IMG/VR virus record: IMGVR_UViG_3300042486_001111 | Source of the DNA: a virus | Lineage: Duplodnaviria > Heunggongvirae > Uroviricota > Caudoviricetes | Strand: one strand, 5' to 3' | Length of the DNA: 64,000 nucleotides | Shown here: positions 1 through 64,000 of the stretch, in pieces | How the letters are laid out: each line of letters opens with the position of its first letter | Position numbering within the stretch: the stretch's first letter is position 1 | Translations under genes and position numbers: made by a program | The notes under the pieces: generated by a model | The model's input: only the letters and a program-made list of their open reading frames with translations | Databases searched by the model: none | Told to the model about the DNA's origin: nothing

Positions 1-230
1 CTTTCATTCCACCACCTGAGTATTTATAATTAAATTGATTTACATACAATAAGTGTTGTATCATTTTTACAACGTCTCCTTTTGAACCATATTTAGCAAC
101 TTTTTCGTTACAAATAATTACACATATAGTGTCTTGATATGTGACAGATCCCATAACACTTTCGACTAAAAATCTTTTACCTAACCTATTAATTTGACTT
201 TCAGTAAGTCTAAATATTCTTTTTTTCATA

Positions 231-503
231 TTAATTTTGTTTGTATTCTTCATAATTTTCACCCATATCATCACTACGCATCCAATCGTTAAATAACGTT
301 GCATATTCTTCGTCAGTCATCCTATCTTTTATTACACCTACCCAACCATCAAACTCTTCAACGGTTTCTGGTGCTATATCCCCTGAACCAAATTTAAATT
401 TCATTAAGTGAAGTACATTATCAATATCAACCATAGATTCGCCTAATAACTTTTTATTTACTCCTTCAATGATTAATCTTTTTTGTTTTGCTAGTCTTCC
501 CAT
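231..503 (-). CDS. hypothetical protein (90 aa)
   Basis: Intact ORF in the minus-strand gene train; no recognisable motif. Confidence 0.45.
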   Translation of the reverse strand: MGRLAKQKRLIIEGVNKKLLGESMVDIDNVLHLMKFKFGSGDIAPETVEEFDGWVGVIKDRMTDEEYATLFNDWMRSDDMGENYEEYKQN

Positions 504-559
504 AATATTTTTATTTATATATAAATATATGATAATTATTAAAATGATACTAAAAAAGT

Positions 560-973
560 TTATTTAATAAATCTCATTCTATAATAATCTCTACCTTGTT
601 TATAAATTTCTTCATGATTTAACAAAACTGAAAGATTAATTAATTTTTCGTATTGATCAGTAGGTACCATCATCAATTTGGTACCGTATTCTAATTTATC
701 TTTTACGATACCATCGTTATTGTAAATATTTTCCCATATACTTATATCACCCTCTCTGTTATCTATAACCCCCTTTGGGTATGTGAACATAAGTGTTGCC
801 TCTAATATTGTTGTATCGTATCCTTCTTCTGAAGCAAACATATCAAAAATAAATGAATCTTTATCCTCAATCAAACCTACAAATGCTAAAACCTCATCGT
901 TGTCAATATCAATTATTGTTAACGAATTATTATGGTGAGATAACACCGTAGTACGATTAGGTATATTAATCAT
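560..973 (-). CDS. hypothetical protein (137 aa)
   Basis: Intact ORF; no motif recognised. Confidence 0.45.
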   Translation of the reverse strand: MINIPNRTTVLSHHNNSLTIIDIDNDEVLAFVGLIEDKDSFIFDMFASEEGYDTTILEATLMFTYPKGVIDNREGDISIWENIYNNDGIVKDKLEYGTKLMMVPTDQYEKLINLSVLLNHEEIYKQGRDYYRMRFIK

Positions 974-982
974 TTTTACATA

Positions 983-1279
983 TTATTTACAAAAAGAACC
1001 CTGTATAGATGCCCACCAAGTATCTGACTCATCAACCTCAGAGTCACCCGTCATACCGTCACTATCCAGTTCTTTTCTTATCTCAACGGCAGAATCTCTC
1101 CACATTTTTAAAGGTTGTTCTATCAACCCCCATGCCTTAGGATTCTCTTTTATACTACCTAAGTATTTTTTTAAAATTTTAATACCCTCCTCATAAGTGT
1201 CGACAGTCATTATATTACAAATACCAAGTTCTTTTCTTTCAATTTCTTCTTTTAATATCTTTCTAATTATGTTTTTCAT
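983..1279 (-). CDS. leader family B protein (N-term MKNIIRKILKEE...)
   Basis: N-terminus matches the 'MKNxIRxILKEE' leader shared by 3138..3398, 15983.., 17156.., 18013.., 24549.., 26428.., 30398... Confidence 0.6.
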   Translation of the reverse strand: MKNIIRKILKEEIERKELGICNIMTVDTYEEGIKILKKYLGSIKENPKAWGLIEQPLKMWRDSAVEIRKELDSDGMTGDSEVDESDTWWASIQGSFCK

Positions 1280-1505
1280 ATATTATAAATATTATTTTTT
1301 ATGTAAAATTTGTATGATTGAATTATTTTTTATACATTTGACTTAAAATAGATAATTATGAATATGATTGTTTTTAGAAATCTTAATAGTACAGATAGAA
1401 TGGTGACTAAATTTTTAGTATTACCTACTAAGATTGGTGGTGTTTGGAAATGGTTACAGGTTGTAACCTTTAGAGAAGATTTTGTTAATAATAAATGGAT
1501 AATAA

Positions 1506-1796
1506 TTGAGTAATATGAAATTAAGTGATTTATGTGAAATTAAAACTAATTTTCCTGAAGCGGATTTTTGGTTGGTTAGAAAGGGTAGTGAAGATAGTGT
1601 AGGTTATCCTGTGAAAGATTTTAATCCAGAACATATTGGTATTAAAGTGACTGCGACTGATATACTTCTACCAGAATACCTTTACTACGTTATGTTGAAC
1701 CTATTTAATCAAGGAGTGTTTAAAAACAACTCTTATGGTACATTGAATTTAAAGAACATACGGGTTGAGGATGTTAGGGGAATTCGTCTAAGATAA
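1506..1796 (+). CDS. hypothetical protein (96 aa), plus-strand island
   Basis: Plus-strand ORF after a 225-bp intergenic region and followed by a hairpin terminator. Confidence 0.4.
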   Translation: MSNMKLSDLCEIKTNFPEADFWLVRKGSEDSVGYPVKDFNPEHIGIKVTATDILLPEYLYYVMLNLFNQGVFKNNSYGTLNLKNIRVEDVRGIRLR

Positions 1797-1834
1797 AAAA
1801 ACCCACTATGGTAGCGAACCTAGTGGGTTTAAAA
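1794..1834. terminator. bidirectional intrinsic terminator (A-run, cccacta/tagtggg hairpin, T-run)
   Basis: The motif aaaaaacccactatggtagcgaacctagtgggttt is seen directly. Confidence 0.55.
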
Positions 1835-1939
1835 TTGTCCGTAGACAATAACGGTCCTAATCCGTTTCTCTTTAAATTTTATTATAAATATTTTGTTTTT
1901 ATAAAATTTTTTATTAAATTTGTTTAAAATTATAAAGTT

Positions 1940-2413
1940 ATGAAAAAGTTAGTTTTTATTTTAGTAGTCTTAGTTACTAATAGTTTATATTCTCAGATTA
2001 ATTTTGATACACTATTTGTAATCAATGTTGAATCATCGGTAGATAGTAGGAGTAATCTATATCTTCTGAAAATCGATAATGGTTTAGAATACACCTCAAA
2101 CGTTAAACATAATGTTGGTGATATCTTTGGTTATTATGATCCTATTGCCAACAATTTTATCCCTAAATGGGTATATGAAAATAGTTTATTTGGTAGACTT
2201 TATTTTTCTGAACATCTGTGGACATATGATAGTAAACCTGTTATTGTTGTGTCTATAAACACTAAAACCAATAGTGAATATAAATACGAAATAGTAACAG
2301 ATACTAATATTACTTATTACTGTAACTACCCACCAAATGTAGGGGATGTAGTATTCCACACCAATAATTCAGGAGAACTAATTAACGTTGTTAAACCGTT
2401 TAAACTAAGGTAA
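1940..2413 (+). CDS. secreted/exported protein with N-terminal signal peptide (MKKLVFILVVLVTNSLYSQ)
   Basis: Hydrophobic signal-like N-terminus; convergent with the next minus-strand gene at zero spacing. Confidence 0.5.
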   Translation: MKKLVFILVVLVTNSLYSQINFDTLFVINVESSVDSRSNLYLLKIDNGLEYTSNVKHNVGDIFGYYDPIANNFIPKWVYENSLFGRLYFSEHLWTYDSKPVIVVSINTKTNSEYKYEIVTDTNITYYCNYPPNVGDVVFHTNNSGELINVVKPFKLR

Positions 2414-3127
2414 CTATTTGTTAGTACTTAGTATATCATTTATTGGTTTATCGAATCCAATACCAATACCGTTATTTGATATTAATACACCACCATTACA
2501 AATTTTGTTAGATTTAGTAACTGGTCCTCCTTCTAAGAAAAATATATCTGTCGCTAAAACATCATCACCTAATTTGTCATACTTGGCGTTAACACCCACA
2601 CATCCTGCGTCACCACTATTACTCGAAACATTTAACCTTTTCCAAGACATTATATTTGGGTTACTTAATGGTTTTAACCATAATAAAATTTTACCGTTAG
2701 TCATTAAATCTCTCAGAGATTTATCTGGAAATTTTTTAATAGTCCCAGCCTGATCAAAAGTAGTCAACTCTTCTGTAGTTAAACTACTCTCAACATCGTC
2801 AATATAATCAACAGAATTAATTTCCTTTAAGTAGGTGATAGGTTGTCTAAAATCAATTGTAGCACCCTCCCAAGCACTTGACTTATCATCAAATGTTAAA
2901 ATATTACCAACACTATCATAAATTTCAAATTGTTTTTGTGGGTTAAACCCAAACTTTACTTTAATATCGCTAACATAATTAGGTAACTCACTATTTAGGG
3001 CGGATACCAATTCACCGTTTATTTTTCTAAGTAATGTAGTTATATCGACAACAGATTCGTTTTCACTTATAACTCTTTTAACTATTCTGTTAAGATCACT
3101 TTCAGTTAATCTAATAATTTTTTTCAT
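2414..3127 (-). CDS. leader family A protein (MKKIIRLTESDLNRIVKRVISE...)
   Basis: Start moved to the internal Met that begins the conserved family A leader. Confidence 0.6.
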   Translation of the reverse strand: MKKIIRLTESDLNRIVKRVISENESVVDITTLLRKINGELVSALNSELPNYVSDIKVKFGFNPQKQFEIYDSVGNILTFDDKSSAWEGATIDFRQPITYLKEINSVDYIDDVESSLTTEELTTFDQAGTIKKFPDKSLRDLMTNGKILLWLKPLSNPNIMSWKRLNVSSNSGDAGCVGVNAKYDKLGDDVLATDIFFLEGGPVTKSNKICNGGVLISNNGIGIGFDKPINDILSTNK

Positions 3128-3137
3128 AATTTTTATT

Positions 3138-3398
3138 TTAACAACCGTCAAATTTAACTCTATTTTTAACTCTAAGAACTTCTCCTGGACTTATGCTATC
3201 ATTTCTCTTACCATTTAAAGCCTTAATATCGTCTAAAGTGATTCCGAAAGCCAATGCAATTTTTAACATTTGATCCCCACTGTTAACTTTATAACAACCA
3301 GTTTTATTCCCTCTTTTTATTTCTTCTGCGTTTGGGTGTTTTTCACCAGATGTCTCTTCGACTTCTTCTTTTAATATTCTTCTAATTAAATTTTTCAT
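3138..3398 (-). CDS. leader family B protein with C-terminal LysM domain
   Basis: N-term MKNLIRRILKEEVEE; C-term CYKVNSGDQMLKIALAFGITLDDIKALNG...PGEVLRV matches the LysM consensus. Confidence 0.65.
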   Translation of the reverse strand: MKNLIRRILKEEVEETSGEKHPNAEEIKRGNKTGCYKVNSGDQMLKIALAFGITLDDIKALNGKRNDSISPGEVLRVKNRVKFDGC

Positions 3399-3401
3399 AT
3401 C

Positions 3402-4262
3402 TTATCTTCTTCTTCTTACTTTAAATGGATTTCCACCTGACTTACTTTGGTACCTATCAAAAATTCTTCTAGACGTTTCTTCGTCACTAGTATTTAAATC
3501 CCATTTATTTTTCCCATCTCTTCCATATTTACTTTTTCTGAATGAATCAAAATCTTCAAACTCATCCTCATCAAAGTCATCATAATCTAATTTACCTGAT
3601 CTATTATTTCTATCCACTTTATATTCATCATCGAATGTACCGTAGTATTCATCGTCATCGTTTACATCCTTATCACTAACTCTGTAATATTTATTCACTC
3701 TTTCTTTTTCTTCAGGTGATAAGTTACCAAAATTTAAATCACCTAAAACTGGATGTCCATCGTCCATACCACCTAATTCACTTAACATAGTTTCATTAGT
3801 TCTTTTTCTATGTACATTAGATATCAATGTATTACCAATTACTCCACCACCTAATGCAGTACCTAAAGCCATTTGTAATACGTCTTCCGCAGAAATACCA
3901 CCTGCCATTGCAATACCACTAACTAAACCAACTAAACTAGTTAAACCTACTGTTGACATTTTTCTCTTCCAATACTCACCTTTACTTATTTTTTTTGGTT
4001 GCGCATCAGTATAATCGGAATATTCATAATCTTCATTCATTGAGTCTAAGTTATCTGATAATTCAGATGCAATTTCTGGATTATTCTGAAATATTGTTAC
4101 TAATTTTTGGAAATCTGGATTATTTTCTATTGACATTCCACTAAAGTCAGTTTCATTGCCTAGTTCTTCAGATGATGATACCCATTCCTCTTCACTTTCT
4201 CTTATTACTCTTTTTACAATTCTATGTAAGTCTGATTCTTTTAATTTTACAATTTTTTTCAT
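3402..4262 (-). CDS. leader family A protein with central Gly-rich hydrophobic segment and acidic C-terminus
   Basis: N-term MKKIVKLKESDLHRIVKRVIRE; glycine-zipper-like stretch GLVSGIAMAGGI...ALGGGVIG. Confidence 0.6.
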   Translation of the reverse strand: MKKIVKLKESDLHRIVKRVIRESEEEWVSSSEELGNETDFSGMSIENNPDFQKLVTIFQNNPEIASELSDNLDSMNEDYEYSDYTDAQPKKISKGEYWKRKMSTVGLTSLVGLVSGIAMAGGISAEDVLQMALGTALGGGVIGNTLISNVHRKRTNETMLSELGGMDDGHPVLGDLNFGNLSPEEKERVNKYYRVSDKDVNDDDEYYGTFDDEYKVDRNNRSGKLDYDDFDEDEFEDFDSFRKSKYGRDGKNKWDLNTSDEETSRRIFDRYQSKSGGNPFKVRRRR

Positions 4263-4315
4263 ATCAATTATTTTATTTATAAATATATTATGACTCTAAA
4301 AAGTTTTATCTTTTA

Positions 4316-5005
4316 TTATTGATCATACTTTAATTTTATCTCATCTAATAAAATATCCTTTAATTTTAGAATATATTTTCGGAAAACTATTTCTGACTCA
4401 TTCCAGTCTAAACCATAATTATCGTAAAAATAGTTGAATTCTTTATCATTAATTTCTGCAGAAGTCCAATCCTCTATCTCGTAATCAGGATATTTTCCAC
4501 TACCGTCATACATTGGGAATTCTATAATTACATTAATTTCTCTATAATTGGGGCTAAACCCTAATGTGGTACGTTTGATATCGTATTTAGTATCCTTTAA
4601 TAGAAAATCAACTACTTTATCTAAATATATATCTATTTTTTTATCACTACTTTCAGTTATATCCGTTTTTTCTGTTGTATCCACAAAACCGTTTGCATCT
4701 TCGTACCCTAATTTATGTCCCCTATCATTAAGTATCATCTCAACCCAGTCACCATCCCATCCTTCATAATATACCATTACACTTCCTACATTAGGGAAAA
4801 TTTTTCTAACAGTAAAGAAAAAGTATTGGTTTGGTGTAACTATTCCATCTGCGTAGTCAGTCTCAATTTCTGTAGTAGTAACATCACCATATATTTTTTT
4901 AAATATTGCGTCCCAATACTTCTGAGGTACCGCCAAACTCAATAAATCAGAAACATATGGTTTCTTTATTACCTTAGATATTTTATCTATTAATGATTTA
5001 TCCAC
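4316..5005 (-). CDS. hypothetical protein carrying the 'KKPYVSDLLSL..P..W' module
   Basis: Has one copy of the PPY-x-x-DL-x-SLG-x-P-x-x-EW module also present in 12172.., 26428.. and 41044... Confidence 0.5.
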   Translation of the reverse strand: MDKSLIDKISKVIKKPYVSDLLSLAVPQKYWDAIFKKIYGDVTTTEIETDYADGIVTPNQYFFFTVRKIFPNVGSVMVYYEGWDGDWVEMILNDRGHKLGYEDANGFVDTTEKTDITESSDKKIDIYLDKVVDFLLKDTKYDIKRTTLGFSPNYREINVIIEFPMYDGSGKYPDYEIEDWTSAEINDKEFNYFYDNYGLDWNESEIVFRKYILKLKDILLDEIKLKYDQ

Positions 5006-5014
5006 CGATTAAAA

Positions 5015-5548
5015 TTATTTACATATTGGAGCAACCTCAACTCCTAATTTTTGGAATATCTCTGATAACAATGAGTTTATTTTACCTTGTCCATATTCAC
5101 CCCTCATTAAGTCTTCAATAGAGTCAATAATTTCTTTAGAAACTACTGCACCACCCATTTTTTTAACAATAGGTGAAGCAATACTAATAATAGCCTTACC
5201 TAAACCACCATCAAATTTTCCGTATAAATCCTCCAACACTGCTGCAGGTGTAGATTTTGAATCTGCTGCCAATCTTTCTAAAAAATCTTTAATTTTTTTA
5301 GATGCGTCTTCACCAGCCGCCTTAGGGTTTTTACAGAACTCTTCTTCATTTTCTAAATTACTACTAAGTTGTTGTATTATACCTTCTAAACCAGCCCTAT
5401 ATTTTGTAACTAATTTAATTATACCTATGTTAACATCTTCTTCTTCCGTTAAATAAAATTTAGGAGTTTTAAAATCCTCTCTTTCACCCTCAACAATGAG
5501 AGATCTTTTTTTCATTAATTCATTTTTTTCGTTAATTCTTTTTTTCAT
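5015..5548 (-). CDS. hypothetical protein (177 aa)
   Basis: Intact ORF. Confidence 0.45.
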   Translation of the reverse strand: MKKRINEKNELMKKRSLIVEGEREDFKTPKFYLTEEEDVNIGIIKLVTKYRAGLEGIIQQLSSNLENEEEFCKNPKAAGEDASKKIKDFLERLAADSKSTPAAVLEDLYGKFDGGLGKAIISIASPIVKKMGGAVVSKEIIDSIEDLMRGEYGQGKINSLLSEIFQKLGVEVAPICK

Positions 5549-5571
5549 TTTATTACTATTAAATTTTCTTA

Positions 5572-6093
5572 TTATTCTGTAGGATAATCTATATACAATT
5601 CAACAATATCGTATGTTCTAATATTATTGAATAAATTGGATTCTTCTGTTAGTATCATATCTATGATCATTTCTTTTATTTCACCCTCTATTTCCCAACC
5701 AACATCACTATCCATAATTAGTTCATCAGTTATATTAATAGGTTTGGTTTCACCATCTTCTGTTAAATCTACAGTACCACCTTGTTCAATTTTAACATAT
5801 ATTCTAATCATTTCACCAAATGTACTATGTTCTAATGAAACAGATGCTTTAGTATATTGAACGAAATCTATTTCAGTTACTTTAAATAAAAATTCATATG
5901 ACCCTGAATATTGGTACGATGTAGTATCAAATAATTCACCCTCTAATTTTTTTAAACTATTAACCTCAAAACCTACGACACCGTTTAAGTATTCATCCTC
6001 AGATAAACCATATACATCTACAAAATCACTTCTATTTTCTAAAGCCCAAGATGGATTAGATAATTTACTCAGTATTTTTTTTATGTAGTTCAC
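5572..6093 (-). CDS. hypothetical protein (173 aa)
   Basis: Intact ORF. Confidence 0.45.
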   Translation of the reverse strand: MNYIKKILSKLSNPSWALENRSDFVDVYGLSEDEYLNGVVGFEVNSLKKLEGELFDTTSYQYSGSYEFLFKVTEIDFVQYTKASVSLEHSTFGEMIRIYVKIEQGGTVDLTEDGETKPINITDELIMDSDVGWEIEGEIKEMIIDMILTEESNLFNNIRTYDIVELYIDYPTE

Positions 6094-6132
6094 TTATAAT
6101 ATAATTTATATTAATAAATATAAGGAAGGTAT

Positions 6133-6166
6133 AAAAAAACCCCTTAAAGAGAGGTAAGGGTTATAG
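6133..6166 (-). terminator. intrinsic terminator (minus strand: cccttacc..aagggg + T7)
   Basis: Hairpin plus T-run immediately downstream of the gene 6180..6794. Confidence 0.55.
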
Positions 6167-6179
6167 GGTTATTTAACTA

Positions 6180-6794
6180 TCAAAAAGATAGTTCAATAGT
6201 TTTTAAATCGTATGTTGGGTTAATCAATGTAAAATTATTGGATCTAACTGTGGTTGACAAAACAATTCGTTTATGTCGATCGGTTTCTTCTTTATTAGTA
6301 TATAAATCATATACAAACACATCATAAATTTTGTTATAGTTAGGTAACAGTAAAAGATTAATATCAACAGGTTTACAAACCCTATCCTTAAAAATTAATT
6401 TAATTGATTTTTCCTTTATTACTTTATTCATATCGTTAACAAATAAATCCCAAACATATCTAAATTCATCATTACTCACACTCATTTCATCAACAAAATA
6501 TGTGTATACTTTAGAAATTACTTCTTTTACATACTCACTAAATTTTACTTTATTACTTTTATGTGGGTATGGGAATGACTTACTCCTATCTTCTGTTAAA
6601 TCGTGTCTATAAACCGTTTCACTTAAGGTTATAAGATTCATAACTGAACCCCATTCCACTAAATCTAAATTACTAAAGAATATGACATATATTTGTCCAT
6701 CATCACTACAACGATAATTATTTGGGGTACAATCAACCTCAACGTTAAAATTATGAAACTTATAAATTTTCTCTACAAACTTTCTATTAACCAT
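6180..6794 (-). CDS. hypothetical protein (204 aa)
   Basis: Intact ORF. Confidence 0.45.
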   Translation of the reverse strand: MVNRKFVEKIYKFHNFNVEVDCTPNNYRCSDDGQIYVIFFSNLDLVEWGSVMNLITLSETVYRHDLTEDRSKSFPYPHKSNKVKFSEYVKEVISKVYTYFVDEMSVSNDEFRYVWDLFVNDMNKVIKEKSIKLIFKDRVCKPVDINLLLLPNYNKIYDVFVYDLYTNKEETDRHKRIVLSTTVRSNNFTLINPTYDLKTIELSF

Positions 6795-6834
6795 ATAACA
6801 AATATAGTAAAAATTTGTTATATCGTCAAATGAA

Positions 6835-7488
6835 TTATTCGTAAAATGTTACGAAGTATTCTATAATACCTCCAGAAGAGTATCTCACAGGCATCACTTT
6901 CTTATCGTAACCAGGCATATTCTCATATTTTCCGATAACCTCTTCCTTACCAGCCTCACCACCATTCCATCTTCCTCTTCTTTCTAGTTTATAACTTTTA
7001 TCAGATGATTCTAAAGGAACACCAATAGTGAATTCGTTACCCGACTTTTCATAATCTATATTATTTATGTCTGGTTTTAATTTCTTTCCTTTAAGGTACT
7101 TGTTTATTTCATATGTTAAAACATTACATAACTGATGTATTGAATCACCAGTACCACCACCATTTTCACACTTACCGTGTTTTATTAAATACCCTGTGGT
7201 TGGTCCATCGTATGATACTGAAAAATAACTATCACTCTTAGATATAACAATTTTAGGTCTACCATTGGTTCCATTGAAATAAGATTCTCCACCACAATCT
7301 GCCCAACAGTTACAACTAGTACAACAACTTGGTTTAGCGGATTCAGATTCCTCACCTTCAACTGGTTCTTCTGTATCACCTTCATATGTTTCGATATCGT
7401 CAACTAAATTACCGAACATTCTCTCTTCAGTAAAAAGAGATTTCATCCTTTCGATAGTTTCGTTTAAATTTTTATTAATTCTTCCCAT
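6835..7488 (-). CDS. Cys-rich protein with family C-like N-terminus (..NLNETIERMKSLFTEE)
   Basis: N-terminal resemblance to family C; cluster CCTSCNCWADCGG. Confidence 0.5.
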   Translation of the reverse strand: MGRINKNLNETIERMKSLFTEERMFGNLVDDIETYEGDTEEPVEGEESESAKPSCCTSCNCWADCGGESYFNGTNGRPKIVISKSDSYFSVSYDGPTTGYLIKHGKCENGGGTGDSIHQLCNVLTYEINKYLKGKKLKPDINNIDYEKSGNEFTIGVPLESSDKSYKLERRGRWNGGEAGKEEVIGKYENMPGYDKKVMPVRYSSGGIIEYFVTFYE

Positions 7489-7577
7489 TTTTAGTTTTTA
7501 TATAAATATATTAGATTTAACAAAAATATCCCATCAAGAGGGGTTGGGGTGATTGAACAGTTCGGACGTACAAAGGT

Positions 7578-8180
7578 TTAACGGTAAACAGGATCCTTAA
7601 CACCAAATTCATATTTAAGAATAGAATCAATTTCATTTAGATAGTCACCCCATAAGTATTCAGATTCCTTTCTGGTTAAACCATAAGTGTTCTTACAATA
7701 ATCAATAAAAAATCCTGGATTAAAATGTCTGATTCTATTATACCGAAAATCTGAAAATGGTACCGATATCATAACGTCACCATAAGACGAATCATCCATT
7801 ATAGAAGTATCCGCCACCAAATACCTAAGAACCTTATCCATATAGTTAGAAACTTTCTCACCAAATATATCGTGATAGATATTCTCATTTATCGTATTAT
7901 CATATAATTTATTAGATATAATATTTTCGTAAGAACTGTATAAGTAATCAATCTCTTTATTATCTTTTATACCATAGGTATATTCTACATAAGATTTAAA
8001 AGATGGCATCCTACTACCTACCGCATTATTACCAAACCAACGTTTTGTAAGATAACCATCCATAACAGGAAAAGGTGTGATTACTATATCATCACCCTCA
8101 CCTTTATCGTATGTAATGGTACTATCCTTAACCAAACGACTAACGATTTTATTTAATAATATATACCTACCTTCGTCCAT
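7578..8180 (-). CDS. single-module member of the DKVVDFLVKDT / YGLT..E..YVW repeat family
   Basis: Contains NKIVSRLVKDSTITYD...PFP... and YGLTRKESEYLWGDY, matching the repeat unit of 9352..11235. Confidence 0.55.
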   Translation of the reverse strand: MDEGRYILLNKIVSRLVKDSTITYDKGEGDDIVITPFPVMDGYLTKRWFGNNAVGSRMPSFKSYVEYTYGIKDNKEIDYLYSSYENIISNKLYDNTINENIYHDIFGEKVSNYMDKVLRYLVADTSIMDDSSYGDVMISVPFSDFRYNRIRHFNPGFFIDYCKNTYGLTRKESEYLWGDYLNEIDSILKYEFGVKDPVYR

Positions 8181-8186
8181 ATAGAA

Positions 8187-8672
8187 TTACATCGATTTAG
8201 CCAACTTATCACTCACATCCAAAAAGAAGTGTGTTAATCCATCTTCCAAATCCTCATTTAAATTTACATAGTCATTACCATCATGTAAATCGAAATGCAT
8301 AAAGTTATAATCTGCGTCAGTATATATCTCAGCGTAATAATCTATTTCATCATCACCGTTCATAAAATTAAATATACCTATGTGTTTATATTCCTTAGGA
8401 TTGTCATCCCACTCCTCTGTGGACTCATAGGTGAACTTAACAGGTACTTCATCCACCTCACCAGAGAACTCGTAACCTGAGTCCATACTAAGTAAATTTT
8501 CGATATGTGGATCAACCTTACCCTTAGACATATTGTTTAAGAACATTCTTTCGTTGTCCGTTAACGAATCCATACCGTAATCATTAATCTTATCGAGAAT
8601 CTTATTTAGTAGTTCCTCATTCTCATTAATGAATAAATGTTTAACCTGATTTTCTGTTACAATTATTTTCAT
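8187..8672 (-). CDS. leader family D-like protein (MKIIVTENQVKHLF...)
   Basis: N-terminus resembles the MKIKLTETQYNRLL leaders. Confidence 0.5.
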   Translation of the reverse strand: MKIIVTENQVKHLFINENEELLNKILDKINDYGMDSLTDNERMFLNNMSKGKVDPHIENLLSMDSGYEFSGEVDEVPVKFTYESTEEWDDNPKEYKHIGIFNFMNGDDEIDYYAEIYTDADYNFMHFDLHDGNDYVNLNEDLEDGLTHFFLDVSDKLAKSM

Positions 8673-8684
8673 ATAATAATTTTA

Positions 8685-9167
8685 TTATTGTCTATTCATA
8701 TATTCCCCACTATAATATTTTTTGTATGCGTGTGGATTTCTTCTAATATGAACTTTACCTGTCTCAGGATTTCTTAATTTATCAAAATCTCTTCTAGTTC
8801 TTAACGGTTTAAAATTATCATTAGGTATTTCACTTCTTTTTAATTCTGTGAAATCATCAAACTCATAATCTTCCCATTCTCCAGAATACTTTGGGTCATT
8901 GTGAAATGACCAATGTCCTCGATTTGTCATATACCTACCATATGGGTTTGAACTTAACGGATCATACCAAGAGTATGTACTATCCCATCCTTCAGGATCC
9001 CATCTATCTCTGACAGGTTTGGGTTCGTACTTAAAATCTGGAAAAGGTAGATCTTTTTCAAGCCAAGGTCTATTCTGATTTTTTTGAGTAAAGTCATCAG
9101 ATTCGTTAATAACTCTTCTAACGATTCTTTGTAAATCTGATTCAGTTATTCTTACAATTTTTTTCAT
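8685..9167 (-). CDS. leader family A protein (MKKIVRITESDLQRIVRRVINE...)
   Basis: Start set at the internal Met (ATG at 9165-9167) that begins the conserved leader. The longer ORF (to 9281) would run through the terminator at 9200-9226. Confidence 0.6.
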   Translation of the reverse strand: MKKIVRITESDLQRIVRRVINESDDFTQKNQNRPWLEKDLPFPDFKYEPKPVRDRWDPEGWDSTYSWYDPLSSNPYGRYMTNRGHWSFHNDPKYSGEWEDYEFDDFTELKRSEIPNDNFKPLRTRRDFDKLRNPETGKVHIRRNPHAYKKYYSGEYMNRQ

Positions 9168-9199
9168 AATTATATTTTTATTTATAAATATTACGAAAA

Positions 9200-9226
9200 A
9201 TAAAAAAACCCACTCCGTAAGTGGGT
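9200..9226 (-). terminator. intrinsic terminator (cccact/agtggg hairpin + T7 on minus strand)
   Basis: aaaaaaacccactccgtaagtggg; the A-run becomes a T-run on the transcribed strand. Confidence 0.55.
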
Positions 9227-9351
9227 TGCCCATCTTTAGGTAATGGGAGTGTAAGAACAAGTCTCTAACCAAGTCCATCACAATTTTTGCACGGACACAA
9301 ATTCCATATTAGAGGGGCTGGGGTGATGGGACAGTTCGGTCGTACAACCGA

Positions 9352-11235
9352 TTAAAATCCCCAATCATAAGACTCCTTTAATTTCTTCATATAGTCGTAC
9401 CAAACAATTTTAGTCTCCTCACCAGTAAGCCCATAATTATTCTTACAGTAACTATCAAAATAAATTAACTGAGAATCTAACCCACTATAAGTATTATTTG
9501 TCGATAAACCAAATGTGTGTTCATAAACCGATTTAAATCCAGTCCTACCTGCGGAACTGCCTGGATAATAATAAGGAGGGTTAAACCAACTATTACCAAC
9601 TTCGGTATCCTTAAACAACCAATCAACAATCTTATCTAAATAAGCCTGTTTCTTATCGTCAGATTCATTTATGGGTTTAAGATCATACATTATAGATTCT
9701 TTATTGTACCTATCCTTAATAATTTTTTTATAGTTATTCCAAATGTATTTTGTCTCATCATAGTTTAACCCATAAGTATCCCTACAAGTTATCTGTATAT
9801 CCGAAGACATACCCCACGAAAGTTTATTTTTTAAATCATCAATAAAACTAGGTAACGGTTTACCATTCGGACCTATCTGAGAAAAAGGATATATTATAAC
9901 ACCCGTTTCATATCTAATTATAGTATCGTCAACAAACCACTTAAGAATCTTATCCAAATATTTTTGTTTCCTAACTTCAGATTCATTTAAAGAATTGTAT
10001 TTTTCAGATTCATATAAATCTTTCATAAACCCTTTCCACACATATTCAGTCTCATCTTCTGTAAGTCCATATTGTTCCTCACAGAATTTTTTAAAATAAT
10101 TCTTCTGAATTGCGAATTTTACAGATTCTACATCAGTAACGTATTTTAATAAACCAAACGTTTGTTTATAAAGAGAAGAAAGTGTGATACTATTTTCTGC
10201 GTACAAATTACCAGTTTTATATGGGGGTTCAAACCAAAGACTATTCACGTCTGTATCACTAACCAACCAATCAATAATCTTATTAAGGTAATTCTGTTTC
10301 TTATCATCAGATTCATAGATAGGTTCATTAGTAGGATCGTCACCAAACATAGTGTTCCTCATTATATCCTTATATTTCCCCCATACATAAGAAACATCTT
10401 TTATATATGTTATACCATATATTTCCTCAATGTATTCCATAAAACCACCTATAGGAATAACACTATCCTTATGAAAAAGAATTTTATGGAACGGTGTAGA
10501 ATTATCAGTATTTCGTCTAGTTGCAATCTTTTGAGTAAAAGGAAAAAATATTTCCCTTTCCTCATAATCCACTTTGGTATCCTTAACTAAAAAATCTACA
10601 ACCTTATCTAAGTACTTTATTTTTCTATCGTCAGACTCATTAAAGTAGAGGGGACTGACATTATTACCAAATACAATATTATACATAATAACCTTATATG
10701 TCTCCCAAACATAATCAATGTCCTCCGTTAAATTAATTCCATACATTTCCTCAATGTATTCCGTAAAACCATCAATAGGAATATATGTATCAAAAAGACG
10801 TTTATGAAAAGTTGTGAGATTACTACTACCTTGTCTAAGTGAGTTATTATATGTAAAAGGAAAAAATAACGTCTTATTATCATAATTTACTTTGGTGTCC
10901 TTAACTAAAAAATCAACAACCTTATCTAAAAAGTTTTTTCTTCTGTCATCAGACTCATTGATAGAACCACCTTTATTATTAATCTTTTCTTTAATCATAT
11001 CAATATAAATACCCCAAACATACAGAGATTCTTCATGAGTTAAACCATAGTTGTCTTTACAGTATTGAGAGTATCTACCCTTATGAAAAAAATAATCTAA
11101 ATTGGCGTCACTAATATATAATCTGTACGATGGAAAAAAAGGAAAATCTATATGGTTATCCCCATAGTCTATAATAGTGTCCTTAACCAGAAACTCTACC
11201 ACCTTATGTAAAAAATTTTTTCTATTGTTCTCCAT
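9352..11235 (-). CDS. 627-aa protein made of six tandem ~100-aa modules (DKVVDFLVKDT...FFPF...YGLT.E..YVW.Y)
   Basis: Six recognisable repeats, each starting R/K-K-x-x-[FY]L[DHN]K[VI][VI][DE][FW]LV[KS]DT and ending [YE]YGLT..E..YVW..Y. Confidence 0.6.
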   Translation of the reverse strand: MENNRKNFLHKVVEFLVKDTIIDYGDNHIDFPFFPSYRLYISDANLDYFFHKGRYSQYCKDNYGLTHEESLYVWGIYIDMIKEKINNKGGSINESDDRRKNFLDKVVDFLVKDTKVNYDNKTLFFPFTYNNSLRQGSSNLTTFHKRLFDTYIPIDGFTEYIEEMYGINLTEDIDYVWETYKVIMYNIVFGNNVSPLYFNESDDRKIKYLDKVVDFLVKDTKVDYEEREIFFPFTQKIATRRNTDNSTPFHKILFHKDSVIPIGGFMEYIEEIYGITYIKDVSYVWGKYKDIMRNTMFGDDPTNEPIYESDDKKQNYLNKIIDWLVSDTDVNSLWFEPPYKTGNLYAENSITLSSLYKQTFGLLKYVTDVESVKFAIQKNYFKKFCEEQYGLTEDETEYVWKGFMKDLYESEKYNSLNESEVRKQKYLDKILKWFVDDTIIRYETGVIIYPFSQIGPNGKPLPSFIDDLKNKLSWGMSSDIQITCRDTYGLNYDETKYIWNNYKKIIKDRYNKESIMYDLKPINESDDKKQAYLDKIVDWLFKDTEVGNSWFNPPYYYPGSSAGRTGFKSVYEHTFGLSTNNTYSGLDSQLIYFDSYCKNNYGLTGEETKIVWYDYMKKLKESYDWGF

Positions 11236-11542
11236 ACTTTGATATTAATAAAGTTGCCAATTTTATTCCGTACATATCCATAACTCTACGACACTCATCT
11301 TCTGTTAACCCATAATATCCCACAAGGTATTTAATGTCATCGGTACCGATTAACCATCCACTATGTAACCACTCCTTTAGTTCATCTTCCGTATAATAAA
11401 ATTCTAATTCCTCAATACCATACATTGGAAAATTCACACCTATGTGATCTCTGTTGGAAGGTTTTGTCCAGTGTTTGGTTCTCTTAACTAAATCGTCAAC
11501 AACATAATTGAAATATCTTCCTAATTTATCCTCCATATACAT
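11222..11542 (-). CDS. single-module member of the same repeat family (YVVDDLVKRTK...YGLTEDECRRVMDMY)
   Basis: Shares the module; overlaps the upstream gene by 14 nt. Confidence 0.5.
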   Translation of the reverse strand: MYMEDKLGRYFNYVVDDLVKRTKHWTKPSNRDHIGVNFPMYGIEELEFYYTEDELKEWLHSGWLIGTDDIKYLVGYYGLTEDECRRVMDMYGIKLATLLISKYGEQ

Positions 11543-11569
11543 AATATAAATATTGAAATATTTGGAAAC

Positions 11570-11852
11570 GAAAAAATTCCTGGAAAATTTTGAAGGGTAC
11601 CCCTAACCCCACCAGAAATGGGTGTTGTTTGTGGGGGATATAAAATAAAAAAAGGTTCATTTCTAAACCTTAAAATTTCCTGGAAAATTTGTGGACAACA
11701 TCACCTACCCCCTTTACGTCAAAACACCCCCAGAGGGAAGGGGGGTGATGTAGGGGTACCTGAGGGGGGACTCCCCTCTAGGGGAGAGGTATTGTATATA
11801 TTACTGTACACAAAGTACCCCCCTCCCCCTACGGACTATATATATGGTTTAG
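11570..11852 (-). ncRNA. candidate structured non-coding RNA (GC-rich island downstream of an orphan promoter)
   Basis: A TTGACA-17-TATATT promoter is followed by a 4-codon mini-ORF (ATG AAA AAT ACC TAA). After it lies a G/C-rich region, unusual for this genome, with duplicated ttcctggaaaattt boxes and palindromes (gggtacccc, tcccctctagggga). No plausible CDS. Confidence 0.25.
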
Positions 11853-11858
11853 GTATTT

Positions 11859-11887
11859 TTCATACTACAAATATAAGGATAAAATAT
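11859..11887 (-). promoter_or_regulatory. sigma70-like promoter TTGACAttgt-17-TATATT (orphan)
   Basis: Minus strand reads TTGACATTGTAATATTTTATCCTTATATTTGTAGTATG. It is nearly identical in architecture to the promoters at 15809..15837 and 29513..29541. Confidence 0.45.
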
Positions 11888-12171
11888 TACAATGTCAAAT
11901 TATAGGGAATAAAAAAAGGGATAATTTTTTTCGTTTTACAGATCACACTGTTACGATGATTATATTATCCCTTCTTATGTGATGAAGTGTAACCATATCT
12001 TTTGTTCAATACGTTACGTCCCTTCATCTAATCTACGTTGTCCAGTGATGACAAACAATTGTTCATCCATAATCACCTTTTCCTTCCATAGGGTGGGGAG
12101 GAAGGAAGGAACCCCGTAGATTAATATATCAAACAACTATGATACAATATTAACTATATTAAATTAAAAAG

Positions 12172-13044
12172 TCAATACCCATATCTCTTTTTTACACTCT
12201 CTTTTCTAGTATAATATTCAGAGGATCTTAAATACTGATCCAACCCTCTACCATTACTATCTATATAGTCTATAAGTTTTCCATCACCATATGTAAACCA
12301 TTCTTTATATTTAGTACCAGAGTTAGGATAATTACTTTCCTTATATATTACATTACCATCATCATCGTATTCATCAATAAAATAATTACCGTTTCTAGAT
12401 TCCATATATCTAGATTGTCCATATATATCTGTAACGTATATGGCGTCTACTACATCCTTCACCACTAAGTCCTCATTAAATACTTTAGATATAATACCAT
12501 CCCATTCATCTCTTGGTATCCCTAATGATTCTAGATCATACCTAAATGGTGGTTTCAATGTATCTATTATTTTATCTATTAGTTTATCACTATACACAGA
12601 CTCATTGAGATCATAATCTGGATCCTTTACATCAGATATTTTACCCTCAGAGTTTTCATAGTATATAGATTCACCCTTATCATTAAATATTGATTTCTCC
12701 CAATATTCATTTCCTTTACCATCTGTTTTAAATAGATATGTTACATTATCGTTCTTATCGAATTCTCTGATCACATAGTCACCACCTTCACCTTCATAGT
12801 ATAATATATTAGTTCCCTTATCTGTTACTATACCACCTGTTATTTGTTCATCACGATAGAATGAAGACACTAATACATTTTGATTATATAATGTATAAAA
12901 CACACCTCTCCATTCATCCTCTGGTACACCTAATCTTTGTAGATCCAAAAAGTATGGTGGACGTATTACCTTAGATAGTTTATCATAATATCTTTGTTTA
13001 TAATCATTCGATTCCTTAATGATTCCTTTAATTGTTACCTTCAT
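12172..13044 (-). CDS. protein with two PPY..DL.SLG.P..EW modules and MORN/YwqK-like Gly-Tyr repeats
   Basis: YYDKLSKVIRPPYFLDLQRLGVPEDEW and LIDKIIDTLKPPFRYDLESLGIPRDEW; YYEGEGGDY...YYENSEGK repeats. Confidence 0.5.
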   Translation of the reverse strand: MKVTIKGIIKESNDYKQRYYDKLSKVIRPPYFLDLQRLGVPEDEWRGVFYTLYNQNVLVSSFYRDEQITGGIVTDKGTNILYYEGEGGDYVIREFDKNDNVTYLFKTDGKGNEYWEKSIFNDKGESIYYENSEGKISDVKDPDYDLNESVYSDKLIDKIIDTLKPPFRYDLESLGIPRDEWDGIISKVFNEDLVVKDVVDAIYVTDIYGQSRYMESRNGNYFIDEYDDDGNVIYKESNYPNSGTKYKEWFTYGDGKLIDYIDSNGRGLDQYLRSSEYYTRKESVKKRYGY

Positions 13045-13104
13045 TTTTTTATAAAATATATTAATAAATATTTGGTAGTGTCAAAAATTCTTCGTACCTT
13101 TGTT

Positions 13105-13287
13105 ATGTTGGTGAGGGTATCCTCGAAACGGGTCAGAGAAACAGGTTCTTCTCTAAGAGGGTATACTCCGACCTGTCTTATATTTTTTTATAAGGGAAAC
13201 TTTAGACCAACCGACCTTTGATCCCTTCATACTATATATCTATATGTACGCCTGTTTCGGTATTACCACCAACAATACAAAGGTAGT
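13105..13287. repeat. intergenic element bounded by a 19-bp imperfect inverted repeat (tacctttgttatgttggtg / caccaacaatacaaaggta)
   Basis: The IR arms flank ~145 bp containing further complementary blocks (cgaaacgggtcagagaaacagg ... cctgtttcgg). Confidence 0.4.
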
Positions 13288-13313
13288 AATAAAAAACGAC
13301 ATACACAAATAAA

Positions 13314-14306
13314 TTAATAAGTTTTTTTTAATCTATGAAAGTTCTCCATAAGGAATACTCTATACTGATCCCATAATGAATTAATGGTTTGTGGATCCAA
13401 TCCATAAGTTTCAATACAGTAATGAGTAAATGGTTTAGGTGGTTCATCTATAAACATTATAATCTCTATTACGGTATGTACTCTTTTACTCTTATAACTA
13501 ATAGATACTGGTTGATCTAAGAATGGTACACGTATTAAATCTTCTCCTATCTGATATGTATCATCCTTTAAGAACTGTAATACCTTATCAACAAAACGAT
13601 CCATTCTCTCATCTGATTCATTAATATTAAACTTCTTTTGAAGTATTCTATTTTCAAATACATTCTCATAGATATATTTTAATATCATATCAGTTAAAGT
13701 GATAGATACATATTGTCCACCATCTGGTAATCCTTCAGTCATTAACTGTATACAACATCTGAATATATAATCAGTATACCTATTAGAAAATGATTTAAAA
13801 TCTTCACGTGGATCACCATCCTCCAACCATACATTTAAACCTAACAAACCTTCTCTAGTTCTACCGAATTCATTAATGTATAATATATCTACATTATCAC
13901 CAAAACTATGTACCAACCCTATTGAGTCAATGATCCTATTATATACTCTCATAAAGAATTTATAATGTCCCTCACTGTTGAAACCGTATATTCTTAATGT
14001 CTGTCTCGGATCACTTTCGGATGGTTCTAAATTACCGTGTAGATATAATTCATTTATACTACCACTAAAATCATAATTAATTGAATCACTATATCTATAC
14101 CATAGTTCTTTACACTCTACTAAAGATAACCCATACTGATCCTTACAGTATTCATAGAAGTTTTTATGTAGTGGTAAATAGAAATTTGTTTGTAACGCAT
14201 ACAAAGGTTGATTAAAAGGATATACTATTCTCAGATCCTTCTTATCTATCTGTGTATCCTTAATAATCGTATCTAATACTCTCTCTATATATCTCTCTCT
14301 ATTCAT
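13314..14306 (-). CDS. two-module member of the DKV..DT / YGL repeat family
   Basis: RYIERVLDTIIKDTQ...YGLSLVECKELWYRY and RFVDKVLQFLKDDTY...YGLDPQTINSLWDQY. Confidence 0.55.
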   Translation of the reverse strand: MNRERYIERVLDTIIKDTQIDKKDLRIVYPFNQPLYALQTNFYLPLHKNFYEYCKDQYGLSLVECKELWYRYSDSINYDFSGSINELYLHGNLEPSESDPRQTLRIYGFNSEGHYKFFMRVYNRIIDSIGLVHSFGDNVDILYINEFGRTREGLLGLNVWLEDGDPREDFKSFSNRYTDYIFRCCIQLMTEGLPDGGQYVSITLTDMILKYIYENVFENRILQKKFNINESDERMDRFVDKVLQFLKDDTYQIGEDLIRVPFLDQPVSISYKSKRVHTVIEIIMFIDEPPKPFTHYCIETYGLDPQTINSLWDQYRVFLMENFHRLKKTY

Positions 14307-14770
14307 ATAATATAAATATAGAGAACCATATTAAAATGAAATATTATCTCCGTGTTCCCAATCTACTAATTCATCTTCCATAGTATTAAATATACGGTGT
14401 GGTAAAAAGTGGTAAGGTACAGTTTTTTGTTAATAACTTTTATACTAAAAAGTTGATTTTTACGTTTTTTTTCCGTATATTTGTAATAGGTTTTTTGTAA
14501 ATTTCAGAAAAAATATAGGGTAAATCTACGGTCAACGCAATGTTTTCTATCCCTTTATGATTAAACGTTAACCAAATTCCCACAATTTACCACCGTAGAC
14601 ATCGATTATTAAAATAACCGTATTTTAATGAGGCAAACACATTTTATACTAAAGGTACAGTTTATAGATTTAATTGTGGGGGTTTCTGGTACACTGTATT
14701 AAACGATCTTTTAAAATATATTATAGTATACCATACAGATAATATAGTGTCTCAAATAGTCTTATTCGAA

Positions 14771-15031
14771 CTATAAACCTATGTACATTTCTTTGTTATT
14801 ATCCAACACTATTTTAGTACATAGTTGTCCACAAAAATCTATTTCTTCTACGGATACAATTTTATTTATACCACTTAGATATTTTGTTTTATAGGATTCT
14901 TTTTCTATAAGTCTACGTTTTCTTACACCACTTAATTTATCGGTATCAATGTCTTTACCGTTCAATACGAATCCATCGAAGTAGTGTCCTTCCCATTTAT
15001 AGTCATCTCCGACTTTTATATTTTTATTCAT
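14771..15031 (-). CDS. hypothetical protein (86 aa) adjacent to the HNH gene
   Basis: Intact ORF set apart by non-coding flanks. Confidence 0.4.
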   Translation of the reverse strand: MNKNIKVGDDYKWEGHYFDGFVLNGKDIDTDKLSGVRKRRLIEKESYKTKYLSGINKIVSVEEIDFCGQLCTKIVLDNNKEMYIGL

Positions 15032-15079
15032 ATACTTTTTTATTTTATCGTAATCCCCGTTACTGTAATTTCTATTACG

Positions 15080-15802
15080 TTAATTTATTTTATCTCTCTT
15101 TACACACCTATTAACATAAGAACATAATGGTTGTAAATTACTATGGTGATTTAATCTAATGATATCTTCCACACACTTACCAGATGATACAGGTATTATA
15201 TGATCTAAATCCCACCCATATCTTTCTTCTCCATTATACTTACCATAGTTATCCCAATTCATCCATTCTTCCCATTGTGATTCTATTTGTGTTTTAAATT
15301 CTTCGTATGTACAACCTAATATCTTATATGATTTAGTTTTTTTAGTGTAACCTTTTAGTCTAAAGGATTGTTTTAATAAGTTTCTAATATTAGTAGTAAG
15401 TTTATAAAGTGAATCAGATTGTCTCCTTACTTTATTATATTCTTTTATTTTATCTTTATTATTTTCCCTGTATTCTTTATTATATTCTTTCATTTTATCT
15501 TTATTATTTCCCCTGTATTCTTTACCATATTCTTTTACTTTATCTTTATTGTTCTGTTTATATTCTTTATCATATTCTTTTAATTTATCTTTATTGTTCT
15601 GTTTATATTCTTTATCATATTCTTTTATTTTATCTTTATTATTTTCCCTGTATTCTTTTTTACCTTTTTTTATTTTATCTTTATTATTTTCATAGTATTC
15701 TTTCTTGTATTCTTTACTACATAGTCTACATTCAGACCTACCTTTATTAAACTCAGATAATTCTTTTTCTTCTTTACATTTGGTACATACTTTCTTTTCC
15801 AT
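15080..15802 (-). CDS. HNH endonuclease with N-terminal zinc ribbon and 8 tandem 11-aa KEYxxNNKDKxKEY repeats (likely homing endonuclease)
   Basis: CTKCK...CRLC near the N-terminus; repeats; DHIIPVSSGKCVEDIIRLNHHSNLQPLC resembles an HNH motif. Confidence 0.75.
   Translation of the reverse strand: MEKKVCTKCKEEKELSEFNKGRSECRLCSKEYKKEYYENNKDKIKKGKKEYRENNKDKIKEYDKEYKQNNKDKLKEYDKEYKQNNKDKVKEYGKEYRGNNKDKMKEYNKEYRENNKDKIKEYNKVRRQSDSLYKLTTNIRNLLKQSFRLKGYTKKTKSYKILGCTYEEFKTQIESQWEEWMNWDNYGKYNGEERYGWDLDHIIPVSSGKCVEDIIRLNHHSNLQPLCSYVNRCVKRDKIN
15410..15750. repeat. tandem ~33-bp DNA repeats (coding, inside the HNH gene)
   Basis: Repeating tattctttattatattcttttattttatctttattatt units seen directly. They give a spurious poly-Tyr/Leu antisense ORF (15409..15750 +). 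Confidence 0.6.
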
Positions 15803-15808
15803 ACCACA

Positions 15809-15837
15809 ATTATAATAATTTCATATTACAATGTCAA
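15809..15837 (-). promoter_or_regulatory. consensus sigma70 promoter TTGACA-17-TATAAT, 6 nt before the ATG (leaderless)
   Basis: Minus strand reads TTTTTGACATTGTAATATGAAATTATTATAATTGTGGTATG(gaaaag). Confidence 0.5.
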
Positions 15838-15982
15838 AAACGAATGATACCCCTTTTGTCCGATCATCCCAACCCTTCTTGTGGGTTTTACTTTACATAT
15901 TATAAGGATTTCATTTTACATATTATAAAAAAACCCCTACAGTAATGTAGAGGTTCAAATATTCTTCATATGTATTTATATC

Positions 15983-16447
15983 TTATCGTCTTTGGAAGTC
16001 TTTCTTTTTTCTAATGGTATTAAATATTTCGTATATAACACCATCATCAAATTCCTTTGATTCATTTATATAATTGGCAACCTCTTCATTATAACCGTAA
16101 TGTCCCCTCTCATATTCTGTTACCTCAATCTCTAGTAAATTACCATCACTGATTACTTTATCTATAACTTTTAAACCTGTCAAATATAAATTAATATCTA
16201 CATATAATTCACCTTCCTCACCATAATAATCTTTTGTACCTTCATCCATTATGAAATCTATGATGTATCGTTCTATTATATCTCTCGGTAGTTCACCTAT
16301 TTTAAGTAATATATTTGTAAGTGACATTTGTGTTGTCTCCATAAAATAATACAACCCAAACTTTTTTATTCTAGATAAAAATAAATTCTTATCAACCCCA
16401 TCGGATTCCTCCTTCAATATTCTTTTTATATTTTCTTTTAGGTTCAT
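15983..16447 (-). CDS. leader family B protein (MNLKENIKRILKEE...)
   Basis: Conserved leader. Confidence 0.6.
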   Translation of the reverse strand: MNLKENIKRILKEESDGVDKNLFLSRIKKFGLYYFMETTQMSLTNILLKIGELPRDIIERYIIDFIMDEGTKDYYGEEGELYVDINLYLTGLKVIDKVISDGNLLEIEVTEYERGHYGYNEEVANYINESKEFDDGVIYEIFNTIRKKKDFQRR

Positions 16448-16457
16448 ATTCTTTTAA

Positions 16458-16826
16458 TTACACATCTTTAATCTCATCACCAATAACATCTAATGTTTCT
16501 TTGTTTGTTGCGTTTTTTATCACCTTTGGTGCAACTCCTTCATCATACGCCTCTTTCCATCTTTTTGCACATAAACACCATCTATCCCCACTTTTTAACA
16601 TAGATAAATCATTTCCTTTTGACTTTGTAAACTCAAGAAATCGATCATCAACTTCACTACAAACTGTGTGTGTTCCTTTATCAGAACTACCTGTCTTACA
16701 ATATCCATCTCTGTAATATCCTGTCATTGGGCTTTCTCCACATATTTGTAATGGTTCGTCTAATATATTCATATCAGATATGTCCATCATTTCTATAATT
16801 CTATGTATTTGTTCTTGTAGATTCAT
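16458..16826 (-). CDS. leader family C protein (MNLQEQIHRIIEMM...), Cys-rich
   Basis: Conserved leader; five Cys residues spread over the C-terminal half (Cys-rich). Confidence 0.6.
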   Translation of the reverse strand: MNLQEQIHRIIEMMDISDMNILDEPLQICGESPMTGYYRDGYCKTGSSDKGTHTVCSEVDDRFLEFTKSKGNDLSMLKSGDRWCLCAKRWKEAYDEGVAPKVIKNATNKETLDVIGDEIKDV

Positions 16827-16827
16827 A

Positions 16828-17154
16828 TTATGACATACTTCTAATTATTTGATTATACTTGTGAACCCCTAATCCTTTTTGTATTCCGTCCCAATTTTCT
16901 TTCCACCCTATTAATTTTTCTTCAGGTAATTCTTCCCATTCATACCATGCATTTGTATTTTCAGGTGTAACAATTGATATTAAATCAGGGTTCCATTCAC
17001 CACCTGTTTGAGTACCTTCAGGTGTATGAACTATTTTAAATGAATTACCATAGTTTTCATCCCAATCAATATATAATCTTTCTATATAATCATTTGATTC
17101 GGTTATTAAACCCATCATAGATTTTATTCTATGTATTTGTTTTTGTAGATTCAT
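16828..17154 (-). CDS. leader family C protein (MNLQKQIHRIKSMMGLITES...)
   Basis: Start set at the conserved leader Met; 1-nt gap to the upstream gene. Confidence 0.55.
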   Translation of the reverse strand: MNLQKQIHRIKSMMGLITESNDYIERLYIDWDENYGNSFKIVHTPEGTQTGGEWNPDLISIVTPENTNAWYEWEELPEEKLIGWKENWDGIQKGLGVHKYNQIIRSMS

Positions 17155-17155
17155 A

Positions 17156-17572
17156 TTACCAAATACTTTTACCACTTCCTTTATAAATTAATTTTATACA
17201 GTTAGACGGTATATTCTCAAATGTTACTATGTGATGTTCGTAATCACCCCCTTCAAAATGTGTATCCCTATACCAAGTAACTCCCGCACATTCTGTATCT
17301 ATTAACCATATATCATCATCGTAACCATCATCAAACATATCTTCTTTATTTAGAGAATCTGTAGCAAAAATTGATGGTTGACATTCCACATCACCACCTA
17401 CATAACTTTGATAACATTCTCCCACCGATGTTTGTAAACCAGTAAGTTTTATATTATCTCTCCACACAGGATTTGACTGGTGAACAACGAACTTATTAGG
17501 TGTCATTTCAGTACCTTTAGGTGAGTATAGTTCTTCCTTTATTATTCTTCTTATTTGTTCTTGTAGTTTCAT
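17156..17572 (-). CDS. leader family B protein (MKLQEQIRRIIKEE...)
   Basis: Start set at the conserved leader Met. Confidence 0.55.
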   Translation of the reverse strand: MKLQEQIRRIIKEELYSPKGTEMTPNKFVVHQSNPVWRDNIKLTGLQTSVGECYQSYVGGDVECQPSIFATDSLNKEDMFDDGYDDDIWLIDTECAGVTWYRDTHFEGGDYEHHIVTFENIPSNCIKLIYKGSGKSIW

Positions 17573-17573
17573 A

Positions 17574-18011
17574 TTAATTATAAAATTCAACATTAAGTTT
17601 TGTATCACCCCACAAAGGATTATTAGAATCTAAATGGTTCTGTAATAAATATAATGCCGATAATCTATGTGCCCCATCTTGTAGTGTTCCATTAACTATT
17701 ATTATTGGGGGAAGATTGTATATTGATTCAGGGTTCTTTTTTAAGTAATCTGCATATTCCATAACCTTTTTTGTTACACCCCAATCATATTCTTTGTTTT
17801 GAACATCCTGTAAAACTTCTTTGTAGTATGGAATATAATCTAACATCTCAATTAATTCATTTAATGTAAGTTGTTCCGTATATTTGTCCATACTTTCTTT
17901 TTCTTCGTCTGAAATTGGTTTACCACTTGACATACCAAGTTGTGGAATGTTTTCAGATATAACTCCCATCATTGATTGTATCCTTGATATTTGTTCTTGT
18001 AGATTTTTCAT
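17574..18011 (-). CDS. leader family C protein with possible ParB-like nuclease motif (LQDGAHRLSALYLL)
   Basis: MKNLQEQISRIQSMMGVISE leader; a DG.HR motif suggests a ParB/sulfiredoxin-like fold (weak). Confidence 0.5.
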   Translation of the reverse strand: MKNLQEQISRIQSMMGVISENIPQLGMSSGKPISDEEKESMDKYTEQLTLNELIEMLDYIPYYKEVLQDVQNKEYDWGVTKKVMEYADYLKKNPESIYNLPPIIIVNGTLQDGAHRLSALYLLQNHLDSNNPLWGDTKLNVEFYN

Positions 18012-18012
18012 A

Positions 18013-18636
18013 TTATATTAGTTTATAACCTGATTTTATCTTCCACATATTTTTTTCTGGTACTTCTGTTGGTGGGATGTAATCTTCATCTGGACCCAAT
18101 CTTACTGCCAAACCTTTACTAACTAAATCTTCCCACATATTAAAACCATCATACTGACCTGTTTGTGTATTATATAAAAATATAAAGTCAGATGTGAACA
18201 TATCAAAGTTCTCAAAATTATCTTTTAACCATTGGTTGAAATCAATATAGAATTTTCTCATTATACCTTTACCTCTATACTTAGGATAGATATCTACTTT
18301 TTGTATTTGTAGTGAAAATAAACCTGTCATACTATCTTTATAAACAAAGGCAACAAATCTACCAACCTTATCATTTGTAGTATTATCAATAATATCTATT
18401 ATAATTTGGTTTGATGCATCAGTACCTCTACTATAACGAAGTGAAAAGTCATCAAAAGATACTACTGTTTGTATTTTTTTTAAGAAGTTGTGTAGTTCTT
18501 CCCCTTTAACAAATCTACTTATAGATGATAATAGTTTACCGTATATACTACTCTCATCTTTCATTTCTTCAGATTTAACTTCTTCAGTTAAAAGTTCTTC
18601 CCTTAATATTCTTTTTATGTTTTCCTGTAAATTCAT
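18013..18636 (-). CDS. leader family B protein with possible GNAT acetyltransferase fold
   Basis: MNLQENIKRILREE leader; IYPKYRGKGIMRKF resembles GNAT motif A. Confidence 0.5.
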   Translation of the reverse strand: MNLQENIKRILREELLTEEVKSEEMKDESSIYGKLLSSISRFVKGEELHNFLKKIQTVVSFDDFSLRYSRGTDASNQIIIDIIDNTTNDKVGRFVAFVYKDSMTGLFSLQIQKVDIYPKYRGKGIMRKFYIDFNQWLKDNFENFDMFTSDFIFLYNTQTGQYDGFNMWEDLVSKGLAVRLGPDEDYIPPTEVPEKNMWKIKSGYKLI

Positions 18637-19298
18637 TATGTAAGTTTAAATATAACCTCATCAACTAATTCGTCTGTTGATTTACTTTCCCCATTTTCAT
18701 TACGTGGATTGATGGTTGTTTTACCTTTATAAAATTCCCTAATACTATTAATAGATTGTTGTATTTCTTCATCATTCGTATCATCCTCCAATTCAGGTTG
18801 ACCCATTTCTTTTGCCCTTTTGATTCTCCTATCTTTTATAAATTGAATATATGGTCCATCATCTTCAGGTGTTGTTGGTAATCCGAAAACAAATAGATTT
18901 GGTAAATCTTCTAATAAGTCAGGATTTTTTATACTGTCCCCACCTATATCAAAAATTACTTTTTCATTACCATATTTATCTAATAGTTTAGTAAGAACAC
19001 ATCTTTTATATTCATCATTCGATTCACCGTAATTATGACCATCTTCAGTTCTTGTAATATTAACTTCCACACCAGGTTCATCCTTACACAAATTTTCATA
19101 TTCTTCACTACCTTCCATTTTATCCACATCAATACGTGATATACCCAATTTTTTAGATAAGGCTTCTGCGGTGGTAGATTTACCACTACCTGCAGTTCCA
19201 ATAAAGACAATTGGTTTATTTTCATAAGACTTCTGTTCTTCTGTAAGAAGTCCCATCATTTGTTTCATCCTATTAACTTCTTCGTTTAAATTTTTCAT
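18636..19298 (-). CDS. leader family C protein, P-loop nucleotide kinase-like
   Basis: MKNLNEEVNRMKQMMGLLTEE leader; Walker A IVFIGTAGSGKST. Confidence 0.6.
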   Translation of the reverse strand: MKNLNEEVNRMKQMMGLLTEEQKSYENKPIVFIGTAGSGKSTTAEALSKKLGISRIDVDKMEGSEEYENLCKDEPGVEVNITRTEDGHNYGESNDEYKRCVLTKLLDKYGNEKVIFDIGGDSIKNPDLLEDLPNLFVFGLPTTPEDDGPYIQFIKDRRIKRAKEMGQPELEDDTNDEEIQQSINSIREFYKGKTTINPRNENGESKSTDELVDEVIFKLT

Positions 19299-19361
19299 AT
19301 CTAATATTTCATTATATTATAACAAAAATTCCCAATTAAAAAATATGGGGGTGTTTAAAAT

Positions 19362-19799
19362 TTACTTCAATGGTGGAAGATTGTCATATTCATCCTGAGC
19401 ATTACCAAAATCAATTGCCCCTTGTATTAATCTGGTTATTCCATTATAGTCATTAGTTGATAATACCATACTGTTTGTTCCTTTAACTTCTTCTAAATAG
19501 TTAATACTTTTTCCCATTGGGAATTTAAGGAAAATAGCAAGTGATACTTTAGATGGGTCGTTCACTGATTTTGTTGCAACCATCACTTTAAATCCCCTTT
19601 TTGGAAGGGAATAAATTTCCATACCATCAATGTTTTTAACATAATTAAACCCATGTTTTACCGTAAATAAATCACTTAATAATTTATTATTGATTTGACT
19701 AAAATCGGAAGATTGTTCACCACCTTCTTCGTTTTCTCGAATAACCCTTCTAACGATTCTATTTAAATCTGATTCCGTAAGTTTTATAATTCTTTTCAT
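19362..19799 (-). CDS. leader family A protein (MKRIIKLTESDLNRIVRRVIRE...)
   Basis: Conserved leader. Confidence 0.6.
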   Translation of the reverse strand: MKRIIKLTESDLNRIVRRVIRENEEGGEQSSDFSQINNKLLSDLFTVKHGFNYVKNIDGMEIYSLPKRGFKVMVATKSVNDPSKVSLAIFLKFPMGKSINYLEEVKGTNSMVLSTNDYNGITRLIQGAIDFGNAQDEYDNLPPLK

Positions 19800-20020
19800 A
19801 ATAATATTTTATTATAAATATATTATATATACAAAAAATCCCCACTTATGAGGTGAGGATTTATCTTTTTCCGTAATAATCGAAATAGTCTTTTCTGTCT
19901 TTAAGTACCGTTACTATCAGAAACGTTATACTTAGTATACTTAATATAATCATATCGTATATATACTAAGATAAACTATATTGTGTAACCTTTGTATATT
20001 ATGAAATTGTTATGATATAA

Positions 20021-20335
20021 TCACCAAAAGGTAATTATATTATCACTACTAGTTTGTCTCCATTGACCTTTACCTGTGGGTTTTTTAAGTTTATCCGATT
20101 CAGGATATTCATTATTATCATATGTTGCCAACATTTTACCTTTACTAGAATTTGGAAGCATCTCATAAAAGGTTAATTTGGTATCATCTTTTTCCCAAAG
20201 TCCTACACCATATCCTGGGTTCCATTTTGATGGTGCGGGTATTTTCATCACCCACTGATTGGGGTCACCTTCATTGATAACTCGTTTAACAATATTAACC
20301 AAATCTGATTCTCTAAGTTTAACTATTCTTTTCAT
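20021..20335 (-). CDS. leader family A protein (MKRIVKLRESDLVNIVKRVINE...)
   Basis: Conserved leader. Confidence 0.6.
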   Translation of the reverse strand: MKRIVKLRESDLVNIVKRVINEGDPNQWVMKIPAPSKWNPGYGVGLWEKDDTKLTFYEMLPNSSKGKMLATYDNNEYPESDKLKKPTGKGQWRQTSSDNIITFW

Positions 20336-20386
20336 ATCTAATATTTTATTATAAATATATGTTAAAAAGAAAAAACCCCTATATTC

Positions 20387-21088
20387 CTATATAGGTTTAA
20401 TCATCTCTTTTAATTCCCATTTACCCTTATCGTAGATAATATAACTATTGTTCTCAATCCAATCACCACAATTTAGATAATGTATTCCATCTATGTATTT
20501 ATTTTCTGGTGTATGTATATGTCCACAAATAACTCCCTTACAGTTTCTTTTCTTAGATTGGTACACCAACTGTTCTTCAAAGTTAGTTATGAACTTAACC
20601 GCATCCTTTACTTTCTTTTTTAAGAACTTACTTAATGACTTCTTATAACCAAACTTCTTCATTAACATATCTAAACTTATCGCCAACTCATACCCAAATG
20701 ATCCCAACTTACCCAACCATTTCATTTGTACTATACCATCATATAAATCTCCGTGGGTTATGAAGTAATCTTCCCATATCATCTCATTCACCACAGTAAT
20801 ATTCTCACCAAAGTATAATGGAATATAACTCCTTAAAAAATCATCATGATTGCCAGTGATATAAGTTACCTTAGTTCCCTTTTTTGTATATGATAAAATC
20901 TTACGAATAACATTAGAAAAGGATTGATTCCAATAGTGTCTCTTCTTCAATAACCAACCATCTATAAAATCACCTACTATGATTAATTCTTTAGGTTCAT
21001 ATTTTTTTAACATCTCCAATAGTAATTCGGCATTGGATCCCTTACTACCTAAATGTACATCCGATATAAATAACGCGTCAACTTTCAT
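20387..21088 (-). CDS. calcineurin-like metallophosphoesterase, LpxH-like (UDP-2,3-diacylglucosamine hydrolase family)
   Basis: ISDVHLGSKGSN...IIVGDFIDGW...GNHDD...GHIH motifs. Confidence 0.65.
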   Translation of the reverse strand: MKVDALFISDVHLGSKGSNAELLLEMLKKYEPKELIIVGDFIDGWLLKKRHYWNQSFSNVIRKILSYTKKGTKVTYITGNHDDFLRSYIPLYFGENITVVNEMIWEDYFITHGDLYDGIVQMKWLGKLGSFGYELAISLDMLMKKFGYKKSLSKFLKKKVKDAVKFITNFEEQLVYQSKKRNCKGVICGHIHTPENKYIDGIHYLNCGDWIENNSYIIYDKGKWELKEMIKPI

Positions 21089-21787
21089 TTAAAAATAATT
21101 TATTTCTTTTCTAAAATGATCTTCATCATTTCTTTTTTTATAGTTATTAACCAAAAATTTCACATAGAACCAGTACCCCATCTTCTTAAACCTTCTATCA
21201 TCTTGTGTGACATATCTGTTTATGATTTTAAATTTATCTATTGGGTATTTTTTACTTAGGATAAAATCTTCACTTTGTTTTATCGTCTCATCGAATCCAC
21301 CATAACTATTAAATGATTCTATAGATGTCATAAAGTATGCACCCATAGAAAAGGAAGTTTTTAGTTTTGGGTGTATTTTATTGAATAGATAAAATCCTAA
21401 GTTAAGTGGGAAACCCGATCTACTTTTTAACTTACACGTAACTAAATCGTAATCATTTTCTAATTCATTAAGGGATGACAATATTGTATCATCATCAGTA
21501 AATGTTACATCAGCATCCAAAAATAATACATATTTTGTATTAACCATAGATGCACCCTTATTACGTGCGTACGAAACTTTACCACCTTCCTCAATAAGGA
21601 TTTCATACTTAACTTTTTTCTTAATGTTATTTATTATATCAATAGTATTATCGGTAGAATCACCGTCCAAAATAATAACTTTTGTACCTTCTATGTTTTT
21701 TTGATTGTTTAGTGATAATAGTGTATCACCTATATAATTCTCCTCATCCTTACAAGGTATTATTACTGTTATAAAACTTGATATCAT
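21089..21787 (-). CDS. family 2 glycosyltransferase
   Basis: VIIPCKDEENYI...ILDGDSTDNT...FLDADV motifs typical of GT2. Confidence 0.7.
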   Translation of the reverse strand: MISSFITVIIPCKDEENYIGDTLLSLNNQKNIEGTKVIILDGDSTDNTIDIINNIKKKVKYEILIEEGGKVSYARNKGASMVNTKYVLFLDADVTFTDDDTILSSLNELENDYDLVTCKLKSRSGFPLNLGFYLFNKIHPKLKTSFSMGAYFMTSIESFNSYGGFDETIKQSEDFILSKKYPIDKFKIINRYVTQDDRRFKKMGYWFYVKFLVNNYKKRNDEDHFRKEINYF

Positions 21788-21843
21788 ACTAATAAATACG
21801 TGTGTTTTTTTGTTGTTAGGTTTGTTAATGATTTATTAACAAT

Positions 21844-21873
21844 AAAAAACCCCTATATTTTTATAGGGGTTTT
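21844..21873. terminator. bidirectional intrinsic terminator (cccctata-tttt-tatagggg)
   Basis: Perfect 8-bp hairpin flanked by an A-run and a T-run. Confidence 0.6.
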
Positions 21874-21889
21874 ATTGTAGTAGTAGTTA

Positions 21890-22114
21890 TTATTCTTCAT
21901 CATCTTCTTCACCTACCCAAAAGTCCATAACATAATCATCATAGACATATTTAAGTTCATCTAACTCTTCTTCACTCAGATCATCCATTAGATGAGATTC
22001 GGCATAACTAAATACATCCGTCATCCAATCATATATAAAATCGTAGTCCTCTTGTGGTGCCTCATCGATACAACGATCAAGTACACCGTAAATCAATTCT
22101 TCTTTCTCACTCAT
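21890..22114 (-). CDS. small acidic protein (74 aa)
   Basis: Intact ORF. Confidence 0.4.
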   Translation of the reverse strand: MSEKEELIYGVLDRCIDEAPQEDYDFIYDWMTDVFSYAESHLMDDLSEEELDELKYVYDDYVMDFWVGEEDDEE

Positions 22115-22143
22115 AATTTATAATTTATTTACAAATATAGTAT

Positions 22144-22335
22144 TTATTTTTTAATATTATGATTTTCATATGAAATAATTATTTCTTCACCCACTTGTAT
22201 TGATACTATATGTGTTGGTGTAGTGTCTTTATACACTTCTTCTGTAATATAAAGGTTCTCCCACTCTACATCAGTGTTCTTCATAACCCATTGTACTCTT
22301 TCTTCCCAAGTCATTTCTCTTTTAAACCTACTCAT
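22144..22335 (-). CDS. small hypothetical protein (start uncertain)
   Basis: The longer ORF (to 22392) overlaps the upstream gene by 56 nt. An internal Met start gives the abutment typical of this region. Confidence 0.3.
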   Translation of the reverse strand: MSRFKREMTWEERVQWVMKNTDVEWENLYITEEVYKDTTPTHIVSIQVGEEIIISYENHNIKK

Positions 22336-22336
22336 A

Positions 22337-22603
22337 TTATTCTGATTTAAATTTTGTATCATAATAATGTTTAGAATTAAAGACTGGATCAATAATCTTT
22401 TCCTCTCTGGTTCTTAACCCCTTTTCATAACCATCGTCCCAACTTTCACATACCATATTTTCTTCCATCTGTTTGGCTTGATTAACAATTTCTACAATAG
22501 AAACCTCATCATCCCATATCCATCCGTCTAAATTGATGATACCTTTACTCATTAATTCACTAACCAACCATTCTACTGATGTCTGTTTTTCCATTCCTTC
22601 CAT
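22337..22603 (-). CDS. hypothetical protein (88 aa)
   Basis: Intact ORF. Confidence 0.45.
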   Translation of the reverse strand: MEGMEKQTSVEWLVSELMSKGIINLDGWIWDDEVSIVEIVNQAKQMEENMVCESWDDGYEKGLRTREEKIIDPVFNSKHYYDTKFKSE

Positions 22604-22716
22604 GTTTCAAAGTCTTTAAGTTTTTCTAATTTTTCTTTCTTCCATTCTTTTACTATAACATAAGCAGTTGCCCATGTAACAAAAGCACCTGTAAAGAATC
22701 CTATTGCAAAATCCAT
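22573..22716 (-). CDS. small single-TM membrane protein (start uncertain)
   Basis: Hydrophobic segment FAIGFFTGAFVTWATAYVIV. Confidence 0.3.
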   Translation of the reverse strand: MDFAIGFFTGAFVTWATAYVIVKEWKKEKLEKLKDFETWKEWKNRHQ

Positions 22717-22717
22717 A

Positions 22718-22921
22718 TTACTTCTTTTTGAATTGTTGAAACCATTCTTCAACTTTATTGATATCTGCTTTGTAATCGTACATCCATTTTGCAAATGCTA
22801 TAACTTCTTCCTCACTATACATTCTTTCAGCTTGCCATTTAGCGCCTGCTATCCAGTTATCAGTTTTACATAAATTAGGGTCTGCGAGATTAGCAGCTGC
22901 TTCTTCTATTTCTTTACTCAT
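22718..22921 (-). CDS. hypothetical protein (67 aa)
   Basis: Intact ORF. Confidence 0.4.
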   Translation of the reverse strand: MSKEIEEAAANLADPNLCKTDNWIAGAKWQAERMYSEEEVIAFAKWMYDYKADINKVEEWFQQFKKK

Positions 22922-23074
22922 CTTTGTTTAATCTCCTTTCAATTATAGATTCAAGTTCTGTCACTATTTCTTCCTCAATGTCATCATCCAAGTTATACCA
23001 CCAATCATCAAATCCCTTTCTATTACCTAATGAATCTATAATCTCCAAAACACATTTTTTGATTTCTCGTTTAC

Positions 23075-23293
23075 TCATATTGTAATGATTTTACAATTAC
23101 TTTTATCTATGTCATGTAGTTTACCATCAACCTTTACTCTATAATAGGACCCATAAAAATTTAACCATTCTTTATCAACTTCAAACTGTTCACCCGTTAC
23201 AAATTTTTTCTCCACAAGTCCCTTTCTATAATATCGTAATAGTTCGTGTAAATATCCTTCACAAAAACAATCTTTTTTTACTTCAATTATCAT
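23075..23293 (-). CDS. hypothetical protein (72 aa)
   Basis: Intact ORF. Confidence 0.4.
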   Translation of the reverse strand: MIIEVKKDCFCEGYLHELLRYYRKGLVEKKFVTGEQFEVDKEWLNFYGSYYRVKVDGKLHDIDKSNCKIITI

Positions 23294-23388
23294 CTTTTAA
23301 ATTTTGATTTAATTTTCATCCAAACTATTTCGGGGTAATTCCATACCCACCAAAAAAACCAATATATTTTATTCATTAGTTAATAATT

Positions 23389-23901
23389 TTAATTAAAGTT
23401 TTTAGTGTAAAAATCTTTTTCAGATATTGTCATATCAGACTCATACTCACCTAACAGTACTCTCAATTCATCAACCTCTTTCCAATATATGGACCCTTCA
23501 CTTTCTGGTGAATAATCATTATCGACTAAGTACTGAACAATTGTGTTTGGTTCGGTGGTAATAAAACCGTGTGCAAATCCTTTGGGAACAAATAGTTCTA
23601 AATTGGGTACCATAATGAATGTATACAATTTCATATAATCAGGTGATTCTGATCTTATGTCAATAATAAAATCCATTATTCTTCCAGTGATTACTTTAAT
23701 GAGTTTGGATTGTGCCTTATCACCTATTTGGAAATGTAATCCTCTAAGTGTGTATTGGTTAGGGTTGAAACTAACGTTACTTTGTACCCAATTCTTTTGT
23801 AACTCTGAATTATCTGAATTATCATAATTTAAAGGTAGTGGTGCGAATACACCTCTATTATCCTCAAAAACTTTATTTTCTATCAAATAAGGTTGTTCCA
23901 T
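23389..23901 (-). CDS. rmlC: dTDP-4-dehydrorhamnose 3,5-epimerase-like cupin (RmlC family)
   Basis: RGLHFQ...KLIKVITGRIMDFIIDIR...FVPKGFAHGF...YW matches RmlC motifs. Confidence 0.75.
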   Translation of the reverse strand: MEQPYLIENKVFEDNRGVFAPLPLNYDNSDNSELQKNWVQSNVSFNPNQYTLRGLHFQIGDKAQSKLIKVITGRIMDFIIDIRSESPDYMKLYTFIMVPNLELFVPKGFAHGFITTEPNTIVQYLVDNDYSPESEGSIYWKEVDELRVLLGEYESDMTISEKDFYTKNFN

Positions 23902-24004
23902 AGTTATTTAGATTATTAATGCAATTGTCCATACTAACGTTAGTACAAACACTATGATTCCTGCCACTTCTATTGGCATCGGTTTTAATTTTCTATTATC
24001 CATT

Positions 24005-24481
24005 TTATTTAGGTTCTTCTTGTGGAATGATTATTTTATGTTGTTTTACTAATGATGTACTTCCTCTTAATACTGGATTATTTTGATCTACTTGAAAATA
24101 ATCATATAGAACTTCAACCCACTCACAATTTGAATTCTTTACAAACCATTCTAAAAACTCATCATCAATAGCTTGTACACCATCTTTGATTAACTCTTGG
24201 TCTGTTGTTAAAATGATTTTTGCTACACCTAATCTTCTTTCTAAGTTTAATTCAGTTGCTTCAATACATTTATGAACTGAATTTGTTCTTGGTAAATAAT
24301 ACCAATCTCCTTCTTTAATTTCTTCATCAGAAGTGATGTAGATGTTTTGGTTTTCACTATCTAAAATGATAGGCATCATCCTATCAAATAAAACTAAATG
24401 GTTAAAAACCTCTTTACCCTTTTTGGTTAAATATCCTATTCTACTAGGTTTGTCTGTTGGTAACAGATACACGTTTTTCAT
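24005..24481 (-). CDS. hypothetical protein (158 aa)
   Basis: Intact ORF. Confidence 0.45.
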   Translation of the reverse strand: MKNVYLLPTDKPSRIGYLTKKGKEVFNHLVLFDRMMPIILDSENQNIYITSDEEIKEGDWYYLPRTNSVHKCIEATELNLERRLGVAKIILTTDQELIKDGVQAIDDEFLEWFVKNSNCEWVEVLYDYFQVDQNNPVLRGSTSLVKQHKIIIPQEEPK

Positions 24482-24548
24482 AGTTGTTTAGATTTAATTA
24501 AACAAATATAAGGACAATTTTTTAAATAATCAAACTAAAAGACAAATA

Positions 24549-25013
24549 TTAATATTCGTACAGTTGTTTTAACTTACTTAATGTTTTGCCAACATTATCG
24601 GAACTGTGTTTAATACCTATACCATCATTACCAACCCATGAGTCTATGTTGGTTTGACTATCATCAATTAGTATTGAATTTTCATTTCCATATTTTATAC
24701 CTTTGTCTTTACCTGATGTGACAAATACAATTGGCGGTATTGGGTTTAAGTAATCTTTAACTTGTTGTCTTTTGGTTTTTTTCGCACCATCAATATCTTT
24801 AGTACCAGTGGATGATAAGATAGTTGGGTTATATTTTTTAATACCTTCCCACAATTCACTCCCAATGTAATCAGTTTCATCTCCTGATCCACCTTCATCT
24901 GCACCCATTTTTTTAAATAAAACACCACCCATATCAACATATAGCGTATATGATTTATTTTTTTGTTCGGTTTCTTCCCTTAATATTCTTCTTATAGATT
25001 CGTGTAGTCTCAT
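24549..25013 (-). CDS. leader family B protein with NT5C/HAD-like fold (5'(3')-deoxyribonucleotidase-like, DxD changed to DxG)
   Basis: MRLHESIRRILREE leader; LYVDMGGVLF versus HAD motif I DMDGVL; C-terminal ILIDDS matches HAD motif IV. Confidence 0.45.
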   Translation of the reverse strand: MRLHESIRRILREETEQKNKSYTLYVDMGGVLFKKMGADEGGSGDETDYIGSELWEGIKKYNPTILSSTGTKDIDGAKKTKRQQVKDYLNPIPPIVFVTSGKDKGIKYGNENSILIDDSQTNIDSWVGNDGIGIKHSSDNVGKTLSKLKQLYEY

Positions 25014-25018
25014 AATAT

Positions 25019-26431
25019 TTAAGCCATATTAGTCGTGTCATTTTTATTAATATCATCACTACCCTTTTCCTTAATTTCATTTTGTGCCAAATCATTAAGT
25101 TCTTTTAAAAACACAGTAAGTTTTGGTGTCATACCACCTATTACCCAACAAGCAATCAAACGTTCAAAATCAAGTGATGGTTCATTATTGTTTATTGTTG
25201 CCTGTATATGAGTCGAAAGTATACTTAGTGGAATATCCTCACCAAGTTTTATCATATTATTGTCAGTTAAATAACTTCTATATCCTGCTAAGTTTGATAG
25301 TTTTTCATTCCAATCACAATTGTATCCACTTTTCCAGTCATCACCAGTAAAATGTTTTTTTAACTTTTCTACATCAATACCTTTAGACTGTAATTCTTTT
25401 TTGGTGTCAGCAGGAATTGATTCAGTTTGTGATAAATTTTTAATATTTACATCATCTTTTCCTTCTAGTTCACCATAATAATCATATGCTGAAGGTAACG
25501 CTTGTTGTATAGTTATTGTCGAATTAAGTTTTCGAACTTTTCTCCATAGTATGTGTTGTATTTCATGAACAAAAGTGTCTTCTGTTTTTTGAGCGACTTT
25601 ACCTATACCACTTTTTTTATACATTCTAAAATATGATTCCATATTAACACATACTGTGTATTCAGGACAATTACCATTAACATACATATTTGCATTTATT
25701 TCTTCCGCCTGTTTAGTATAATCAGTCCACCCTTTTTTTTCTATTTTATCTAATGCAGATAAATAATCATCAATTACATCACTACCAAGAGTAGTTAAAT
25801 AATCCCACATTTCCATGTTAGATCTTATCTTTTTTTGTACTGCTGGAGTTTTCAAATACGATCTCCAATATTTTAGTGCATATTTAAAACTACCATCTAA
25901 TGTTTTAGGTATTATTACTTTTTTTGCTTCAATATCTTCTTTAGGTAATAATTTAAATGACATATCAAATACCGTTTGAGCATCAACCTCACAAGTCTTA
26001 GCCAACTTAGTACATGTTATAACAATCATTGCCCCAACCGCCTTTAACATTTTTGGTCCATATCCAGTAGTTTCACCCACATCATACCCTTGTTTTTTTA
26101 GTTGTAACCACAATTTATTTACAGTATCTATACCTGATTTTGTGCCGTATCTCCAATAACCTAAAGCCTTCGCAGTTTGATTACCGAAATCCCAATCTTT
26201 AGAAATATTCCAACCAATTGCAATTAAAAAATCTTGTACACCACCAGCACCTTCATATGGGTTAGGAACTCTTTCATCACTAAAGAATTTTTTTTCTGCA
26301 ATTTGTTTATAATACCAACATCTTTTACCTGCACTAACCCCTTCAACAAGTAATTGACTTTCACTAATAACCCTCTTTACTATTCTATGTAAATCAGATT
26401 CAGTTAATTTAATTATTTTTTTCCCATTCAT
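25019..26431 (-). CDS. leader family A protein (470 aa) with HExxH zinc-metallopeptidase motif and putative peptidoglycan-binding-like region
   Basis: MNGKKIIKLTESDLHRIVKRVISE leader; TFVHEIQHILW; the N-terminal region resembles PG-binding repeats (weak). Confidence 0.55.
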   Translation of the reverse strand: MNGKKIIKLTESDLHRIVKRVISESQLLVEGVSAGKRCWYYKQIAEKKFFSDERVPNPYEGAGGVQDFLIAIGWNISKDWDFGNQTAKALGYWRYGTKSGIDTVNKLWLQLKKQGYDVGETTGYGPKMLKAVGAMIVITCTKLAKTCEVDAQTVFDMSFKLLPKEDIEAKKVIIPKTLDGSFKYALKYWRSYLKTPAVQKKIRSNMEMWDYLTTLGSDVIDDYLSALDKIEKKGWTDYTKQAEEINANMYVNGNCPEYTVCVNMESYFRMYKKSGIGKVAQKTEDTFVHEIQHILWRKVRKLNSTITIQQALPSAYDYYGELEGKDDVNIKNLSQTESIPADTKKELQSKGIDVEKLKKHFTGDDWKSGYNCDWNEKLSNLAGYRSYLTDNNMIKLGEDIPLSILSTHIQATINNNEPSLDFERLIACWVIGGMTPKLTVFLKELNDLAQNEIKEKGSDDINKNDTTNMA

Positions 26432-26817
26432 AATCTCACATTACTTAAATCTATTGGTTTAACTTCTTCATCATAATAATCGTCACCATCAAAACCATAT
26501 TTTTTTATTGCACTATCTTGTTCATTTCTTTCTACAACTTCCCAACCACGACCATCAAACTCCTCAAAATAAATCCATTGTCCACCCATTTTAGGGTGAA
26601 CAAACACATCACCACCCGTGTCAATTCCATAGATTTTTAACTCCATACCAAATATAACTTCAAGTACTTTTAAAATCTCCTTATTGGTTAAACCCATTGT
26701 ATCCATATCTGTAACATATGGTGGTTTTACTATAGAAGCAATTTTTTTATAGAGTTTATCTTCCGCATCTTCTTTTAGTATTTTTTTAACTATATTTTTT
26801 ATGAGTAATCTATTCAT
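26428..26817 (-). CDS. leader family B protein with PPY..D.D..G module
   Basis: N-term MNRLLIKNIVKKILKEDAED (carries the family B IVKKILKE core); module KKIASIVKPPYVTDMDTMGLTNKEILKVLEVIFG. Confidence 0.55.
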   Translation of the reverse strand: MNRLLIKNIVKKILKEDAEDKLYKKIASIVKPPYVTDMDTMGLTNKEILKVLEVIFGMELKIYGIDTGGDVFVHPKMGGQWIYFEEFDGRGWEVVERNEQDSAIKKYGFDGDDYYDEEVKPIDLSNVRL

Positions 26818-26818
26818 A

Positions 26819-27490
26819 TTAACTACACTTTCCCCAAGAGAAACTTCTAACTCTACATCCCTTTTTTGAAGTGATGTTTATATTTAATGCACATAATATA
26901 GTTTTAAGTAACCATATACCAATCAGTGTAACTAACACTGCACTCGCAATAGTTAACACCAATGCAGGCATTGTAAAGGAACCAAATATTGTTACCAACG
27001 CCATACTGGTACCAAAGAATTCTTTAAGTACTTCTTCCCCTTCAGTTTCTTTCTCCGCCTCAGATTTTTTAGATTTAATATTTTTATAAAGTTTTTTAAG
27101 ATCACCACTACTTAATGTATTAAGGAAATCTACGAACTTATCCAAATATTCTTTGATAGTCTTAAGTGCTTCTTCCGCACCGTCTTTGAATTTCTCTCTA
27201 ACAACCTGTCCGAATTTTTTATCTACATATGCGCCCATATCAGAAAATTGACATATCTCAGTATTGTCTATGGAATCAACCATACTTTGTTCATCTTGAA
27301 CAGTTACACCAATCTCATTCATAATTTCCTCACCACCATCAGACTTTAGTTCATCCATAAATGATTTCATGTTATCATCATCGATATCATATTCTCTAAG
27401 TAAAGTTTTCTGTTCACTTTTAGTTACACCCATTTCATATTCGAAAAGGTATTTAATTTTGTCAATTTGTTGTTCTATATTACGTTTCAT
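26819..27490 (-). CDS. family C-like protein with C-terminal transmembrane segments
   Basis: Start set at MKRNIEQQIDKIKYLFEYEMGVT; hydrophobic C-terminal TM stretch (MALVTIFGSFTMPALVLTIASAVLVTLIGIWLL). Confidence 0.5.
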   Translation of the reverse strand: MKRNIEQQIDKIKYLFEYEMGVTKSEQKTLLREYDIDDDNMKSFMDELKSDGGEEIMNEIGVTVQDEQSMVDSIDNTEICQFSDMGAYVDKKFGQVVREKFKDGAEEALKTIKEYLDKFVDFLNTLSSGDLKKLYKNIKSKKSEAEKETEGEEVLKEFFGTSMALVTIFGSFTMPALVLTIASAVLVTLIGIWLLKTILCALNINITSKKGCRVRSFSWGKCS

Positions 27491-27522
27491 ATTTATTTTA
27501 TATATAAATATACTATTAAACA

Positions 27523-27551
27523 TAAAAATCCGTATGGTTCTCATACGGATC
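27523..27551 (-). terminator. intrinsic terminator (atccgtatg/catacggat 9-bp hairpin + T-run on minus strand)
   Basis: Seen directly. Confidence 0.55.
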
Positions 27552-27756
27552 ATTTGTTTCGACATACCAATAAATTAATATTCGGAATTTACATAAGAAT
27601 CAATAATAATATGTTTATCCTTTAGAACCAATTTAGGGTTGTCCTTTTCTTTTTCATTCAACTTTTTAGTATATTTTATCATCTCATTTATAATATGAGT
27701 ATCCCTTAACTTATATACCTCACACAATTTTTTATTGTCTGTTACTTCCATATCAT

Positions 27757-28008
27757 TTATTTTTCTATATGTTTAACCATTTTGATGTTTAGTGTTGGGG
27801 TATCTAACCATTCACCTCCACACATTTTTATAGTACTCATCCCATTATTATAAGACGCCACTTGAGTTGCCTCTATTTGTGTACCATCATTCATAATGAC
27901 TAATTCATCACAAACTTTATCTTCCTCACCTATTGTGTACGTTAATAACCCGTATACCAATACTATTGATATCACTAATGTTGTAATAATACTAAATTTT
28001 CTTATCAT
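27757..28008 (-). CDS. small membrane-anchored protein (83 aa)
   Basis: N-terminal TM segment FSIITTLVISIVLVYGLL. Confidence 0.45.
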   Translation of the reverse strand: MIRKFSIITTLVISIVLVYGLLTYTIGEEDKVCDELVIMNDGTQIEATQVASYNNGMSTIKMCGGEWLDTPTLNIKMVKHIEK

Positions 28009-28010
28009 AA

Positions 28011-28448
28011 TTAATCAATCACATCGGTTAAATACTGACCAGGTCCTAATTTAACTTTATAAAGATTTTGCCCATCTTGTGATCCCATTGCATCCATCTC
28101 ATCCATCCAGTCATCCCAATTTTTATCCAATAAAGATACAAATGCGTCATTATTACCTCTTTCTTTATATCGTTGGATGTACTCATCTTTTAATGATCTA
28201 TCAGGGTAAACCAATACGAAAGGTATTTCCCTTTTAACTAAAGCATCTCTTACATCTTTATGTGAAGATACTAAAATTTTATCCACATTTGGATCTTTAA
28301 TATTTCTCTCAATATGTTCAATGTAGTTATCAGGAAAGTGTTTTTTATCAAACTTTGAACTATCACTGTCTAATACATTTTTTTCTGTGGTGTTAAAATA
28401 AGTTGTCTTCCCAACACCAGGGAACGCAGAATAAACTTTTGTTTTCAT
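28011..28448 (-). CDS. small P-loop NTPase/kinase-like protein
   Basis: Walker A YSAFPGVGKTT. Confidence 0.5.
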   Translation of the reverse strand: MKTKVYSAFPGVGKTTYFNTTEKNVLDSDSSKFDKKHFPDNYIEHIERNIKDPNVDKILVSSHKDVRDALVKREIPFVLVYPDRSLKDEYIQRYKERGNNDAFVSLLDKNWDDWMDEMDAMGSQDGQNLYKVKLGPGQYLTDVID

Positions 28449-28486
28449 ATTTTTATATTATTTTAATCAGTTTGGGAAATATCATC

Positions 28487-29023
28487 TCAAGAATATGTAC
28501 CTGTTGTGTTAGTAGTATAATTGATGTTACCCGTACCTTGTTTTTTAGGGTTAGGTACCATTTTATTACCCATAACACATCCACATATGCCACTACCTCC
28601 GTTTGATGGGTTACAAGAACAGATAGTCCCATACGGTACTTCGTCAGGTAACCTACCCAAATGATCCTCAATAGGTTTAGTGCCACAAGGTATTGTTAAT
28701 ATATCACCAAAAGGGTACTTTGGTGTTTGTGTCTCATTTACCTTTTCGTATGTTTGGTGGAACACGTCTTCTTTACAAGGATAGTATTCACCTTTCACAC
28801 CTTTTATAATGTAATCCCCAATAGTTGCAACGTGTTCACCTTCCATTGTTTTGATGATTAGTCCACCATCAATTCTACTATGATCAATGTAAAAATGATC
28901 ACCATTTACTGACATAGTTTCATTAACAAATGTATCCGATGTTAGGAAATCAAACATTTCCCTATGATTCGTACCAGTCCATTGGACTGCATCTATTATT
29001 ACAGGTTTTTTTCTATATTTCAT
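28487..29023 (-). CDS. hypothetical protein with C-terminal Cys cluster (CSCNPSNGGSGICGC)
   Basis: Intact ORF; the overlapping 28453..28686 ORF is rejected. Confidence 0.5.
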   Translation of the reverse strand: MKYRKKPVIIDAVQWTGTNHREMFDFLTSDTFVNETMSVNGDHFYIDHSRIDGGLIIKTMEGEHVATIGDYIIKGVKGEYYPCKEDVFHQTYEKVNETQTPKYPFGDILTIPCGTKPIEDHLGRLPDEVPYGTICSCNPSNGGSGICGCVMGNKMVPNPKKQGTGNINYTTNTTGTYS

Positions 29024-29025
29024 TA

Positions 29026-29289
29026 CTATATTTTTTTAAATTCTTTTTCTAACAAACTTAATTCCTCTTTAAGTTTAAGTTCTTCTTTATTTAACATACC
29101 GCTGATTGAGTCTTTATCGTAAATATATAATTCACCTGTCATTCCAGTAGACATCTTAGAGATATTATAGTTTACAGTTACCTTAATACCACAAGTTTGT
29201 TGTGACCTCTCTAACTGAGATATCCTATGTTGTAATTTCTCTATTTTAGAGTGTAAATCCTTCGCAATATTAAATTTCTCAATATTCAT
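29026..29289 (-). CDS. coiled-coil protein (87 aa)
   Basis: Heptad-like sequence. Confidence 0.4.
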   Translation of the reverse strand: MNIEKFNIAKDLHSKIEKLQHRISQLERSQQTCGIKVTVNYNISKMSTGMTGELYIYDKDSISGMLNKEELKLKEELSLLEKEFKKI

Positions 29290-29506
29290 TTATCTTATCA
29301 TTTAATTCGTTTATTTTACTATCCACATAATTTTGGATTTCATCTAATGATGTTAAGAACTTATTCCTAAGTTCATGAAACTTTTCGTCTTTAATCTCTT
29401 CGAAACTAGAGTAATGTTTAAAACAATAATCAATACCTTCATTATCCATTCGGTACCGAACCATTTGCCAGTCTTCTAATTCTTGATATAACTCATTGCT
29501 TTCCAT
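29279..29506 (-). CDS. hypothetical protein (75 aa), first gene after a consensus promoter
   Basis: Directly downstream of TTGACA-17-TATATT. Confidence 0.45.
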   Translation of the reverse strand: MESNELYQELEDWQMVRYRMDNEGIDYCFKHYSSFEEIKDEKFHELRNKFLTSLDEIQNYVDSKINELNDKINEY

Positions 29507-29512
29507 ACGACA

Positions 29513-29541
29513 AATATAGAGATTATATTTAACAATGTCAA
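29513..29541 (-). promoter_or_regulatory. sigma70-like promoter TTGACAttgt-17-TATATT, 6 nt before ATG
   Basis: Minus strand reads TTTGACATTGTTAAATATAATCTCTATATTTGTCGTATG. Confidence 0.5.
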
Positions 29542-29542
29542 A

Positions 29543-29570
29543 TAAAAAAACCCACTTTTGGTGGGTTTTT
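29543..29570. terminator. bidirectional intrinsic terminator (cccac-tttt-gtggg + T5)
   Basis: aaaaaaacccacttttggtgggttttt. Confidence 0.55.
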
Positions 29571-29575
29571 CGTAT

Positions 29576-30394
29576 TTATTTTTTCTTTGATTTTTCATTC
29601 TCCTCAACAAATTCTTCAGGTATCTTAGTGTCCTTTAAAAATTTATTATGTGATGCCTTATAAGATTTTTGTGTTTCATCATCAGCATTTTGTGTATATT
29701 GCCAATTCCAATATAAGTCTTCATTCACTTTAAAACCATAATAATGGTGAACACCCTTTTGTGTTTCAATTACATTTGCACCATTCCAATTCTGTCCAAC
29801 ACATATATACCCAGACTCAATGTCTTTAATAAGATTTGATTCACCTAACGTAGTATGTCTATTTTGAATCCAAGTTAATCTTTCGATTAGATTTTGGTAG
29901 TACATATTTGTTTGTCCCCATCTAACAGATGAAAAGAATACAACTGCGTCAGACTCAAACAATTCCTTACTGATTTTCCAAAGTTCATCAGACGGTTCGT
30001 TAATATTGACCCAACATCTGTGATGTCCTGATGGGTTTTTTGTTTTATCTTTAAGTAATGCCTTTAATAATCCACAAGAGTTACCTTCTGATCTGGAAAC
30101 ATTACCTTCACAAGGTAATATTTTTAATTCCGTAACATCAATAAAAGTTGCCTTATCCCCTAATTCTTCCTGTATGTACATTGCCAACAATTTAGATTTA
30201 GGTATATCAATATTTTTAGGATCAAACTGATATCTATTAGAACAAGATAGTATTAAAACCTTATCTTTTTCTTTTAAAACCTCAATAGTCTTCTTTAATT
30301 TTTTAAAGGTGTCACTCATACCGAATTTTTCCGATTCAGTAATCACACCCATGATAGATTTAATACGACTTATTTCTTCATTTAAGTTACCCAT
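29576..30394 (-). CDS. leader family C protein with flavodoxin-like/NADPH-dependent FMN reductase-like fold (tentative)
   Basis: MGNLNEEISRIKSIMGVITESE leader; KVLILSCSNR...AVVFFSSVRW pattern resembles a flavoprotein fold. Confidence 0.45.
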   Translation of the reverse strand: MGNLNEEISRIKSIMGVITESEKFGMSDTFKKLKKTIEVLKEKDKVLILSCSNRYQFDPKNIDIPKSKLLAMYIQEELGDKATFIDVTELKILPCEGNVSRSEGNSCGLLKALLKDKTKNPSGHHRCWVNINEPSDELWKISKELFESDAVVFFSSVRWGQTNMYYQNLIERLTWIQNRHTTLGESNLIKDIESGYICVGQNWNGANVIETQKGVHHYYGFKVNEDLYWNWQYTQNADDETQKSYKASHNKFLKDTKIPEEFVEENEKSKKK

Positions 30395-30397
30395 ACA

Positions 30398-30928
30398 TTA
30401 ACTATATATTATATCACTTAGTTTAGACTTAGACGCCTTTATTATTTCACCTTGCCCATTCGGTCTCAATTGACTCATTTGTTTGGCGGTTGACATTGAG
30501 TATCTATTTTCATTTTCAAACCATTGCCCATCCTTAAATACAAATATTGGGTACCAATTATATGAATATACTACATACGTCTTACCAACGTATTCTGCAT
30601 GTGTATTACTACCTTTAAACGGTATTTTACTAGAAACTAAATCTCTAGCACTACTATTTGCAGATTTAATTTTTTTAGTGGTATTAACGGTTCTATTCAA
30701 ATCACCATATTCGATGTCACTTTTAAAATTGTTAAGGAATAGTTGGTACATCTCAAATGCTTCCATACCACTTAAGGTGAAATTACTATTTAAAAATTTT
30801 ATAACTTTAACGTAATCCGTAGAAGGGACAAAACCTTCTTTTTTAAGGGTGCTGATAATATATCTATCAAACTTATCTTTCTTATTGTCAACAGTTTCCT
30901 TTAATATTTTTTTAATTGTATTTTTCAT
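30398..30928 (-). CDS. leader family B protein (MKNTIKKILKETVDN...)
   Basis: Conserved leader. Confidence 0.55.
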   Translation of the reverse strand: MKNTIKKILKETVDNKKDKFDRYIISTLKKEGFVPSTDYVKVIKFLNSNFTLSGMEAFEMYQLFLNNFKSDIEYGDLNRTVNTTKKIKSANSSARDLVSSKIPFKGSNTHAEYVGKTYVVYSYNWYPIFVFKDGQWFENENRYSMSTAKQMSQLRPNGQGEIIKASKSKLSDIIYS

Positions 30929-30943
30929 AACTTTTATGCTATA

Positions 30944-31429
30944 TTAACCACCCCATTCATTTTTACAGTAATTTTTTAATCCGTCTGTTCTACCTATTTT
31001 AATTACCGCACCTGACTGTTCTTTACTATAAACCTTATTAGATTCCCATTTTTTTACTAAATCATTTTTCTCATCTTTAGTCAATTTAATTTCATCATAT
31101 AAACTAATAGCATTTACTGGTTCGGCAACCACATTACCTTTCACTCTTTGGACTAATTTTTTTATACCCTGAGCAAAATCTCCACCACCCATATAAAATG
31201 GTTTTTCAACCTTAACACACCCTAATCTATTTTTATTATCTTTTAACCAACCACCAGAAACTTTTATTACGGTATCACCATAAACCATAAAATTTTTATC
31301 ACCTTCATCTTCATTGTCAGTAACATTTTCAGTTTCTTCAGTATCTGTTTCAACATCAGATTTAACTTCAGAGGACTCAAATAACATTAACTTTTTGATT
31401 CTGTCTATTTCTTCATTTAAATTTTCCAT
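30944..31429 (-). CDS. leader family C protein (MENLNEEIDRIKKLMLFESSE...)
   Basis: Conserved leader. Confidence 0.55.
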   Translation of the reverse strand: MENLNEEIDRIKKLMLFESSEVKSDVETDTEETENVTDNEDEGDKNFMVYGDTVIKVSGGWLKDNKNRLGCVKVEKPFYMGGGDFAQGIKKLVQRVKGNVVAEPVNAISLYDEIKLTKDEKNDLVKKWESNKVYSKEQSGAVIKIGRTDGLKNYCKNEWGG

Positions 31430-31525
31430 ATATAAAATATCTTACTACATATAAATACTACACAAAAATAAAAAATCCACACTTTCGTATGGATTTAATT
31501 AAGTTTATATGAGGTATTTTTTATT

Positions 31526-32455
31526 TTAATTCTTTATATTTAAGAAAGTTCCTGATCCACCAGCCATAGTAGTCGGTAGCGCACCATTCCAAGCAGATGC
31601 CTTAACAAACTCAACGTATAAAGGAGTCAATTCCTTTTGTTTAATCTTCATTGCGAGTGCTGCTGCGTTTGCATTGATGATAGTTTTTGCGGAGTCACCT
31701 CTAGCAATTGCCATCTTTTCTTGTGCCTCTGCTTGTGCCACTAATGTTCTTTGTTGTGCGGCTTGTGCCTCTTGTACTGCCTTAGTTTTACCCTCAATAG
31801 CCTGTTGTAAAGATGTTGGTGGAATAATATTAGTTCTTAATTGGGACACTAAAAACCACTGCTCCACTCTCTTATTACACTCTGCCACAATTGCAGCTTC
31901 AAACTGTTCTCTCTGATTAAAAATGGCATCTACTTCCCATCTGTTTGCCACATCATTAACTGAAGATACAATTGCATTTTTCAACCAACCTTGTTCAATT
32001 GCTTTGGTTTCCAATCTTAGATTAACAAACATATCTCCAATAGCATCCTCTCTCAAAGAATAGTTAAAGGATGGTTTAATCGTCGCAGCAAACCCACCTT
32101 TTGTGATAACAGTTTGTTCATCGTATTCGATGTGTTGTTGGTATAGGGGGAATTCTTTAACTTGCTCAGTCCAAGAGTTATACATTACCCATCCTGTTTT
32201 ATACTGATAGTCTGATACACCTCTTTGTCCACCAGTTAGGTTTATCTTTAAACCTTTATAACCTGTATCAACCCTTTCAATAGTGAAAGGTTGTACTAAC
32301 GCAATGATAATGGATAGTAATAAAATACCTATTGGTTTAAGTAACCATTTGAGTTGAAACTCATTCCATTTACCACCAGTCATTTGATTTTTTGTTTTGT
32401 ATGCAGTAAACCCTGCAAATAATAATCCTAAAATAAAAATACTAAGTCCAATCAT
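31526..32455 (-). CDS. SPFH/band-7 (prohibitin/HflK-like) membrane protein
   Basis: N-terminal TM segment followed by an SPFH-like core and a C-terminal Ala/Gln-rich helix (QAAQQRTLVAQAEAQEKMAIARG). Confidence 0.65.
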   Translation of the reverse strand: MIGLSIFILGLLFAGFTAYKTKNQMTGGKWNEFQLKWLLKPIGILLLSIIIALVQPFTIERVDTGYKGLKINLTGGQRGVSDYQYKTGWVMYNSWTEQVKEFPLYQQHIEYDEQTVITKGGFAATIKPSFNYSLREDAIGDMFVNLRLETKAIEQGWLKNAIVSSVNDVANRWEVDAIFNQREQFEAAIVAECNKRVEQWFLVSQLRTNIIPPTSLQQAIEGKTKAVQEAQAAQQRTLVAQAEAQEKMAIARGDSAKTIINANAAALAMKIKQKELTPLYVEFVKASAWNGALPTTMAGGSGTFLNIKN

Positions 32456-32646
32456 TTTTCTTCTTTTTTGTTTTTAAATAATACATTAATTGTTTCGTCT
32501 CCTAAAAATATTAGGGTAATAACCAACAGTGCGAAACCTAAAAGTTGGATAAACCCATTTACCTCTCTACTTACGATGTACTCACCGTATAATGATGTCA
32601 TTACCATAAACCCAAACCACATCAATAAAATTTTAAAATATTTCAT
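32452..32646 (-). CDS. small 2-TM membrane protein paired with the SPFH gene
   Basis: ATGA overlap with the SPFH gene; hydrophobic. Confidence 0.45.
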   Translation of the reverse strand: MKYFKILLMWFGFMVMTSLYGEYIVSREVNGFIQLLGFALLVITLIFLGDETINVLFKNKKEEK

Positions 32647-32705
32647 ATAAACTTTTTAGTGGTACAAATATAGTATTTTATTTTCATAAAAACAAATAAT
32701 TAAGC

Positions 32706-32738
32706 AAAAAAAAATCCATATAGAATTCTATATGGATT
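32706..32738 (-). terminator. intrinsic terminator (atccatatag-aatt-ctatatggat 10-bp hairpin + T9 on minus strand)
   Basis: Seen directly. Confidence 0.6.
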
Positions 32739-32759
32739 AAAAATATTATTTTTTATTTT

Positions 32760-32930
32760 TTTAAGATGCCTTATACTTGTCTATGACTGACCATACGAAA
32801 CCAACCGCAGTCATCAATCCACCAGTAACTTCAGTAACAATCGCCTCATCGAAATAACCCAACATAATTACTGCACCACCCACAGATGTCAATATGTGTC
32901 TGATAAGTCCTAAAATTTGTTCTTTACTCA
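32760..32930 (-). CDS. small membrane protein (56 aa; MSKEQILGLIRHILTSVGGAVIMLGYF...), holin-like?
   Basis: Not in the ORF track (below 60 aa). ATG at 32928-32930, stop at 32760-32762; two hydrophobic segments. Confidence 0.35.
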
Positions 32931-32977
32931 TAATATAAAGTTTTTATAGTTTGTTATTATAATATAAATATAACATA

Positions 32978-33238
32978 CTATTGTTTTTCGCTATAAAATT
33001 TACAACTATCAACCCAAACAGGATCAAAATCTAATGGCCAATTAGCCCAACCATTACTAATACCGTTTGGGTTAAGTTCTACTAAATCCTTTTCATCCGC
33101 AGTTAATCTAACTTGATGTGTAGATAGTAACAACTCCAACATAGACGAATTTTCAGTGTTGGTTTGGGATATCACTTTACAAGAAGAATGTGCACTACCA
33201 ATTACACCACCTCTGAATTTACAATTATAACAATCCAT
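32978..33238 (-). CDS. Cys-containing small protein (86 aa)
   Basis: Intact ORF. Confidence 0.4.
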   Translation of the reverse strand: MDCYNCKFRGGVIGSAHSSCKVISQTNTENSSMLELLLSTHQVRLTADEKDLVELNPNGISNGWANWPLDFDPVWVDSCKFYSEKQ

Positions 33239-33244
33239 ATATAT

Positions 33245-33484
33245 TTAAAGATCATCAACACACCATATAGGTGTTTTATCACCCACATAACTACCCCTAA
33301 CATTAAAGTCAAAAAATTCTACCGCCTCTTCTTCGTTCATATCTCTACATAGTATTTGTATACACTTACTGACTGAGTAAATTAACCTCATTTCATTAGT
33401 TTCAATACCTATGATTGCCTCATCGAAACCATCCGCCTTAAGAATATCTTCTTCAGGAAACCATTCTAAAATTTTATCTAACAT
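33245..33484 (-). CDS. hypothetical protein (79 aa)
   Basis: Intact ORF. Confidence 0.4.
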   Translation of the reverse strand: MLDKILEWFPEEDILKADGFDEAIIGIETNEMRLIYSVSKCIQILCRDMNEEEAVEFFDFNVRGSYVGDKTPIWCVDDL

Positions 33485-33487
33485 ATT

Positions 33488-33613
33488 TTACTTTGTTTTA
33501 TTAGACTTTAACTCTGTTACATTACTCTTACCATATGCATCACATTCAGTTTTTTTTGTAGACGCGCAAGAACACAATAAAAGTATCCCTACAATGATTA
33601 ACATTTTATTCAT
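33488..33613 (-). CDS. putative small lipoprotein (MNKMLIIVGILLLCSCASTKK..., 41 aa)
   Basis: Not in the track. Signal peptide plus lipobox-like LLLCSC; coordinates +/-1. Confidence 0.3.
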   Translation of the reverse strand: MNKMLIIVGILLLCSCASTKKTECDAYGKSNVTELKSNKTK

Positions 33614-34118
33614 ATATTTTAGTTTTTAATTTGTTTTGTATTCTCTTAGTTGCCTTATGTAAATTAGATTTAGATGTACCTTCACAAATACCCAATTTTT
33701 TTGAGATGTCTTTATGTGACATATTTTCTATGTGATAACATTTAAAAACTAAATTATACATAGGACTCAATTTTTCAATTTCTTCATCAATATCTGTCAA
33801 CATATCTTGTTTACAATCTACCTCATCAATAGTATCAAAGTGTAAATTGTCATCATACTCATAAGTATATTTTTTCTTTCTTAAATGATCTAAGGCACAA
33901 TTTCTAAAAATCTTATATAGATAACCGTTTAAATTTTTTACATCTATTGGTGTATCAATTAATTTAAATATTTTTATAAATCCTTGTTGGACAACTTCAT
34001 CCCTATCAAATTCATCTTTAATATATCTTTTAACAGTATCGTACCCTAAAATTTTATATGATTCATAGAATTTAGATTGGGATAGAGTATTACTGTTAAT
34101 GAGATTTAAATTATCCAT
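33606..34118 (-). CDS. sigma-70 family (ECF-like) RNA polymerase sigma factor
   Basis: Region-2-like FIKIFKLID...YLYKIFRNCALDHLRKKK and region-4 HTH ISKKLGICEGTSKSNLHKATKRIQNKL. Confidence 0.6.
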   Translation of the reverse strand: MDNLNLINSNTLSQSKFYESYKILGYDTVKRYIKDEFDRDEVVQQGFIKIFKLIDTPIDVKNLNGYLYKIFRNCALDHLRKKKYTYEYDDNLHFDTIDEVDCKQDMLTDIDEEIEKLSPMYNLVFKCYHIENMSHKDISKKLGICEGTSKSNLHKATKRIQNKLKTKIYE

Positions 34119-34177
34119 ATTTTTTTTAACAAATATACAACATTATATTCTAAAAAACAAATGAGTTTTTAAAAATA

Positions 34178-34585
34178 TTACTTAATTGGGGTTTCTATCA
34201 TACTATCGATTCTTCTTCTAGCCTTTTCACCTAATGGTATAGGGTTACCACCTTCATCTATTTGAACAAATGTTATGTTAGTTTTAAGAACTAAATCTTG
34301 TTTACCTGTGTAAACGTTATGTGCTCTAGCCTCCATATATAGTGTCATAGATGTGGTACCAACCTTCATAGGTTTAGCGTATATTTTTAGTAGTTGACTT
34401 TCCTTTGCAGGCCTCTCAAAATTACATTGATCAATACTTACTGTAACCATTCTGGGTGTATCACATAACTGCATCGAGTAACCTGCAGCAGAAGCATCAA
34501 TCCAAGCAAGTAATTTACCACCAAACAGATTACCGTGAAACCCTAAATCTGATTTTTTAATTGGGTGAGTGTTAAGAATTTCCAT
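34178..34585 (-). CDS. hotdog-fold acyl-CoA thioesterase (YciA-like)
   Basis: GGKLLAWIDASAAGYSMQLCDTPRMVTVSIDQCNFERPA. Confidence 0.6.
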   Translation of the reverse strand: MEILNTHPIKKSDLGFHGNLFGGKLLAWIDASAAGYSMQLCDTPRMVTVSIDQCNFERPAKESQLLKIYAKPMKVGTTSMTLYMEARAHNVYTGKQDLVLKTNITFVQIDEGGNPIPLGEKARRRIDSMIETPIK

Positions 34586-35153
34586 ATTTTTCTTTCATTT
34601 TTTTATAATGTGTTCTACAAACTGGTAAGTAAGAATCATTACCACCTATCATAACTTTATTACCATCAAAAACAGGTATGTCATTATTAAGTCTCATATT
34701 CATAGAGGCTTTACTACCATATTTGCATACTGTTTTTAATTCCTCAATTTCATCTGCCCAAGTCATAAGATAAATTGATCCTTCGAATGGCTCCGCTTTA
34801 AAATCTGACCTCAAACCGTATGTGATAACATCACACTCCAACTCATCCACAATTTTAGTTAATTGCCACACCTGATCTTTAGTTAAGAACTGTGATTCGT
34901 CAATCAACACACAATCACAACCATAACAGTTTTCTGTTACAAATTGGAATATGTTAGTAGTCTCATCAAAAACGTGTGCCTCTCTACTTATTCCTACACG
35001 AGACGCAACTTTTTTAGTTCCATGTCTATTATCTAAACAAGACGTGAAAAGAATTACATTTTTTTCTCTCTCATCATAGTTATATGCAGTTTTCAATAAG
35101 TCTAATGATTTACCAGCACCCATTGTTGAGTACCTAAAATATAATTTTGCCAT
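34572..35153 (-). CDS. tdk: thymidine kinase
   Basis: MAKLYFRYSTMGAGKS...LFTS...DESQFL... and a C-terminal Cys pair; classic TK1 family. Confidence 0.85.
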   Translation of the reverse strand: MAKLYFRYSTMGAGKSLDLLKTAYNYDEREKNVILFTSCLDNRHGTKKVASRVGISREAHVFDETTNIFQFVTENCYGCDCVLIDESQFLTKDQVWQLTKIVDELECDVITYGLRSDFKAEPFEGSIYLMTWADEIEELKTVCKYGSKASMNMRLNNDIPVFDGNKVMIGGNDSYLPVCRTHYKKMKEKYGNS

Positions 35154-35203
35154 CTACAATTTTATTACAATTATAGATATTTATTTTTATAAAATAAAGT
35201 ATT

Positions 35204-36031
35204 TTGGGAATAGATTATATAGATATAGTAAAAAAAAGTGGGTTCGAAAGACTGTTTGAAAAATTATCTGATTTATTGGTAGATAGGTATACTTCTTTAG
35301 ATGGTGAAGATTTTATAAATTTTTGTTTTCGTGATGGTAGTTGTCACAGAACATCTATAAACGTTAGTCAGAATTATTTACAAAATATATTAAGGTACGA
35401 TTCGAAGAGGTTGATAACCGCATCTCATAAATTACCCTCATTGGTGTTTGATAGTTTAAGAAAAGAATATAATGTACCTAACGATAATAATGGGGAATTG
35501 TTAACTATTTTTATGATATACTATTTTTTCCCTAAATTATATAAAAAATATTATGAACCTTTTATTAGTGATAGCCCAATAAATGAAACTATGGAATCTA
35601 ATGTTAGTAAATATAAATTATCTAAAAATGATATTAGTAAACTAATGAAAGATTATGACTATATGGGTTATGATGTAGATTACGCTATTGATGAATTAAT
35701 AGAATTAGTTTCTTATCTAAATAATTTAAAATCCCCTTTAATCTTATATAGGATAATTTGTTCCGATTCTGAAGAAGAAATAAATTTGTCAAAGGTGGGT
35801 TCACACTATTCTTTAAATAAAAACAATCTTAAGAATAATCATTATAGAAAAGGTAGTATCGCAGGTGACTGTAGAGGGGAAAAGGTTTTCTTATTAACTG
35901 TATCTGCAGAAAAATTAATGGTAAATGTTATGGAAACATTATCAAACAATATATTGTACCCACATGAAGAAGAGATTACCCTTAAAAATAAAGGTATGGG
36001 TGTGAAAATAATTAAGGTAGAGGAGTTATAA
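35204..36031 (+). CDS. hypothetical protein (275 aa), plus-strand island
   Basis: Intact ORF; convergent 6-nt overlap with 36026..36415. Confidence 0.45.
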   Translation: MGIDYIDIVKKSGFERLFEKLSDLLVDRYTSLDGEDFINFCFRDGSCHRTSINVSQNYLQNILRYDSKRLITASHKLPSLVFDSLRKEYNVPNDNNGELLTIFMIYYFFPKLYKKYYEPFISDSPINETMESNVSKYKLSKNDISKLMKDYDYMGYDVDYAIDELIELVSYLNNLKSPLILYRIICSDSEEEINLSKVGSHYSLNKNNLKNNHYRKGSIAGDCRGEKVFLLTVSAEKLMVNVMETLSNNILYPHEEEITLKNKGMGVKIIKVEEL

Positions 36032-36415
36032 TTTTTCCCAAGTACCGTTATTTAATAATAAATAGGAACCGACATAACTTTGTTTCCATTCACTAGGTGG
36101 TATAATACTTAAAAATTTACTCCCATTTTTTCTTTCGTATAGATGATAAGTTTCCCCAACTATTGGTTGGAAGTTGTAATCTGATTCATAGACTAATTTT
36201 GTATCAACATATTTACTGACTAATGTTTCGTATTCTTTTTTTAATTCGTTTAGTCTACTATTAAAATATTTATCAGCCTTTACCCCTTCACTTTTATCGA
36301 CAATAATGGGATCAAACTTTTGTGATCCCACTGTTGTCGGATAGTTCTTTAAATTGGCGTCGAATTTACCAGTCTCTTCATTATAAACTATATTGTCAGG
36401 ATATTTTTTTATCAC
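36026..36415 (-). CDS. hypothetical protein (129 aa)
   Basis: Intact ORF; ATGA overlap with the downstream gene. Confidence 0.45.
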   Translation of the reverse strand: MIKKYPDNIVYNEETGKFDANLKNYPTTVGSQKFDPIIVDKSEGVKADKYFNSRLNELKKEYETLVSKYVDTKLVYESDYNFQPIVGETYHLYERKNGSKFLSIIPPSEWKQSYVGSYLLLNNGTWEKL

Positions 36416-37488
36416 AATAAATGTGCTTTAGATTCAGCCATACCCGAAGGTGTGATTTCCACAGTTTCCGATTTTAAATGGAAATTCTTTATGTTGTTAG
36501 AACCACTATAGGACAACGCTGATTTAATACCATCAGTTAATTTCTCTATTATGATATCGACACTACCTTTATAAGGTATTAATGTTGACTCACCCTCTAC
36601 GTGTTTTGTTGATTGACCGTGAGATGATTTAGTTTCTAAACTAGCAGAACCTCTATATTTTTTACATAAAAGTCCATCACCCTTTGTAATAATTTTACCT
36701 GGCGATTCTTTGGTACCAGCCAATAGTGAACCTAACATTACACAATCTGCACCGATTGATAATGCCTTTGCAATATCACCACTACTTCTAATACCACCAT
36801 CCGCCATAACAGGAACTTTAGAACCTTTTACACAATCAATGATAGACGTTACATTTGGTACTCCGTGTCCTGTTTGAATTCTGGTGGTACACAAACTACC
36901 ACCACCAATACCAACTCTTAATCCATCCGCACCCCATTCACATAAATCAATTGCGGACTCCTCCGTTGATATGTTTCCAGCAATAATGTCTATTCTTTCA
37001 GGTAAAACCTCCCTAAGTTTTTGAATCATATTTTTAACATTTTTGTGGTGTCCGTGTGCAACATCAATTAAAATTATATTTGCACCACACTTAACCAAAC
37101 TCTCCGCCCTACTAACATCTGATTCACTAACACCTACGGCAGCCATAACAGGTATGTCCTGTATCTCTGCGTGCCAATTATCGTACATAACACCCCAATT
37201 TTCATGCATATGGTTTGTAGTTATGTATTCCATAACCTTCCCTACTTGTTCACATTGCTCCTCAACAGTCATAAAACGGTGTATACATCCAACACCACCA
37301 AACTCAACCATTTTGATTGCCATCCTATATTCACATACAGTGTCCATACAAGATGCAACATAAGGTTTTAAGATACCATATCTTCTACTGACTAATGTTG
37401 ATAAATCAATACTGTTTCTTGTTTCTATTTCCGAGTACTTAGGTACTAACAGAATATCATCGTAAGTTAATGCTCTCTTCATTTTCAT
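36412..37488 (-). CDS. GMP reductase / IMP dehydrogenase family protein (no CBS insert, GuaC-like)
   Basis: ALTYDDILLVPKYSEI...GGVGCIHRF...GIGGGSLCTTR active-site loop. Confidence 0.8.
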   Translation of the reverse strand: MKMKRALTYDDILLVPKYSEIETRNSIDLSTLVSRRYGILKPYVASCMDTVCEYRMAIKMVEFGGVGCIHRFMTVEEQCEQVGKVMEYITTNHMHENWGVMYDNWHAEIQDIPVMAAVGVSESDVSRAESLVKCGANIILIDVAHGHHKNVKNMIQKLREVLPERIDIIAGNISTEESAIDLCEWGADGLRVGIGGGSLCTTRIQTGHGVPNVTSIIDCVKGSKVPVMADGGIRSSGDIAKALSIGADCVMLGSLLAGTKESPGKIITKGDGLLCKKYRGSASLETKSSHGQSTKHVEGESTLIPYKGSVDIIIEKLTDGIKSALSYSGSNNIKNFHLKSETVEITPSGMAESKAHLL

Positions 37489-37648
37489 TTATTTTTCTAT
37501 TTAACATATTATAACCCAAAAAGTCTTCATACTTTTTATTATATAGTTCTATGAACCTCTTAGCAACTTTCAGTTGTTCTAAGGTTTTACAACTTTCAAT
37601 AACTGCAACACATTTACTTTTTGCCATCATTTGATTTACTATTTCCAT
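37457..37648 (-). CDS. small hypothetical protein
   Basis: Short ORF partly overlapping its neighbours. Confidence 0.3.
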   Translation of the reverse strand: MEIVNQMMAKSKCVAVIESCKTLEQLKVAKRFIELYNKKYEDFLGYNMLNRKINENEESINLR

Positions 37649-37937
37649 TTTTTATTTTTTTTAATAGTTTTTTAACATCAGAACATATCTCATACTCCTC
37701 AACAGACTCAAAATATTCTAAACTTTTACTCAGACTAGAAAACCAATCTTCCTTTCTTAATTCCGAAATCATTATAAAATTACTTAATGGGTTTATGATC
37801 CTGAACAATACAATTTCATCTAACCCATCTTTCATCGACTTTTTAACTCCTTCTATAATCAAACTATGTATCAACCACTTTTGATTTTTTAAAAAATCTT
37901 TTTCCTCCTCTTCATTTGAAAAATAGAAATCTTTCAT
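37614..37937 (-). CDS. hypothetical protein (107 aa)
   Basis: Intact ORF. Confidence 0.4.
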   Translation of the reverse strand: MKDFYFSNEEEEKDFLKNQKWLIHSLIIEGVKKSMKDGLDEIVLFRIINPLSNFIMISELRKEDWFSSLSKSLEYFESVEEYEICSDVKKLLKKIKNGNSKSNDGKK

Positions 37938-38209
37938 ATCGATAGTATTATTTTTTTATAGACACCGTATTTTTCATTACAATAAAATTCTGCAATAGTT
38001 TTAGATTGATCGTTGTCGTAACCAAAATTTGATTTTAGTTCATTAAGTATAACCTTAACCAAATGAACTCTGTCGATAGAACAAGTCAATGAATGATCCT
38101 TATCATTAACAGTAATTAATGAAGGTAACCCTAATCTATCTACTTTAGTAGGATAAAACTTCTCTAAGAACTTCATCACTCTTTCACTTTTCAAAGGGTT
38201 GTTTTCCAT
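37934..38209 (-). CDS. hypothetical protein (91 aa)
   Basis: ATGA overlap with the downstream gene. Confidence 0.4.
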   Translation of the reverse strand: MENNPLKSERVMKFLEKFYPTKVDRLGLPSLITVNDKDHSLTCSIDRVHLVKVILNELKSNFGYDNDQSKTIAEFYCNEKYGVYKKIILSI

Positions 38210-38245
38210 AGTTGTCTTATTTGAAACAAATATAGAAATAATATT

Positions 38246-38665
38246 TTACTTATCCAAATTTATGTCATTAATAATTTTGAATAATTTATAATCATTCAAC
38301 CCCAAATTATCTTTAATGTCTTTAATATCTGAATATTCATTCTCATACTTTTGTAGATACTGTTCATTCAATACTATTAACTCATCAAATATTGTGATGA
38401 AATCATAGAAAACTGATCTGTCTCTAGTGTTCTCCAAAATCTTCAAACTAGTTTCGTTATCACCCCTATGAACTTTATCAATTAATAAGTGTGTACTACT
38501 TTTTATTATGTTAATTTTTAATCTATCTAGTGTACTATCAATCCTTTCTCTTAAATCCCACAACACAGATATTTTTTCTTTCATATCAGATAAGTATTGT
38601 GGTGTTAGTTCACCATTTTTATTGATGAATCTAATCACTGAATTAGTTACTCCTTCATTTTCCAT
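38246..38665 (-). CDS. hypothetical protein (139 aa)
   Basis: Intact ORF. Confidence 0.45.
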   Translation of the reverse strand: MENEGVTNSVIRFINKNGELTPQYLSDMKEKISVLWDLRERIDSTLDRLKINIIKSSTHLLIDKVHRGDNETSLKILENTRDRSVFYDFITIFDELIVLNEQYLQKYENEYSDIKDIKDNLGLNDYKLFKIINDINLDK

Positions 38666-38762
38666 AAAACAATTATATGGATTTTTAATAAAAAAATCAA
38701 CAATCGTTTGTATTAATAAAAAAATTTAGTATATTTGGCGATATTTATAAGATAAATGTTTT

Positions 38763-38972
38763 ATGGAAAAGACAATAAGTGAATTAATTTTAGAATTAAA
38801 GACTGTTTTAGAAAAAACGCACGGTGAACAATTTACTAAATTTTATCTCTGTAAATTTCCTGATGGAAAATGGGAAGCCCTAATTGGTATTAAAGAAGGT
38901 GCCAGTAGAAAAACTGGAAATTACTACAGAATTAATGATGGTGTAGTAGAAGAAGAACACGTAAATTTTTAA
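38763..38972 (+). CDS. hypothetical protein (69 aa)
   Basis: Plus-strand ORF after a divergent intergenic region. Confidence 0.4.
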   Translation: MEKTISELILELKTVLEKTHGEQFTKFYLCKFPDGKWEALIGIKEGASRKTGNYYRINDGVVEEEHVNF

Positions 38973-38974
38973 CT

Positions 38975-39493
38975 ATGAATATTTTTGTTTTGGATTACGA
39001 TCCTAAGTCGTGTGCACAAATGCATTGTGATAAACACGTAGTAAAAATGATTTTGGAGACGGCACAACTTCTTTGTGGTGTTCATCATATGACAAATCAA
39101 GAAACCGAACATGTACCGTATAAGTTATCACATAAAAATCACCCATGTTCCATTTGGACTAGAGAGTGTATTGAAAACTATGTTTGGTTATGTGATTTAG
39201 GTTTAGAGTTATGTGAGGAATATACATACCGTTATGGTAAGAGACATAAGTCACAGGAAATAATTGAATGGTGTCTTTTAAACCTACCAAAAATTAAAGA
39301 GAATGGTACTGTTACAGATTTTAAGTTGGCGATGCCTGATGAATGTAAAATAGATAATAACCCTATACTTTCATATAGGAAGTACTACATTGATTTTAAA
39401 AAGGATTTTGCTAAATGGAAAAATAGGGATGTCCCAAACTGGTTTAGACTTTCAGATGATTCATTAAAACACCACCAATTGATGTTGCTTTAA
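38975..39493 (+). CDS. hypothetical Cys/His-rich protein (172 aa)
   Basis: Intact ORF; Cys/His pattern HCDKH...C...HH...C. Confidence 0.45.
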   Translation: MNIFVLDYDPKSCAQMHCDKHVVKMILETAQLLCGVHHMTNQETEHVPYKLSHKNHPCSIWTRECIENYVWLCDLGLELCEEYTYRYGKRHKSQEIIEWCLLNLPKIKENGTVTDFKLAMPDECKIDNNPILSYRKYYIDFKKDFAKWKNRDVPNWFRLSDDSLKHHQLMLL

Positions 39494-40043
39494 TTGACAA
39501 CCTATTGATGGTGTCATCATTAAGTTTTGTTTTCTTTCCCGTATAGTCTACACCTAATATACCTATAAACTTATCATCAATACTTTTTATTGAGAATAAA
39601 TAACCTGATTTACAACCAGATTCTTCTGCTATATACTTTAACCCAAAAGTTGCAATTGTTTCGTCTTTGAAATCAATTATCTCTATTACATCATTCTTTA
39701 ATAATTCATTTATTGATTTTGAGAATAGACTAACAGGTATATTTTGAAAATTATTTTGTATAGAATTTACTTTGATGTTAACTGTTTCATATATCATTGA
39801 GAATTTTGCCATCGATTTACCTGTTGGATAAAAATGTCCTCCGTTGTGGAACTGTATCAACCAAACTCTATCTGCACTTATTTCTTCTCTAATTTCCTCT
39901 ATTTTATGTGTTACAACCTCACCTAATTCTAATGTATCCGCCACCATATCAGGTTTCTTTTTCTTCTCTAACCAATTCTTAAACAGTAGTATTGTAATCG
40001 GACTTATAACACCTGTTATGAAAGCAATAATTAACTCCATCAT
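39444..40043 (-). CDS. membrane-anchored protein (N-terminal TM)
   Basis: MMELIIAFITGVISPITILLF. Confidence 0.45.
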   Translation of the reverse strand: MMELIIAFITGVISPITILLFKNWLEKKKKPDMVADTLELGEVVTHKIEEIREEISADRVWLIQFHNGGHFYPTGKSMAKFSMIYETVNIKVNSIQNNFQNIPVSLFSKSINELLKNDVIEIIDFKDETIATFGLKYIAEESGCKSGYLFSIKSIDDKFIGILGVDYTGKKTKLNDDTINRLSIKATSIGGVLMNHLKV

Positions 40044-40100
40044 AATTTTAAACTTTTATATTATAAATATAAGTTCAATCATAAAAGTGAAAAAAATATA

Positions 40101-40125
40101 AAAAAAAATGGGGGATAAATCCCCC
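40101..40125 (-). terminator. intrinsic terminator (gggggat-aa-atccccc + T9 on minus strand)
   Basis: Seen directly. Confidence 0.55.
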
Positions 40126-40151
40126 ACCTTTCACAAACAAACAACTATGAA

Positions 40152-40946
40152 TTACAAAACTAATTCCGACATTTCCCACAACATTTTGTTAACCTCAATG
40201 TTCTGATCGATTGATCGAATCGCTCTACTACGAGATCTACGAAGATTACCATTATCTTTCGGTGTAATGGTTATGATACCACCTTGAAGTACATTCTCTT
40301 GTACTCTATTGAATACACTCCATAAATCGGTACCAGCGTCCTCTTCTCTACGAATCTTAAGCATCTGATTCACATCAATCATTTTATCTTCACCCCAATA
40401 GTTGTCCGCAACCATCTTAGCGAAATCATACTGTTGTGCCATAGACAGTTCTTTAGACATCATATCCTGAACTCTACCAACAACCATAGGGATTTTTTCC
40501 GTTGTCATATTAACAACTTTAAGGATATCTTCTTTCTGAAACCCTTTATGCATTACACGGAACTCATCGAAAGTCTTATCCGCAATCACCAATCCATTAG
40601 AACACACCAAACGGAATAAACCAACGTGAAACTTAAACGATGATGAACCATCGTGTGAATTCGTCAAAAGGATTTCTGGGTGTGTGTCCCCAATCTCTCT
40701 GGCGATGTTAATGTTATTTTCATTTCTGAAACGTAACATATGTTTCTTAAACGGCATCTTTGACTCATGTCCCTTACGAGAACGAGTTTGCATCGCCTGT
40801 GTAGGTAACCAACCTTGTTCCCCCAATAAATCAATCACTTCCGTAGTCGGAATGAATCGATAAATGTTCGACAAATGGTTTGACGGTTCTTGTGTCAAAG
40901 CCGAAGGACAACGTTGTCCAATCTCATTAAAATTTAAGTAACTCAT
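40152..40946 (-). CDS. DUF932-like phage/plasmid protein (NSHDGSS motif)
   Basis: ILLTNSHDGSSSFKFHVGLFRLVCSNG resembles the conserved core of the DUF932/TIGR03299 family. Confidence 0.5.
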   Translation of the reverse strand: MSYLNFNEIGQRCPSALTQEPSNHLSNIYRFIPTTEVIDLLGEQGWLPTQAMQTRSRKGHESKMPFKKHMLRFRNENNINIAREIGDTHPEILLTNSHDGSSSFKFHVGLFRLVCSNGLVIADKTFDEFRVMHKGFQKEDILKVVNMTTEKIPMVVGRVQDMMSKELSMAQQYDFAKMVADNYWGEDKMIDVNQMLKIRREEDAGTDLWSVFNRVQENVLQGGIITITPKDNGNLRRSRSRAIRSIDQNIEVNKMLWEMSELVL

Positions 40947-41043
40947 ATCTTTTAGTTTTATATCTACAAATGTAAGGACCTTTTTTCATTCTGCCAAACA
41001 TTTTATACTTTTTTTTTAATATTTATTTCATATATTTATTAAT

Positions 41044-43452
41044 ATGGACAAACTTACGAAATTTGAGATAAAAATACTATCCTATTTAGATAAAAAGATT
41101 GATAACACCTCCAATAAGGATCAAGTGTTTAAAATACTTAAAGATGAATTTGGGTTGGATAAATCTGAGGTACTAGATTTATATAGACTTTGGTACTATA
41201 ATAAGGGTACTGGTGATTACGATACAATAGAAGTAGATAGAGAAGGACCTCTTCTCAATTTTTTGAATAATATATCTTTATTAAATTCAAACGTAAATGA
41301 ATATATAGATGAGTTATATGATAACAATCGTGAAAAATTAGACTCTTTAATCGGTGACTGGTTTGTTTTATGTAATAACTACAATACACCCTGTTTAGAC
41401 TTTGGAAATGAGTCAGTGACAATAACTTTAGATAGAGATGAATGGGAAAAATATTTTTCTGGGTTAGGTGATGATGATTTATGGAAATATTATGAGGCAT
41501 TTAGTTCTTATGGTGATTACTATGAAGAAATAGAAACATCAGAGTTTGATTATGTATATACTAATGATGAGACAGTAGAACACTTAGAAACTTTGGCGAT
41601 ACTGTCAGGGTTATCTGAATGGCCTGGTAAAGATGGTAAAAAGATTGGGGAACAAGAAGTTAACGATTTTTTAGGTGAAGTATTACCTAAAGAATATTAC
41701 GAAAGGATAGTTGATGATTATATAGGTGAGATGAGTATTGTCATAACTAGGGCTAGACAAGATAGTGTAAGAAAAACTTATACAAATGAAATTAAATACG
41801 ATACTAATAAAACTAGATGTAGATTCGGTGATTATTGTATAGAAATACCGTATGTTGAATTAATAGAAATAGTAAAAGAAAGGAATCTACTTAATCTTTC
41901 TGAATTAAAAGATGCGGAAATACAACCTGATGTTGATTTGGAGGATGCTTACTACGGTGAGTGGATTGATAGTGATGGTGTAGATGAGGTGGTTACCGAA
42001 CTAAACAGATCATTAAAATCCACAATAGAAAAAATTACTGAATCAGAAGATATTGACTTAGAGGAGTTAATATTAAATAGAAAGTATGTTTTAGATTTAT
42101 TAAATAAATTAGGTTTTAAAAAAATAACAGACACTTCGCAGGGTGAATATTATATGGCTAGAAATGGTATATTAACACTATATAGTAACGATATCGACTT
42201 TAAAAATAATAAAGTTAAATTCACATACGATGATCAAACACATATAACACCCATAGAAGAATTAACTAATTGGGTTTCAGGTAGTGTTTTAGATTTAAAC
42301 GAAAGTGTTAGATACAATAAGAAAGTAAAATTACTAGTAGAAAGTTATAATCTAATCAACAAAATTTCAATATTTGATTTCGATGGTACATTAATGAAGA
42401 CACCACACCCTGAAGAAGGTAAGAAACAGTGGGAGGAATTTACTGGTAAAGAATATCCACATATAGGATGGTGGAGTAAACCAGAGTCTTTAGATGATGC
42501 AGTATTCGACATACAACCTATAGAAAATACTGTTGCAGATTACCTAAGAGAGAAATCTAATCCTAGTACTTTAGTAATAATGTTAACAGGTAGAATACCA
42601 CATCAGTCAGAACAAATAGAAGAATTATTACTATTACATAACATATCTTTTGATGAATATCACTATAAAGGTAATGGCGATACTTTGACTAGTAAATTTA
42701 ATACCATTAAAAGTCTACTGAATAGATTCCCTAATGTTAATCAGATAGAAATGTGGGAAGATAGAGAACCACACGCCATTGAGTTTAAACAGTGGGGAAA
42801 AGAAAATGGAGTAAACTTAAAAGTTAATTTAGTCACTAGTGATGGGCAAATTATAAAAGGTGGTGTAAATGATTTAGTCAACGAGTCTATCGATAAAAAA
42901 AAAATTTTATTCGATAAAATTTCAAAATTAATCAATCCACCTTATTTTTCTGATTTAGAATCTTTAGGTATACCACAATCTGAATGGGATACAATACTTA
43001 GTGTTGTTTTTAGTAAAGAAGTACATTTGGATTTTTACCAACAATTCATTGAAGTTAGGGATAGAAATAATGGTAGACTAACCTATAGGGAATGGCCTAA
43101 CGGTGATTGGGCAGATTTCGATAAAGGTGTTGAGAATTTACAGATTCATACGATGGGTGATATAAACGAATCAGTTACCAATGACTTAATAGATAAAGTA
43201 GTACCCAAATTAGAACCACCTTACATATACAATTTATATTCTATGGGGTTTGACTCAACAGATTCTGAAAAAATACTGTCTAAACTATTTGGTAAAATGG
43301 TTCATATATATGATGACAGTGTATATAATTCTTCCACAAATTCTGTTAGTAAACCAACAGAATCTAGAGTTCAGGATATTGAGACTGACGATGTACTATA
43401 TGTAGAATACTATAAAGGTGACTCTATAGATTGGATAGATTGGAGATACTAA
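41044..43452 (+). CDS. large multidomain protein (802 aa) with central HAD-like hydrolase motif and two C-terminal PPY..DL.S.G modules
   Basis: IFDFDGTLMKT (DxDGT); KISKLINPPYFSDLESLGIPQSEW and VVPKLEPPYIYNLYSMGFDSTDSE. Confidence 0.55.
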   Translation: MDKLTKFEIKILSYLDKKIDNTSNKDQVFKILKDEFGLDKSEVLDLYRLWYYNKGTGDYDTIEVDREGPLLNFLNNISLLNSNVNEYIDELYDNNREKLDSLIGDWFVLCNNYNTPCLDFGNESVTITLDRDEWEKYFSGLGDDDLWKYYEAFSSYGDYYEEIETSEFDYVYTNDETVEHLETLAILSGLSEWPGKDGKKIGEQEVNDFLGEVLPKEYYERIVDDYIGEMSIVITRARQDSVRKTYTNEIKYDTNKTRCRFGDYCIEIPYVELIEIVKERNLLNLSELKDAEIQPDVDLEDAYYGEWIDSDGVDEVVTELNRSLKSTIEKITESEDIDLEELILNRKYVLDLLNKLGFKKITDTSQGEYYMARNGILTLYSNDIDFKNNKVKFTYDDQTHITPIEELTNWVSGSVLDLNESVRYNKKVKLLVESYNLINKISIFDFDGTLMKTPHPEEGKKQWEEFTGKEYPHIGWWSKPESLDDAVFDIQPIENTVADYLREKSNPSTLVIMLTGRIPHQSEQIEELLLLHNISFDEYHYKGNGDTLTSKFNTIKSLLNRFPNVNQIEMWEDREPHAIEFKQWGKENGVNLKVNLVTSDGQIIKGGVNDLVNESIDKKKILFDKISKLINPPYFSDLESLGIPQSEWDTILSVVFSKEVHLDFYQQFIEVRDRNNGRLTYREWPNGDWADFDKGVENLQIHTMGDINESVTNDLIDKVVPKLEPPYIYNLYSMGFDSTDSEKILSKLFGKMVHIYDDSVYNSSTNSVSKPTESRVQDIETDDVLYVEYYKGDSIDWIDWRY

Positions 43453-43775
43453 TCTACCTTTGGTGAAGGTAAGGTTCTCAAATCTGAATAGTTCTCATAT
43501 AAGTATTCAATAATCATATCCTCATTGGAGTAATACATATTCCATTTGTCGTGATTAAAGAAGTCTGACATATATTCATCTTCATCATCGTAACGATCAT
43601 AGTCTACTAAGTTTTCACCTTCGGTAATGTAATGTTCGTTACACCAATTATAATATTCACTGTCAATTAATTCCCTATAAGAATCTTCAATGTCACCCTC
43701 AACCTTAAAGGTTACTGTAAGTAGTTTGTCTGTATCACAAAAAATTTCATAAATTTCATCTATAATATAATCCAT
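43449..43775 (-). CDS. acidic hypothetical protein (108 aa)
   Basis: Intact ORF. Confidence 0.45.
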   Translation of the reverse strand: MDYIIDEIYEIFCDTDKLLTVTFKVEGDIEDSYRELIDSEYYNWCNEHYITEGENLVDYDRYDDEDEYMSDFFNHDKWNMYYSNEDMIIEYLYENYSDLRTLPSPKVD

Positions 43776-43799
43776 AACATATTTTTGAAAATAAATATG

Positions 43800-44147
43800 C
43801 TAAAACATCACAATGCGCAATTTTAAATTATATTTTTTTGAGATATCTATCATATGTTTGGACCCTTTACTCTTACCGTCCCAAAATATTATAGCCGCAT
43901 CTGCGACTTTAGCCATCTCTTCGTTTCTCATATACCCAGCCTTCTTACCGAATAAATCCCACATCGCAGGATACTGTTCTAACTTAAGGTGATTTTCATT
44001 TGCATACCATTCACCCATCTTATCTGCACCATTTGCAGTACCAGATATTATAGTAACATCTTTTTGATTTTCGAGAATTGCATTTAATTTTTTCTTTAGT
44101 TTTTCGTAGTCATTAAAGTCCCTACTACCTGCAATTATTACTCTCAT
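43800..44147 (-). CDS. SLOG/DprA-LOG-like Rossmann protein (DUF2493-like)
   Basis: VIIAGSRDF...ISGTANGADKMGEWYA...AAIIFWDGKSKGSKHMI. Confidence 0.5.
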   Translation of the reverse strand: MRVIIAGSRDFNDYEKLKKKLNAILENQKDVTIISGTANGADKMGEWYANENHLKLEQYPAMWDLFGKKAGYMRNEEMAKVADAAIIFWDGKSKGSKHMIDISKKYNLKLRIVMF

Positions 44148-44352
44148 TTAATTCGATAAGTTTATCTAAATATTGTTTTGCCTTTTTTAAATCTTCGATA
44201 CCGTTTTTCTGTTTCCATCTAGTAACATATTTAACAATGTTGCCCTCAAAAAAATCTAAATTATGTGAATGTGCATAATCCCACATTTCAATACCTCTGT
44301 TATAATGAGTCGGGTGAACTACCCTTTCGTTTGGGTTAATTGGTTTATCCAT
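44125..44352 (-). CDS. DUF3310-like phage protein
   Basis: HPTHYNRGIEMWDY...GNIVKYVTRWKQKNGIEDLKKAKQYL. Confidence 0.5.
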   Translation of the reverse strand: MDKPINPNERVVHPTHYNRGIEMWDYAHSHNLDFFEGNIVKYVTRWKQKNGIEDLKKAKQYLDKLIELNESNNCR

Positions 44353-44365
44353 ATCTTTTTATACA

Positions 44366-44394
44366 AAAATAAGGATTTTTTCTTAAAATGTCAA
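44366..44394 (-). promoter_or_regulatory. sigma70-like promoter TTGACAtttt-17-TATTTT
   Basis: Minus strand reads TATTGACATTTTAAGAAAAAATCCTTATTTTTGTATAAAAAGATATG. Confidence 0.35.
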
Positions 44395-44396
44395 TA

Positions 44397-45623
44397 TTAC
44401 CAAAGAACGTAATATTCCTCACCGTTATAAATAAAAACATCTTTTGTTAAGTCACCAATGAAATATTCAGGACCATCTTTTTCTATTGCCTCACTTATTA
44501 TGTACTCTTCATCTACAATTAAAATGTTATCGGATATTGCCTCACCTAAAGTTAAACCTAATTCATCTACATACCCTTCAATATCATAACTATAATCTTC
44601 TTTTAATTTTTCTTTCCTAATAGTCATATATAACTTTTCGAAATTATCTCCCTCATATTTGGATAAATCTTCGGTTACATCTTCTAATTCATCTACTAAT
44701 GAATCATAATCTTTATAATGTTGGTTATATTCATACTCAGCCTCTTCTAATCTGTTTTCAATTTTATTTAGTTTATTTTCTAAATCCTCTATTTCTCCCT
44801 CAAATTCTGTTGAGTAACTATCTTCATCATCACCATAATCTGTAATATCAGATAACCTTTCTATTTCTATCTCAATAATTCTTTTTTCTTTCTCTAATTT
44901 ATTGATGTTATTATCTAACCCTAAAAAAGTTTTATCTATTTCTTTTTTAGTTTCAGTCAATTCATCAAACGTATACTTTAAATCTTCGTATTCATCATAT
45001 TTATCAATATTTTTTAAAAGATTTTCTTTTGATTCCACATTAAATTTAGAACTACCTATTTCACGTTCATATTCTTCTTTAGCAATTTCAGTTACGTTAT
45101 AATCTAAATATTGACGATTAATTTCGACATAATCAATTAAAAAACTATGACTAAAAAAATCCCATCCTTCCTCATCTAATTTTTCACGAATTTTCATTTC
45201 CGATTCTCTATATACCGCATAAAAGTCACCTATATAATAAACATATCTAGTACTATAACTAATCGAAGGTATTAATACTTTAAAAGAAGAAAGATTAGAA
45301 AGATATGTTGCGAATGGTTTTACAAAAACAGGATCAACGTTAATAAATTCCGCAAACGCCAATCTTTTTTCATCATAGGATGAGTAATCGATGTTTGGTG
45401 TGTGTATATCGTTAACGTTCTTAAAATCTATATTTTCATTTTTTACATCACTATAAATTAGGATAATTTTTTGTGTGTCCTCAGGATCAGTATTAAAATT
45501 ATTGATCAAATAGTTATAAAGTGGTTCCCACTCATCTGTTACCGAATTCTTTCTTAAATGATTTAATATCCTTAAATCTAATGGTGTTATGTTACTGAAA
45601 TCTATTTCCATATCACAATACAA
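44397..45623 (-). CDS. acidic coiled-coil protein (408 aa)
   Basis: Intact ORF, Glu/Asp-rich heptads. Confidence 0.5.
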   Translation of the reverse strand: MYCDMEIDFSNITPLDLRILNHLRKNSVTDEWEPLYNYLINNFNTDPEDTQKIILIYSDVKNENIDFKNVNDIHTPNIDYSSYDEKRLAFAEFINVDPVFVKPFATYLSNLSSFKVLIPSISYSTRYVYYIGDFYAVYRESEMKIREKLDEEGWDFFSHSFLIDYVEINRQYLDYNVTEIAKEEYEREIGSSKFNVESKENLLKNIDKYDEYEDLKYTFDELTETKKEIDKTFLGLDNNINKLEKEKRIIEIEIERLSDITDYGDDEDSYSTEFEGEIEDLENKLNKIENRLEEAEYEYNQHYKDYDSLVDELEDVTEDLSKYEGDNFEKLYMTIRKEKLKEDYSYDIEGYVDELGLTLGEAISDNILIVDEEYIISEAIEKDGPEYFIGDLTKDVFIYNGEEYYVLW

Positions 45624-46425
45624 TATATCTTATTCCAAACCTATTTGCCTCACTGACATCATAATCTAAAATTTCTGAATCTTCTGGTAGTTGGGATTCA
45701 TAATTTTCAGTCTTAGTATCCCAGAAAGAATTCATTTCAGTCATCATATATACTTTGTCTTTATAATTTTCAATAAAATAAGTACCATAATCTATTTGAC
45801 TAAGATTAGGTTTTTCAGTCATAATCATATTCCACTTTTCTATATGTTTAGTGTATCTTTCTTCTTCCTCATCATACTCACCATCACCCCCACAATATGA
45901 ACATTCTTCCTCATTTTCTCCCGAACCATTGCAGTCATCACAGGCAAATGTTTCATCTTCTTCATTACTAATTTCACCAGTACCTTCACAATAAGGACAT
46001 TCATATGTTTCACTACCTCTTCCATTACATTCATCACAGGTTACACGATTTGTTTCTGTTTCATATTCACTACCTTCTTGCGCAACTTCTAAAGTAACAA
46101 AATACAACCCATCCCCAACATTTAATTTTTCAGTTAAAAAATCATTAACATTTAAATTAATGATAAAAAGAAATATTAAATCACTTTTTTCTTCAACATC
46201 CAAATTAAAAAAGTCTGCACCAAAGAAATCAAACATTTTTTTATATGGTTTACTATCATTAAATTCTACACCCCACTCATTATTAGGGTAAACATATTTC
46301 TTAACTTCGTTTTGTATTTCTGGATATTTTTTATTAAGGACATTTAAGTATTTCCTATAAACTTTATTATCTAAATAAGATAAATTACTCTCAGATTCTT
46401 TTAATATGTTAGTTAACTTAATCAT
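45613..46425 (-). CDS. protein with DnaJ-type CxxCxGxG zinc-finger repeats (4 copies), no J domain
   Basis: CDECNGRG, CPYCEGTG, CDDCNGSG, CSYCGGDG. Confidence 0.55.
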   Translation of the reverse strand: MIKLTNILKESESNLSYLDNKVYRKYLNVLNKKYPEIQNEVKKYVYPNNEWGVEFNDSKPYKKMFDFFGADFFNLDVEEKSDLIFLFIINLNVNDFLTEKLNVGDGLYFVTLEVAQEGSEYETETNRVTCDECNGRGSETYECPYCEGTGEISNEEDETFACDDCNGSGENEEECSYCGGDGEYDEEEERYTKHIEKWNMIMTEKPNLSQIDYGTYFIENYKDKVYMMTEMNSFWDTKTENYESQLPEDSEILDYDVSEANRFGIRYIVL

Positions 46426-46684
46426 TTAATTTTTTTATTCTAACTGTTAATTCACCAGTACCTTTAATTACTCTGTGATATACTTCTTTTGGTATAAGTA
46501 CTGTTTCTGTTAATGGGATAGGTAGTTGGTTATCTAATTGAACCATCCAATCCGTATGTCCAACACTCTCAACAATCCTATCTTCTTTATCTCTATGCCA
46601 AACCAATTCACTATTCTCTACATTATCAGAAAATTTACGAACATAAAAACCATTTATTTTATTTTCTTCAAACGGAAAATCCAT
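46418..46684 (-). CDS. hypothetical protein (88 aa)
   Basis: Intact ORF. Confidence 0.45.
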   Translation of the reverse strand: MDFPFEENKINGFYVRKFSDNVENSELVWHRDKEDRIVESVGHTDWMVQLDNQLPIPLTETVLIPKEVYHRVIKGTGELTVRIKKLND

Positions 46685-46685
46685 A

Positions 46686-47117
46686 CTATCTTTTCTTACG
46701 ACCTTGACAATGTGCTCTCTGAGAGAACCCTTTTGGGTTATTACAATCTATGGAATTTTTATATTCTTTACTCCACTTTTCATTCATCATATCACTATCA
46801 TCTATATTCATAGATAACTCCATACCATACTTTTTACTTTCATTCATTAAGAAATCAAATACTTGATCCATATTGTTTTTTGCTTCCGCAATGTGATCTT
46901 GAGCCCAATCGTGTCCATTTTCTAAAACACCCTCAACCATTTCTGGATCCATATCTAATAATATATCACATTGTCTTCTCATTTGTTGTAAGTTTGAGAA
47001 GAACATATATCTATTTCCTCTATCGTGATGTTCATTACCTTGTACATTAATTTGGTCCATAGTTTTTCTAACCATGTTTTTAATGTCTTCTTCCGTTAAT
47101 TTAACTATTCTTTTCAT
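46686..47117 (-). CDS. leader family A protein (MKRIVKLTEEDIKNMVRKTMDQ...)
   Basis: Diverged family A leader. Confidence 0.55.
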   Translation of the reverse strand: MKRIVKLTEEDIKNMVRKTMDQINVQGNEHHDRGNRYMFFSNLQQMRRQCDILLDMDPEMVEGVLENGHDWAQDHIAEAKNNMDQVFDFLMNESKKYGMELSMNIDDSDMMNEKWSKEYKNSIDCNNPKGFSQRAHCQGRKKR

Positions 47118-47139
47118 ATCATTAATTTTTTATTTTTAT

Positions 47140-48705
47140 TTACCACCAAGTACCTCCACCTGATAATCCTAATTGTTTTGCATATCTCGGTAATCTACAA
47201 CTCCAATAACCAGCACTACATTTATCATTTTTCTGTGGACAATTGTGTCTATCTGAAAACGCCTTTTTAGCCTTAGGGTCTCTAAGTTTTACTGACAAAT
47301 TTGATCCACCAGATTTTGCCCCAAAGGAAACTTTTCTAACCTTACCATTACACATCACATAAACATAAAACTTTTTACTACCACCTCTTTTAGGTTTACT
47401 CAACTCAACTGTCTTACCTTTATATTCTGCCTCATTTATTTCCATATACTCATTTGGTATGTCCAACCAAACCTTTCTACCCTCATAGATACCTTGTTTA
47501 CCAATATCGGTTCTTATAATCTCCTCATCATTAAATGATAAATCAATTTTACCGTTTGTATATAATTCTCTAACTTCGTTTATTAAGTTAAAGAAAGATT
47601 CACTACCATATCTATAAACTGATTCAGTTAATGGTATTTCATTATCTATATGATATCTTAAACCTTCACTAATGATAGTCCTGTTTTCAGTAATTAACAT
47701 TCTATCGTAGTTTAATGATTCATTCTTTTTAGGTTTATAGTTTTTAACTTTAATAGGACTTGGTGATTGTCCTTTTCCTGATTTACCATCATTTTTTTCT
47801 TTTTCTCTCTTACGTCTACACGCAGAATCTTTAGCCTCCTGACTCATATTCGCAGCAACACTCTTTGCCCTACAAACTGGATATCCACCTTTATCGGAAT
47901 CACTTCTACCACACTCAGGATGTCCACCACCTTCTTTTTTTCTACATATGTTAACCCAAGGTCCTTGTGGTTGTTTAGTACCTTTACCCTTTTTTTTAGT
48001 ACCAAACCAAACTGCCAAATCTTCATCTAATCTTTCCGCAACTTCTATATCGTCAAAATTATATGATTCATTTCTTTTACCACTGCAGTAACTTCCACTA
48101 CATCTTTTTTGACCATCCAATCCTTTAATCTTACCTTTACATACCTGAACTGCATAACCATTAGCGTATGCAGAAGGATAAACATCGTATTTAGATTTTG
48201 CAGCACTTACACCTCTAGCACACAATGTATTTTTCTTTTTCTTTTTACCTTCATTAATTTCTTCAGTACTTTCTTCACTACCCAATTCTTTATGACTACT
48301 AGGCATTATAGATATACCGTATTTATTTAAAACCTTTTCCAACAATAGTGGTATTGCCATTGATACTGCTCCCATACCCATAACCGCAACTATCTTTACA
48401 ATATCTTTAGACTGTGCCTTCAATAGTTTTATTTCATTTTCAGTTACTTCTTTACCACTTACAAGTTTTTGTAATACTTTAAGTAACTCAATTGTTTCAC
48501 CCTTTTCTCTTTTCGCCACACTAACAAAAGTTTTCCAAGAATTTTTTAATTCATCACTTTTATCATTAACATACGATTTCATTTTTTTACCGAATTCATT
48601 AACCACTTTAGGTTCTTCATCCGCAAATAAACCAGTGGACTTACCATCATGTCTCATTTCTGATAGTAATCTTTTATATTGACTTACGTTTAATTTTATC
48701 TTCAT
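47140..48705 (-). CDS. leader family D protein (521 aa; MKIKLNVSQYKRLLSE...) with internal TM segment and Lys/Cys-rich region
   Basis: Leader; VAVMGMGAVSMAIPLLL; long basic low-complexity stretch. Confidence 0.55.
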   Translation of the reverse strand: MKIKLNVSQYKRLLSEMRHDGKSTGLFADEEPKVVNEFGKKMKSYVNDKSDELKNSWKTFVSVAKREKGETIELLKVLQKLVSGKEVTENEIKLLKAQSKDIVKIVAVMGMGAVSMAIPLLLEKVLNKYGISIMPSSHKELGSEESTEEINEGKKKKKNTLCARGVSAAKSKYDVYPSAYANGYAVQVCKGKIKGLDGQKRCSGSYCSGKRNESYNFDDIEVAERLDEDLAVWFGTKKKGKGTKQPQGPWVNICRKKEGGGHPECGRSDSDKGGYPVCRAKSVAANMSQEAKDSACRRKREKEKNDGKSGKGQSPSPIKVKNYKPKKNESLNYDRMLITENRTIISEGLRYHIDNEIPLTESVYRYGSESFFNLINEVRELYTNGKIDLSFNDEEIIRTDIGKQGIYEGRKVWLDIPNEYMEINEAEYKGKTVELSKPKRGGSKKFYVYVMCNGKVRKVSFGAKSGGSNLSVKLRDPKAKKAFSDRHNCPQKNDKCSAGYWSCRLPRYAKQLGLSGGGTWW

Positions 48706-48717
48706 TTTTTTATATAT

Positions 48718-49800
48718 TTAATCTGTTCTATAAATATAATAAGTTACCCCATTATAATATTCTTCATTTTCACTACCATCATAACCAGATAAAGTATTAC
48801 CTCTGTCTTCATTTTCTGCGAGATATCTCTCTAAACCAGACTCATCGAATGTACAATAATATTCTACTGCCTCCTTAAAACTTAACCCTAAATTATTTAC
48901 AAAATAATCTACACCATCATTATCAATTTCACTAATTATCTCACTCACCATTGTGTCACGTAACTCTTCTCTCGCAGTGTCAAATAGTTCTCTTAACTCA
49001 TCTCCCAATCCTTCATATGTAGTTTGTTTATCCGAAAGTTCTATTTCTAAGTCATTAATCTCTTCTTTCAATTCTTCATATTCTTCAGTACCAAAAAAAT
49101 CTTCATCGTCATCTAACCTCTCTTCTAATTCACTTTCTTTTTCTTCTAAAAGGTTATTTAACTCATCAATTCTTTCCTCTAATATTACCATCCTTTCTTC
49201 ATACTCTTCTCTACTGTCATATCCTGCCTCTGATATTACATCTTCTTCAGTCATATCATCGAGCCTATAATCTGCAGTTTCTTCTGCGTATTGATCAACA
49301 CTATATTGGTCTAACTCTATAAAGTCATCAACGGTATATCTATCTATATTATCTACCCCACCAACTTCATCAACATACCCATCAAAATAGTCTTCCATCG
49401 CACTACTAACCTCATCGTCATCACCTACCGCATAAACCTCATCTGAAGTTAAATCCCTATAAGTATCTAAACCATGATGACTACCTTCGTGTTCTATTAA
49501 AATCGGTGGTATATCTAAAAACATTGACAAAGCAACTAATTCATTATTATATGAAGAAGTATCGTTCACACCTTCTAAATCTGCATCAGTTAAATTATCG
49601 TAATTACCTAATTCATCATAATGATTAGTATAAAGATGTAATATTTCTATTTTAGTATCTGTATCATCTATCGATAATTCATTAGATAGTATATCCCAAA
49701 CTACGCTGGCATCCTCACCTTCACCCAACTTTTTATTAAGTAACTTTAAAACCCTTTTATAAAAGGGAGTTATTTCATTTTCTAATATTAATCTTCTCAT
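48718..49800 (-). CDS. acidic coiled-coil protein (360 aa)
   Basis: Intact ORF. Confidence 0.5.
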   Translation of the reverse strand: MRRLILENEITPFYKRVLKLLNKKLGEGEDASVVWDILSNELSIDDTDTKIEILHLYTNHYDELGNYDNLTDADLEGVNDTSSYNNELVALSMFLDIPPILIEHEGSHHGLDTYRDLTSDEVYAVGDDDEVSSAMEDYFDGYVDEVGGVDNIDRYTVDDFIELDQYSVDQYAEETADYRLDDMTEEDVISEAGYDSREEYEERMVILEERIDELNNLLEEKESELEERLDDDEDFFGTEEYEELKEEINDLEIELSDKQTTYEGLGDELRELFDTAREELRDTMVSEIISEIDNDGVDYFVNNLGLSFKEAVEYYCTFDESGLERYLAENEDRGNTLSGYDGSENEEYYNGVTYYIYRTD

Positions 49801-50616
49801 CTAATAATCTATTTTAATCATATAATATGTACCATCATTGTCATAACCACCACCATACTTATAAACTTGCCCATAATCACTAAGTTGATCGAAATGAACG
49901 TGTTTTGATTCGTCATCAATAAATTCATCCCAATCGAATTTAAAATAAGGTGGTATTTCATTTATAACAATTCTACCCTTTTCATTAACTTCTATAAACT
50001 CATTTTCTAATAAATATTCGAAAATATCCATTTCTTTAGGTATTATATCTTTATCTTCAACATAAAGGTAACCTATGTAATTTTCTATACCAATACTTTG
50101 TATAATTTCATTTCTATCCCAATAACGATCTTTAAGAAATTCCTTTGTTGCGTCAACCATTTGATGGAAATCCCCAAAACAAAAGAAATTTTCTTCTTCA
50201 TAAACATAATATATAGGCAAACCATAATATAATGAAGATTCTTTACTAATTAAAAATGGTGATGTTCTAAAATATTTAGATAAGATAATAACTTCATCGG
50301 AAAACATAGACTCCAATTCACTTTCACTTATTTTTACTAATGAATCAACATTTTCATAGTTACCTTCAGTATTGTACTCTACTATGAAAGTGTAAAATAT
50401 ATTCATCATATCAGAATATTCTGTCGTTATGAATTCTTTGATGAAATCAAATAATGGTATATATACAGAATCTACCTTTACCATAGACCCATCAAACGGG
50501 TACAATGAATTAGGTTTTTTTTCTAATTTATCTATAAAACGTCTCTGAATTGTATTGAGTACTCTCCTAATTCCGTTTCTATCTAACTCCTCACTTAATA
50601 TTTCACTAAATTTCAT
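49801..50616 (-). CDS. hypothetical protein (271 aa)
   Basis: Intact ORF abutting the downstream gene. Confidence 0.5.
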   Translation of the reverse strand: MKFSEILSEELDRNGIRRVLNTIQRRFIDKLEKKPNSLYPFDGSMVKVDSVYIPLFDFIKEFITTEYSDMMNIFYTFIVEYNTEGNYENVDSLVKISESELESMFSDEVIILSKYFRTSPFLISKESSLYYGLPIYYVYEEENFFCFGDFHQMVDATKEFLKDRYWDRNEIIQSIGIENYIGYLYVEDKDIIPKEMDIFEYLLENEFIEVNEKGRIVINEIPPYFKFDWDEFIDDESKHVHFDQLSDYGQVYKYGGGYDNDGTYYMIKIDY

Positions 50617-50690
50617 TATTAACCTTTACATTTTACTAATAAATATTAATTTTTGAGTAAATAACCATATTTAATAATAAAAATAAATAA

Positions 50691-50879
50691 ATGTTAATAG
50701 TACAAATTAAAAACGGTAACATCGAAAGAGGTTTAAAGGAGTTGAAAGGTAAATTCGTAAAAACCAAAATTGTGAAAGAATGTAAAGACAGAGAGGAATA
50801 TTTAAAAGAATCTGTCAGAAAAAGAGAAGAGAAAATTAAGGCAATATATAATCAGAAAAAAAAAGAACAAAACAATTAA
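50691..50879 (+). CDS. rpsU: ribosomal protein bS21-like
   Basis: MLIVQIKNGNIERGLKELKGKFVKTKIVKECKDREEYLKESVRKREEKIKA follows the S21 pattern (MxxVxVxxxExxxxALxxFKxxxxxxGxxxExRxRxxYxKPS..RK). Very basic, 62 aa. Confidence 0.55.
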   Translation: MLIVQIKNGNIERGLKELKGKFVKTKIVKECKDREEYLKESVRKREEKIKAIYNQKKKEQNN

Positions 50880-50880
50880 C

Positions 50881-51378
50881 ATGAATGAAGAAGTTTTATC
50901 GTTATTAAACGAACAAATATGGTTAGAGAATACGGCATCGTATTTTTACCTAAACCTATCTAAAAAATTTAGTGAAAATCATTATTACGGTATATCTAAA
51001 TTTTTCCTAAATCAATCAAATGAAGAAAGAGAACATATGGTTAAATTGTTTGAGTATGTTTTAGAACAAGAAGGAAATCCAATAGTACCAAATTATAACT
51101 ATATGGATGACGAAGAATTAGAATTTAATATCCTCTATCTTTTTCAGATGTCATTATCCAACGAAAGAAAGGTTACTAATTCAATTAATAAGATTATTAG
51201 TAAATGTAAAGAAGTTGGTGATTACACAACAGAAAACTTCTTACAGTGGTTTGTTACTGAACAAAGAGAAGAAGAAAATAAATTTAAAGAGATTATTGAC
51301 AACTTAAAGATTGTCGGTAACGATAAGGTTGGATTGTATGAGATAAACAAATCATTAAACGTTTCTAAAACAATCTAA
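50881..51378 (+). CDS. ftn: ferritin (non-haem, FtnA-like)
   Basis: LNEQIWLENTASYFYL...EEREHMVKLFEYV...ENFLQWFVTEQREEENKFKEIIDNLKIVGNDKVGLYEINKSL closely parallels bacterial FtnA. Confidence 0.8.
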   Translation: MNEEVLSLLNEQIWLENTASYFYLNLSKKFSENHYYGISKFFLNQSNEEREHMVKLFEYVLEQEGNPIVPNYNYMDDEELEFNILYLFQMSLSNERKVTNSINKIISKCKEVGDYTTENFLQWFVTEQREEENKFKEIIDNLKIVGNDKVGLYEINKSLNVSKTI

Positions 51379-51407
51379 GAAATTTTAACATATATATAGA
51401 TAGTTTC

Positions 51408-51451
51408 AAGGGATTCTACGAATTTAATTTCACCTAAGAATCCCTTTTTTA
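51408..51451 (+). terminator. strong intrinsic terminator (aagggattct ... agaatccctt 10-bp hairpin + T6)
   Basis: Ends the plus-strand rpsU-ftn island. Confidence 0.6.
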
Positions 51452-51629
51452 TTGCTAAAAATTTGTAGATGTCATATATTCGATCAAAATTTGACATAAG
51501 TTCTTCTTCTTTGGTTTTACCAAGATAGAATAGGACACACCCCTTATTTTCCTTTGTTCCCATCTCCCCATATTTTAATAATAAATATCTGGGAGAATGG
51601 GAATATTGTTATATTTTATACATAAATTT

Positions 51630-53696
51630 CTAAGCCCTGTGATCAGGATATTCGTACCCATACCCATCTACCTCATTATCACGTACTTCATTATCAGGAC
51701 CTATATTTGGTAAAAGTGCCTCCAGTTCCATTCTAATATTTCTATTGTGTGGGTAATACTCTTCATTTTGATTATGTGCCCTTCTAAGAAATCCATTGTC
51801 ATCTCGTACCATATGTACTACTGGCACTTGTTCCTGTTCCATTATAGGTTCATCCATTGGTACTGGTTCTTCAAACCCCTCAAATTCATCTATCATCCCC
51901 AAACCAAACGACTGTCTATTTTTTGAGGTGTCTTCATCTTTTACATTAACGAGAATACCTCTATTCAACATATCAATAGTTATGAAATTATTAATCTTAC
52001 TTTCATAAGTTTTTCTCAAATGTATCATATTGACATAGTTTGTAAAAATAGTAGAAATAATTCTGTGATACTCACTACTCACTCTATTACAATATGATAA
52101 TAATTGTACTTCTTTATAAACTGAGTCTTCGACTAACCTTAGTTCTAAACCTGACATATTGTTCGGTGTTATAATTACAAATAGTTTAGTATCACCCTTT
52201 ATAATTTTATCTTTATAATTTTGTCCAGGATTGTTCATACAATTTTTTAGTTTTTTACCCGCCCATTGTAAATCTAACTCAGTACTCAACTCTTTTATTT
52301 TTACACCTTCAGGTAAAGTTAAATCACTAAAATCTAATGGTTCATAAAGGTTGACGCAGAATTTCTCTTTATCTTTCCTAATACCCTCAACAATACTTTC
52401 ATATGTAACTTTATAAAATTTATTAACGGTAGTTAAGTATCCTGATACTAATTCTGAAACCCACTCACCTTCGTTGTTATAAACCCGTTTAATCTCTCTA
52501 CTTAAATTTAATGATTCTTGTAGGTTTAATCTATTCTTTGCGATATATGGTACTACCCATCTATCCTTATCCATAAAAGATTCTAATTCTTTAACGTGTG
52601 AAGAATCGAAATCACAGTTGTAGAAATTATTATCCACCAAAGAGATAACCTTACATAGGTAGTAATCACCCATAACAACTTTCTCCGCCTTAGACTTTAA
52701 CTTTTTATTAGTTTTACCCTTAACTATGTTATATGCGTTCATGAATGTTAAAGGGTTGAAACTGATACCGAATAAAACTTTTCTGATCTCAGGATCTACA
52801 TCAACATATTTTTTGGGTGTAAGTGTCCACATTATATCATTGTTTTTAGCCCAATTACTTAATACCTCTGTTGGTATATTCGCATTTGGGTTCAACCAAT
52901 TTGCCACATGATTAGAGTTATCAACCTGACTAACACCATTTCTTAAATTCCACATACTCTTCTTATGATCGAAGAATTTAGTTAATTTAAAATATTCTCT
53001 TATTTTATTGTAATATGTGAAATACATTTCTTTATACTTTGTACTAAAATATAAACCAAAATGTCTAGGACTTAAATTGATTATGTTTTCCATTAATAAC
53101 GGTTGAGATAACAGATTCATTGACTCCTCAACATTACAATAACATTTAAGTTCATCTAATTTTTTAAACAATCTAATGGCAGTGTGTGCTGGCGTATAAA
53201 TTGCAGTAACCTCTAACTGTTTGTTATTAAGGAAATTCTCAAAAGATTCTGTATAACACATAGTGTTATTATCTAAATCAATCCCAACTTGACAACAATT
53301 AAAATCGAATCCGTTAAGGATATATGAATAACCAACATTTTGTCGAGCCGAATGTATAAATATCGTATTCAAAAACCCTTCTCTTTCCACAGACGCTATT
53401 TGATAGTTACTTCCGTGATCGTAGGATAATTTAGTAACCATATAACCATCACCCTCAATGATTAATTTATTTGATCTCAATGGTGTAGTTACGGTACGGA
53501 ATAACATATTATCAGTATCGTCAATAAAAATATCTAAGTCATTAATAGGGTATTCTCCGTCCCACACATAACCCATTAGTGTATTCGCAACTGCCCCACC
53601 AGATAAAAATCCTTTATTGGGTATCTCACCGTACTTAGATAAATCATTAAGGATTCTATCTACAATGTTTTTTTCTTTTAAGATGTCACTATTCAT
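51630..53696 (-). CDS. large hypothetical protein (688 aa)
   Basis: Intact long ORF. Confidence 0.5.
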   Translation of the reverse strand: MNSDILKEKNIVDRILNDLSKYGEIPNKGFLSGGAVANTLMGYVWDGEYPINDLDIFIDDTDNMLFRTVTTPLRSNKLIIEGDGYMVTKLSYDHGSNYQIASVEREGFLNTIFIHSARQNVGYSYILNGFDFNCCQVGIDLDNNTMCYTESFENFLNNKQLEVTAIYTPAHTAIRLFKKLDELKCYCNVEESMNLLSQPLLMENIINLSPRHFGLYFSTKYKEMYFTYYNKIREYFKLTKFFDHKKSMWNLRNGVSQVDNSNHVANWLNPNANIPTEVLSNWAKNNDIMWTLTPKKYVDVDPEIRKVLFGISFNPLTFMNAYNIVKGKTNKKLKSKAEKVVMGDYYLCKVISLVDNNFYNCDFDSSHVKELESFMDKDRWVVPYIAKNRLNLQESLNLSREIKRVYNNEGEWVSELVSGYLTTVNKFYKVTYESIVEGIRKDKEKFCVNLYEPLDFSDLTLPEGVKIKELSTELDLQWAGKKLKNCMNNPGQNYKDKIIKGDTKLFVIITPNNMSGLELRLVEDSVYKEVQLLSYCNRVSSEYHRIISTIFTNYVNMIHLRKTYESKINNFITIDMLNRGILVNVKDEDTSKNRQSFGLGMIDEFEGFEEPVPMDEPIMEQEQVPVVHMVRDDNGFLRRAHNQNEEYYPHNRNIRMELEALLPNIGPDNEVRDNEVDGYGYEYPDHRA

Positions 53697-53697
53697 A

Positions 53698-53883
53698 TTA
53701 TTTATTTTTATAGTTTTTATAAAGGAAATAAGATGGTATTACTATACCTAAGAATACAATTATATAAAAAATTATTGGGAAAATCAAAAGTATTGCAACA
53801 ATACTAAAAAAAACTAAAACTGCAATTAAAACAAATGTTCTAATTTGACTTCTATCCAATTCGTCAAAATCAAAATTAAACAT
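53698..53883 (-). CDS. small membrane protein (61 aa)
   Basis: Hydrophobic LIAVLVFFSIVAILLIFPIIFYIIVFLGIVI. Confidence 0.4.
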   Translation of the reverse strand: MFNFDFDELDRSQIRTFVLIAVLVFFSIVAILLIFPIIFYIIVFLGIVIPSYFLYKNYKNK

Positions 53884-53887
53884 AATA

Positions 53888-54898
53888 TTAATAATTAGTA
53901 TAATAGTCTCTTAGGTACTTTGAAACTTCTTCGTAAATATCTTTCTCACCAATACCACCAATAAACATAGTTATAACCATTTCACTGACTTCTGCACCCA
54001 TCTCATCAAACTCATCTTTAAAAACATCGTCATCGAAGTCACCAAATTTATCGTAATCTACATTACTGTAATACCCATTACCATAACTTTCATTTAATAT
54101 AGGTTTAACCTCAACTTTTTTATGGATATATTTTTTGCTACTTAATTTAGAAATAAGGTTTACACCTGCAACCAAAGAATCCTCAACCTCACTAATCACT
54201 ACAAATTCCAAATCACTGTGTTGTCTGTAATAACCACAACCTAAATTCAAACAGTTAAAGTCATATTTCTTAGCCAATTGATTAACATCGGTAAATGGGT
54301 CAATACTAAATTTATGGTAACCCGATTCATTTAAGACACCTTTAATCTCAGTTTTAAAGTCTTCATCGAATAATTTAACACCACTACATACTTCCGTTAT
54401 CCAGTTTGATGATGGTGCGTCGAATTGGATTGCATATCCCACATTCTCAAAGAATCTATCATCAGATTCCTTAGAACCTAACATCCCTATTTCTTCCTCA
54501 ACAAAAAAGGCACCCTTTAATTTATCAAAGTTGTTGAATAACTCTAAACAAACATAGACACCACATTTATCATCACCACCAATACCAGTTTGTTTATCCG
54601 TTTCTGGGTGATGTGCAGTTAACACACCTAGATTATCTTCTTTAATGGTTAACCTAACTTTATTTTCAATTAGATTTCTATGTGTTCTATGTACGGTGTC
54701 CATATGGGAAACGACACAAGGAAAATATTCGTCCGTAGAATCTAACATACCCTTAGTGAGATAGAGATTACCTTTTTTATCGGTGTAATACTCTATGCCG
54801 TTAGTTTTTGCAAACTCTATAATGTAATCTCTAACCATACTTTCATCACCAGATATTGATGGTAGGGACAAAACTTCTTTCAAAAAATCTAAATTCAT
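53888..54898 (-). CDS. M42/M20-family co-catalytic metallopeptidase (aminopeptidase/deacylase-like)
   Basis: VVSHMDTV...GGDDKCG...EEEIG metal-ligand pattern. Confidence 0.6.
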   Translation of the reverse strand: MNLDFLKEVLSLPSISGDESMVRDYIIEFAKTNGIEYYTDKKGNLYLTKGMLDSTDEYFPCVVSHMDTVHRTHRNLIENKVRLTIKEDNLGVLTAHHPETDKQTGIGGDDKCGVYVCLELFNNFDKLKGAFFVEEEIGMLGSKESDDRFFENVGYAIQFDAPSSNWITEVCSGVKLFDEDFKTEIKGVLNESGYHKFSIDPFTDVNQLAKKYDFNCLNLGCGYYRQHSDLEFVVISEVEDSLVAGVNLISKLSSKKYIHKKVEVKPILNESYGNGYYSNVDYDKFGDFDDDVFKDEFDEMGAEVSEMVITMFIGGIGEKDIYEEVSKYLRDYYTNY

Positions 54899-55026
54899 AT
54901 GTTATATTTTCTACAAATATAGGCAATGTTTCGCAAACTACCAAATTTTTAGTGTGAAATATTTACAATTAAAAAAAATAGATGATATTTATATTAAAAT
55001 AATACTATAAAAAACATTAGAAATTA

Positions 55027-55131
55027 TGGGATGCGGATGTAAAAACAAAAAACCAGTTGCTAAACCAGCAGCACAAAGTAGTAATCAAACCACTACACAA
55101 CAAACCACACAAAACAATAACGGTAAATAAC
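55027..55131 (+). CDS. possible 34-aa peptide MGCGCKNKKPVAKPAAQSSNQTTTQQTTQNNNGK
   Basis: The only ORF in a 240-bp gap; low-complexity Thr/Gln tail; speculative. Confidence 0.2.
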
Positions 55132-55137
55132 GTTTAA

Positions 55138-55560
55138 TTACGTTAATTGATTTGCGGGCCCTCTAGTCGGACTTACACCCCACGGTGTACTATCTATAGG
55201 GTTCGCAGGTCCTCTACCAACATCGGTAAGTGGCCAAACTGTAGAAGATCCACCTGCAGGTGCATCTCCACCAGCCGCATCTTCTTCGTCTAATATCTCT
55301 TCAGTATAATCATCTACACCGATACCATATTCGGTAACAACGAAACCATACCCACCTTCTTTATCGTAATAACCTAAGTATATACCTTTATCATCGTAGG
55401 CAATAGTTTCATATTCCTTACTATCAAAACTTAACCTTTTAGGATCATTACCTACCCACTTAAGTATCATTCTATACCATTTCTTAGGATCACTTACGGT
55501 TTCACCAAATTCTCTTAGTAAAACTTTTTTATATTGACTTTCAGTTATTATTATTTTCAT
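55138..55560 (-). CDS. leader family D protein (MKIIITESQYKKVLL...)
   Basis: Start set at the conserved leader Met. Confidence 0.55.
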   Translation of the reverse strand: MKIIITESQYKKVLLREFGETVSDPKKWYRMILKWVGNDPKRLSFDSKEYETIAYDDKGIYLGYYDKEGGYGFVVTEYGIGVDDYTEEILDEEDAAGGDAPAGGSSTVWPLTDVGRGPANPIDSTPWGVSPTRGPANQLT

Positions 55561-56129
55561 ATTTTTAAATTTACTCTCCAATCAACCTCATCTTCATCAC
55601 TCCAATCCACATCTCTAAAATTATCTAATGTCATCTCCTCCATTATTTCTCCATCATCAGGTAAATCAAAATCTAATTCAGGATTCATAAAATCTAAAGA
55701 ATTCGTATCTAAATACATTCTTTCATAAGTACCATTTTCTACCTTATTTATTGCATCTTCTTTTGAATTGGCAGTAACTTCAACAAATCCATCTATATAT
55801 GTCCTACAAGATACTACTGTTGGCATATTAACTGCAATTTTATATGTACCTACAAATTCTATTGGTTCCCCAATTAGACTATCATATTCTGTGATAGGTA
55901 ATGGTCGGAATTTATTTTTATAGTTATATAAAAGGATATTAGTTTCATGATCAGACAAACCTAAATCCCCTTTAATTATTTTTTTCATTCCCTCGTCAGA
56001 TAAGTTTTTCTTACCTAATAATTTAAATACCCTAACCATATATTGTTGGAAGGTGTCCCCTAACCTACCGTAGTTTTTATCTTCAGTAAGTAATCTGTTG
56101 TATTGTGTTTCGGTTAATTTTATTTTCAT
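55557..56129 (-). CDS. leader family D protein (MKIKLTETQYNRLLTE...)
   Basis: Conserved leader; ATGA overlap with the previous gene. Confidence 0.55.
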   Translation of the reverse strand: MKIKLTETQYNRLLTEDKNYGRLGDTFQQYMVRVFKLLGKKNLSDEGMKKIIKGDLGLSDHETNILLYNYKNKFRPLPITEYDSLIGEPIEFVGTYKIAVNMPTVVSCRTYIDGFVEVTANSKEDAINKVENGTYERMYLDTNSLDFMNPELDFDLPDDGEIMEEMTLDNFRDVDWSDEDEVDWRVNLKI

Positions 56130-56131
56130 AA

Positions 56132-56746
56132 TTACCCATTAAAGTATATACTATCTAAATCAAAATCTATTTCACTTAGATTCTCATAGTCCCAATCATA
56201 ATTTCTCTCCCAATGTATGTCTCGATCATCATAATCGATTTCACCATTTTCATAATCTATCTCAACATCCCCACCATCTATCTTTTCTTGAAAATTTTCA
56301 TAACTAGATGCGTATGCAGATATACTACCACTACCGTAACCAGTTAAATATCCTGTCCAACTTACTGAATGTGGGAGATTCATTTTACCGTAATATTCTA
56401 AAGGTATTCCCACCAAAGATTTCCAATCATCAGTATTATTAATATTTTCCCATATAACAGTACTATAATTATGTGTTAGTAATATAACTTCATCGTTTTC
56501 ATATCCAGTCAAAGTTCTTAACTCTTCCGCAATCTTTCTGAATGATTGGGACTCTATAGGATTTTTCATTCTGAGGTAATCACCACTAGGTTCAAAGTTT
56601 TTATTTTTTAATACTATGAATATTTTTGCAATAACAGGTGTAACTTTATTATCAATATTGGTAAAATCAACGTCACCACTCAAAAATTCTTTATCATTTT
56701 CTTTAAGTAGTCTTTTATATTGATTCTCTGTTAACCTAATTTTCAT
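56132..56746 (-). CDS. leader family D protein (MKIRLTENQYKRLLKE...)
   Basis: Start set at the conserved leader Met. Confidence 0.55.
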   Translation of the reverse strand: MKIRLTENQYKRLLKENDKEFLSGDVDFTNIDNKVTPVIAKIFIVLKNKNFEPSGDYLRMKNPIESQSFRKIAEELRTLTGYENDEVILLTHNYSTVIWENINNTDDWKSLVGIPLEYYGKMNLPHSVSWTGYLTGYGSGSISAYASSYENFQEKIDGGDVEIDYENGEIDYDDRDIHWERNYDWDYENLSEIDFDLDSIYFNG

Positions 56747-56747
56747 T

Positions 56748-57062
56748 TTAATTACCTTCTTCTTCTTCTTTTTTATTGTCTTTTCTATGAGTACCAATAG
56801 TTTTAATAACCCCTAAGAATTTACCACCGAAGGTATATCCTGCAAAAAGAACCATTGCATATTCAAGTGCATCAATAATAATTTTAAATTTTTCAATATC
56901 TAACTGAGTAGTTTTATTCATACCAGCAACCAATAATACACCTAATGTAACATAGTAAGCAATAATCGCCCATAACAGATATATTCTACTTTGAGAATAT
57001 ATTCCTTTTTCTGTTAGAATATCTTTAAAGATTTTCATAATTTTTTGTATTAATTTTCTCAC
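56748..57062 (-). CDS. 2-TM membrane protein (104 aa)
   Basis: LLWAIIAYYVTLGVLLVAGM and AMVLFAGYTFGG. Confidence 0.45.
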   Translation of the reverse strand: MRKLIQKIMKIFKDILTEKGIYSQSRIYLLWAIIAYYVTLGVLLVAGMNKTTQLDIEKFKIIIDALEYAMVLFAGYTFGGKFLGVIKTIGTHRKDNKKEEEEGN

Positions 57063-57108
57063 ACAAAAAAACTTTATTATTGTTATTATCTATAAATATT
57101 CTATAAAA

Positions 57109-57134
57109 TAAAAAAACCCACATCAGTGGGTTTT
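57109..57134. terminator. bidirectional intrinsic terminator (cccac-atca-gtggg + T-run)
   Basis: aaaaaaacccacatcagtgggtttt. Confidence 0.55.
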
Positions 57135-57137
57135 ATT

Positions 57138-57428
57138 TTAAAGTACTTCTTTTATTCTATCTGTTAACATTTGTTCATTAAGTACACCACTATTTCTCCA
57201 TATTGGTTTACCTTCTTTAAATAATACTAATGTTGGTATACTTCTTATTTGGTATTTAACTGCCAATTCCCTTTCCTCGTCAACATTAACTTTAACAACC
57301 TCTAAGTTTTCATTTTTACTTTTCACTTGTTCTATCACTGGGTTCATCATTTTACATGGACCACACCAAGCCGCCCAAAAATCAACCAAAACTGGTTTAT
57401 CGGATTTTAAAATTTCATCTAAATTCAT
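57138..57428 (-). CDS. trxA: thioredoxin
   Basis: VLVDFWAAWCGPCKM active site; 96 aa. Confidence 0.85.
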   Translation of the reverse strand: MNLDEILKSDKPVLVDFWAAWCGPCKMMNPVIEQVKSKNENLEVVKVNVDEERELAVKYQIRSIPTLVLFKEGKPIWRNSGVLNEQMLTDRIKEVL

Positions 57429-57466
57429 TTTTTTTATTTTTTATCTTTTTATTATTATATAAATAT

Positions 57467-57494
57467 AAAAGGGGGGTACAAAATGTACCCCCCC
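57467..57494 (-). terminator. intrinsic terminator (ggggggtaca-aaa-tgtacccccc)
   Basis: 10-bp GC-rich hairpin followed by a T-run on the minus strand. Confidence 0.55.
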
Positions 57495-57516
57495 TTCAAA
57501 CAAAAACTTTAGAGAA

Positions 57517-57717
57517 TTAGGCTTTCTCACCTACCCACTTAACTACAGAATTAAGTCCATAAATTTGAGTTATCTTTTGAACAAATCTTTTAGGATTTTT
57601 TCTAATGTAACTTAATGATTCTGTAGGGACATTTGTTTTAGAGGGTCCGAATAGAGAAAGTAATTCCTCTTCTCTGTTTTTAACTGCCTTTTGAGACACT
57701 TTTTTGACGTTTTTCAT
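57517..57717 (-). CDS. small basic protein (66 aa)
   Basis: Intact ORF; Lys/Arg-rich. Confidence 0.4.
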   Translation of the reverse strand: MKNVKKVSQKAVKNREEELLSLFGPSKTNVPTESLSYIRKNPKRFVQKITQIYGLNSVVKWVGEKA

Positions 57718-57740
57718 AATGTGATTATTAATTTTTTATA

Positions 57741-57769
57741 ATGTTAATGAAAAAAATCTACAATGTCAA
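57741..57769 (-). promoter_or_regulatory. sigma70-like promoter TTGACAttgt-17-TAACAT (weaker -10)
   Basis: Minus strand reads TATTGACATTGTAGATTTTTTTCATTAACAT; 23-nt leader to the ATG. Confidence 0.3.
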
Positions 57770-57783
57770 TACCCCTAATAAAA

Positions 57784-58209
57784 TTATTCTACCTCTAGAA
57801 TTTCAATATCAAAAATTAGTTTTTTACCAGCCATAGGGTGATTAGCGTCTATTGTAACACCATCATCAGTAATTTCTGTAACAGTTACCACCATAGTACC
57901 TCTTTCACTCTCAGATTGTAAAACGTCACCAACACTGACACCCATAGGGAATCTACCTTTCTCTAACGTAGTCACTAAACCATCTAAGTATTCTCCATAC
58001 GCATCTGAAGGTTCAATTTCTACGGTGACTTTATCACCAACACTTTTATCTAAAATACCTTTTTCAAAACCAGGAATTAAATTACCTTGACCTAAAATAG
58101 TTCTTAATGGTTCTCTTCCTTCACTTAGTGATGAATCGAATACTGTTCCGTCCTCTAATCTTCCTGTGTAATGGACTGTTACACTCTTATTTAGTTCAAC
58201 TTTACTCAT
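57784..58209 (-). CDS. slyD: FKBP-type peptidyl-prolyl cis-trans isomerase, SlyD-like (no His-rich tail)
   Basis: VTVHYTGRLEDGTVFDSS...G.G.LIPGFE...VGDK..V...P.DAYGEY...ANHP.AGK.L.F...L. Confidence 0.75.
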   Translation of the reverse strand: MSKVELNKSVTVHYTGRLEDGTVFDSSLSEGREPLRTILGQGNLIPGFEKGILDKSVGDKVTVEIEPSDAYGEYLDGLVTTLEKGRFPMGVSVGDVLQSESERGTMVVTVTEITDDGVTIDANHPMAGKKLIFDIEILEVE

Positions 58210-58258
58210 AATATTTTTTTATTTAATTATATAATACTCCACCACATAGTAAAGTATT

Positions 58259-58681
58259 TTATAGACTTATTTCAAATCTGTCTTTCATTATCTGAATTTT
58301 GTCTTCAGGTACACCGTGTTCATTTATACCATTATGTCTGTTCTCTACGATTATTGAAAACACTTTATATTCATATTGTTTCGCCAACTCATAATAACGA
58401 TCCATTTCCCATTCTTGTGTGAAGGTATTCGAAACGGCAATCTCTCTGTAGAAGTTATCATTAACCAACGAATCCTTCATATATGTTTCGACAGTATCCT
58501 GACAAAATTTATGGGCATCTTTGATTTTGGTAAAATCAAAATTATACTCCCCAGTTTCTTTATCGACAAAATATTTGTCTGCCTCACAAACTAAGAAATC
58601 GTCTCCCACTAATCTTTTAGCGAATGTAGATTTACCTGAACCAGGTACACCTCTTACAATATATAAAATTTTTTCACTCAT
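58259..58681 (-). CDS. P-loop polynucleotide 5'-kinase-like protein (T4 Pnk kinase-domain-like)
   Basis: Start set at MSEKILYIVRGVPGSGKSTFAKR; CEADKYF, IAVSNTF and ENRHNGINEHGVPEDKI parallel the T4 Pnk kinase motifs. Confidence 0.55.
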   Translation of the reverse strand: MSEKILYIVRGVPGSGKSTFAKRLVGDDFLVCEADKYFVDKETGEYNFDFTKIKDAHKFCQDTVETYMKDSLVNDNFYREIAVSNTFTQEWEMDRYYELAKQYEYKVFSIIVENRHNGINEHGVPEDKIQIMKDRFEISL

Positions 58682-58860
58682 CGTTTTAAAATTAAATAAC
58701 CTATCACCAAAAAGATAATGAATAATAAGAATGGTATCCACAAAGGACTTGTGATCCACCACCAACTCCAATCAATATGGTTTGTCAATTTTAAAACCAT
58801 AAAAATAAGGAAAAGAACCATCCCGATTCCAATTCCACTAGAACTACTTTCTCTACTCAT
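58678..58860 (-). CDS. small membrane protein (60 aa, Trp-rich TM)
   Basis: GIGMVLFLIFMVL...WWWITSPLWIPFLLFIIFLVIGYLIL; ATGA overlap with the kinase. Confidence 0.4.
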   Translation of the reverse strand: MSRESSSSGIGIGMVLFLIFMVLKLTNHIDWSWWWITSPLWIPFLLFIIFLVIGYLILKR

Positions 58861-58875
58861 ATATATTAATTTAAT

Positions 58876-59532
58876 TTAAATTCTTTTTTCGTGATGATCC
58901 TTTGGTAAGGATAATTTTCTAATAGGTTGGTTTTTAACGATAGATAAAACCTCGTCCAAAGATATTGGGTGTAAGTTGTTACCGTCTACTCCAACATCTA
59001 ATGATTTACCCTCACCCAATCGTAAATTAGGTGGTAAATGTACGTGACCGTGTAAATGAATTACACCGTCATTCATACTATCCCAAGACGCAATTGGATA
59101 GTGCATACACACAAAAGAGTATTTATCCATTTGTCCTTTACCAACAATAGATGGGCGACGAATATCTAAAAACAAATAATCGTGTGTAGAACTGAAGATA
59201 TCCTTTATGTCTTCTTTATTATTACGAATATGGTGATCGTGATTACCATACGTTAAATGAATGTTCTTACAGACAATACGATTACGGAATTCAGAAATTT
59301 TTTCAAACCCACCAAAACTCCAATCGCCTAAATGGACTAACACATCATTTTCACCAACAACTTCATTAATATTATTCACCAATGCATCATTCATCTGACT
59401 AAGAGACTTAAACTTACGAGTTAGATTCTCCGCACCAACCCAAGTTGTAGTCGCAGAACAAATATTAGCGTGATTGTAATGTGTGTCACTTGTAAAAAAT
59501 ATACGTTGACCTTTTTCTAAAACTAATTTCAT
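58876..59532 (-). CDS. calcineurin-like metallophosphoesterase
   Basis: FFTSDTHYNH...LGDWSFGG...GNHDHH...HGHVH. Confidence 0.7.
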   Translation of the reverse strand: MKLVLEKGQRIFFTSDTHYNHANICSATTTWVGAENLTRKFKSLSQMNDALVNNINEVVGENDVLVHLGDWSFGGFEKISEFRNRIVCKNIHLTYGNHDHHIRNNKEDIKDIFSSTHDYLFLDIRRPSIVGKGQMDKYSFVCMHYPIASWDSMNDGVIHLHGHVHLPPNLRLGEGKSLDVGVDGNNLHPISLDEVLSIVKNQPIRKLSLPKDHHEKRI

Positions 59533-59555
59533 ATTGTAAAAGTAATGATTAATTT

Positions 59556-60206
59556 TTAATTATCCAAACAATCAGGTAAAAAAAGTAATGTTGGGTTCTT
59601 TTTTTGTATGTCTACGTCAGGATACTTATCTTTGAACTTCTTTACATCGAACTTTTTTGTGATTAAATGGTGTCCATTTTTAGTTGGTATAATTGCCTCT
59701 ATTTTGGGTCCAACTTCATGTCCAATTGGCATTCCTACCTCGTCAAATTTAACTTTGGTAATTGGATCACATTTATATTCAATAAATGCTATCATCACAG
59801 GACTATAAAGGTGTTCACCATCTACATCTACAATCCATCTCTTCTCCTGTGTTTTAATTTGTCCAACAACAGAATCAAACAAACCTTTCTGATTTGTCAC
59901 ACCGTCTCTAATACGTTCCGCAAGTAATGACAACATATTCAAAGAAACATCATTATGATTTTGTTTCTGAACGTGAATGTATGCCCTAGCCTTAAACATC
60001 TCACATAATTGTTTTACCTCATCGTATCTTCTTTCTAAATGTTCTACCGAATCAATACAATAAGTTTTGATAGTACGAACTGATTGGTGGTTATCTCTTT
60101 CACCTTCTGGTTGATCCTTCTTTCTTTTAAAGACATACAACATATAAAAGTCACCTTTTTCTGTGAAATTTAATAACGGTTTAATTAATTCTATATTATC
60201 TATCAT
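59556..60206 (-). CDS. hypothetical protein (216 aa) inside the RNA-repair gene neighbourhood
   Basis: Intact ORF; ATGA overlap with the RNA ligase gene. Confidence 0.45.
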   Translation of the reverse strand: MIDNIELIKPLLNFTEKGDFYMLYVFKRKKDQPEGERDNHQSVRTIKTYCIDSVEHLERRYDEVKQLCEMFKARAYIHVQKQNHNDVSLNMLSLLAERIRDGVTNQKGLFDSVVGQIKTQEKRWIVDVDGEHLYSPVMIAFIEYKCDPITKVKFDEVGMPIGHEVGPKIEAIIPTKNGHHLITKKFDVKKFKDKYPDVDIQKKNPTLLFLPDCLDN

Positions 60207-61273
60207 AACTTTTTAAATTCTGGTTTAAGTGCCTTCCAAATAATCTTATCATAATCTTTTCCATCCCACATCGCAAACATTATTGCCTTAACGATTGGGT
60301 GTTTATCTTTAATAAATTCCGCAAACTCTTTCTTAGTCGGTTCCACTTCTATGTCACCATATTTACCAAACCTAAAGTAATCATATGTTTTACCTAATTG
60401 ATTCCAGTATTGGTAATACCCATAGTTTAAAGAACTAACATATAATTTAATTTTATTGTAGAATTCATCTGGTACATCTTTTAATAACTCCAACACATCT
60501 TTACCCTCACTTAACATTTCCCATATTGCAGTGGTAGATACGTTAGTCATTATCTTATGTAGACGAAGATACTCCTCACCCTTAACTTTCATCCTATCAC
60601 CGTTAGAGAACTGAACAACGAAACCTTCTTCATCGTCTCCTATCATTCCCTTCAATAATGAATAGTCTTTTATACCATCGTATTGTTTTACTACCTTAAA
60701 ACCAATATTAGTTATTAAATTTTTTAATCTGATATCATTCTCTTCATTACATAAATCAACTTCATAACCAGTTTTAGTTTCTATCATACCCAATAAAACC
60801 AAATCCTCAAATGAGTATTTTACCACAATACGATTCTCATCATATATTATCTCAAACAGATATGTATAATCTTTATGAAGTTTCTCATAGCCATAGTTCT
60901 TCAACATCTCAAACCCTTTAACTGCCTGATCAGAAGTAAAGGAACCTCTAGTCGCCAAAACCCAAACATCATTATAAGAAAATAGAATACCCAAAGAACC
61001 ATCCATCTTTTCGTAGACACTAAATTGTTCTGTAGGTGTATGTCTACCCTCTTCTATGTTAAAGAATTTACGGAATGGTCTTGCCACAATATCCCCATTA
61101 GAGTTTGTAACTAATCCACGACACATTAATGTGATGTCATCCCATAGTCCTTCGTACTGAACCTTTTCAGAATAATTCCAAATATCTAAATCCAATGTCT
61201 GATGGGATTGTCTGTATAACAATCCATCCTCTTCATATTTTTTAAGTATCTCTTTCATATCCTTATTTTTCAA
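60203..61273 (-). CDS. ATP-dependent RNA ligase (covalent nucleotidyltransferase, KxDG)
   Basis: Motif I YEKMDGS, motif IV EEGFVVQF, motif V RMKVKGEEY. Confidence 0.65.
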   Translation of the reverse strand: MKNKDMKEILKKYEEDGLLYRQSHQTLDLDIWNYSEKVQYEGLWDDITLMCRGLVTNSNGDIVARPFRKFFNIEEGRHTPTEQFSVYEKMDGSLGILFSYNDVWVLATRGSFTSDQAVKGFEMLKNYGYEKLHKDYTYLFEIIYDENRIVVKYSFEDLVLLGMIETKTGYEVDLCNEENDIRLKNLITNIGFKVVKQYDGIKDYSLLKGMIGDDEEGFVVQFSNGDRMKVKGEEYLRLHKIMTNVSTTAIWEMLSEGKDVLELLKDVPDEFYNKIKLYVSSLNYGYYQYWNQLGKTYDYFRFGKYGDIEVEPTKKEFAEFIKDKHPIVKAIMFAMWDGKDYDKIIWKALKPEFKKL

Positions 61274-61997
61274 ATGTTGGTTTTAACCACATATCCCCAC
61301 CAAACATAATGTCCAAAATTTTAGGGTTAACTGTTTTTATTCTAGAAAACAATTCCAAAGACTTTAACGTATCGTGTTTTAACATCTTTAAAAGTTCTTC
61401 TCTGATTCTTTCCTTTGATACTACCAGCTCTAATTTATCTACAACACTATCCATTAAACAAGTCTCCCAAATCGTAGGTGATATCTCAAAACCTTTGGTG
61501 ATTGAGAATCTAAATGCCCTAATCAATCTTAATGGATCATCTAACATAGTTACTCTTGCATCTAATGGAGTTAACAGTAGTTTATTTTCTAATGCCCAAA
61601 TACCATCGAACAAATCTATAATTGCACCGTTCTCATCTTTCGCCAATGCGTTCAACGTAAAGTCTCTACGAACCAAATCATCTTCCAACCTACCCAATTC
61701 TAAAATAGGTTTTCTTGTACCTTCAACATATCCCACCTCTTTTCTTGCGAGAACAAAATCTGCAACCAAACCATAATGGAAGTGATCTTTAGGGAACTTT
61801 GCCCTAATAGTAAAACAGTCGGGTGTACTTAAGAAAATAGTAAATTCCTTATGTAATAGCCAATCAGTCATTATTTGGAATCCCTCCTCTACGGTTCGAT
61901 TCAAATTGTCTAAGACAAATGTAAAATCGATGTCGTTTGTTTCCACACCCATCAATTCATCTCTAACACAACCACCTACTTCATATATTTTTGGCAT
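61263..61997 (-). CDS. cca: tRNA nucleotidyltransferase (CCA-adding enzyme), class II head domain
   Basis: Start set at MPKIYEVGGCVRDELMG...DIDF; RRDFTLNALA; DPLRLIRAFRFS. The longer ORF (to 62021) is less likely. Confidence 0.8.
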   Translation of the reverse strand: MPKIYEVGGCVRDELMGVETNDIDFTFVLDNLNRTVEEGFQIMTDWLLHKEFTIFLSTPDCFTIRAKFPKDHFHYGLVADFVLARKEVGYVEGTRKPILELGRLEDDLVRRDFTLNALAKDENGAIIDLFDGIWALENKLLLTPLDARVTMLDDPLRLIRAFRFSITKGFEISPTIWETCLMDSVVDKLELVVSKERIREELLKMLKHDTLKSLELFSRIKTVNPKILDIMFGGDMWLKPTFEK

Positions 61998-61999
61998 AA

Positions 62000-62236
62000 T
62001 TAAAAATTTACATTTACACATTCCTCACCATTCCAATCGGCAGTAACTCTATCCCATATACCCTCAGTATCTCTATAAATTATATCCATTCCAACAATAC
62101 TTTCACCAATTACTTCCCTTATCTCAGTTAGGACATTTTCAAAGTTATTCGTCACCGACATAAAATTACCATACCACTCATCAACAATCTTTAATTCATT
62201 ACCATCAATGGTGAAACTATAGTTTGACTTTCTCAT
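62000..62236 (-). CDS. hypothetical protein (78 aa)
   Basis: Intact ORF. Confidence 0.4.
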   Translation of the reverse strand: MRKSNYSFTIDGNELKIVDEWYGNFMSVTNNFENVLTEIREVIGESIVGMDIIYRDTEGIWDRVTADWNGEECVNVNF

Positions 62237-62274
62237 ATGTTATTATTGAAGAACAAATATAGTAAAAATGTTTT

Positions 62275-62306
62275 ATATAAACAAAAAAAAGGTGATTAAA
62301 AATCAC
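62275..62306 (-). terminator. intrinsic terminator (aggtga...tcacct hairpin + T8 on minus strand)
   Basis: aaaaaaaaggtgattaaaaatcacct. Confidence 0.5.
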
Positions 62307-62520
62307 CTTATATCGAAATTATTTAGTTTCTTCTTTCTTTTTGGTTTTCCTCACCTTTTTTTCCTTAACTTCCTCTATCTCATCATTAGGTATTTCTATT
62401 AATGCGTATTCAGGAAAAAACTGATTCATACCGATACCCACACAAACTTCTACAAATTTTTTGTTATTACTCATTTTTTTATTTTTATTTTTTGTTATCA
62501 GGTTAATACTTTATTTTTAG

Positions 62521-62598
62521 TAGTCAGGGTAGGATTCGAACCTACAATGAGCAACCTTTTTACGGGATTCGGCACCGCGCCTCATTACACTCCTGACT
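62521..62598 (-). tRNA. aberrant tRNA-like element (canonical acceptor stem and T-arm; non-canonical D/anticodon region; anticodon unassigned)
   Basis: Minus strand reads AGTCAGG-AG-TGTAATGAGGCGCGGTGCCGAATCCCGTAAAAAGGTTGCTCATT-GTAGG-TTCGAAT-CCTAC-CCTGACT-A. No standard cloverleaf; contains a 6-bp AATGAG/CTCATT stem enclosing 29 nt. Confidence 0.35.
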
Positions 62599-62754
62599 AA
62601 ATTATGATGATAGTGTTGGGATACCCATCTCGTCCCAATCTTAACTGCTTAACCCTAGTTTTACGATGCATCGGCAGGGGGTGCTGAATTCCGAATCCAT
62701 TCTGAATTGTCGACATCCGTTGAATGGGGAAAACCACTATCATTATCTTACTAT

Positions 62755-62828
62755 GTGGTCCCTGTTGGGATCGAACCAACCACCTACTGATTATGAGTCA
62801 GTTGCTCTAACCGAATGAGCTAAGGGAC
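62755..62828 (-). tRNA. tRNA-Met (CAT) (elongator or Ile2-lysidine type)
   Basis: GGTCCCT-TA-GCTC-ATTCGGTTA-GAGC-A-ACTGA-CTCATAA-TCAGT-AGGTG-GTTGG-TTCGATC-CCAAC-AGGGACC-A folded by hand; 74 nt. Confidence 0.8.
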
Positions 62829-62908
62829 CTAATGGGTAGAATCAGACGCGTTCTGTCTACCGAGACCTTGTCGTTAACTTTCGTCAGAGCGGAACAAGAC
62901 ACTATTAG

Positions 62909-62982
62909 TGATCCCGAATGGATTCGAACCATTGACCTACTGCTTAGAAGGCAGTTGCTCTATCCAGCTGAGCTACGGGACC
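62909..62982 (-). tRNA. tRNA-Arg (TCT)
   Basis: GGTCCCG-TA-GCTC-AGCTGGATA-GAGC-A-ACTGC-CTTCTAA-GCAGT-AGGTC-AATGG-TTCGAAT-CCATT-CGGGATC-A; 74 nt. Confidence 0.8.
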
Positions 62983-63153
62983 AATTTTAAAAGATGATGA
63001 ATGACTTTATCAGGAATCTCGCCTTCGACTTCACACACCATTAGAGAGTCGGGAATTACGACAATACAATTAAGAATGTCAACCTATCCTTAGTGTGTAC
63101 CCTTGCGTCACGTCTCTCCACGCTTATCATTCTACGCTTTGTATCACCTTTTG

Positions 63154-63238
63154 TAGTCGGGGCGGGAATCGAACCCGCACGGACGCAATGTCCATTGGAT
63201 TTTAAGTCCAACGTGTCTACCTATTCCACCACCCGACC
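63154..63238 (-). tRNA. tRNA-Leu (TAA), type II with long variable arm
   Basis: GGTCGGG-TG-GTG-GAATAGGTAGA-CAC-G-TTGGA-CTTAAAA-TCCAA-TGGACATTGCGTCCGT-GCGGG-TTCGATT-CCCGC-CCCGACT-A; 85 nt. Confidence 0.75.
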
Positions 63239-63273
63239 AAAAGTATTAACCAATAAATTAAAGAACATTCTAG

Positions 63274-63345
63274 TACTGCCACGGGGAATCGAACCCCGCT
63301 TTTATGGATGAAAACCATAGGTCCTAACCGATAGACGATGGCAGC
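63274..63345 (-). tRNA. tRNA-Glu (TTC)
   Basis: GCTGCCA-TC-GTCT-ATCGGTTA-GGAC-C-TATGG-TTTTCAT-CCATA-AAAG-CGGGG-TTCGATT-CCCCG-TGGCAGT-A; 72 nt. Confidence 0.75.
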
Positions 63346-63351
63346 GGTTTG

Positions 63352-63426
63352 CGGTGCGTATGGGATTCGAACCCATGACCTCTGCCGTGACAGGGCAGCA
63401 TTCTAACCAGGCTAAACTAACGCACC
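63352..63426 (-). tRNA. tRNA-Asp (GTC)
   Basis: GGTGCGT-TA-GTTT-AGCCTGGTTA-GAAT-G-CTGCC-CTGTCAC-GGCAG-AGGTC-ATGGG-TTCGAAT-CCCAT-ACGCACC-G; 75 nt; 6 nt from tRNA-Glu. Confidence 0.8.
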
Positions 63427-63877
63427 ATACCCCCTTTATTAACCCCATTCTGATTATCTTTATACTACAATCAGACGTTACTAATGTAGTCCTTATCGTA
63501 TTGTCTGACACCACTATCATATTACCCTAGTGACTTAGGCATCCACAGTGAGGAGTTAGGGGGACTAGTATTATAAAACCAACAGGACTATCAAACACCT
63601 TTACTCCGTAGTCTTAGTATTTTATCGACTTTAAGAGATCTGTACTCGATTCTTTTCGATTAGACTTTTAATCCTTATCGATTATACCTTTCCTCCCAGA
63701 CTTCGTATTCTTTGCGCAAACCTATCCGAAGTTCAAAGGGTCAGGTCCTTTAGTGATGAAAAATTAGTCATCTTATTTGATAGAACACTGTTGGTTTAAA
63801 TATGTTTCAAAGAACGCTTTCTTTTTTTCTTTTACAATTATAACTACTATTTTTTAAAAAAACAATAGATATGACAA

Positions 63878-64000
63878 TTATTTTTCAGATATTTTATCTA
63901 AGATTTTAGACAAAGAATGGACTATCTGAGATTTAATCTCATTCTCATAACCCATTCTAAGATCTTCAGTCTTTTCGTTATAACTACGAATAAGTTTATT
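63878..64000 (-). CDS. 5'-truncated CDS running off the window end (C-terminal ...RMGYENEIKSQIVHSLSKILDKISEK)
   Basis: Open frame from the window edge to the stop at 63878-63880. Confidence 0.3.
   Translation of the reverse strand, partial: NKLIRSYNEKTEDLRMGYENEIKSQIVHSLSKILDKISEK

Follow-up and report, generated by a model that had tools for sequence, protein, structure and literature searches.

A bS21 gene paired with a phage-specific ferritin gene in a clade of uncultured aquatic jumbo phages

We analysed a stretch of 64,000 nucleotides (the window) from an uncultured jumbo phage. The window has a GC content of 30%, its genes are densely packed, and it is nearly free of Shine-Dalgarno sequences. 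Of the ORFs with at least 80 codons, 77 of 84 lie on the minus strand, and the genes for a bS21 ribosomal protein and a ferritin therefore form a true plus-strand island, as had been proposed in an earlier reading made from the sequence alone. The locus and the other genes discussed here comprise the following features.

49801..50616, minus strand: gene for a 271-aa acidic protein, divergent from the bS21 gene; left-hand boundary of the module
50638..50653, plus strand: AT-rich promoter-like block, AATAAATATTAATTTT, conserved in relatives
50691..50879, plus strand: phage bS21, 62 aa (Pfam, TIGR00030, phrog_21469)
50881..51378, plus strand: FtnA-like non-haem ferritin, 165 aa (Pfam, FtnA alignment, AlphaFold, Foldseek)
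51375..51563, minus strand: orf62, a small convergent gene of 62 aa (ORF, conservation, pN/pS)
51408..51452, plus strand: hairpin with a 10-bp stem and a T-run, candidate terminator (fold energy, census)
51630..53696, minus strand: conserved gene for a 688-aa protein; right-hand boundary of the module (synteny)
57138..57428, minus strand: thioredoxin (97.7 bits)
57784..58209, minus strand: FKBP/SlyD-like isomerase (73.9 bits)

The 62-aa ORF at 50691..50879 had been assigned to the S21 family by its sequence pattern, and a profile search supports this identity, with the cut-offs of both curated models exceeded. The Pfam model Ribosomal_S21 (PF01165) scores 45.2 bits against a cut-off of 27, with residues 4–55 aligned to positions 2–54 of the 55 in the profile, and the NCBIfam equivalog TIGR00030 scores 35.4 bits against a cut-off of 28.95, with residues 3–58 aligned to positions 2–58 of 58. 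The ORF also matches phrog_21469, annotated as 'ribosomal protein S21'. With a pI of 9.86 and a net charge of +9, the protein falls within the basic class of approximately 55–70 aa, and it is under purifying selection (pN/pS 0.06–0.32).

Among solved structures, the only bS21 matches are those of F. johnsoniae (7jil_z, 35.4 bits) and P. gingivalis (9i5v_9, 37.2 bits), while the next match scores 19 bits. The phage protein is colinear with both over its full length and identical to them at 28 of 59 and 27 of 55 residues, respectively (47–49%). Bacteroidota-type bS21 carries a signature tyrosine at position 54 of the F. johnsoniae protein, and its C-terminal part is less basic than that of other phyla (Jha et al. 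2021, PMC7797042). Tyr53 of the phage protein aligns with this residue in 7jil_z and with the tyrosine of 9i5v_9, and it is invariant across nine phage bS21 homologues. The C-terminus reads KKKEQNN. By these sequence features the phage bS21 is of the Bacteroidota type. It shares its length class, its weakly basic C-terminus and Tyr54 with the cellular proteins (7JIL, 9I5V). However, its first loop lacks one residue, and the protein as a whole is more acidic; for the aligned portions of F. johnsoniae and P. gingivalis bS21, the pI is approximately 10.8.

The 25 nucleotides located 5' relative to the bS21 gene (CATATTTAATAATAAAAATAAATAA) contain no G and hence no Shine-Dalgarno sequence. In contrast, rpsU in most Bacteroidota orders is preceded by an exceptionally strong Shine-Dalgarno sequence and is autoregulated (PMC9976891). 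The phage gene is thus not expected to be regulated like host rpsU, and the missing element is what one would expect of a phage bS21 copy that escapes host feedback.

The gene that follows encodes a protein that had been described as a clear FtnA-type ferritin. Family membership, iron ligands and fold agree with this description, but the protein scores only 93.3 bits against the NCBIfam FtnA equivalog PRK10304, under the cut-off of 178, and we therefore describe it as FtnA-like rather than as an FtnA orthologue. The Pfam Ferritin model (PF00210) scores 120.1 bits against a cut-off of 24.5 (residues 8–143 on profile positions 3–140 of 142), and the best match among solved structures is E. coli FtnA (E=2.5e-25). 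We take the ligands of E. coli FtnA to be E17, E50, H53, E94 and E130; E49, E126 and E129; and Y24 and Q127. The window residues E16, E49, H52, E95, E131, E48, E127, E130, Y23 and Q128 align to them, such that the ferroxidase centre, which the sequence-only reading had singled out for alignment, retains all of the FtnA iron ligands. In an alignment of 31 ferritin sequences, each of these ferroxidase and site-C positions shows either no variation or a conservation of at least 90%. The AlphaFold model (pLDDT 93.2) is a four-helix bundle with a long B–C loop and a short fifth helix (helices A–E at residues 3–32, 36–62, 84–112, 115–145 and 149–158). Foldseek aligns this model to the bacterial ferritins 4ZTT, 1EUM and 3QZ3, E. 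coli FtnA among them, with TM scores of 0.89–0.93. The gene is under purifying selection (pN/pS 0.06–0.09) and, judged by its residues, the ferritin is catalytically intact with a complete ferroxidase centre.

The ferritin belongs to a phage clade whose members are 51–92% identical to each other, whereas identity to cellular proteins is at most 37%. In sequenced phages, tblastn matches occur in 5 of 50,697 records, with identities of at most 35% and mostly to small fragments, which is in keeping with the earlier remark that a ferritin is unusual in a phage. Literature searches with 'phage ferritin' phrases returned giant-virus papers only. A pattern scan of a genome collection recovered five bacterial ferritins, from Salinimicrobium and other Flavobacteriaceae, at 38–40% identity, as well as a phage contig in a single-cell assembly. 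Only five were returned because the search patterns were narrow. The result is suggestive of an affinity to Flavobacteriaceae, although it is biased by these patterns and is not better than the approximately 35% identity to E. coli FtnA.

A single nucleotide separates the bS21 stop codon from the ferritin ATG, and in every relative that carries the pair the gap is 0–4 nucleotides or the genes overlap. The two genes probably constitute an operon in which translation of ferritin is likely coupled to that of bS21. Their adjacency holds down to approximately 55% identity for bS21 and 51% for ferritin. The module formed by this pair and orf62 is syntenic in freshwater and marine contigs of up to 287 kb, and for each of the two proteins the clade holds over 120 clusters at 90% identity. 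One relative, L030, has a clean deletion of bS21 with the ferritin gene and the promoter-like block retained, so that at least one lineage can evidently do without bS21.

The convergent gene orf62 had been overlooked in the sequence-only reading. Its stop codon overlaps that of ferritin, gene calling finds it in all related contigs, and it is 47–64% identical in distant relatives, with pN/pS values of 0.08 and 0.13. Searches of Pfam, NCBIfam and PHROG gave no significant family match for it. On the right, the 688-aa gene is syntenic in all relatives (43–86% identity), and its only matches in the phage collection are in the huge phages LR756502 and LR745206. On the left, the 271-aa gene appears to be a tandem paralogue of the gene at 48718..49800.

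The promoter-like block lies approximately 40–55 nucleotides upstream of the bS21 ATG, within the 74 nucleotides that separate bS21 from the divergent minus-strand gene whose start is at 50616. It is identical or nearly so in close relatives, can be seen as AAATAT(T)A[AC]TTT where the bS21 proteins are only 55–60% identical, and is still present in the relative that has lost bS21. The block is a putative promoter. It has two matches in the window where 3.4 are expected, and is thus not a recurrent motif there, and comparison with promoter consensus sequences gave no convincing match. In a sigma-70 scan of 49.5–52.5 kb, promoter-like sites were no more frequent than chance predicts (17 versus 21 expected). 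K-mer enrichment in intergenic regions yielded no promoter, and the canonical terminators of the genome emerged instead.

Phage-type genes in the window include a holin, a sigma factor, a T4-type RNA ligase, a PNK/HAD protein and a tRNA cluster. There are five tRNAs, and an Rfam search gave no match beyond these. Most ORFs are short, lack a family match and lie on the same strand. No capsid or terminase family was found among six flanking proteins that were scanned or in precomputed Pfam tables covering the remainder of the window, and a nucleotide search of 48–54 kb against 50,697 phage records returned no matches. The thioredoxin and SlyD genes reported at 57138 and 57784 agree with the profile scores of their products. 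Together with bS21 and ferritin, they may form a set of genes for the takeover of host physiology.

Several observations point to the host. Shine-Dalgarno cores precede 2 of the 84 window genes, versus a background of 12.8%, and the leaders are A-rich. The structure matches of bS21 are to F. johnsoniae and P. gingivalis only, and the equivalent of Tyr54 is kept. The nearest bS21 proteins of sequenced phages (45–55% identity) are in huge phages of 634–735 kb, and the phages with the nearest homologues of both bS21 and the 688-aa protein are huge phages with predicted Bacteroidetes hosts; the bS21 of Pelagibacter phage Mosig is 49% identical to that of the window. Among the top matches in 1.84 billion representatives, the sole named cellular relative of bS21 is from a Flavobacteriales MAG; of ten cellular-looking bS21 relatives submitted to a cluster look-up, one received an organism name. 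The best 120 matches listed in the bS21 profile search were all phage-clade proteins, and thus carried no taxonomy. L023, a marine relative, is part of a single-cell assembly with the label Prochlorococcus, and another pair of related proteins is labelled Candidatus Dadabacteria. From the sequence, then, the host most likely belongs to the Bacteroidota, an assignment that these two labels make probable rather than certain.

We consider it likely that the locus is a two-gene operon of an aquatic jumbo phage, with a bS21 that biases ribosomes, a ferritin that stores iron, and a host that is probably a member of the Bacteroidota. The operon would be transcribed in the opposite direction to the adjacent genes, driven by the conserved block in front of it. 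Its mRNA, without the strong Shine-Dalgarno sequence that autoregulates host rpsU, may for that reason be translated like any leaderless-type, A-rich phage mRNA. The encoded bS21 would act as a paralogue of the bS21 of the host small subunit, in which the retained Bacteroidota-specific tyrosine would stack on A1534 of the 16S rRNA and help to hide the anti-Shine-Dalgarno tail. By exchanging into, or completing, host 30S subunits, the protein could hold ribosomes in a state that initiates on Shine-Dalgarno-free phage messages and thereby evade the host bS21 feedback loop. The ferritin is predicted to assemble into a cage of 24 subunits for the oxidation and storage of Fe(II), and could buffer labile iron and limit Fenton damage while infection proceeds. 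Since a natural relative has lost bS21 but still carries ferritin, the two proteins most likely act independently, although co-timed.

How the plus-strand transcript ends is less certain. The sequence-only reading had placed a strong terminator after ferritin, and there is indeed a 10-bp hairpin with a T-run and an unusual folding energy. The arms AAGGGATTCT (51408–51417) and AGAATCCCTT (51437–51446) form a stem with four G-C pairs, enclose a 19-nucleotide loop and are followed by TTTTATT; the centroid energy is -13.1 kcal/mol (z = -2.65). However, the hairpin has an atypically long loop, is absent in deeper relatives and lies wholly inside the coding sequence of minus-strand orf62, where its arms fall in the codons for KGFL and VESL. 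We therefore weighed the reading that it is a by-product of codon choice in orf62, with the plus-strand transcript ending elsewhere or otherwise, and regard this as a substantial possibility, though not the probable one. Several features fit such an origin: the gene that contains the hairpin is under purifying selection, the T-run corresponds to conserved lysine codons on the opposite strand, and the clear intergenic terminators of the genome (ACCCCTA...TAGGGGTTTTTT, for example at 15930, 20372 and 21846) have loops of four nucleotides. The consensus terminator scan of 49.5–52.5 kb does not call the hairpin because its loop exceeds eight nucleotides. In addition, synonymous changes erode the stem in L009, and it is missing from L018-L023, L022 and L030. 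Among 11 distinct relatives there is no covariation support, with 66% of cells paired versus 62% in shuffles, and six of the ten stem pairs depart only by unpaired cells. Against codon choice as the origin, a census of hairpins with at least nine perfect pairs and a T-run found 11 in the window versus 0.5 expected, an enrichment of approximately 20-fold. The hairpin at 51408 is the sole plus-strand-only member of this set and starts 30 nucleotides past the stop codon of one of the few plus-strand operons. Moreover, it is perfectly conserved throughout the subclade of the window despite synonymous changes nearby. We thus retain it as a candidate lineage-specific terminator of the operon.

Other readings of the two genes are less probable. 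The bS21 homologue might stay outside ribosomes and either regulate by binding RNA in free form or serve as a decoy that disturbs host bS21 autoregulation. The lower pI of the phage protein (9.9 versus approximately 10.8 for the aligned host parts) and the divergence of its N-terminal helix and C-terminus from bacterial sequences would fit this role. It is nevertheless unlikely, since the protein is colinear with Bacteroidota bS21 throughout, its relatives retain the rRNA-contacting tyrosine and the KPSV/KR core under strong purifying selection, and a pelagiphage bS21 is reported to enter E. coli ribosomes (PMC9976891). A functional coupling of bS21 and ferritin, for example if ferritin were needed through bS21-modified ribosomes or if the proteins interacted, is equally doubtful. 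Their tight spacing across freshwater and marine lineages, at bS21 and ferritin identities as low as approximately 55% and 51%, speaks for it, as does the absence of ferritin from the common bS21 neighbours in 900 published phages (PMC9723584), which makes the pairing specific to this clade. But the relative without bS21 has kept the promoter-like block and ferritin, and in a phage genome this compact, adjacency says little about shared function. We know of no link between bS21 and iron. Finally, the genes could be ordinary host rpsU and ftn on cellular or misassembled DNA, as the Prochlorococcus (single-cell assembly) and Candidatus Dadabacteria (MAG) labels of related proteins in public records might suggest. 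This is highly improbable: the window has no further ribosomal or housekeeping operons, its mostly short ORFs without family matches lie nearly all on one strand, and the same module occurs on contigs of 145–287 kb with 28–30% GC. We dropped the cellular reading in view of the holin, T4 RNA ligase and tRNA cluster, the classification of relatives as viral contigs by IMG/VR, and the gap between the ferritin clade (at least 51% identity inside) and cellular ferritins (at most 37%).

The proposed ribosome bias and iron storage can be compared with known systems. Phage-encoded bS21 is known from Bacteroidetes-infecting phages, SAR11-infecting phages and huge phages and is thought to bias translation initiation, as had been stated correctly in the sequence-only reading (PMC9723584, PMC7162821, PMC9976891). 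The closest parallel is provided by uncultured freshwater jumbo phages of approximately 290–330 kb and 31–34% GC that are predicted to infect Bacteroidetes (Chen et al. 2022, PMC9723584). These phages likewise have one short bS21 gene, oriented against the genes around it, and the protein is Bacteroidota-like with an aromatic residue at Tyr54, with substitution into the host ribosome being proposed. However, their bS21 gene is located between two hypothetical genes in the structural module (terminase, capsid, protease and portal), whereas that of the window heads a ferritin operon in a non-structural region. Ferritin is unmentioned in that study and is outside the top 20 bS21 neighbours in 900 phages. 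Redirection of translation initiation has also been proposed for pelagiphage and huge-phage bS21 (Mizuno et al. 2019; Al-Shayeb et al. 2020). In contrast to many huge-phage proteins, the bS21 of the window has no N-terminal extension, and no ferritin homologue is present in any of the huge-phage and pelagiphage genomes that hold its nearest homologues.

The phage ferritin is 33–36% identical to E. coli FtnA and other bacterial non-haem ferritins (1EUM, 4ZTT, 3QZ3), with which it shares the four-helix bundle and short E helix. The ligands of sites A, B and C of E. coli FtnA are all conserved, as are Tyr24 and Gln127. The phage protein differs from these ferritins in belonging to a distinct phage-borne clade and in falling under the FtnA equivalog cut-off. 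Ferritin genes are also on record for giant eukaryotic viruses (Moniruzzaman et al. 2020, PMC7136201) and for a myxobacterial virus, the latter a single unexamined annotation (bioRxiv 10.64898/2026.09.14.751636), and have been read as controlling iron availability or oxidative stress in the infected cell. Unlike the giant-virus genes, the ferritin of the window is of bacterial type, conserved across a large phage clade and located in an operon with bS21.

Ferritin is the less expected gene of the two. bS21 is the commonest virus-encoded ribosomal protein and is already well known in phages; the novelty lies in its conserved association with a phage-specific ferritin. To our knowledge, the action of bS21 has not been demonstrated in any phage of Bacteroidota. 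The clade described here offers a compact and well-conserved example in which the tyrosine predicted to hide the anti-Shine-Dalgarno tail is kept, and loss of the feedback Shine-Dalgarno sequence of rpsU suggests a concrete, testable route to override host control of ribosome composition, for which the natural bS21 deletion variant can be used for comparison. Phage ferritin is a little-studied type of metabolic gene. The one described here appears intact, is phage-specific and occurs widely in metagenomes from lakes and oceans, and is thus relevant to the influence of viruses on iron handling by aquatic bacteria. These findings extend current views and overturn none. A further and rather speculative idea, which we hold to be improbable though not negligible, is that in this large and abundant clade a virus-specific ferritin lineage has been tied to a ribosomal protein gene since before the freshwater and marine lineages split, with control of iron and redox state being a co-regulated part of the takeover of Bacteroidota ribosomes and not a chance accessory. 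If so, the natural bS21-less variants would provide a ready-made comparison.

Two plus-strand genes, encoding a ribosomal protein bS21 and a ferritin, form a compact island in a predominantly minus-strand region: 77 of the 84 ORFs of at least 80 aa in the window are on the minus strand. A single base separates the bS21 stop codon from the ferritin ATG. The sequence-only reading had described this embedded pair, and both ORFs were recovered where it placed them; its observation is confirmed and its interpretation supported, with corrections concerning the terminator and an overlapping gene that it missed. The features of the island, and those elsewhere in the window that bear on it, are:

50691..50879, plus strand: bS21, 62 aa (ORF list and family profiles)
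50881..51378, plus strand: ferritin, 165 aa (ORF list and Pfam PF00210)
51375..51563, minus strand: small convergent gene, 62 aa (absent from the sequence-only reading)
51408-51417 and 51437-51446, plus strand: arms of a hairpin with a 19-nt loop, followed by TTTTATT
15930-15975, 20372-20410, 21846-21873 and 57113-57134, intergenic: canonical intrinsic terminators, ACCCCTA-loop-TAGGGGTTTTTT, with 4-nt loops
33606..34118, minus strand: sigma-70-family factor with regions 2 and 4
62755..63426, minus strand: cluster of five tRNAs (Met-CAT, Arg-TCT, Leu-TAA, Glu-TTC and Asp-GTC)

The first gene had been taken to encode a basic S21-like protein. In profile searches its product exceeds the cut-offs of both curated S21 models, scoring 45.2 bits against Pfam PF01165 (cut-off 27) and 35.4 bits against TIGR00030 (cut-off 28.95), and it also matches a phage protein family annotated as ribosomal protein S21. 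The protein is basic, with a pI of 9.86 and a net charge of +9, but two Bacteroidota bS21 proteins are more so over the parts that align. Values of pN/pS of 0.06–0.32 among relatives indicate purifying selection.

The second gene had been read as a clear FtnA-type ferritin, which holds for family, fold and ligands. The protein scores 120 bits against PF00210, and among solved structures it best matches E. coli FtnA entries (E about 1e-25). An AlphaFold model based on a 31-sequence alignment (mean pLDDT 93.2) consists of four long helices and a short fifth helix, and aligns structurally with ferritins of bacteria and archaea (TM-scores 0.89–0.93). However, its score of 93 bits is below the NCBIfam FtnA equivalog cut-off of 178 bits, and we therefore regard it as FtnA-like rather than as an FtnA orthologue. 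Residues E16, Y23, E48, E49 and H52 align with E17, Y24, E49, E50 and H53 of FtnA, and E95, E127, Q128, E130 and E131 align with E94, E126, Q127, E129 and E130. In FtnA these residues are the ligands of the two ferroxidase irons and of a third site, plus a conserved Tyr and Gln. When 7 or 31 sequences are aligned, each of the ten positions is either invariant or conserved to 90% or more, and a pN/pS of 0.06–0.09 indicates purifying selection on the gene. The intact catalytic site and the modelled fold support a protein that may oxidise and store iron. It could benefit the phage by protecting against Fenton chemistry, by holding iron in reserve for phage enzymes or by manipulating how the host regulates iron; the nearby thioredoxin agrees with a redox theme only loosely.

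The gene order bS21, ferritin, small convergent gene and then a gene of approximately 670–710 aa is present in every relative examined, from near-identical contigs to distant ones. In distant relatives the identities are 55–60% for bS21, 51–69% for ferritin, 47–64% for the small convergent gene and 43–51% for the large neighbour. The gap between bS21 and ferritin is 0–4 nt among relatives, and in the marine branch the ferritin gene as called begins 35 nt before bS21 ends. For each of the two genes, database searches gave over 120 clusters (90% identity) from lakes and the ocean, on contigs of up to 230–287 kb. Ferritin identities grade without a break from 92% down to 51%, and the next values are 37% or less; the phage ferritins therefore form a clade of their own, well apart from cellular ones.

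Natural variants bear on how the two genes are linked. In contig L030, a close relative of contig L022, the AT-rich block upstream of the island is followed by roughly the final twelve bases of bS21, which run directly into the ferritin ATG; bS21 is absent from the 9.8 kb of L030 sequence and ferritin is kept (L030:5880-6030 compared with L022:5690-6030). This is a clean deletion of bS21 with ferritin retained, and it speaks for an upstream block that serves the operon and for two genes that are separable. A 179-aa protein on a 1.2-kb contig (P0109) carries bS21 residues 1–53 fused in frame to ferritin from about residue 42, with helix A missing; it represents a deletion variant or else an artefact of assembly. 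Another related contig, L023, has an additional HNH-endonuclease ORF (L023:3776-4300, minus strand) between the small convergent gene and the large neighbour.

Phage-encoded bS21 is already well documented, and Chen et al. profiled 900 published phages that carry it (PMC9723584). In their freshwater Bacteroidetes jumbo phages bS21 is likewise on the reverse strand, but lies within a structural module. Ferritin is neither mentioned in that study nor among the 20 commonest bS21 neighbours reported there. The sequence-only reading had called a phage ferritin unusual, and indeed tblastn against sequenced phages gave five weak ferritin matches, mostly to small fragments. The PHROG family that matches the window ferritin carries no assigned function. 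In the literature searched, viral ferritin is discussed for giant eukaryotic viruses (PMC7136201) and noted once in a myxobacterial virus (bioRxiv 10.64898/2026.09.14.751636), and a 'phage ferritin' phrase appears in no paper. What appears undescribed is the stable pairing of bS21 with ferritin and the phage-specific ferritin clade. To a specialist, the island is useful rather than surprising.

The stop codon of ferritin overlaps that of the small convergent gene. The latter is called in every related contig and has a pN/pS of 0.08–0.13, indicating purifying selection; its only family hint is a weak winged-helix domain match (E = 0.058). With no space left between the convergent genes, the 3' ends of their transcripts must overlap. 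The hairpin, 30 nt past the ferritin stop codon, had been called a strong terminator with a 10-bp stem. It is real (-13.1 kcal/mol, z = -2.65) and belongs to an enriched class: the window has 11 perfect stems of 9 bp or more with a T-run behind them, compared with 0.5 for random sequence, and this hairpin is the sole plus-strand-specific one of the 11. However, it lies wholly inside the convergent ORF, where its arms are codons for KGFL and VESL, and its 19-nt loop differs from the 4-nt loops of the obvious intergenic terminators, two of which (21846-21873 and 57113-57134) read on both strands. In related contig L009 the stem has lost three or four pairs through synonymous changes, and in deeper relatives it is absent; across 11 distinct sequences 66% of cells are paired, compared with 62% in shuffles. 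We consider a lineage-specific terminator overprinted on coding sequence plausible, with chances roughly even; the hairpin falls short of an established strong terminator.

Antisense read-through and a promoter in the 74-nt spacer 50617-50690 are the only ways in which the flanking minus-strand genes could be linked, and in both cases the island would have timing of its own. Of the sigma-70-like matches nearby, the best (51382-51409, minus strand; TTGAAA-16-TAAAAT with an upstream TG, 10/12) lies within the hairpin region, and RNA from it would be antisense to ferritin and bS21. With so AT-rich a sequence such matches are no commoner than chance, and in L009 this one is poorly conserved.

Ribosomes without bS21 preferentially translate host rpsU, resulting in autoregulation, and efficient initiation on ordinary Shine-Dalgarno-less mRNAs also needs bS21 (PMC9976891). 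There is no G in the 25 nt before the window bS21 ATG, which suggests that phage bS21 is translated by replete ribosomes like other phage messages, off the feedback loop. The protein would fill or exchange into 30S subunits, keeping the anti-Shine-Dalgarno tail sequestered, and would reduce host rpsU translation by removing the bS21-free ribosome subpopulation. The general model is that of Chen et al. 2022 and Mizuno et al. 2019, made more specific here.

Several observations point to a Bacteroidota host. Among all solved structures, the window bS21 matches only the bS21 of F. johnsoniae (35.4 bits; 28/59 identical) and P. gingivalis (37.2 bits; 27/55 identical), the next ribosomal S21 scoring 19 bits (the P. 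gingivalis entry, 9I5V, was identified via PMC12123416). Window Tyr53, kept without exception in nine phage homologues, aligns with Tyr54 of F. johnsoniae bS21. Jha et al. (PMC7797042) describe Tyr54 as a signature of the phylum, stacking on A1534 at the point where the 3' tail of 16S rRNA bends into the pocket that conceals the anti-Shine-Dalgarno. Of 1.84 billion representatives searched, only 273 proteins have E ≤0.001; the top matches have a Bacteroidota-type sequence pattern, and the sole organism-named one is from a Flavobacteriales MAG. Independently of this, Shine-Dalgarno cores precede only 2 of 84 window genes, compared with 12.8% at random in-gene positions, and gene leaders are A-rich at -14 to -10, -6 and -3, a pattern described for initiation of the Bacteroidota style. 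Among sequenced phages, the bS21 genes closest to that of the window and the only homologues of its large neighbour (688 aa) belong to huge phages of 634–735 kb, which Al-Shayeb et al. predict to replicate in Bacteroidetes.

Two labels have to be weighed against this assignment. L023 (QCKH01000014.1), a 32-kb contig of 28% GC carrying the module of a marine relative, is in the single-cell assembly 'Prochlorococcus sp. AG-409-L21'; either it comes from a phage that was co-sorted or was infecting the cell, or it hints at another host. A ferritin (P0032) and a bS21 (P0214) of the phage clade each have a longest contig of 18,061 bp, as would fit one shared contig, and both carry the label 'Candidatus Dadabacteria bacterium' in NCBI; the probable source is phage DNA binned into a MAG. 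We read both labels as phage contigs carried with cellular bins, and because of them grade a Bacteroidota host as probable.

The window has a GC content of about 30%, and most of its ORFs lack a family match. Those of large-phage type encode a holin family member, the sigma-70-like factor, thymidine kinase, an IMPDH/GMP-reductase-family enzyme, a glycosyltransferase, a metallophosphatase, a PNK/HAD RNA-repair protein, a T4-type RNA ligase and a poly(A)/CCA polymerase. The thioredoxin and SlyD-like genes reported earlier were both found, the latter as an FKBP isomerase, and are likewise typical of large phages. A nucleotide search with 48-54 kb of the window gave no match among 50,697 sequenced phages, and no capsid or terminase gene is present in the window. 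The exact ferritin protein occurs in 110 blocks of a metagenome index; contigs as long as 287,632 bp share the gene order, as do IMG/VR viral contigs of 145–198 kb. From this context, without a hallmark gene, we conclude that the source is an uncultured jumbo phage. Its sigma-70-family factor could drive phage-specific promoters, that of the island among them. Left of the island, 48718..49800 and 49801..50616 (both minus strand) appear to be tandem paralogues from a family of very acidic proteins and have the C-terminal motif ..YY.I...D/DY in common; relatives also have two or more copies of this family.

Follow-up and report, generated by a model that had tools for sequence, protein, structure and literature searches.

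A probable tRNA maintenance and repair operon directly after the tRNA array of a Caudoviricetes phage

In phage T4, tRNA repair by Pnkp and Rnl1 counters the PrrC anticodon nuclease. LigD, which acts in bacterial non-homologous end joining, consists of an AEP polymerase, a 3'-phosphoesterase and a ligase. The HD-Pnk protein of Runella, which has an HD plus kinase architecture, has been characterised biochemically (PMC6097658). RNA-repair neighbourhoods have also been described in phage surveys (PMC7824862, section 3.4.9; PMC9503650, section 3.7.3). The nucleotidyltransferases named in these surveys are RlaP, the CCA-adding enzyme and Thg1, and AEP is mentioned in connection with replication only.

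Here, we explored a locus of this kind in a window of 64,000 nucleotides, the whole stretch of DNA analysed, from a Caudoviricetes virus (IMG/VR record IMGVR_UViG_3300042486_001111). A sequence-only reading had proposed five consecutive repair genes immediately upstream of six tRNA genes. The five minus-strand ORFs, with low coordinates 58259, 58876, 59556, 60203 and 61263, all exist. However, they are not strictly consecutive, because a 60-aa membrane-protein gene missed by that reading (58678-58860) lies between the metallophosphoesterase (MPE) and kinase genes. The cassette is indeed near the tRNA array, but it lies downstream of the tRNAs in the direction of transcription. Between the two are a 51-aa ORF, a terminator-like hairpin with a T-run (62289..62309, minus strand, found by consensus scan only) and a 78-aa ORF (62000..62236, minus strand). 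This hairpin is the putative boundary between the unit of the tRNAs and the 51-aa ORF and the repair operon. The putative operon opens with the 78-aa ORF, which ends 2 nt ahead of the CCA-enzyme start; this ORF had no match in Pfam or PHROG, and the relative L003 has a 78-aa gene at the equivalent place.

Six repair-related genes thus lie on the minus strand between 62289-62309 and 57466-57498, encoding a CCA-adding enzyme, an Rnl1 ligase, a 216-aa protein, an MPE, the 60-aa membrane protein and a kinase. The transcription unit probably ends at a strong terminator-like hairpin of 15 bp (57466..57498, minus strand, consensus scan). An FKBP isomerase gene (57784-58209) and a 66-aa ORF (57517-57717), both on the minus strand, belong to the same putative unit. 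Start and stop codons overlap as ATGA at two junctions (ligase/216-aa protein and membrane protein/kinase), and the remaining intergenic gaps are 2-49 nt. A thioredoxin gene is found just past the hairpin, outside the putative unit, and the window around the cassette is rich in accessory genes without assigned function.

Five canonical tRNA genes (Asp-GUC, Glu-UUC, Leu-UAA, Arg-UCU and Met-CAU) were found at 62755..63426 on the minus strand by ARAGORN and Rfam, with Rfam scores of 55-72 bits. The same tRNA set is found upstream of the cassette in the relatives L008 and L053. Of the six tRNAs claimed earlier, the sixth is probably a tRNA-like RNA at 62520..62598 (minus strand), a sub-threshold element (Rfam tRNA 23.7 bits versus a gathering score of 29) that ARAGORN called solely with lowered thresholds (-ps). 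Its acceptor stem and T arm are intact; its D and anticodon regions are aberrant, yet highly conserved in sequence. This RNA is kept in L003, L008, L053, L109 and L116, and compensatory double changes occur in 8 of its 23 pairs. Direct reading of the 3' trailers showed that none of the five tRNA genes, nor the tRNA-like RNA, encodes the 3' CCA. Thus, all phage tRNAs need CCA addition.

The gene for this step could be that at 61263..61997 (minus strand), where homology establishes a class-II tRNA nucleotidyltransferase of CCA-adding type, as had been read from the sequence. The 244-aa protein matches PF01743 (1.8e-17) and phrog_24229 (2.5e-58; a profile of 245 positions) and has the motifs GGCVRD16, DID30, RRD118 and DDPLR161; its most likely start is at 61997. 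It reaches 1e-28 against the NCBIfam CCA models, yet scores far under their cut-offs. The enzyme is short and consists of head and neck domains only, without body and tail; its alignments to solved enzymes of 390-580 aa end at about residue 215-232. In CCA-adding enzymes, the body and tail domains usually hold the tRNA.

The ATP-dependent RNA ligase is encoded at 60203..61258 (minus strand; 351 aa from ATG, with 61258 as the most likely start). By homology it is a member of the Rnl1 family: it matches PF09511 (4.9e-18, 66 bits versus a cut-off of 28), phrog_562 (3.3e-67) and the T4 Rnl1 structures (2c5u, 5.4e-12; 2c5u and 5tt6 both about 5e-12). The motifs K89-M-D-G, FEIIY140, E216-G-F-V and K229-V-K231 include the KxDG, EGFV and KxK motifs already recognised in the sequence. 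TIGR02308 was matched over residues 48-345 (9e-20), with 71 bits, below the equivalog cut-off of 242. The ligase groups with Rnl1 proteins rather than with DNA ligases or capping enzymes.

The 216-aa protein (59556..60206, minus strand; phrog_14949) is uncharacterised. A check for a 2H or other phosphoesterase fold had been suggested from the sequence; no 2H fold and no 2H motifs were found. Its structure model resembles primase-polymerases, so that a primase-polymerase (AEP)-like fold is predicted, with one invariant His, and the protein is a candidate nucleotidyltransferase. Its gene lies between those of the ligase and the MPE, with an ATGA overlap of its start and the ligase stop that suggests translational coupling.

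The MPE (58876..59532, minus strand; 218 aa) matches phrog_547 (6.8e-43) and keeps the full set of invariant motifs (D16xH18, G69D70, G96NHD99, H144 and G162HxH165), together with a C-terminal D212-H-H. The calcineurin-type assignment is hence borne out at the level of the superfamily by homology. The likeness to bacterial Pnkp proposed earlier does not hold, since the MPE belongs to a different, aq_1665-like clade. Aquifex aq_1665 (1xm7, E 2.9e-10) was the sole significant solved structure found with the MPE profile, and no Pnkp or lambda-phosphatase chain was matched among solved structures. There was no Pfam match, and the NCBIfam match was weak (PdeM, a ligase-associated DNA-damage protein, E 0.02). 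From its gene context, the MPE is presumed to heal 2',3'-cyclic-phosphate or 3'-phosphate ends. However, it may have some other job, as indicated by its having no detectable kinship with the Pnkp phosphatase and by its occurrence in Flavobacterium phage immuto, where it follows the tRNA array without the other cassette genes.

The predicted 60-aa membrane protein (58678..58860, minus strand; phrog_1374, 1.6e-21) is kept at the same position in L003-L008, L053, L056 and L069. Its gene is overlapped by the upstream part of the 170-aa TTG ORF that had been taken for the kinase gene, and its stop overlaps the kinase start. The kinase gene is instead 58259..58678 (minus strand), encoding 139 aa from ATG; nearly all of the 120 listed homologues have 138-150 aa. 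The protein is a candidate stand-alone P-loop 5'-OH polynucleotide kinase, with matches to AAA_33 (8e-9), phrog_2071 (1.2e-37) and phrog_505, 'polynucleotide kinase' (1.4e-7). We compared a profile of 53 relatives with the PDB and found that the top solved match was T4 Pnk (1ly1, E 1e-8, whole domain), with the kinase domain of Clostridium thermocellum Pnkp in second place (4gp7, E 5.6e-6). The motif GVPGSGKS is present and an invariant D34 aligns to T4 Asp35; T4 Arg38 is not conserved. Among relatives at 47-52% identity there are fusions to HD domains and to Rnl1 ligases (the latter in both orders), and one relative at 42% identity is fused to CNPase. Homology thus places the kinase in the Pnk clade, as the T4-Pnk-like label had implied, and not among unrelated dNMP or AAA kinases.

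The gene context was then compared in relatives. In L003-L008, L053, L056 and L069, the block is identical and again comes after the same tRNA set. In a set of 51 loci with the CCA gene as anchor, the AEP-like gene was found within 8 kb in 21, the MPE in 15, the kinase in 13 and the ligase in 8, in many different orders. Because related contigs retain the block and its genes remain neighbours in ten or more different gene orders, with homologues at 30-96% identity, the clustering is not due to chance; it is a conserved, rearranging cluster. In L009/L010-type relatives, cREC_REC, HAD_SAK_2, Janus/Ocnus phosphatases and a Band-7 protein replace the MPE and kinase around the same pair of CCA and AEP-like genes. 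The kinase, MPE and Rnl1 genes each occur in hundreds of phage records. In Pseudomonas phage K8 all three are found inside a stretch of about 3 kb, and in Aeromonas phage 2L372X the kinase gene is directly beside Rnl1. In cultured phages such as these, the kinase family (35-47% identity) and the MPE family (about 30%) are next to Rnl1. A NAD-salvage pair (PRPP-synthetase-like and NAMPT) adjoins these genes in K8 and, in L003, interrupts the cassette.

We propose, with a probability of about 0.7, that the locus is an operon for tRNA maintenance and repair, situated immediately behind the tRNA array of the phage. With tRNA as the probable substrate, the 139-aa kinase would phosphorylate the 5'-OH, the stand-alone MPE would open and remove the cyclic or 3' phosphate, and the ligase would seal the 3'-OH/5'-PO4 break after healing. 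The short CCA-adding enzyme would build or rebuild the 3' CCA. The AEP-like protein, whatever activity it may have, would most likely contribute a further nucleotidyl-transfer or RNA-end-binding function to this pathway. By analogy with T4, the operon could serve as counter-defence against PrrC, RloC, VapC or colicins, as the sequence-only reading suggested. Several observations weigh against the proposal: the separate kinship of the MPE and its lone occurrence in immuto, the many relatives in which the AEP-like gene has no repair genes nearby, the low TIGR02308 score of the ligase, the missing body and tail domains of the CCA enzyme, and the loss of T4 Arg38 in the kinase.

The AEP-like protein might be unrelated to RNA repair. 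It would then be a small DNA primase, a replication-initiation protein or the product of an accessory gene in a hot spot, and the remaining genes of the cassette would function without it. Its gene is better conserved than its neighbours (67-88% versus about 50-60% identity, the latter in more distant loci), it stands alone among unrelated genes in many relatives, with no repair genes within 10 kb, and it is near DNA polymerase genes in the crAss-like phage cr116_1. However, its three commonest neighbours are the CCA enzyme, MPE and kinase, and the MPE or CCA enzyme is still found near homologues of as little as 29-37% identity. In Cellulophaga phage phi17:2, the AEP-like gp033 adjoins the CCA enzyme, whereas a canonical Prim-Pol is located beside the DNA polymerase. 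The related cultured phage immuto was absent among the AEP-like tblastn matches, which argues that this is not a core replication gene. Together with the overlap with the ligase stop, these observations make such a role unlikely, though it deserves to be kept in mind.

A second explanation for the operon, which we consider rather improbable, is housekeeping of the phage tRNAs with no host nuclease involved: the CCA enzyme may do no more than mature the tRNAs of the phage, and the kinase, MPE and ligase would process precursor ends or recycle fragments. This would agree with the lack of encoded CCA in the five tRNAs and the tRNA-like RNA, with the constant position of the operon after the tRNA array in close relatives, and with the lone MPE after the array in immuto. 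But neither a kinase nor a ligase is needed to mature bacterial-type tRNAs, and the kinase-ligase pair lies away from tRNA genes in cultured phages. Moreover, the fusion partners of the kinase (HD, CNPase and Rnl1) and the substitutes cREC and HAD_SAK are end-healing enzymes for cleaved RNA.

LigD-like mending of breaks in the phage genome, e.g., after restriction, by the AEP-like polymerase, phosphoesterase, kinase and ligase is very doubtful. LigD unites comparable activities, DNA ends are also acted on by T4 Pnk and Runella HD-Pnk (PMC6097658), and the MPE has its weak match to PdeM. However, the ligase is of the Rnl1 family and not a DNA ligase; the partners that recur most steadily are a tRNA nucleotidyltransferase, tRNA genes and the cREC and HAD_SAK RNA-repair domains; and phi17:2 has a separate DNA ligase besides its canonical Prim-Pol. 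That the genes are chance neighbours forming no module is hardly credible. The accessory genes that fill the window and the FKBP isomerase and thioredoxin genes just downstream would suit it, but co-occurrence across at least ten gene orders at 30-96% identity, domain fusions in relatives and overlapping start and stop codons speak against it.

Compared with T4, the proposed repair operon has the same logic of a 5'-kinase, a 3'-end phosphoesterase and an Rnl1-family ligase; its ligase is homologous to T4 Rnl1, and the P-loop and catalytic Asp of the kinase are conserved. Unlike T4 Pnkp, the kinase lacks a HAD (DxDxT) phosphatase domain and the MPE is separate, and the ligase is no equivalog of T4 RnlA. 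Beyond the T4 set, the operon also encodes a CCA-adding enzyme, an AEP-like protein and a small membrane protein, and it adjoins a tRNA array.

The Pnkp-Hen1 system of Clostridium thermocellum shares the set of kinase, binuclear metallophosphoesterase and adenylyltransferase ligase, and among solved families the CthPnk kinase domain ranks second for our kinase profile. The PHROG profile phrog_8238 (737 positions, annotated 'RNA ligase') is matched at its N-terminus by the kinase (2-109), weakly in its middle by the MPE (191-253, E 0.0038) and at its C-terminus by the ligase (426-682). In contrast, the phage has three separate genes, an MPE of the aq_1665-like clade and an Rnl1-type ligase, and a domain search of the operon genes found no Hen1 methyltransferase. 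In the HD-Pnk/ligase/Tpt1 cluster of Runella slithyformis (Bacteroidota), the Pnk kinase gene adjoins and overlaps an ATP-dependent ligase gene, and the HD plus kinase architecture is seen in relatives of the phage kinase. However, the phage phosphoesterase is a separate MPE gene rather than an HD domain, the ligase family differs, and the cassette has no Tpt1 or methyltransferase-HIT genes. LigD differs in that it acts on DNA with a DNA ligase, has a phosphoesterase of a different fold and is a fusion protein.

The phage neighbourhoods of jumbo phages (PMC7824862) and of rV5/Mydo-type phages (PMC9503650) also contain tRNA genes, an ATP-grasp (Rnl1) ligase, a nucleotide/polynucleotide kinase, a calcineurin-like phosphoesterase and a CCA-adding enzyme. 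The kinase/MPE/Rnl1 kit is therefore already known from many phages and is less unusual than was first thought. The present cassette differs from these neighbourhoods in being without RlaP, sirtuin and cREC, and in having the AEP-like gene between ligase and MPE; its unusual element is this AEP-like protein travelling with the repair genes.

The cassette near the high-coordinate end of the window, on the minus strand, is read here, with a probability of about 0.7, as a tRNA maintenance and heal-and-seal operon. Its enzyme families, as assigned by sequence comparison, are well supported. The proposed substrates of the operon, like its anti-nuclease purpose, are drawn by analogy from T4.

The last 6 kb of the window have about 30% G+C and are transcribed from the minus strand. 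Our ORF listing reproduced exactly the low coordinates of all five ORFs that the sequence-only reading had proposed as a repair cassette (58259, 58876, 59556, 60203, and 61263). In the order of transcription, the CCA gene occupies 61263-61997 (minus strand), with 61997 as the most likely start (MPKIYEVGG; homologues have 244-245 aa), and the ligase gene 60203-61258 (minus strand), with 61258 as the most likely start (a homologue has 351 aa). They are followed by the gene of a 216-aa protein (59556-60206), the metallophosphoesterase (MPE) gene (58876-59532, minus strand), and the kinase gene (58259-58678, minus strand), which encodes 139 aa from an ATG start (MSEKILY...). The TTG start of the kinase ORF proposed earlier lies too far upstream, as an ATG start and a length of 138-150 aa are found in almost every one of the 120 homologues listed. 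The upstream part of that ORF is filled, in another frame, by a conserved gene for a 60-aa membrane protein (58678-58860, minus strand; phrog_1374, E 1.6e-21), which the first reading overlooked. ATGA stop/start overlaps occur between the ligase gene and the 216-aa gene and between the membrane-protein gene and the kinase gene, and the remaining gaps are 2-49 nt. This anatomy fits one transcription unit located 3' of the tRNA array. The cassette had been placed upstream of the array, but the direction of transcription puts it downstream.

Two terminator-like hairpins, each a consensus match only, were found. One (62289-62309) separates the tRNA unit from a 78-aa ORF preceding the CCA gene, and the other (57466-57498) comes after an FKBP-type prolyl isomerase gene and a 66-aa ORF. 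The FKBP gene (57784-58209, minus strand) and a thioredoxin gene (57138-57428, minus strand) come after the kinase gene, a placement that the closest relatives share for both; the FKBP gene seems to belong to the transcription unit of the repair operon. One related locus encodes a cyclophilin-type isomerase at a distance of about 3 kb from the homologue of the 216-aa gene. Further along, at 55138-56797 (minus strand), three tandem ORFs of 147, 190, and 221 aa share the N-terminal motif MKI[IKR][IL]TE[STN]QY[KN][KR][VL]L and resemble a small family of paralogues. For ten large ORFs in other parts of the window, PHROG annotation was almost without result.

The ligase was assigned to the Rnl1 family. 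It matched PF09511 (RNA_lig_T4_1) with an E-value of 4.9e-18 and 66.2 bits (cut-off 28.3), phrog_562 with 3.3e-67, and the structures of T4 Rnl1 with about 5e-12. Its motifs I (K89MDG), III (F140EIIY), IV (E216GFV), and V (K229VK) correspond to K99EDG, FEF, EGYVA, and KIK of T4 Rnl1. The NCBIfam equivalog TIGR02308 was matched over residues 48-345 (9e-20), at 71 bits, below its cut-off of 242. Because the cut-off of PF09511 was passed and that of TIGR02308 was missed, the protein is a member of the Rnl1 family without an ortholog-level match. The C-terminal domain of T4 Rnl1 confers its tRNA specificity. At the C-terminus of the window ligase, the TIGR02308 alignment reaches residue 345 of 356 (position 354 of 373 in the model), and phmmer aligned the protein with the T4 structure up to residue 279.

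The kinase, searched as a single sequence, matched only the generic AAA_33 (8e-9), phrog_2071 'ATPase' (1.2e-37), and phrog_505 'polynucleotide kinase', the last with a weaker score (1.4e-7). An exhaustive search returned 7,293 relatives, most of which stand alone and have 130-140 aa. When a profile of 53 relatives was compared with the PDB, T4 Pnk was the top match (1ly1/1ltq, E 1e-8) and the whole kinase domain was aligned; the next matches included the kinase domain of Clostridium thermocellum Pnkp (4gp7, 5.6e-6), Capnocytophaga Pnkp1, and L-seryl-tRNA(Sec) kinase. The P-loop GVPGSGKS is present, and the invariant D34 is aligned with T4 Asp35, the catalytic (general) base of T4 Pnk. An aromatic residue occupies the position of T4 Arg38, and the conserved 'NRH' Arg aligns with T4 Arg122, not Arg126; Arg38 and Arg126 are the acceptor and donor arginines of T4 Pnk. 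The 139 aa correspond to the kinase domain alone, and a HAD (DxDxT) 3'-phosphatase domain is absent from the polypeptide.

Fused relatives of the kinase (42-52% identity) combine it with an HD domain in both orders and with an Rnl1 ligase in both orders, and one relative consists of two kinase domains and a CNPase 2',3'-cyclic phosphodiesterase. HD plus kinase is the architecture of Runella HD-Pnk, a biochemically characterised end-healing enzyme (PMC6097658). In addition, phrog_8238 ('RNA ligase', 737 positions) is matched by the kinase in its N-terminal part, by the MPE in its middle (weakly, E 0.0038), and by the ligase in its C-terminal part. With T4 Pnk as the best solved match, the catalytic Asp aligned, and end-healing and ligase fusions among its relatives, the proposal of a T4-Pnk-like kinase stands. 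The proposal of an ATP-dependent RNA ligase agrees with the Rnl1 assignment. The contrary outcomes named beforehand, a ligase that groups with DNA ligases or capping enzymes and a kinase that groups with unrelated kinases, did not occur.

The MPE matched phrog_547 (6.8e-43), and no Pfam model (Metallophos included) or NCBIfam model was matched. The motifs of the superfamily (DxH, GD, GNH(D/E), H, GH, and GHxH) are all present: across 13 homologues there is no variation at D16, H18, G69, D70, G96-N-H-D99, H144, and G162-H-x-H165. Besides these classical metal-binding motifs, an Asp-His-His near the C-terminus (residues 212-214) is equally invariant. A profile of these 13 homologues matched only the uncharacterised Aquifex protein aq_1665 in the PDB (1xm7, 2.9e-10), and no Pnkp or lambda-phosphatase chain appeared at E <= 1. 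A phosphatase of the MPE type, as in bacterial Pnkp, had been proposed: the motifs agree with the MPE superfamily, but the profile comparison gave no kinship with Pnkp beyond the superfamily. The gene neighbourhood suggests that the MPE could act on RNA 2',3'-cyclic phosphate or 3'-phosphate ends.

Six tRNA genes had been counted beside the cassette. ARAGORN and Rfam agreed on five canonical genes (Met-CAU, Arg-UCU, Leu-UAA, Glu-UUC, and Asp-GUC; 62755-63426, minus strand), and the sixth is most likely a sub-threshold, conserved tRNA-like RNA at 62520-62598 (minus strand), at the 3' end of the array. Against the Rfam tRNA model this element reached 23.7 bits (gathering score 29), and it was called by ARAGORN only with lowered thresholds. 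Its acceptor stem and T arm are intact, with compensatory changes in 8 of 23 pairs across relatives; its centre is nearly invariant (CGTAATGAGGCACGGTGCCGAGTCC...), and normal D and anticodon arms are not formed. Its possible roles towards the adjoining enzymes are those of a substrate, decoy, or cofactor. Within and upstream of the array there are unusually long non-coding spacers at 62830-62907 (78 nt), 62983-63152 (170 nt), and 63427-63880 (about 450 nt), which had no Rfam match at E <= 0.1.

The putative CCA-adding enzyme was recognised by its class-II head motifs, in agreement with the first reading: GGCVRD16, DID30 (A), RRD118 (B), and DDPLR161 (D) are present, PF01743 was matched with 64 bits (cut-off 23), and the match to phrog_24229 is clear. 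The protein has 244 aa and consists of head and neck only. Alignments to solved enzymes (390-580 aa) end at about residue 215-232, the body and tail domains, which bind tRNA, are missing, and every NCBIfam CCA model scored far below its cut-off. The enzyme could add full CCA, or only A, CC, or poly(A). Proteins of this short form (244-245 aa) make up a separate family, phrog_24229, whose profile has a length of 245, and Cellulophaga phage phi17:2 carries one of them (6619-7356 of the compared locus). A 3' CCA is encoded by none of the five tRNA genes and is absent from the tRNA-like element too. Thus, the phage's own tRNAs need the enzyme at least for their maturation, which makes it harder to read the CCA gene as purely 'repair'. 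A less likely rival reading of the whole operon is housekeeping of these tRNAs.

The 216-aa protein had no sequence match in Pfam, NCBIfam, or the PDB, the last tried both as a single sequence and as a profile. A Pfam scan of 37 family members produced scattered noise only, with one member touching DNA_primase_S (E 0.08). The protein belongs to phrog_14949 and to an environmental family of great size; 6,559 database proteins match it, and the top 120 are 71-96% identical. In a family alignment that takes in relatives of 32-44% identity, gathered with the phi17:2 homologue, the invariant residues are R28-K-K30, K47, Y49, E63, R74, K122, W124, D127, D129, G178, and H180. The AlphaFold2 model is confident (pLDDT 86, pTM 0.78). 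Foldseek gave nothing significant against the PDB (top match eIF4E, TM 0.23) and uncharacterised phage proteins only against viral models. In the lower ranks of the structure-match list there are further archaeo-eukaryotic primases (AEP, or Prim-Pol): HP0184, LigD-type polymerases, and CAPP. Invariant candidates were found for AEP motif I (WIVD127VD129, on strand 124-129) and motif II, sGxH (TKNG178HH180LI, on strand 178-183), and position 199, the candidate for the motif-III acid, is Asp or Glu in most, not all, of the 37 sequences. Two results speak against an AEP assignment: the empty Foldseek search of the PDB, and the hhalign comparison of the family with the phi17:2 Prim-Pol, which was not significant although its best local alignment sets the GxH on motif II, SGGWHWI. 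We consider that the 216-aa protein is probably AEP-like, an assignment that is not established.

Other assignments for this protein were rejected. The sequence-only reading had raised a 2H fold, and the check came out against it: a single His is invariant, an HxT/S pair is absent, and among the structure matches the best 2H entry comes 43rd. It is not the missing body and tail of a split CCA enzyme either, because its model is alpha/beta and those domains consist of helices only. Nor can its homologue be taken for the replicative primase of phi17:2, since that phage has its own Prim-Pol. A LigD-like DNA-end repair system is a further, improbable rival for the module as a whole; the ligase is of the Rnl1 family and is neither a DNA ligase nor a capping enzyme.

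We compared gene neighbourhoods in related loci, which are phylogenetically related, so that the counts are not independent events. Within 4 kb of the AEP-like gene, 73 non-redundant IMG/VR loci held the CCA gene 19 times, the MPE 17 times, and the kinase 12 times, and next came thymidylate synthase (11) and the ligase (6). Around the CCA gene (51 loci), the AEP-like gene was the commonest partner (21), followed by the MPE (15), the kinase (13), and the ligase (8). The gene orders vary: CCA-ligase-AEP-MPE-kinase, MPE-kinase-ligase-CCA-AEP, AEP-MPE-kinase-CCA, AEP-CCA-MPE-kinase, CCA-MPE-kinase...AEP, and AEP-ligase-MPE-kinase. Many close relatives carry the AEP-like gene without any of these partners within 8-10 kb, and an AEP-like gene foreign to the module is a rival explanation. 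Chance adjacency of the genes is contradicted by the conservation data.

Relatives of a second type (L009 and L010) lack the MPE and the kinase. Their CCA/AEP-like pair is flanked by cREC_REC, a domain that processes cyclic phosphates (2.4e-21), and an RNA-repair phosphatase of the HAD 'Swiss Army Knife' type (4.4e-22), and also by a Janus/Ocnus phosphatase and a Band-7 protein. In L010, HAD_SAK_2 lies at 2144-2722, Band-7/SPFH at 5514-6419, the Janus/Ocnus phosphatase at 6500-6817, and cREC_REC at 10444-10854. This arrangement is the same syntax with other phosphatases. The window itself has a 309-aa Band-7/SPFH homologue at 31526-32455 (minus strand), 27 kb from the cassette and 65% identical to the Band-7 protein beside the L009 AEP-like gene.

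At greater distances the association was also observed. The AEP-like gene of phi17:2 (33% identity) directly adjoins the short CCA enzyme, and the canonical Prim-Pol lies elsewhere, beside the DNA polymerase. In the crAss-like phage cr116_1 the AEP-like gene is 1.6 kb from an RNA ligase. On MAG contigs, homologues at 29-37% identity still have an MPE or CCA homologue within 8 kb; several of these contigs are 100-400 kb long and are thus probably phages. Among 185,579 species genomes scanned, the AEP-like family occurred on MAG contigs only, with 0 records titled as an isolate genome. After the AEP-like/CCA pair, phi17:2 encodes gp031 (7358-8509 of its locus), a PARP-type (PF00644) ADP-ribosyltransferase-like protein annotated 'polymerase', and has a macro-domain gene at another site of its genome; the two hint at NAD-dependent RNA-end chemistry.

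Beyond the tRNA maintenance and heal-and-seal reading, we put forward a more speculative proposal, which we hold to be rather unlikely. In it, the 216-aa protein would be the founding member of a family of small AEP-fold nucleotidyltransferases, undescribed so far and restricted to phages, which would act on RNA together with the truncated CCA and heal-and-seal enzymes and restore nucleotides lost from damaged tRNAs. The tRNA-like RNA beside the tRNA array could then serve this protein as template, cofactor, or decoy. The lesions would be a wobble base excised by an RloC-type nuclease or a trimmed 3' end. If this were true, the phage could undo lesions beyond the reach of the classical T4 pathway, and the protein might explain how the phage copes with nucleases that remove nucleotides and do not merely cut. 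An AEP-like protein acting on RNA ends would be a new enzyme class in RNA repair. Burroughs and Aravind reportedly mentioned RNA-acting prim-pol domains in 2016 (NAR).

Repair of nuclease-cut tRNAs by phages is a textbook counter-defence, and to our knowledge the experiments on it come essentially from T4. The kinase and the 216-aa protein each have more than 6,000 database matches; the phage group carrying the operon is very abundant in the environment, and its hosts are probably Bacteroidota. The split-gene kit also occurs in hundreds of cultured phages, where its genes bear vague labels like 'ATPase' or 'phosphoesterase', and a testable function for these genes is useful and unsurprising. 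The uncharacterised AEP-like family is the main point of interest; the tRNA-like RNA, which is conserved, and the truncated form of the CCA enzyme come second.

The component families are common: the kinase is held by 620 phage records, the MPE by 1,130, and Rnl1 by 1,823. A near-identity DNA search against phage genomes matched tRNAs only, so there is no close cultured relative; by protein, the best is Flavobacterium phage immuto (MPE 68% identity). Pseudomonas phage K8 has the order HD phosphohydrolase, MPE, ..., Rnl1, 'ATPase' (the same kinase family), PRPP-synthetase-like protein, and NAMPT, and in Aeromonas phage 2L372X the kinase gene directly adjoins Rnl1. The K8 pair of PRPP-synthetase-like protein and NAMPT comes directly after the kinase (4421-7247 of the K8 locus) and presumably resembles the published phage NAD-reconstitution pathway NARP1. 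In a close relative (L003, 1948-6874), the CCA gene and the ligase gene are separated by an inserted NAD-salvage island of Pribosyltran/PRPP-synthetase-like, nucleoside deoxyribosyltransferase-like, and NAMPT genes. The region has the look of a counter-defence hot-spot.

T4 Pnkp carries a C-terminal HAD phosphatase on the same polypeptide, whereas the window kinase does not. Bacterial Pnkp-Hen1 unites kinase, MPE, and ligase in one polypeptide, and its MPE belongs to the lambda-phosphatase/CthPnkp clade; in contrast, the window has three separate genes with others between them, and its MPE lies outside that clade. A partner like the Hen1 2'-O-methyltransferase was not seen, as no operon gene has a methyltransferase domain. 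Iyer et al. (2021; PMC7824862, section 3.4.9) described tRNAs, ATP-grasp ligases, polynucleotide kinases, and phosphoesterases in jumbo phages, with calcineurin-like phosphoesterases 'in a small number' of them, and named RlaP, the CCA-adding enzyme, and Thg1 as nucleotidyltransferases. Neither that survey nor PMC9503650 mentions an AEP-like protein outside replication, and we found no biochemical test of the split-gene repair kit in the literature. Given the earlier surveys and the cultured phages, the concept and most of the components are thus already known from comparative genomics.

What the first reader, a model, noticed from the sequence alone, without database searches (positions are those of the whole stretch)
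62521..62598. tRNA-like element with perfect acceptor stem and T-arm but no standard D/anticodon arms
The minus strand gives AGTCAGG...GTAGG-TTCGAAT-CCTAC-CCTGACT-A. That is a 7-bp acceptor stem, a canonical T-stem and loop (GTTCGAATC) and a discriminator A.
The 46 nt in between cannot be folded into D and anticodon arms. Instead a 6-bp stem (AATGAG/CTCATT) encloses 29 nt that include a second T-loop-like GCCGAATCC.
It lies first in the transcription order of the tRNA array, separated from tRNA-Met by a 155-nt spacer that has its own hairpin (ttgggat..11 nt..tcccaa).
It could be a tRNA with a short insertion, a pseudo-tRNA, a tRNA-mimic decoy for anticodon nucleases, or a processing/regulatory element.
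Basis: seen in the sequence. Interest (0 to 1): 0.55.

Follow-up and report, generated by a model that had tools for sequence, protein, structure and literature searches.

The report
Conserved anticodon-less tRNA-like phage RNA
The 78-base element is a real gene for a small RNA that keeps the top half of a tRNA but has no anticodon loop; it belongs to a widespread family in uncultured phage tRNA clusters that is absent from Rfam 15, and its function is still unknown.

Summary
The sequence features are real: on the minus strand, 62598..62521 has a 7-bp acceptor stem, a canonical T arm and discriminator A, but no cloverleaf. ARAGORN misses it and the Rfam tRNA model scores 23.7 bits against a threshold of 29.

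It is not a sequencing error or a decaying pseudogene. I held 168 viral, metagenomic and MAG loci with the same core. A covariance model built without the window finds the element at 84.3 bits (E 2e-22).

Compensatory changes support five helices: acceptor, T arm, a long-range D-stem-like helix P2 (A8-U49 to G11.U46), hairpin H2 with an invariant GG loop, and a short hairpin P3. P3 ends in a loop of 5-14 nt (short forms) or carries a ~40-nt arm (long forms), so there is no anticodon loop.

The element is last, not first, in the array.

Family members sit inside tRNA arrays, 4-12 nt from real tRNAs. I infer that they are matured like tRNAs and act as non-decoding tRNA mimics, but the target is unknown.

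The acceptor and T arm look derived from tRNA-Leu. Close relatives of this phage swap this slot among other tRNA-like RNAs. The nearest precedent is T4 rnaC.

The parts
62521..62598 (-). Whole tRNA-like RNA gene, 78 nt. RNA position n corresponds to window coordinate 62599-n.
   Evidence: Sequence. Covariance model R1, built without the window: 84.3 bits, E 2.4e-22, model positions 1-81 of 81.
62592..62598 (-). Acceptor stem 5' strand, AGUCAGG (positions 1-7).
   Evidence: Perfect 7-bp complement to 62522-62528. All six modelled acceptor pairs change on both sides across 74 distinct sequences.
62521..62528 (-). Acceptor stem 3' strand CCUGACU (positions 71-77) plus discriminator A78. No CCA is encoded.
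   Evidence: The discriminator is not conserved in the family: A 53, G 14, C 11, U 9.
62588..62591 (-). P2 5' strand, A8 G9 U10 G11. A D-stem-like, long-range helix.
   Evidence: Pairs with 62550-62553. Pair 10-47 occurs as CG 76, UG 22, UA 14 and never CA. Pairs 9-48 and 11-46 are canonical in 112 of 112 sequences. RNAalifold predicts this helix independently. 97.7% of cells are paired on the MAFFT alignment.
62567..62585 (-). Hairpin H2 (positions 14-32). Pairs: A14-U32, U15-A31, tandem G16.A30 and A17.G29, G18-C28, G19-C27, C20-G26, G21.U25. Loop C22 G23 G24 with invariant GG. It contains the invariant UAAUGAGG and the conserved CCRARUCC.
   Evidence: Pair 20-26 occurs as CG 26, GC 22, AU 17. 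The tandem G.A pairs become Watson-Crick pairs in the L107/L066 variants. G23 and G24 are invariant.
62555..62566 (-). P3 mini-hairpin: C33 C34 pair with G43 G44 and close the loop CGUAAAAA. This is the site where long forms carry a ~40-nt arm.
   Evidence: CC and GG are invariant, so there is no covariation. Loop length is 5-14 nt in short forms; the arm is ~40 nt in the 115-121-nt long forms.
62550..62553 (-). P2 3' strand, U46 G47 C48 U49. It is followed by a 4-nt variable-loop-like linker, C50-U53 (62546-62549).
62529..62545 (-). T arm: GUAGG-UUCGAAU-CCUAC (positions 54-70).
   Evidence: Four of five T-stem pairs change on both sides. This is the only part, besides the acceptor stem, that the Rfam tRNA model aligns.
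62755..63426 (-). Upstream tRNA array on the same strand: Asp(gtc), Glu(ttc), Leu(taa), Arg(tct), Met(cat).
   Evidence: ARAGORN and Rfam. tRNA-Leu(taa) is the second-best hit of the family model at 31.9 bits. Its 3' end is the copy most similar to the element's 3' end, at 81%.
62599..62754 (-). 156-nt spacer between tRNA-Met and the element, with the hairpin at 62616-62638.
   Evidence: Fold z-score -0.19, not distinguishable from shuffles.
62289..62474 (-). Downstream 51-aa ORF (62319-62474) and terminator-like hairpin (62289-62309), which probably ends the transcription unit.
   Evidence: The ORF is conserved in relative L003.
58259..62021 (-). Downstream RNA-maintenance genes: a CCA-adding/poly(A)-polymerase-family enzyme, a T4 Rnl1-family RNA ligase, a 216-aa and a 218-aa ORF without Pfam matches, and an AAA_33 P-loop kinase.
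   Evidence: Pfam PF01743, PF09511 and PF13671. These are context only. No link to the RNA has been shown.

Best explanation
The element is a functional gene for a non-decoding tRNA-like small RNA. It is the short form of a conserved phage RNA family, which I call family A.

Shown:
- The RNA has a tRNA 'top half', meaning a 7-bp acceptor stem stacked on a canonical T arm, and a non-tRNA body.
- In the body, a D-stem-like helix P2 closes a three-way junction. The junction carries hairpin H2, whose loop has an invariant GG, and a short hairpin P3.
- P3 ends in a loop of variable length or in a ~40-nt arm, so there is no anticodon loop.
- The family lives inside phage tRNA arrays, on the tRNA strand and at tRNA-like spacing.

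Inferred:
- It is co-transcribed with the five tRNAs.
- RNase P cuts its 5' end and the tRNA 3'-processing enzymes trim its 3' end.
- It receives CCA from the host enzyme or from the phage's own CCA-adding enzyme.
- It folds into an L shape in which the H2 loop GG contacts the T loop, as G18 and G19 do in tRNA.
- It then acts in trans as a tRNA mimic. It would occupy or divert a protein that reads the acceptor, T-arm and elbow half of tRNA. A host tRNA-directed defence enzyme or a 3'-end-modifying enzyme is my leading guess. It takes no part in decoding.

The acceptor and T arm appear to derive from a duplicated phage tRNA-Leu. My confidence is about 0.85 for 'conserved structured tRNA-like RNA gene' and about 0.25 for the decoy mechanism. 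The single figure given is a blend of the two.
For: Family membership:
- Model R1, built without the window, scores the element 84.3 bits (E 2.4e-22). The next hit is the window's tRNA-Leu at 31.9 bits.
- Family members score 50 bits or more. Other tRNA-like genes and true tRNAs score 45 bits or less.

Breadth:
- 26 IMG/VR contigs carry the exact 18-mer GTCAGGAGTGTAATGAGG.
- 168 of the loci I held carry the core.
- One ~90% identical relative has the identical 78 nt.

Structure:
- On a MAFFT alignment of 32 sequences, 91% of cells are paired and 12 pairs change on both sides. None of 500 shuffles reaches the observed score, and the slid controls collapse to 26-44% paired.
- On 74 distinct metagenomic sequences, every modelled acceptor pair, four of five T pairs, one H2 pair (CG 26, GC 22, AU 17) and one P2 pair (CG 58, UG 10, UA 6) change on both sides.
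- RNAalifold predicts the same helices.

No anticodon:
- The P3 loop is 5-14 nt with no fixed sequence, or it is replaced by an arm.

Context:
- Members lie on the same strand as true tRNAs, with spacers as short as 4-12 nt.
- None of the window's tRNAs, nor the element, encodes CCA. A CCA-adding-family enzyme lies about 500 nt downstream.

tRNA-Leu ancestry:
- The acceptor stem differs from the window's tRNA-Leu(taa) by A1 and one compensated pair.
- The closest 3'-end copy in the array is tRNA-Leu.
- The only similarity in deposited phage genomes is to the 3' ends of tRNA genes, most of them tRNA-Leu.

Accessory character:
- The same slot holds a different 154-nt tRNA-like RNA in a relative whose flanks are 94% identical.
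- The element sits among four extra tRNA-like RNAs in a ~90% identical relative.
Against: - I had no expression, end-mapping or CCA data, so processing and stability are inferred from position and shape.
- No target is known. No protein family is consistently encoded next to the RNA: the largest cluster covers 21 of 168 loci.
- Single-sequence folding is not exceptional (z = -1.32).
- P3 and the GG-to-T-loop contact rest on invariant bases, so covariation cannot confirm them.
- The CM-derived alignment leans towards the model's structure, and many sequences are closely related.
Confidence: 0.6

Rival explanations
1. It is a decaying pseudogene of a duplicated tRNA-Leu with no function.
For: The acceptor and T arm resemble tRNA-Leu. 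The cloverleaf is broken. The slot turns over quickly between relatives.
Against: The core is conserved in 168 loci. Compensatory changes occur in five helices, and the 9-nt motif UAAUGAGG and the GG loop are conserved. A pseudogene would not keep P2 and H2 paired across acceptor stems as different as AAUCGAC, GCAAAGG and GGGGGAG.
Confidence: 0.05
2. It is a structurally aberrant but decoding tRNA-Leu(UAA). Relaxed ARAGORN suggests this.
For: ARAGORN at 80% threshold, and in metazoan-mitochondrial mode, calls it tRNA-Leu(taa). The loop CGUAAAAA resembles the CUUAAAA anticodon loop of the neighbouring tRNA-Leu.
Against: The forced fold needs G at position 33, a mismatched anticodon stem and a D stem (G11-C27, U12.G26, A13-U25). 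The H2 covariation contradicts that D stem. Homologous loops are 5-14 nt (UUUAA, UAUAU, UACAU and others) or are replaced by a 40-nt arm. A normal tRNA-Leu(taa) is already present in the array.
Confidence: 0.04
3. It is a cis-acting punctuation element. The minihelix exists only so that RNase P and 3'-end nucleases separate the tRNA transcript from the downstream mRNA, or define that mRNA's 5' end.
For: In the window it is the last RNA gene and ends 46 nt before the start codon of a small ORF, inside one apparent transcription unit. tRNA-like punctuation is known elsewhere, for example in mitochondria and for mascRNA (my own knowledge).
Against: In other contigs the RNA lies between tRNAs, 4-12 nt from each neighbour, or far from any ORF. 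In the ~90% identical relative it is 2.5 kb and two further tRNA-like genes away from the same ORF. A processing signal would not need the conserved P2, H2 and UAAUGAGG core.
Confidence: 0.1
4. It is an aminoacylated, probably leucylated, non-decoding tRNA-like RNA. It would donate or sequester an amino acid, or titrate LeuRS or EF-Tu.
For: In E. coli, tRNA-Leu identity rests on A73 and the D-loop/T-loop tertiary contacts, not on the anticodon or variable arm. Minimal tRNA-Leu molecules lacking both arms are still leucylated (review PMC9976931). The window element has A73, a tRNA-Leu-like acceptor and T arm, and a GG loop.
Against: The discriminator is not conserved in the family: A 53, G 14, C 11, U 9. 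The acceptor stem covaries freely. The D region lacks the canonical U8:A14 and A15:U48 geometry (A8 is paired in P2).
Confidence: 0.08
5. It is a DNA-level feature: a phage attachment site that copies a host tRNA 3' half, or a tRNA-derived mobile repeat.
For: The 3' 25-mer is shared by many unrelated tRNA-like genes. A degenerate copy of the 3' end plus trailer lies 26 nt downstream (repeat D4).
Against: Both halves of the acceptor stem are present and covary as RNA helices. There are many copies per genome, in arrays. The Pfam scans of neighbouring ORFs found no integrase.
Confidence: 0.02

Closest known systems
Phage T4 rnaC and rnaD (species 1 and species 2 small stable RNAs)
   Same: They are small non-tRNA RNA genes at the distal end of a phage tRNA cluster, on the tRNA strand. 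The record annotates them only as small stable RNAs and assigns no function. rnaC ends in a canonical T arm, CCGGG-UUCGAAU-CCCGG, followed by an acceptor-like 3' strand.
   Different: There is no detectable homology: model R1 does not hit rnaC or rnaD. They are 139 and 119 nt long with different bodies. rnaC's acceptor pairing is imperfect.
Canonical class II tRNA-Leu and the engineered 'minimal tRNA-Leu'
   Same: The acceptor stem, T arm and A73 are close to the array's tRNA-Leu(taa). Like minimal tRNA-Leu, it lacks a functional anticodon arm and a long variable arm.
   Different: The D stem closes a three-way junction instead of a D loop. There is no 7-nt anticodon loop and no U33. It scores below the Rfam and ARAGORN thresholds. 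Across the family the discriminator is not fixed.
tRNA-like domain of tmRNA
   Same: An acceptor stem plus T arm, with a non-tRNA body inserted where the anticodon arm would be.
   Different: There is no G3.U70 alanine identity pair (U3-A70 here), no tag reading frame and no pseudoknots. ARAGORN's tmRNA search finds nothing. It is 78 nt against roughly 350 nt.
Bacterial and phage Y-RNA-like YrlA (Rfam RF02553)
   Same: A non-coding RNA with a tRNA-like module (T arm and D-like GG). From my own knowledge, YrlA is often found near RNA-repair genes and sometimes in phage tRNA arrays.
   Different: In YrlA the 5' and 3' ends form a Ro-binding helix, not a free acceptor end. There is no YrlA match in the window. 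One weak 33-bit match (gathering score 69) straddles a family member and the next tRNA in L189.
Engineered 'tRNA scaffold' for recombinant RNA (Ponchon and Dardel; PMC3753655)
   Same: The acceptor, D and T parts are kept and the anticodon arm is replaced by another RNA. From my own knowledge, the chimera is processed and stabilised like a tRNA. The paper surfaced and I did not read it.
   Different: That scaffold is artificial. Here the arrangement is natural and conserved, and in family A the D region is also remodelled.

Membership tests
Canonical tRNA (Rfam RF00005 / ARAGORN) | 7-bp acceptor stem, discriminator, and 5-bp T stem with a GTTCRANYC loop | tested here: met
   Sequence. These are the only parts that the Rfam tRNA model aligns.
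Canonical tRNA (Rfam RF00005 / ARAGORN) | D arm: a 3-4-bp stem closing a 7-11-nt loop at positions 10-25 | tested here: not met
   The D stem forced by relaxed ARAGORN (G11-C27, U12.G26, A13-U25) is contradicted by the covarying H2 pairs. The D-stem-like P2 pairs with a strand 35 nt away.
Canonical tRNA (Rfam RF00005 / ARAGORN) | Anticodon arm: a 5-bp stem and a 7-nt loop with U33 | tested here: not met
   The candidate loop is 8 nt here with G in the U33 position. In homologues it is 5-14 nt or is replaced by a ~40-nt arm.
Canonical tRNA (Rfam RF00005 / ARAGORN) | Score above the curated thresholds | tested here: not met
   Rfam 23.7 bits against a gathering score of 29. ARAGORN finds nothing in default or intron mode.
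Family A tRNA-like RNA (defined here) | Full-length match to covariance model R1, built from 27 members without the window | tested here: met
   84.3 bits, E 2.4e-22, model positions 1-81 of 81. There is a score gap to non-members, which reach at most 45 bits.
Family A tRNA-like RNA (defined here) | Core motifs GUAAUGAGG, an H2 hairpin with a GG loop, CCRARUCC, GGUURC, and the P2 pairing that flanks them | tested here: met
   All are present at RNA positions 11-48. The P2 pairs are canonical.
Family A tRNA-like RNA (defined here) | Location inside a phage tRNA array, on the tRNA strand | tested here: met
tmRNA | G3.U70 pair, a tag-peptide reading frame with a resume codon, and pseudoknots | tested here: not met
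   U3-A70. ARAGORN finds no tmRNA. The only permuted-tmRNA match in the region (13.3 bits, gathering score 47) lies in tRNA-Leu, not in the element.
YrlA / bacterial Y RNA (RF02553) | Ro-binding terminal helix plus a tRNA-like module; Rfam gathering score 69 | tested here: not met
   No match in the window at E up to 10. The flanks are not conserved, and neighbouring genes lie 4-12 nt away.
T4 rnaC-type stable RNA | Sequence or structure homology to T4 species 1 RNA | tested here: not met
   R1 finds only tRNA-Arg in the T4 region, at 23 bits. The resemblance is positional and in the T arm only.
T4 rnaC-type stable RNA | Accumulates as a stable, processed small RNA | not testable with these tools
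   No expression data were available.
Leucine-accepting tRNA-like RNA | A73 plus D-loop/T-loop tertiary contacts sufficient for LeuRS (PMC9976931) | tested here: inconclusive
   The window element has A73 and a GG loop. The family's discriminator varies: A 53, G 14, C 11, U 9. Charging cannot be tested here.

The most novel reading that the evidence does not exclude
Family A may be the most conserved member of a natural 'tRNA scaffold' system. Uncultured phages, most of them from freshwater samples, keep a near-constant tRNA-Leu-derived chassis: acceptor AGUCAGG/CCUGACU-A, usually the D arm GGCGGAAUUGGUAGACGC, and the T arm ACAGG-UUCGAAUCC-UGU. Between these parts they insert structured bodies of about 30-120 nt.

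In the loci I held there are 312 unique chassis elements. Of these, 195 are neither callable tRNAs nor family A. Their 164 longer bodies fall into 138 clusters. There are up to six copies per contig, and the set differs between phages that are 90-96% identical.

If this reading is right, phages use tRNA processing and stability to deploy a fast-evolving arsenal of decoy, aptamer or antisense RNAs, plausibly in conflicts over tRNA and translation. That would be a new class of phage non-coding RNA.
Probability: 0.3. Interest if true: 0.85.

Novelty: new variant of a known kind. Interest (0 to 1): 0.62.

Why it matters
Phage tRNA clusters are usually explained by codon usage or by escape from anticodon nucleases. 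T4's two extra stable RNAs in its tRNA cluster still carry no function in the genome record.

This element shows that a well-conserved, covariation-supported RNA without an anticodon is a common passenger of phage tRNA arrays. It has a fold not represented in Rfam 15. It also sits in a locus that is swapped among many other tRNA-scaffolded RNAs.

That gives a defined family, with a model and more than 100 sequences, on which to test three questions:
- Do phages use tRNA mimics as decoys or cofactors?
- How little of a tRNA do RNase P, the CCA-adding enzyme and LeuRS need in nature?
- Do standard tRNA finders systematically miss these genes?

Tried and rejected
1. Standard cloverleaf. Default and intron-aware ARAGORN find nothing. 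Relaxed and mitochondrial modes force a tRNA-Leu(taa) whose D stem and anticodon loop are contradicted by homologues.

2. It is 88% paired among close relatives but shows no compensation. Over 112 sequences it is 76% paired, and the outer pair forms in 44 of 112. In 62 sequences only 2-3 nt separate C48 from the T stem. It may still be an alternative conformer in the window's lineage; the energies are similar.

3. A second T loop at GCCGAAUCC. Its 5' half is paired in H2.

4. Intron or insertion. The ~40-nt arm of the long forms sits in the P3 loop, and removing it does not give a tRNA.

5. Known RNA families. Rfam 15 gives nothing above threshold in the window or in four family loci. The tmRNA, YrlA and T4 rnaC comparisons are all negative.

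6. Deposited phage genomes. blastn with three family variants finds only tRNA 3' ends. The nearest CCA-enzyme relatives in isolates are below 47% identical.

7. A linked protein partner. Clustering 1,529 neighbouring ORFs from 168 loci gives no family present in more than 21 loci.

8. A structured spacer. The fold z-score is -0.19.

9. Literature. Five full-text searches found no description of this RNA. The T4 genome review was not available.

10. The genome-contig scan was mostly chance matches. Only two of the first 120 were real.
Full report
**What is in the sequence**

So are the AAUGAG/CUCAUU complement and the spacer hairpin at 62638..62616.

ARAGORN finds five tRNAs on the same strand but not this element: Asp 63426-63351, Glu, Leu(taa), Arg, Met 62829-62755. 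The Rfam tRNA model aligns only the acceptor and T arm and scores 23.7 bits against a gathering score of 29.

One statement is wrong. Because everything is on the minus strand, the element is the last RNA gene of the array, not the first. After it come a 51-aa ORF and a terminator-like hairpin at 62309-62289. Further downstream lie a CCA-adding-family enzyme, a T4 Rnl1-family RNA ligase and a P-loop kinase. An 802-aa protein with a 'Swiss Army Knife RNA repair' HAD domain lies 20 kb away.

**It is a member of a conserved family**

The 3' 25-mer recurs in 11 other IMG/VR contigs. The 5' 18-mer GTCAGGAGTGTAATGAGG recurs in 26. Extracting these gives a family with two forms:
- short forms of 74-86 nt, which include the window;
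- long forms of 115-121 nt, with an irregular hairpin arm of about 40 nt inserted at one point.

Looser patterns add divergent members. Two more members lie in MAG or genome contigs. One is on a 118-kb contig binned with a Lake Mendota Chitinophagaceae MAG. In all, 168 of the loci I held carry the core.

A covariance model built from 27 members without the window finds the window element at 84.3 bits, E 2.4e-22, over its full length. The next hit is the array's tRNA-Leu(taa) at 31.9 bits. Family members score 50 bits or more, and everything else scores 45 or less.

Contig L535 is about 90% identical to the window over the flanks and carries the identical 78 nt. Sequencing error and recent decay are therefore excluded.

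**Structure**

RNAalifold on a MAFFT alignment of 32 viral sequences predicts the following helices:
- the acceptor stem;
- a helix between the 4-5 nt just 5' of UAAUGAGG and the nucleotides just 3' of GGU (P2);
- a hairpin H2;
- a 2-bp closure P3;
- the T arm.

In window numbering:
- P2 is A8-U49, G9-C48, U10.G47, G11.U46.
- H2 is A14-U32, U15-A31, tandem G16.A30 and A17.G29, G18-C28, G19-C27, C20-G26, G21.U25, with loop C22 G23 G24.
- P3 is C33-G44 and C34-G43, closing CGUAAAAA.
- C50-U53 links P2 to the T stem.

On that alignment the model is 91% paired, with 12 pairs changed on both sides. None of 500 shuffles reaches the observed score, and the slid controls fall to 26-44% paired.

An anchor-based count over 112 unique sequences gives P2 pairs 9-48 and 11-46 as canonical in 112 of 112. 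Pair 10-47 occurs as CG 76, UG 22, UA 14 and never CA.

On 74 distinct metagenomic sequences aligned to the model, all six modelled acceptor pairs change on both sides. So do four of five T-stem pairs, H2 pair 20-26 (CG 26, GC 22, AU 17) and P2 pair 10-47. That alignment is fitted to the model, so it leans towards it.

Acceptor stems as different as AAUCGAC/GUCGAUU, GCAAAGG/CCUUUGU and GGGGGAG/CUCUCCC carry the same core. The tandem G.A pairs in H2 become Watson-Crick pairs in the L107/L066 variants.

UAAUGAGG, the GG of the H2 loop, and the CC and GG of P3 are conserved throughout. G13, G23, G24 and the P3 bases are strictly invariant. P3 therefore has no covariation to confirm it. The proposed contact between the GG loop and the T loop is inference by analogy with G18 and G19 of tRNA.

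The 6-bp stem competes with P2 and H2 for the same bases. It is perfect in the window's sub-lineage, but its 3' strand drifts elsewhere (CUUAU, CAAAUU, CUUCCCC, CUACUCC and others) opposite an invariant 5' strand. It is 76% paired overall, and the outer pair forms in 44 of 112 sequences. In 62 sequences only 2-3 nt lie between C48 and the T stem.

The stem may exist as an alternative conformer here, but it is not the conserved fold.

GCCGAAUCC is the conserved CCRARUCC. Its 5' half is paired in H2, so it is not a T loop.

**No anticodon**

The only hairpin that could stand in for an anticodon arm is P3. Its loop is 5-14 nt with no fixed sequence, or it carries the long arm, whose own terminal loop is an 8-mer of variable sequence.

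Relaxed ARAGORN (80% threshold, or metazoan-mitochondrial mode) forces a 'tRNA-Leu(taa)'. That fold has G in the U33 position, a mismatched stem and a D stem that the covariation contradicts. The RNA cannot be a decoder.

**Origin**

The acceptor stem is two steps from the window's tRNA-Leu(taa): A1 instead of G1, and one compensated pair (A5-U68 for G5-C68). The tRNA-Leu 3' end is the closest copy in the array. tRNA-Leu is the second-best hit of the family model. The only similarity in 50,697 deposited phage genomes is to the 3' ends of tRNA genes, most of them tRNA-Leu. Family members often lie next to a tRNA-Leu(taa). I infer a duplicated and remodelled phage tRNA-Leu as the source.

**Context and likely mechanism**

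Members lie inside tRNA arrays on the tRNA strand, sometimes only 4-12 nt from real tRNAs (L207, L198, L178, L193). No member, and none of the window's tRNAs, encodes CCA.

From established knowledge, an acceptor/T-arm minihelix suffices for RNase P, for 3' trimming and for CCA addition. I therefore infer that the RNA is excised and tailed like its neighbours and accumulates as a stable L-shaped mimic.

No protein family is consistently encoded nearby: the largest cluster covers 21 of 168 loci. The partner is probably a host factor or a phage protein encoded elsewhere.

The slot turns over quickly. L003, whose flanks are 94% identical, has a 154-nt tRNA-like RNA of another type there. L535 has the same 78-mer among four additional tRNA-like RNAs. 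That pattern is typical of accessory genes involved in conflict with the host.

The phage also invests in tRNA and RNA maintenance. Together these points make a tRNA 'top-half' decoy or cofactor my leading mechanism, at low confidence (about 0.25).

Leucylation is conceivable for the window's copy. It has A73, and minimal tRNA-Leu molecules without anticodon or variable arms are still charged (PMC9976931). But the discriminator varies in the family. A pure punctuation role does not fit the positions seen in other arrays.

**Comparison with known RNAs**

The closest precedent is T4 rnaC/rnaD. These are stable small RNAs, with no function given in the record, that lie last in the T4 tRNA cluster. 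rnaC ends in a T arm, but it is not homologous.

The tmRNA tRNA-like domain, YrlA and engineered tRNA scaffolds share the idea of a tRNA top half with a foreign body. Each fails its defining features here (see the membership table).

Rfam 15 has no family for this RNA. Five full-text searches found no description.

**Wider observation**

The same acceptor and T arm, usually with a tRNA-Leu-type D arm, frames hundreds of other non-tRNA bodies in these phages. I found 312 unique elements. Of these, 195 are neither family A nor callable tRNAs. Their 164 longer bodies fall into 138 clusters, some of which show compensatory changes. There are up to six copies per contig. Family A may be one conserved module of a larger natural tRNA-scaffold repertoire.

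**Verdict**

This is a real, conserved, structured, non-decoding tRNA-like RNA gene. It is a new variant of a known kind, namely phage tRNA-cluster stable RNAs and tRNA mimics. Its function is unproven.

Noticed in passing
Loci L054-L182, e.g. L077 284-3472 (6 copies), L111 11541-13101, L133 12357-13875, L059 7044-8345: There is a much larger set of tRNA-like genes with a near-constant chassis: AGTCAGG, TG, GCGGAATTGGTAGACGC, a body, ACAGGTTCGAATCCTGT, CCTGACTA. The 30-120-nt bodies are unrelated to one another. ARAGORN does not of 228 motif hits as tRNA. Among 312 unique elements, 164 longer bodies fall into 138 clusters, and some clusters show compensatory changes.
   Followed up: partly
L003 3494-3647 (also L001 1417-1570 and L002 143-296): In a relative whose flanks are 94% identical, the slot just upstream of the 51-aa ORF holds a 154-nt chassis-type tRNA-like RNA instead of the 78-mer. 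A degenerate tRNA-like sequence lies at L003 3366-3435.
   Followed up: partly
L535 (reverse strand) 1961-2059, 2521-2593, 2690-2767, 3847-3972, 4390-4474: A ~90% identical relative carries the identical 78-nt element among four further tRNA-like genes with the same or a near-identical acceptor stem (99, 73, 126 and 85 nt). It also has an extra tRNA-Met and another tRNA-like gene further up the array.
   Followed up: partly
window 41044-43449 (+) and 58259-62021 (-): The phage has an RNA-maintenance gene set: an 802-aa protein with a HAD_SAK_1 'Swiss Army Knife RNA repair' domain, a CCA-adding-family enzyme, a T4 Rnl1-family ligase, an AAA_33 kinase, and two ORFs of 216 and 218 aa without Pfam matches.
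   Followed up: partly
window 63430-63850 (-): About 400 nt upstream of tRNA-Asp contain no substantial ORF. This stretch and tRNA-Asp are absent from relative L003, where the conserved upstream region runs straight into tRNA-Glu. It could hold further non-coding RNA.
   Followed up: no
window 62484-62505 and 62510-62531: A 22-nt direct repeat (82% identity) duplicates the element's 3' acceptor strand plus trailer 26 nt downstream. It may be a scar of recombination between adjacent tRNA-like genes (repeat D4).
   Followed up: no
window 62604-62615 / 62735-62746, and 62596-62618 / 63509-63531: The ends of the Met-to-element spacer are complementary (ATGATGATAGTG / CACTATCATTAT). A related ATGATAGTGGT motif recurs upstream of tRNA-Asp. 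The significance is unknown, and the spacer fold is not exceptional.
   Followed up: no
L062 6140-6211 (-): A regular-looking tRNA with anticodon UUA, which ARAGORN calls 'tRNA-Stop(tta)' (an ochre-suppressor type), uses exactly the same acceptor stem and T arm as the window element.
   Followed up: no
L404 (reverse strand) about 1550-1630: A family A member with a different acceptor stem (GGGCAUA/UAUGCCC) lies outside any tRNA array, in a stretch of densely packed small ORFs that looks phage-like by eye. The stop codon of the upstream 310-aa ORF falls inside the conserved GCGUAAUG motif.
   Followed up: partly
window 62755-62829, 62908-62982, 63273-63345 (+): The sub-threshold Rfam 'Plastid-ycf2 5'UTR' matches are just the antisense strands of tRNA genes, so they are an artefact of that model.
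   Followed up: yes
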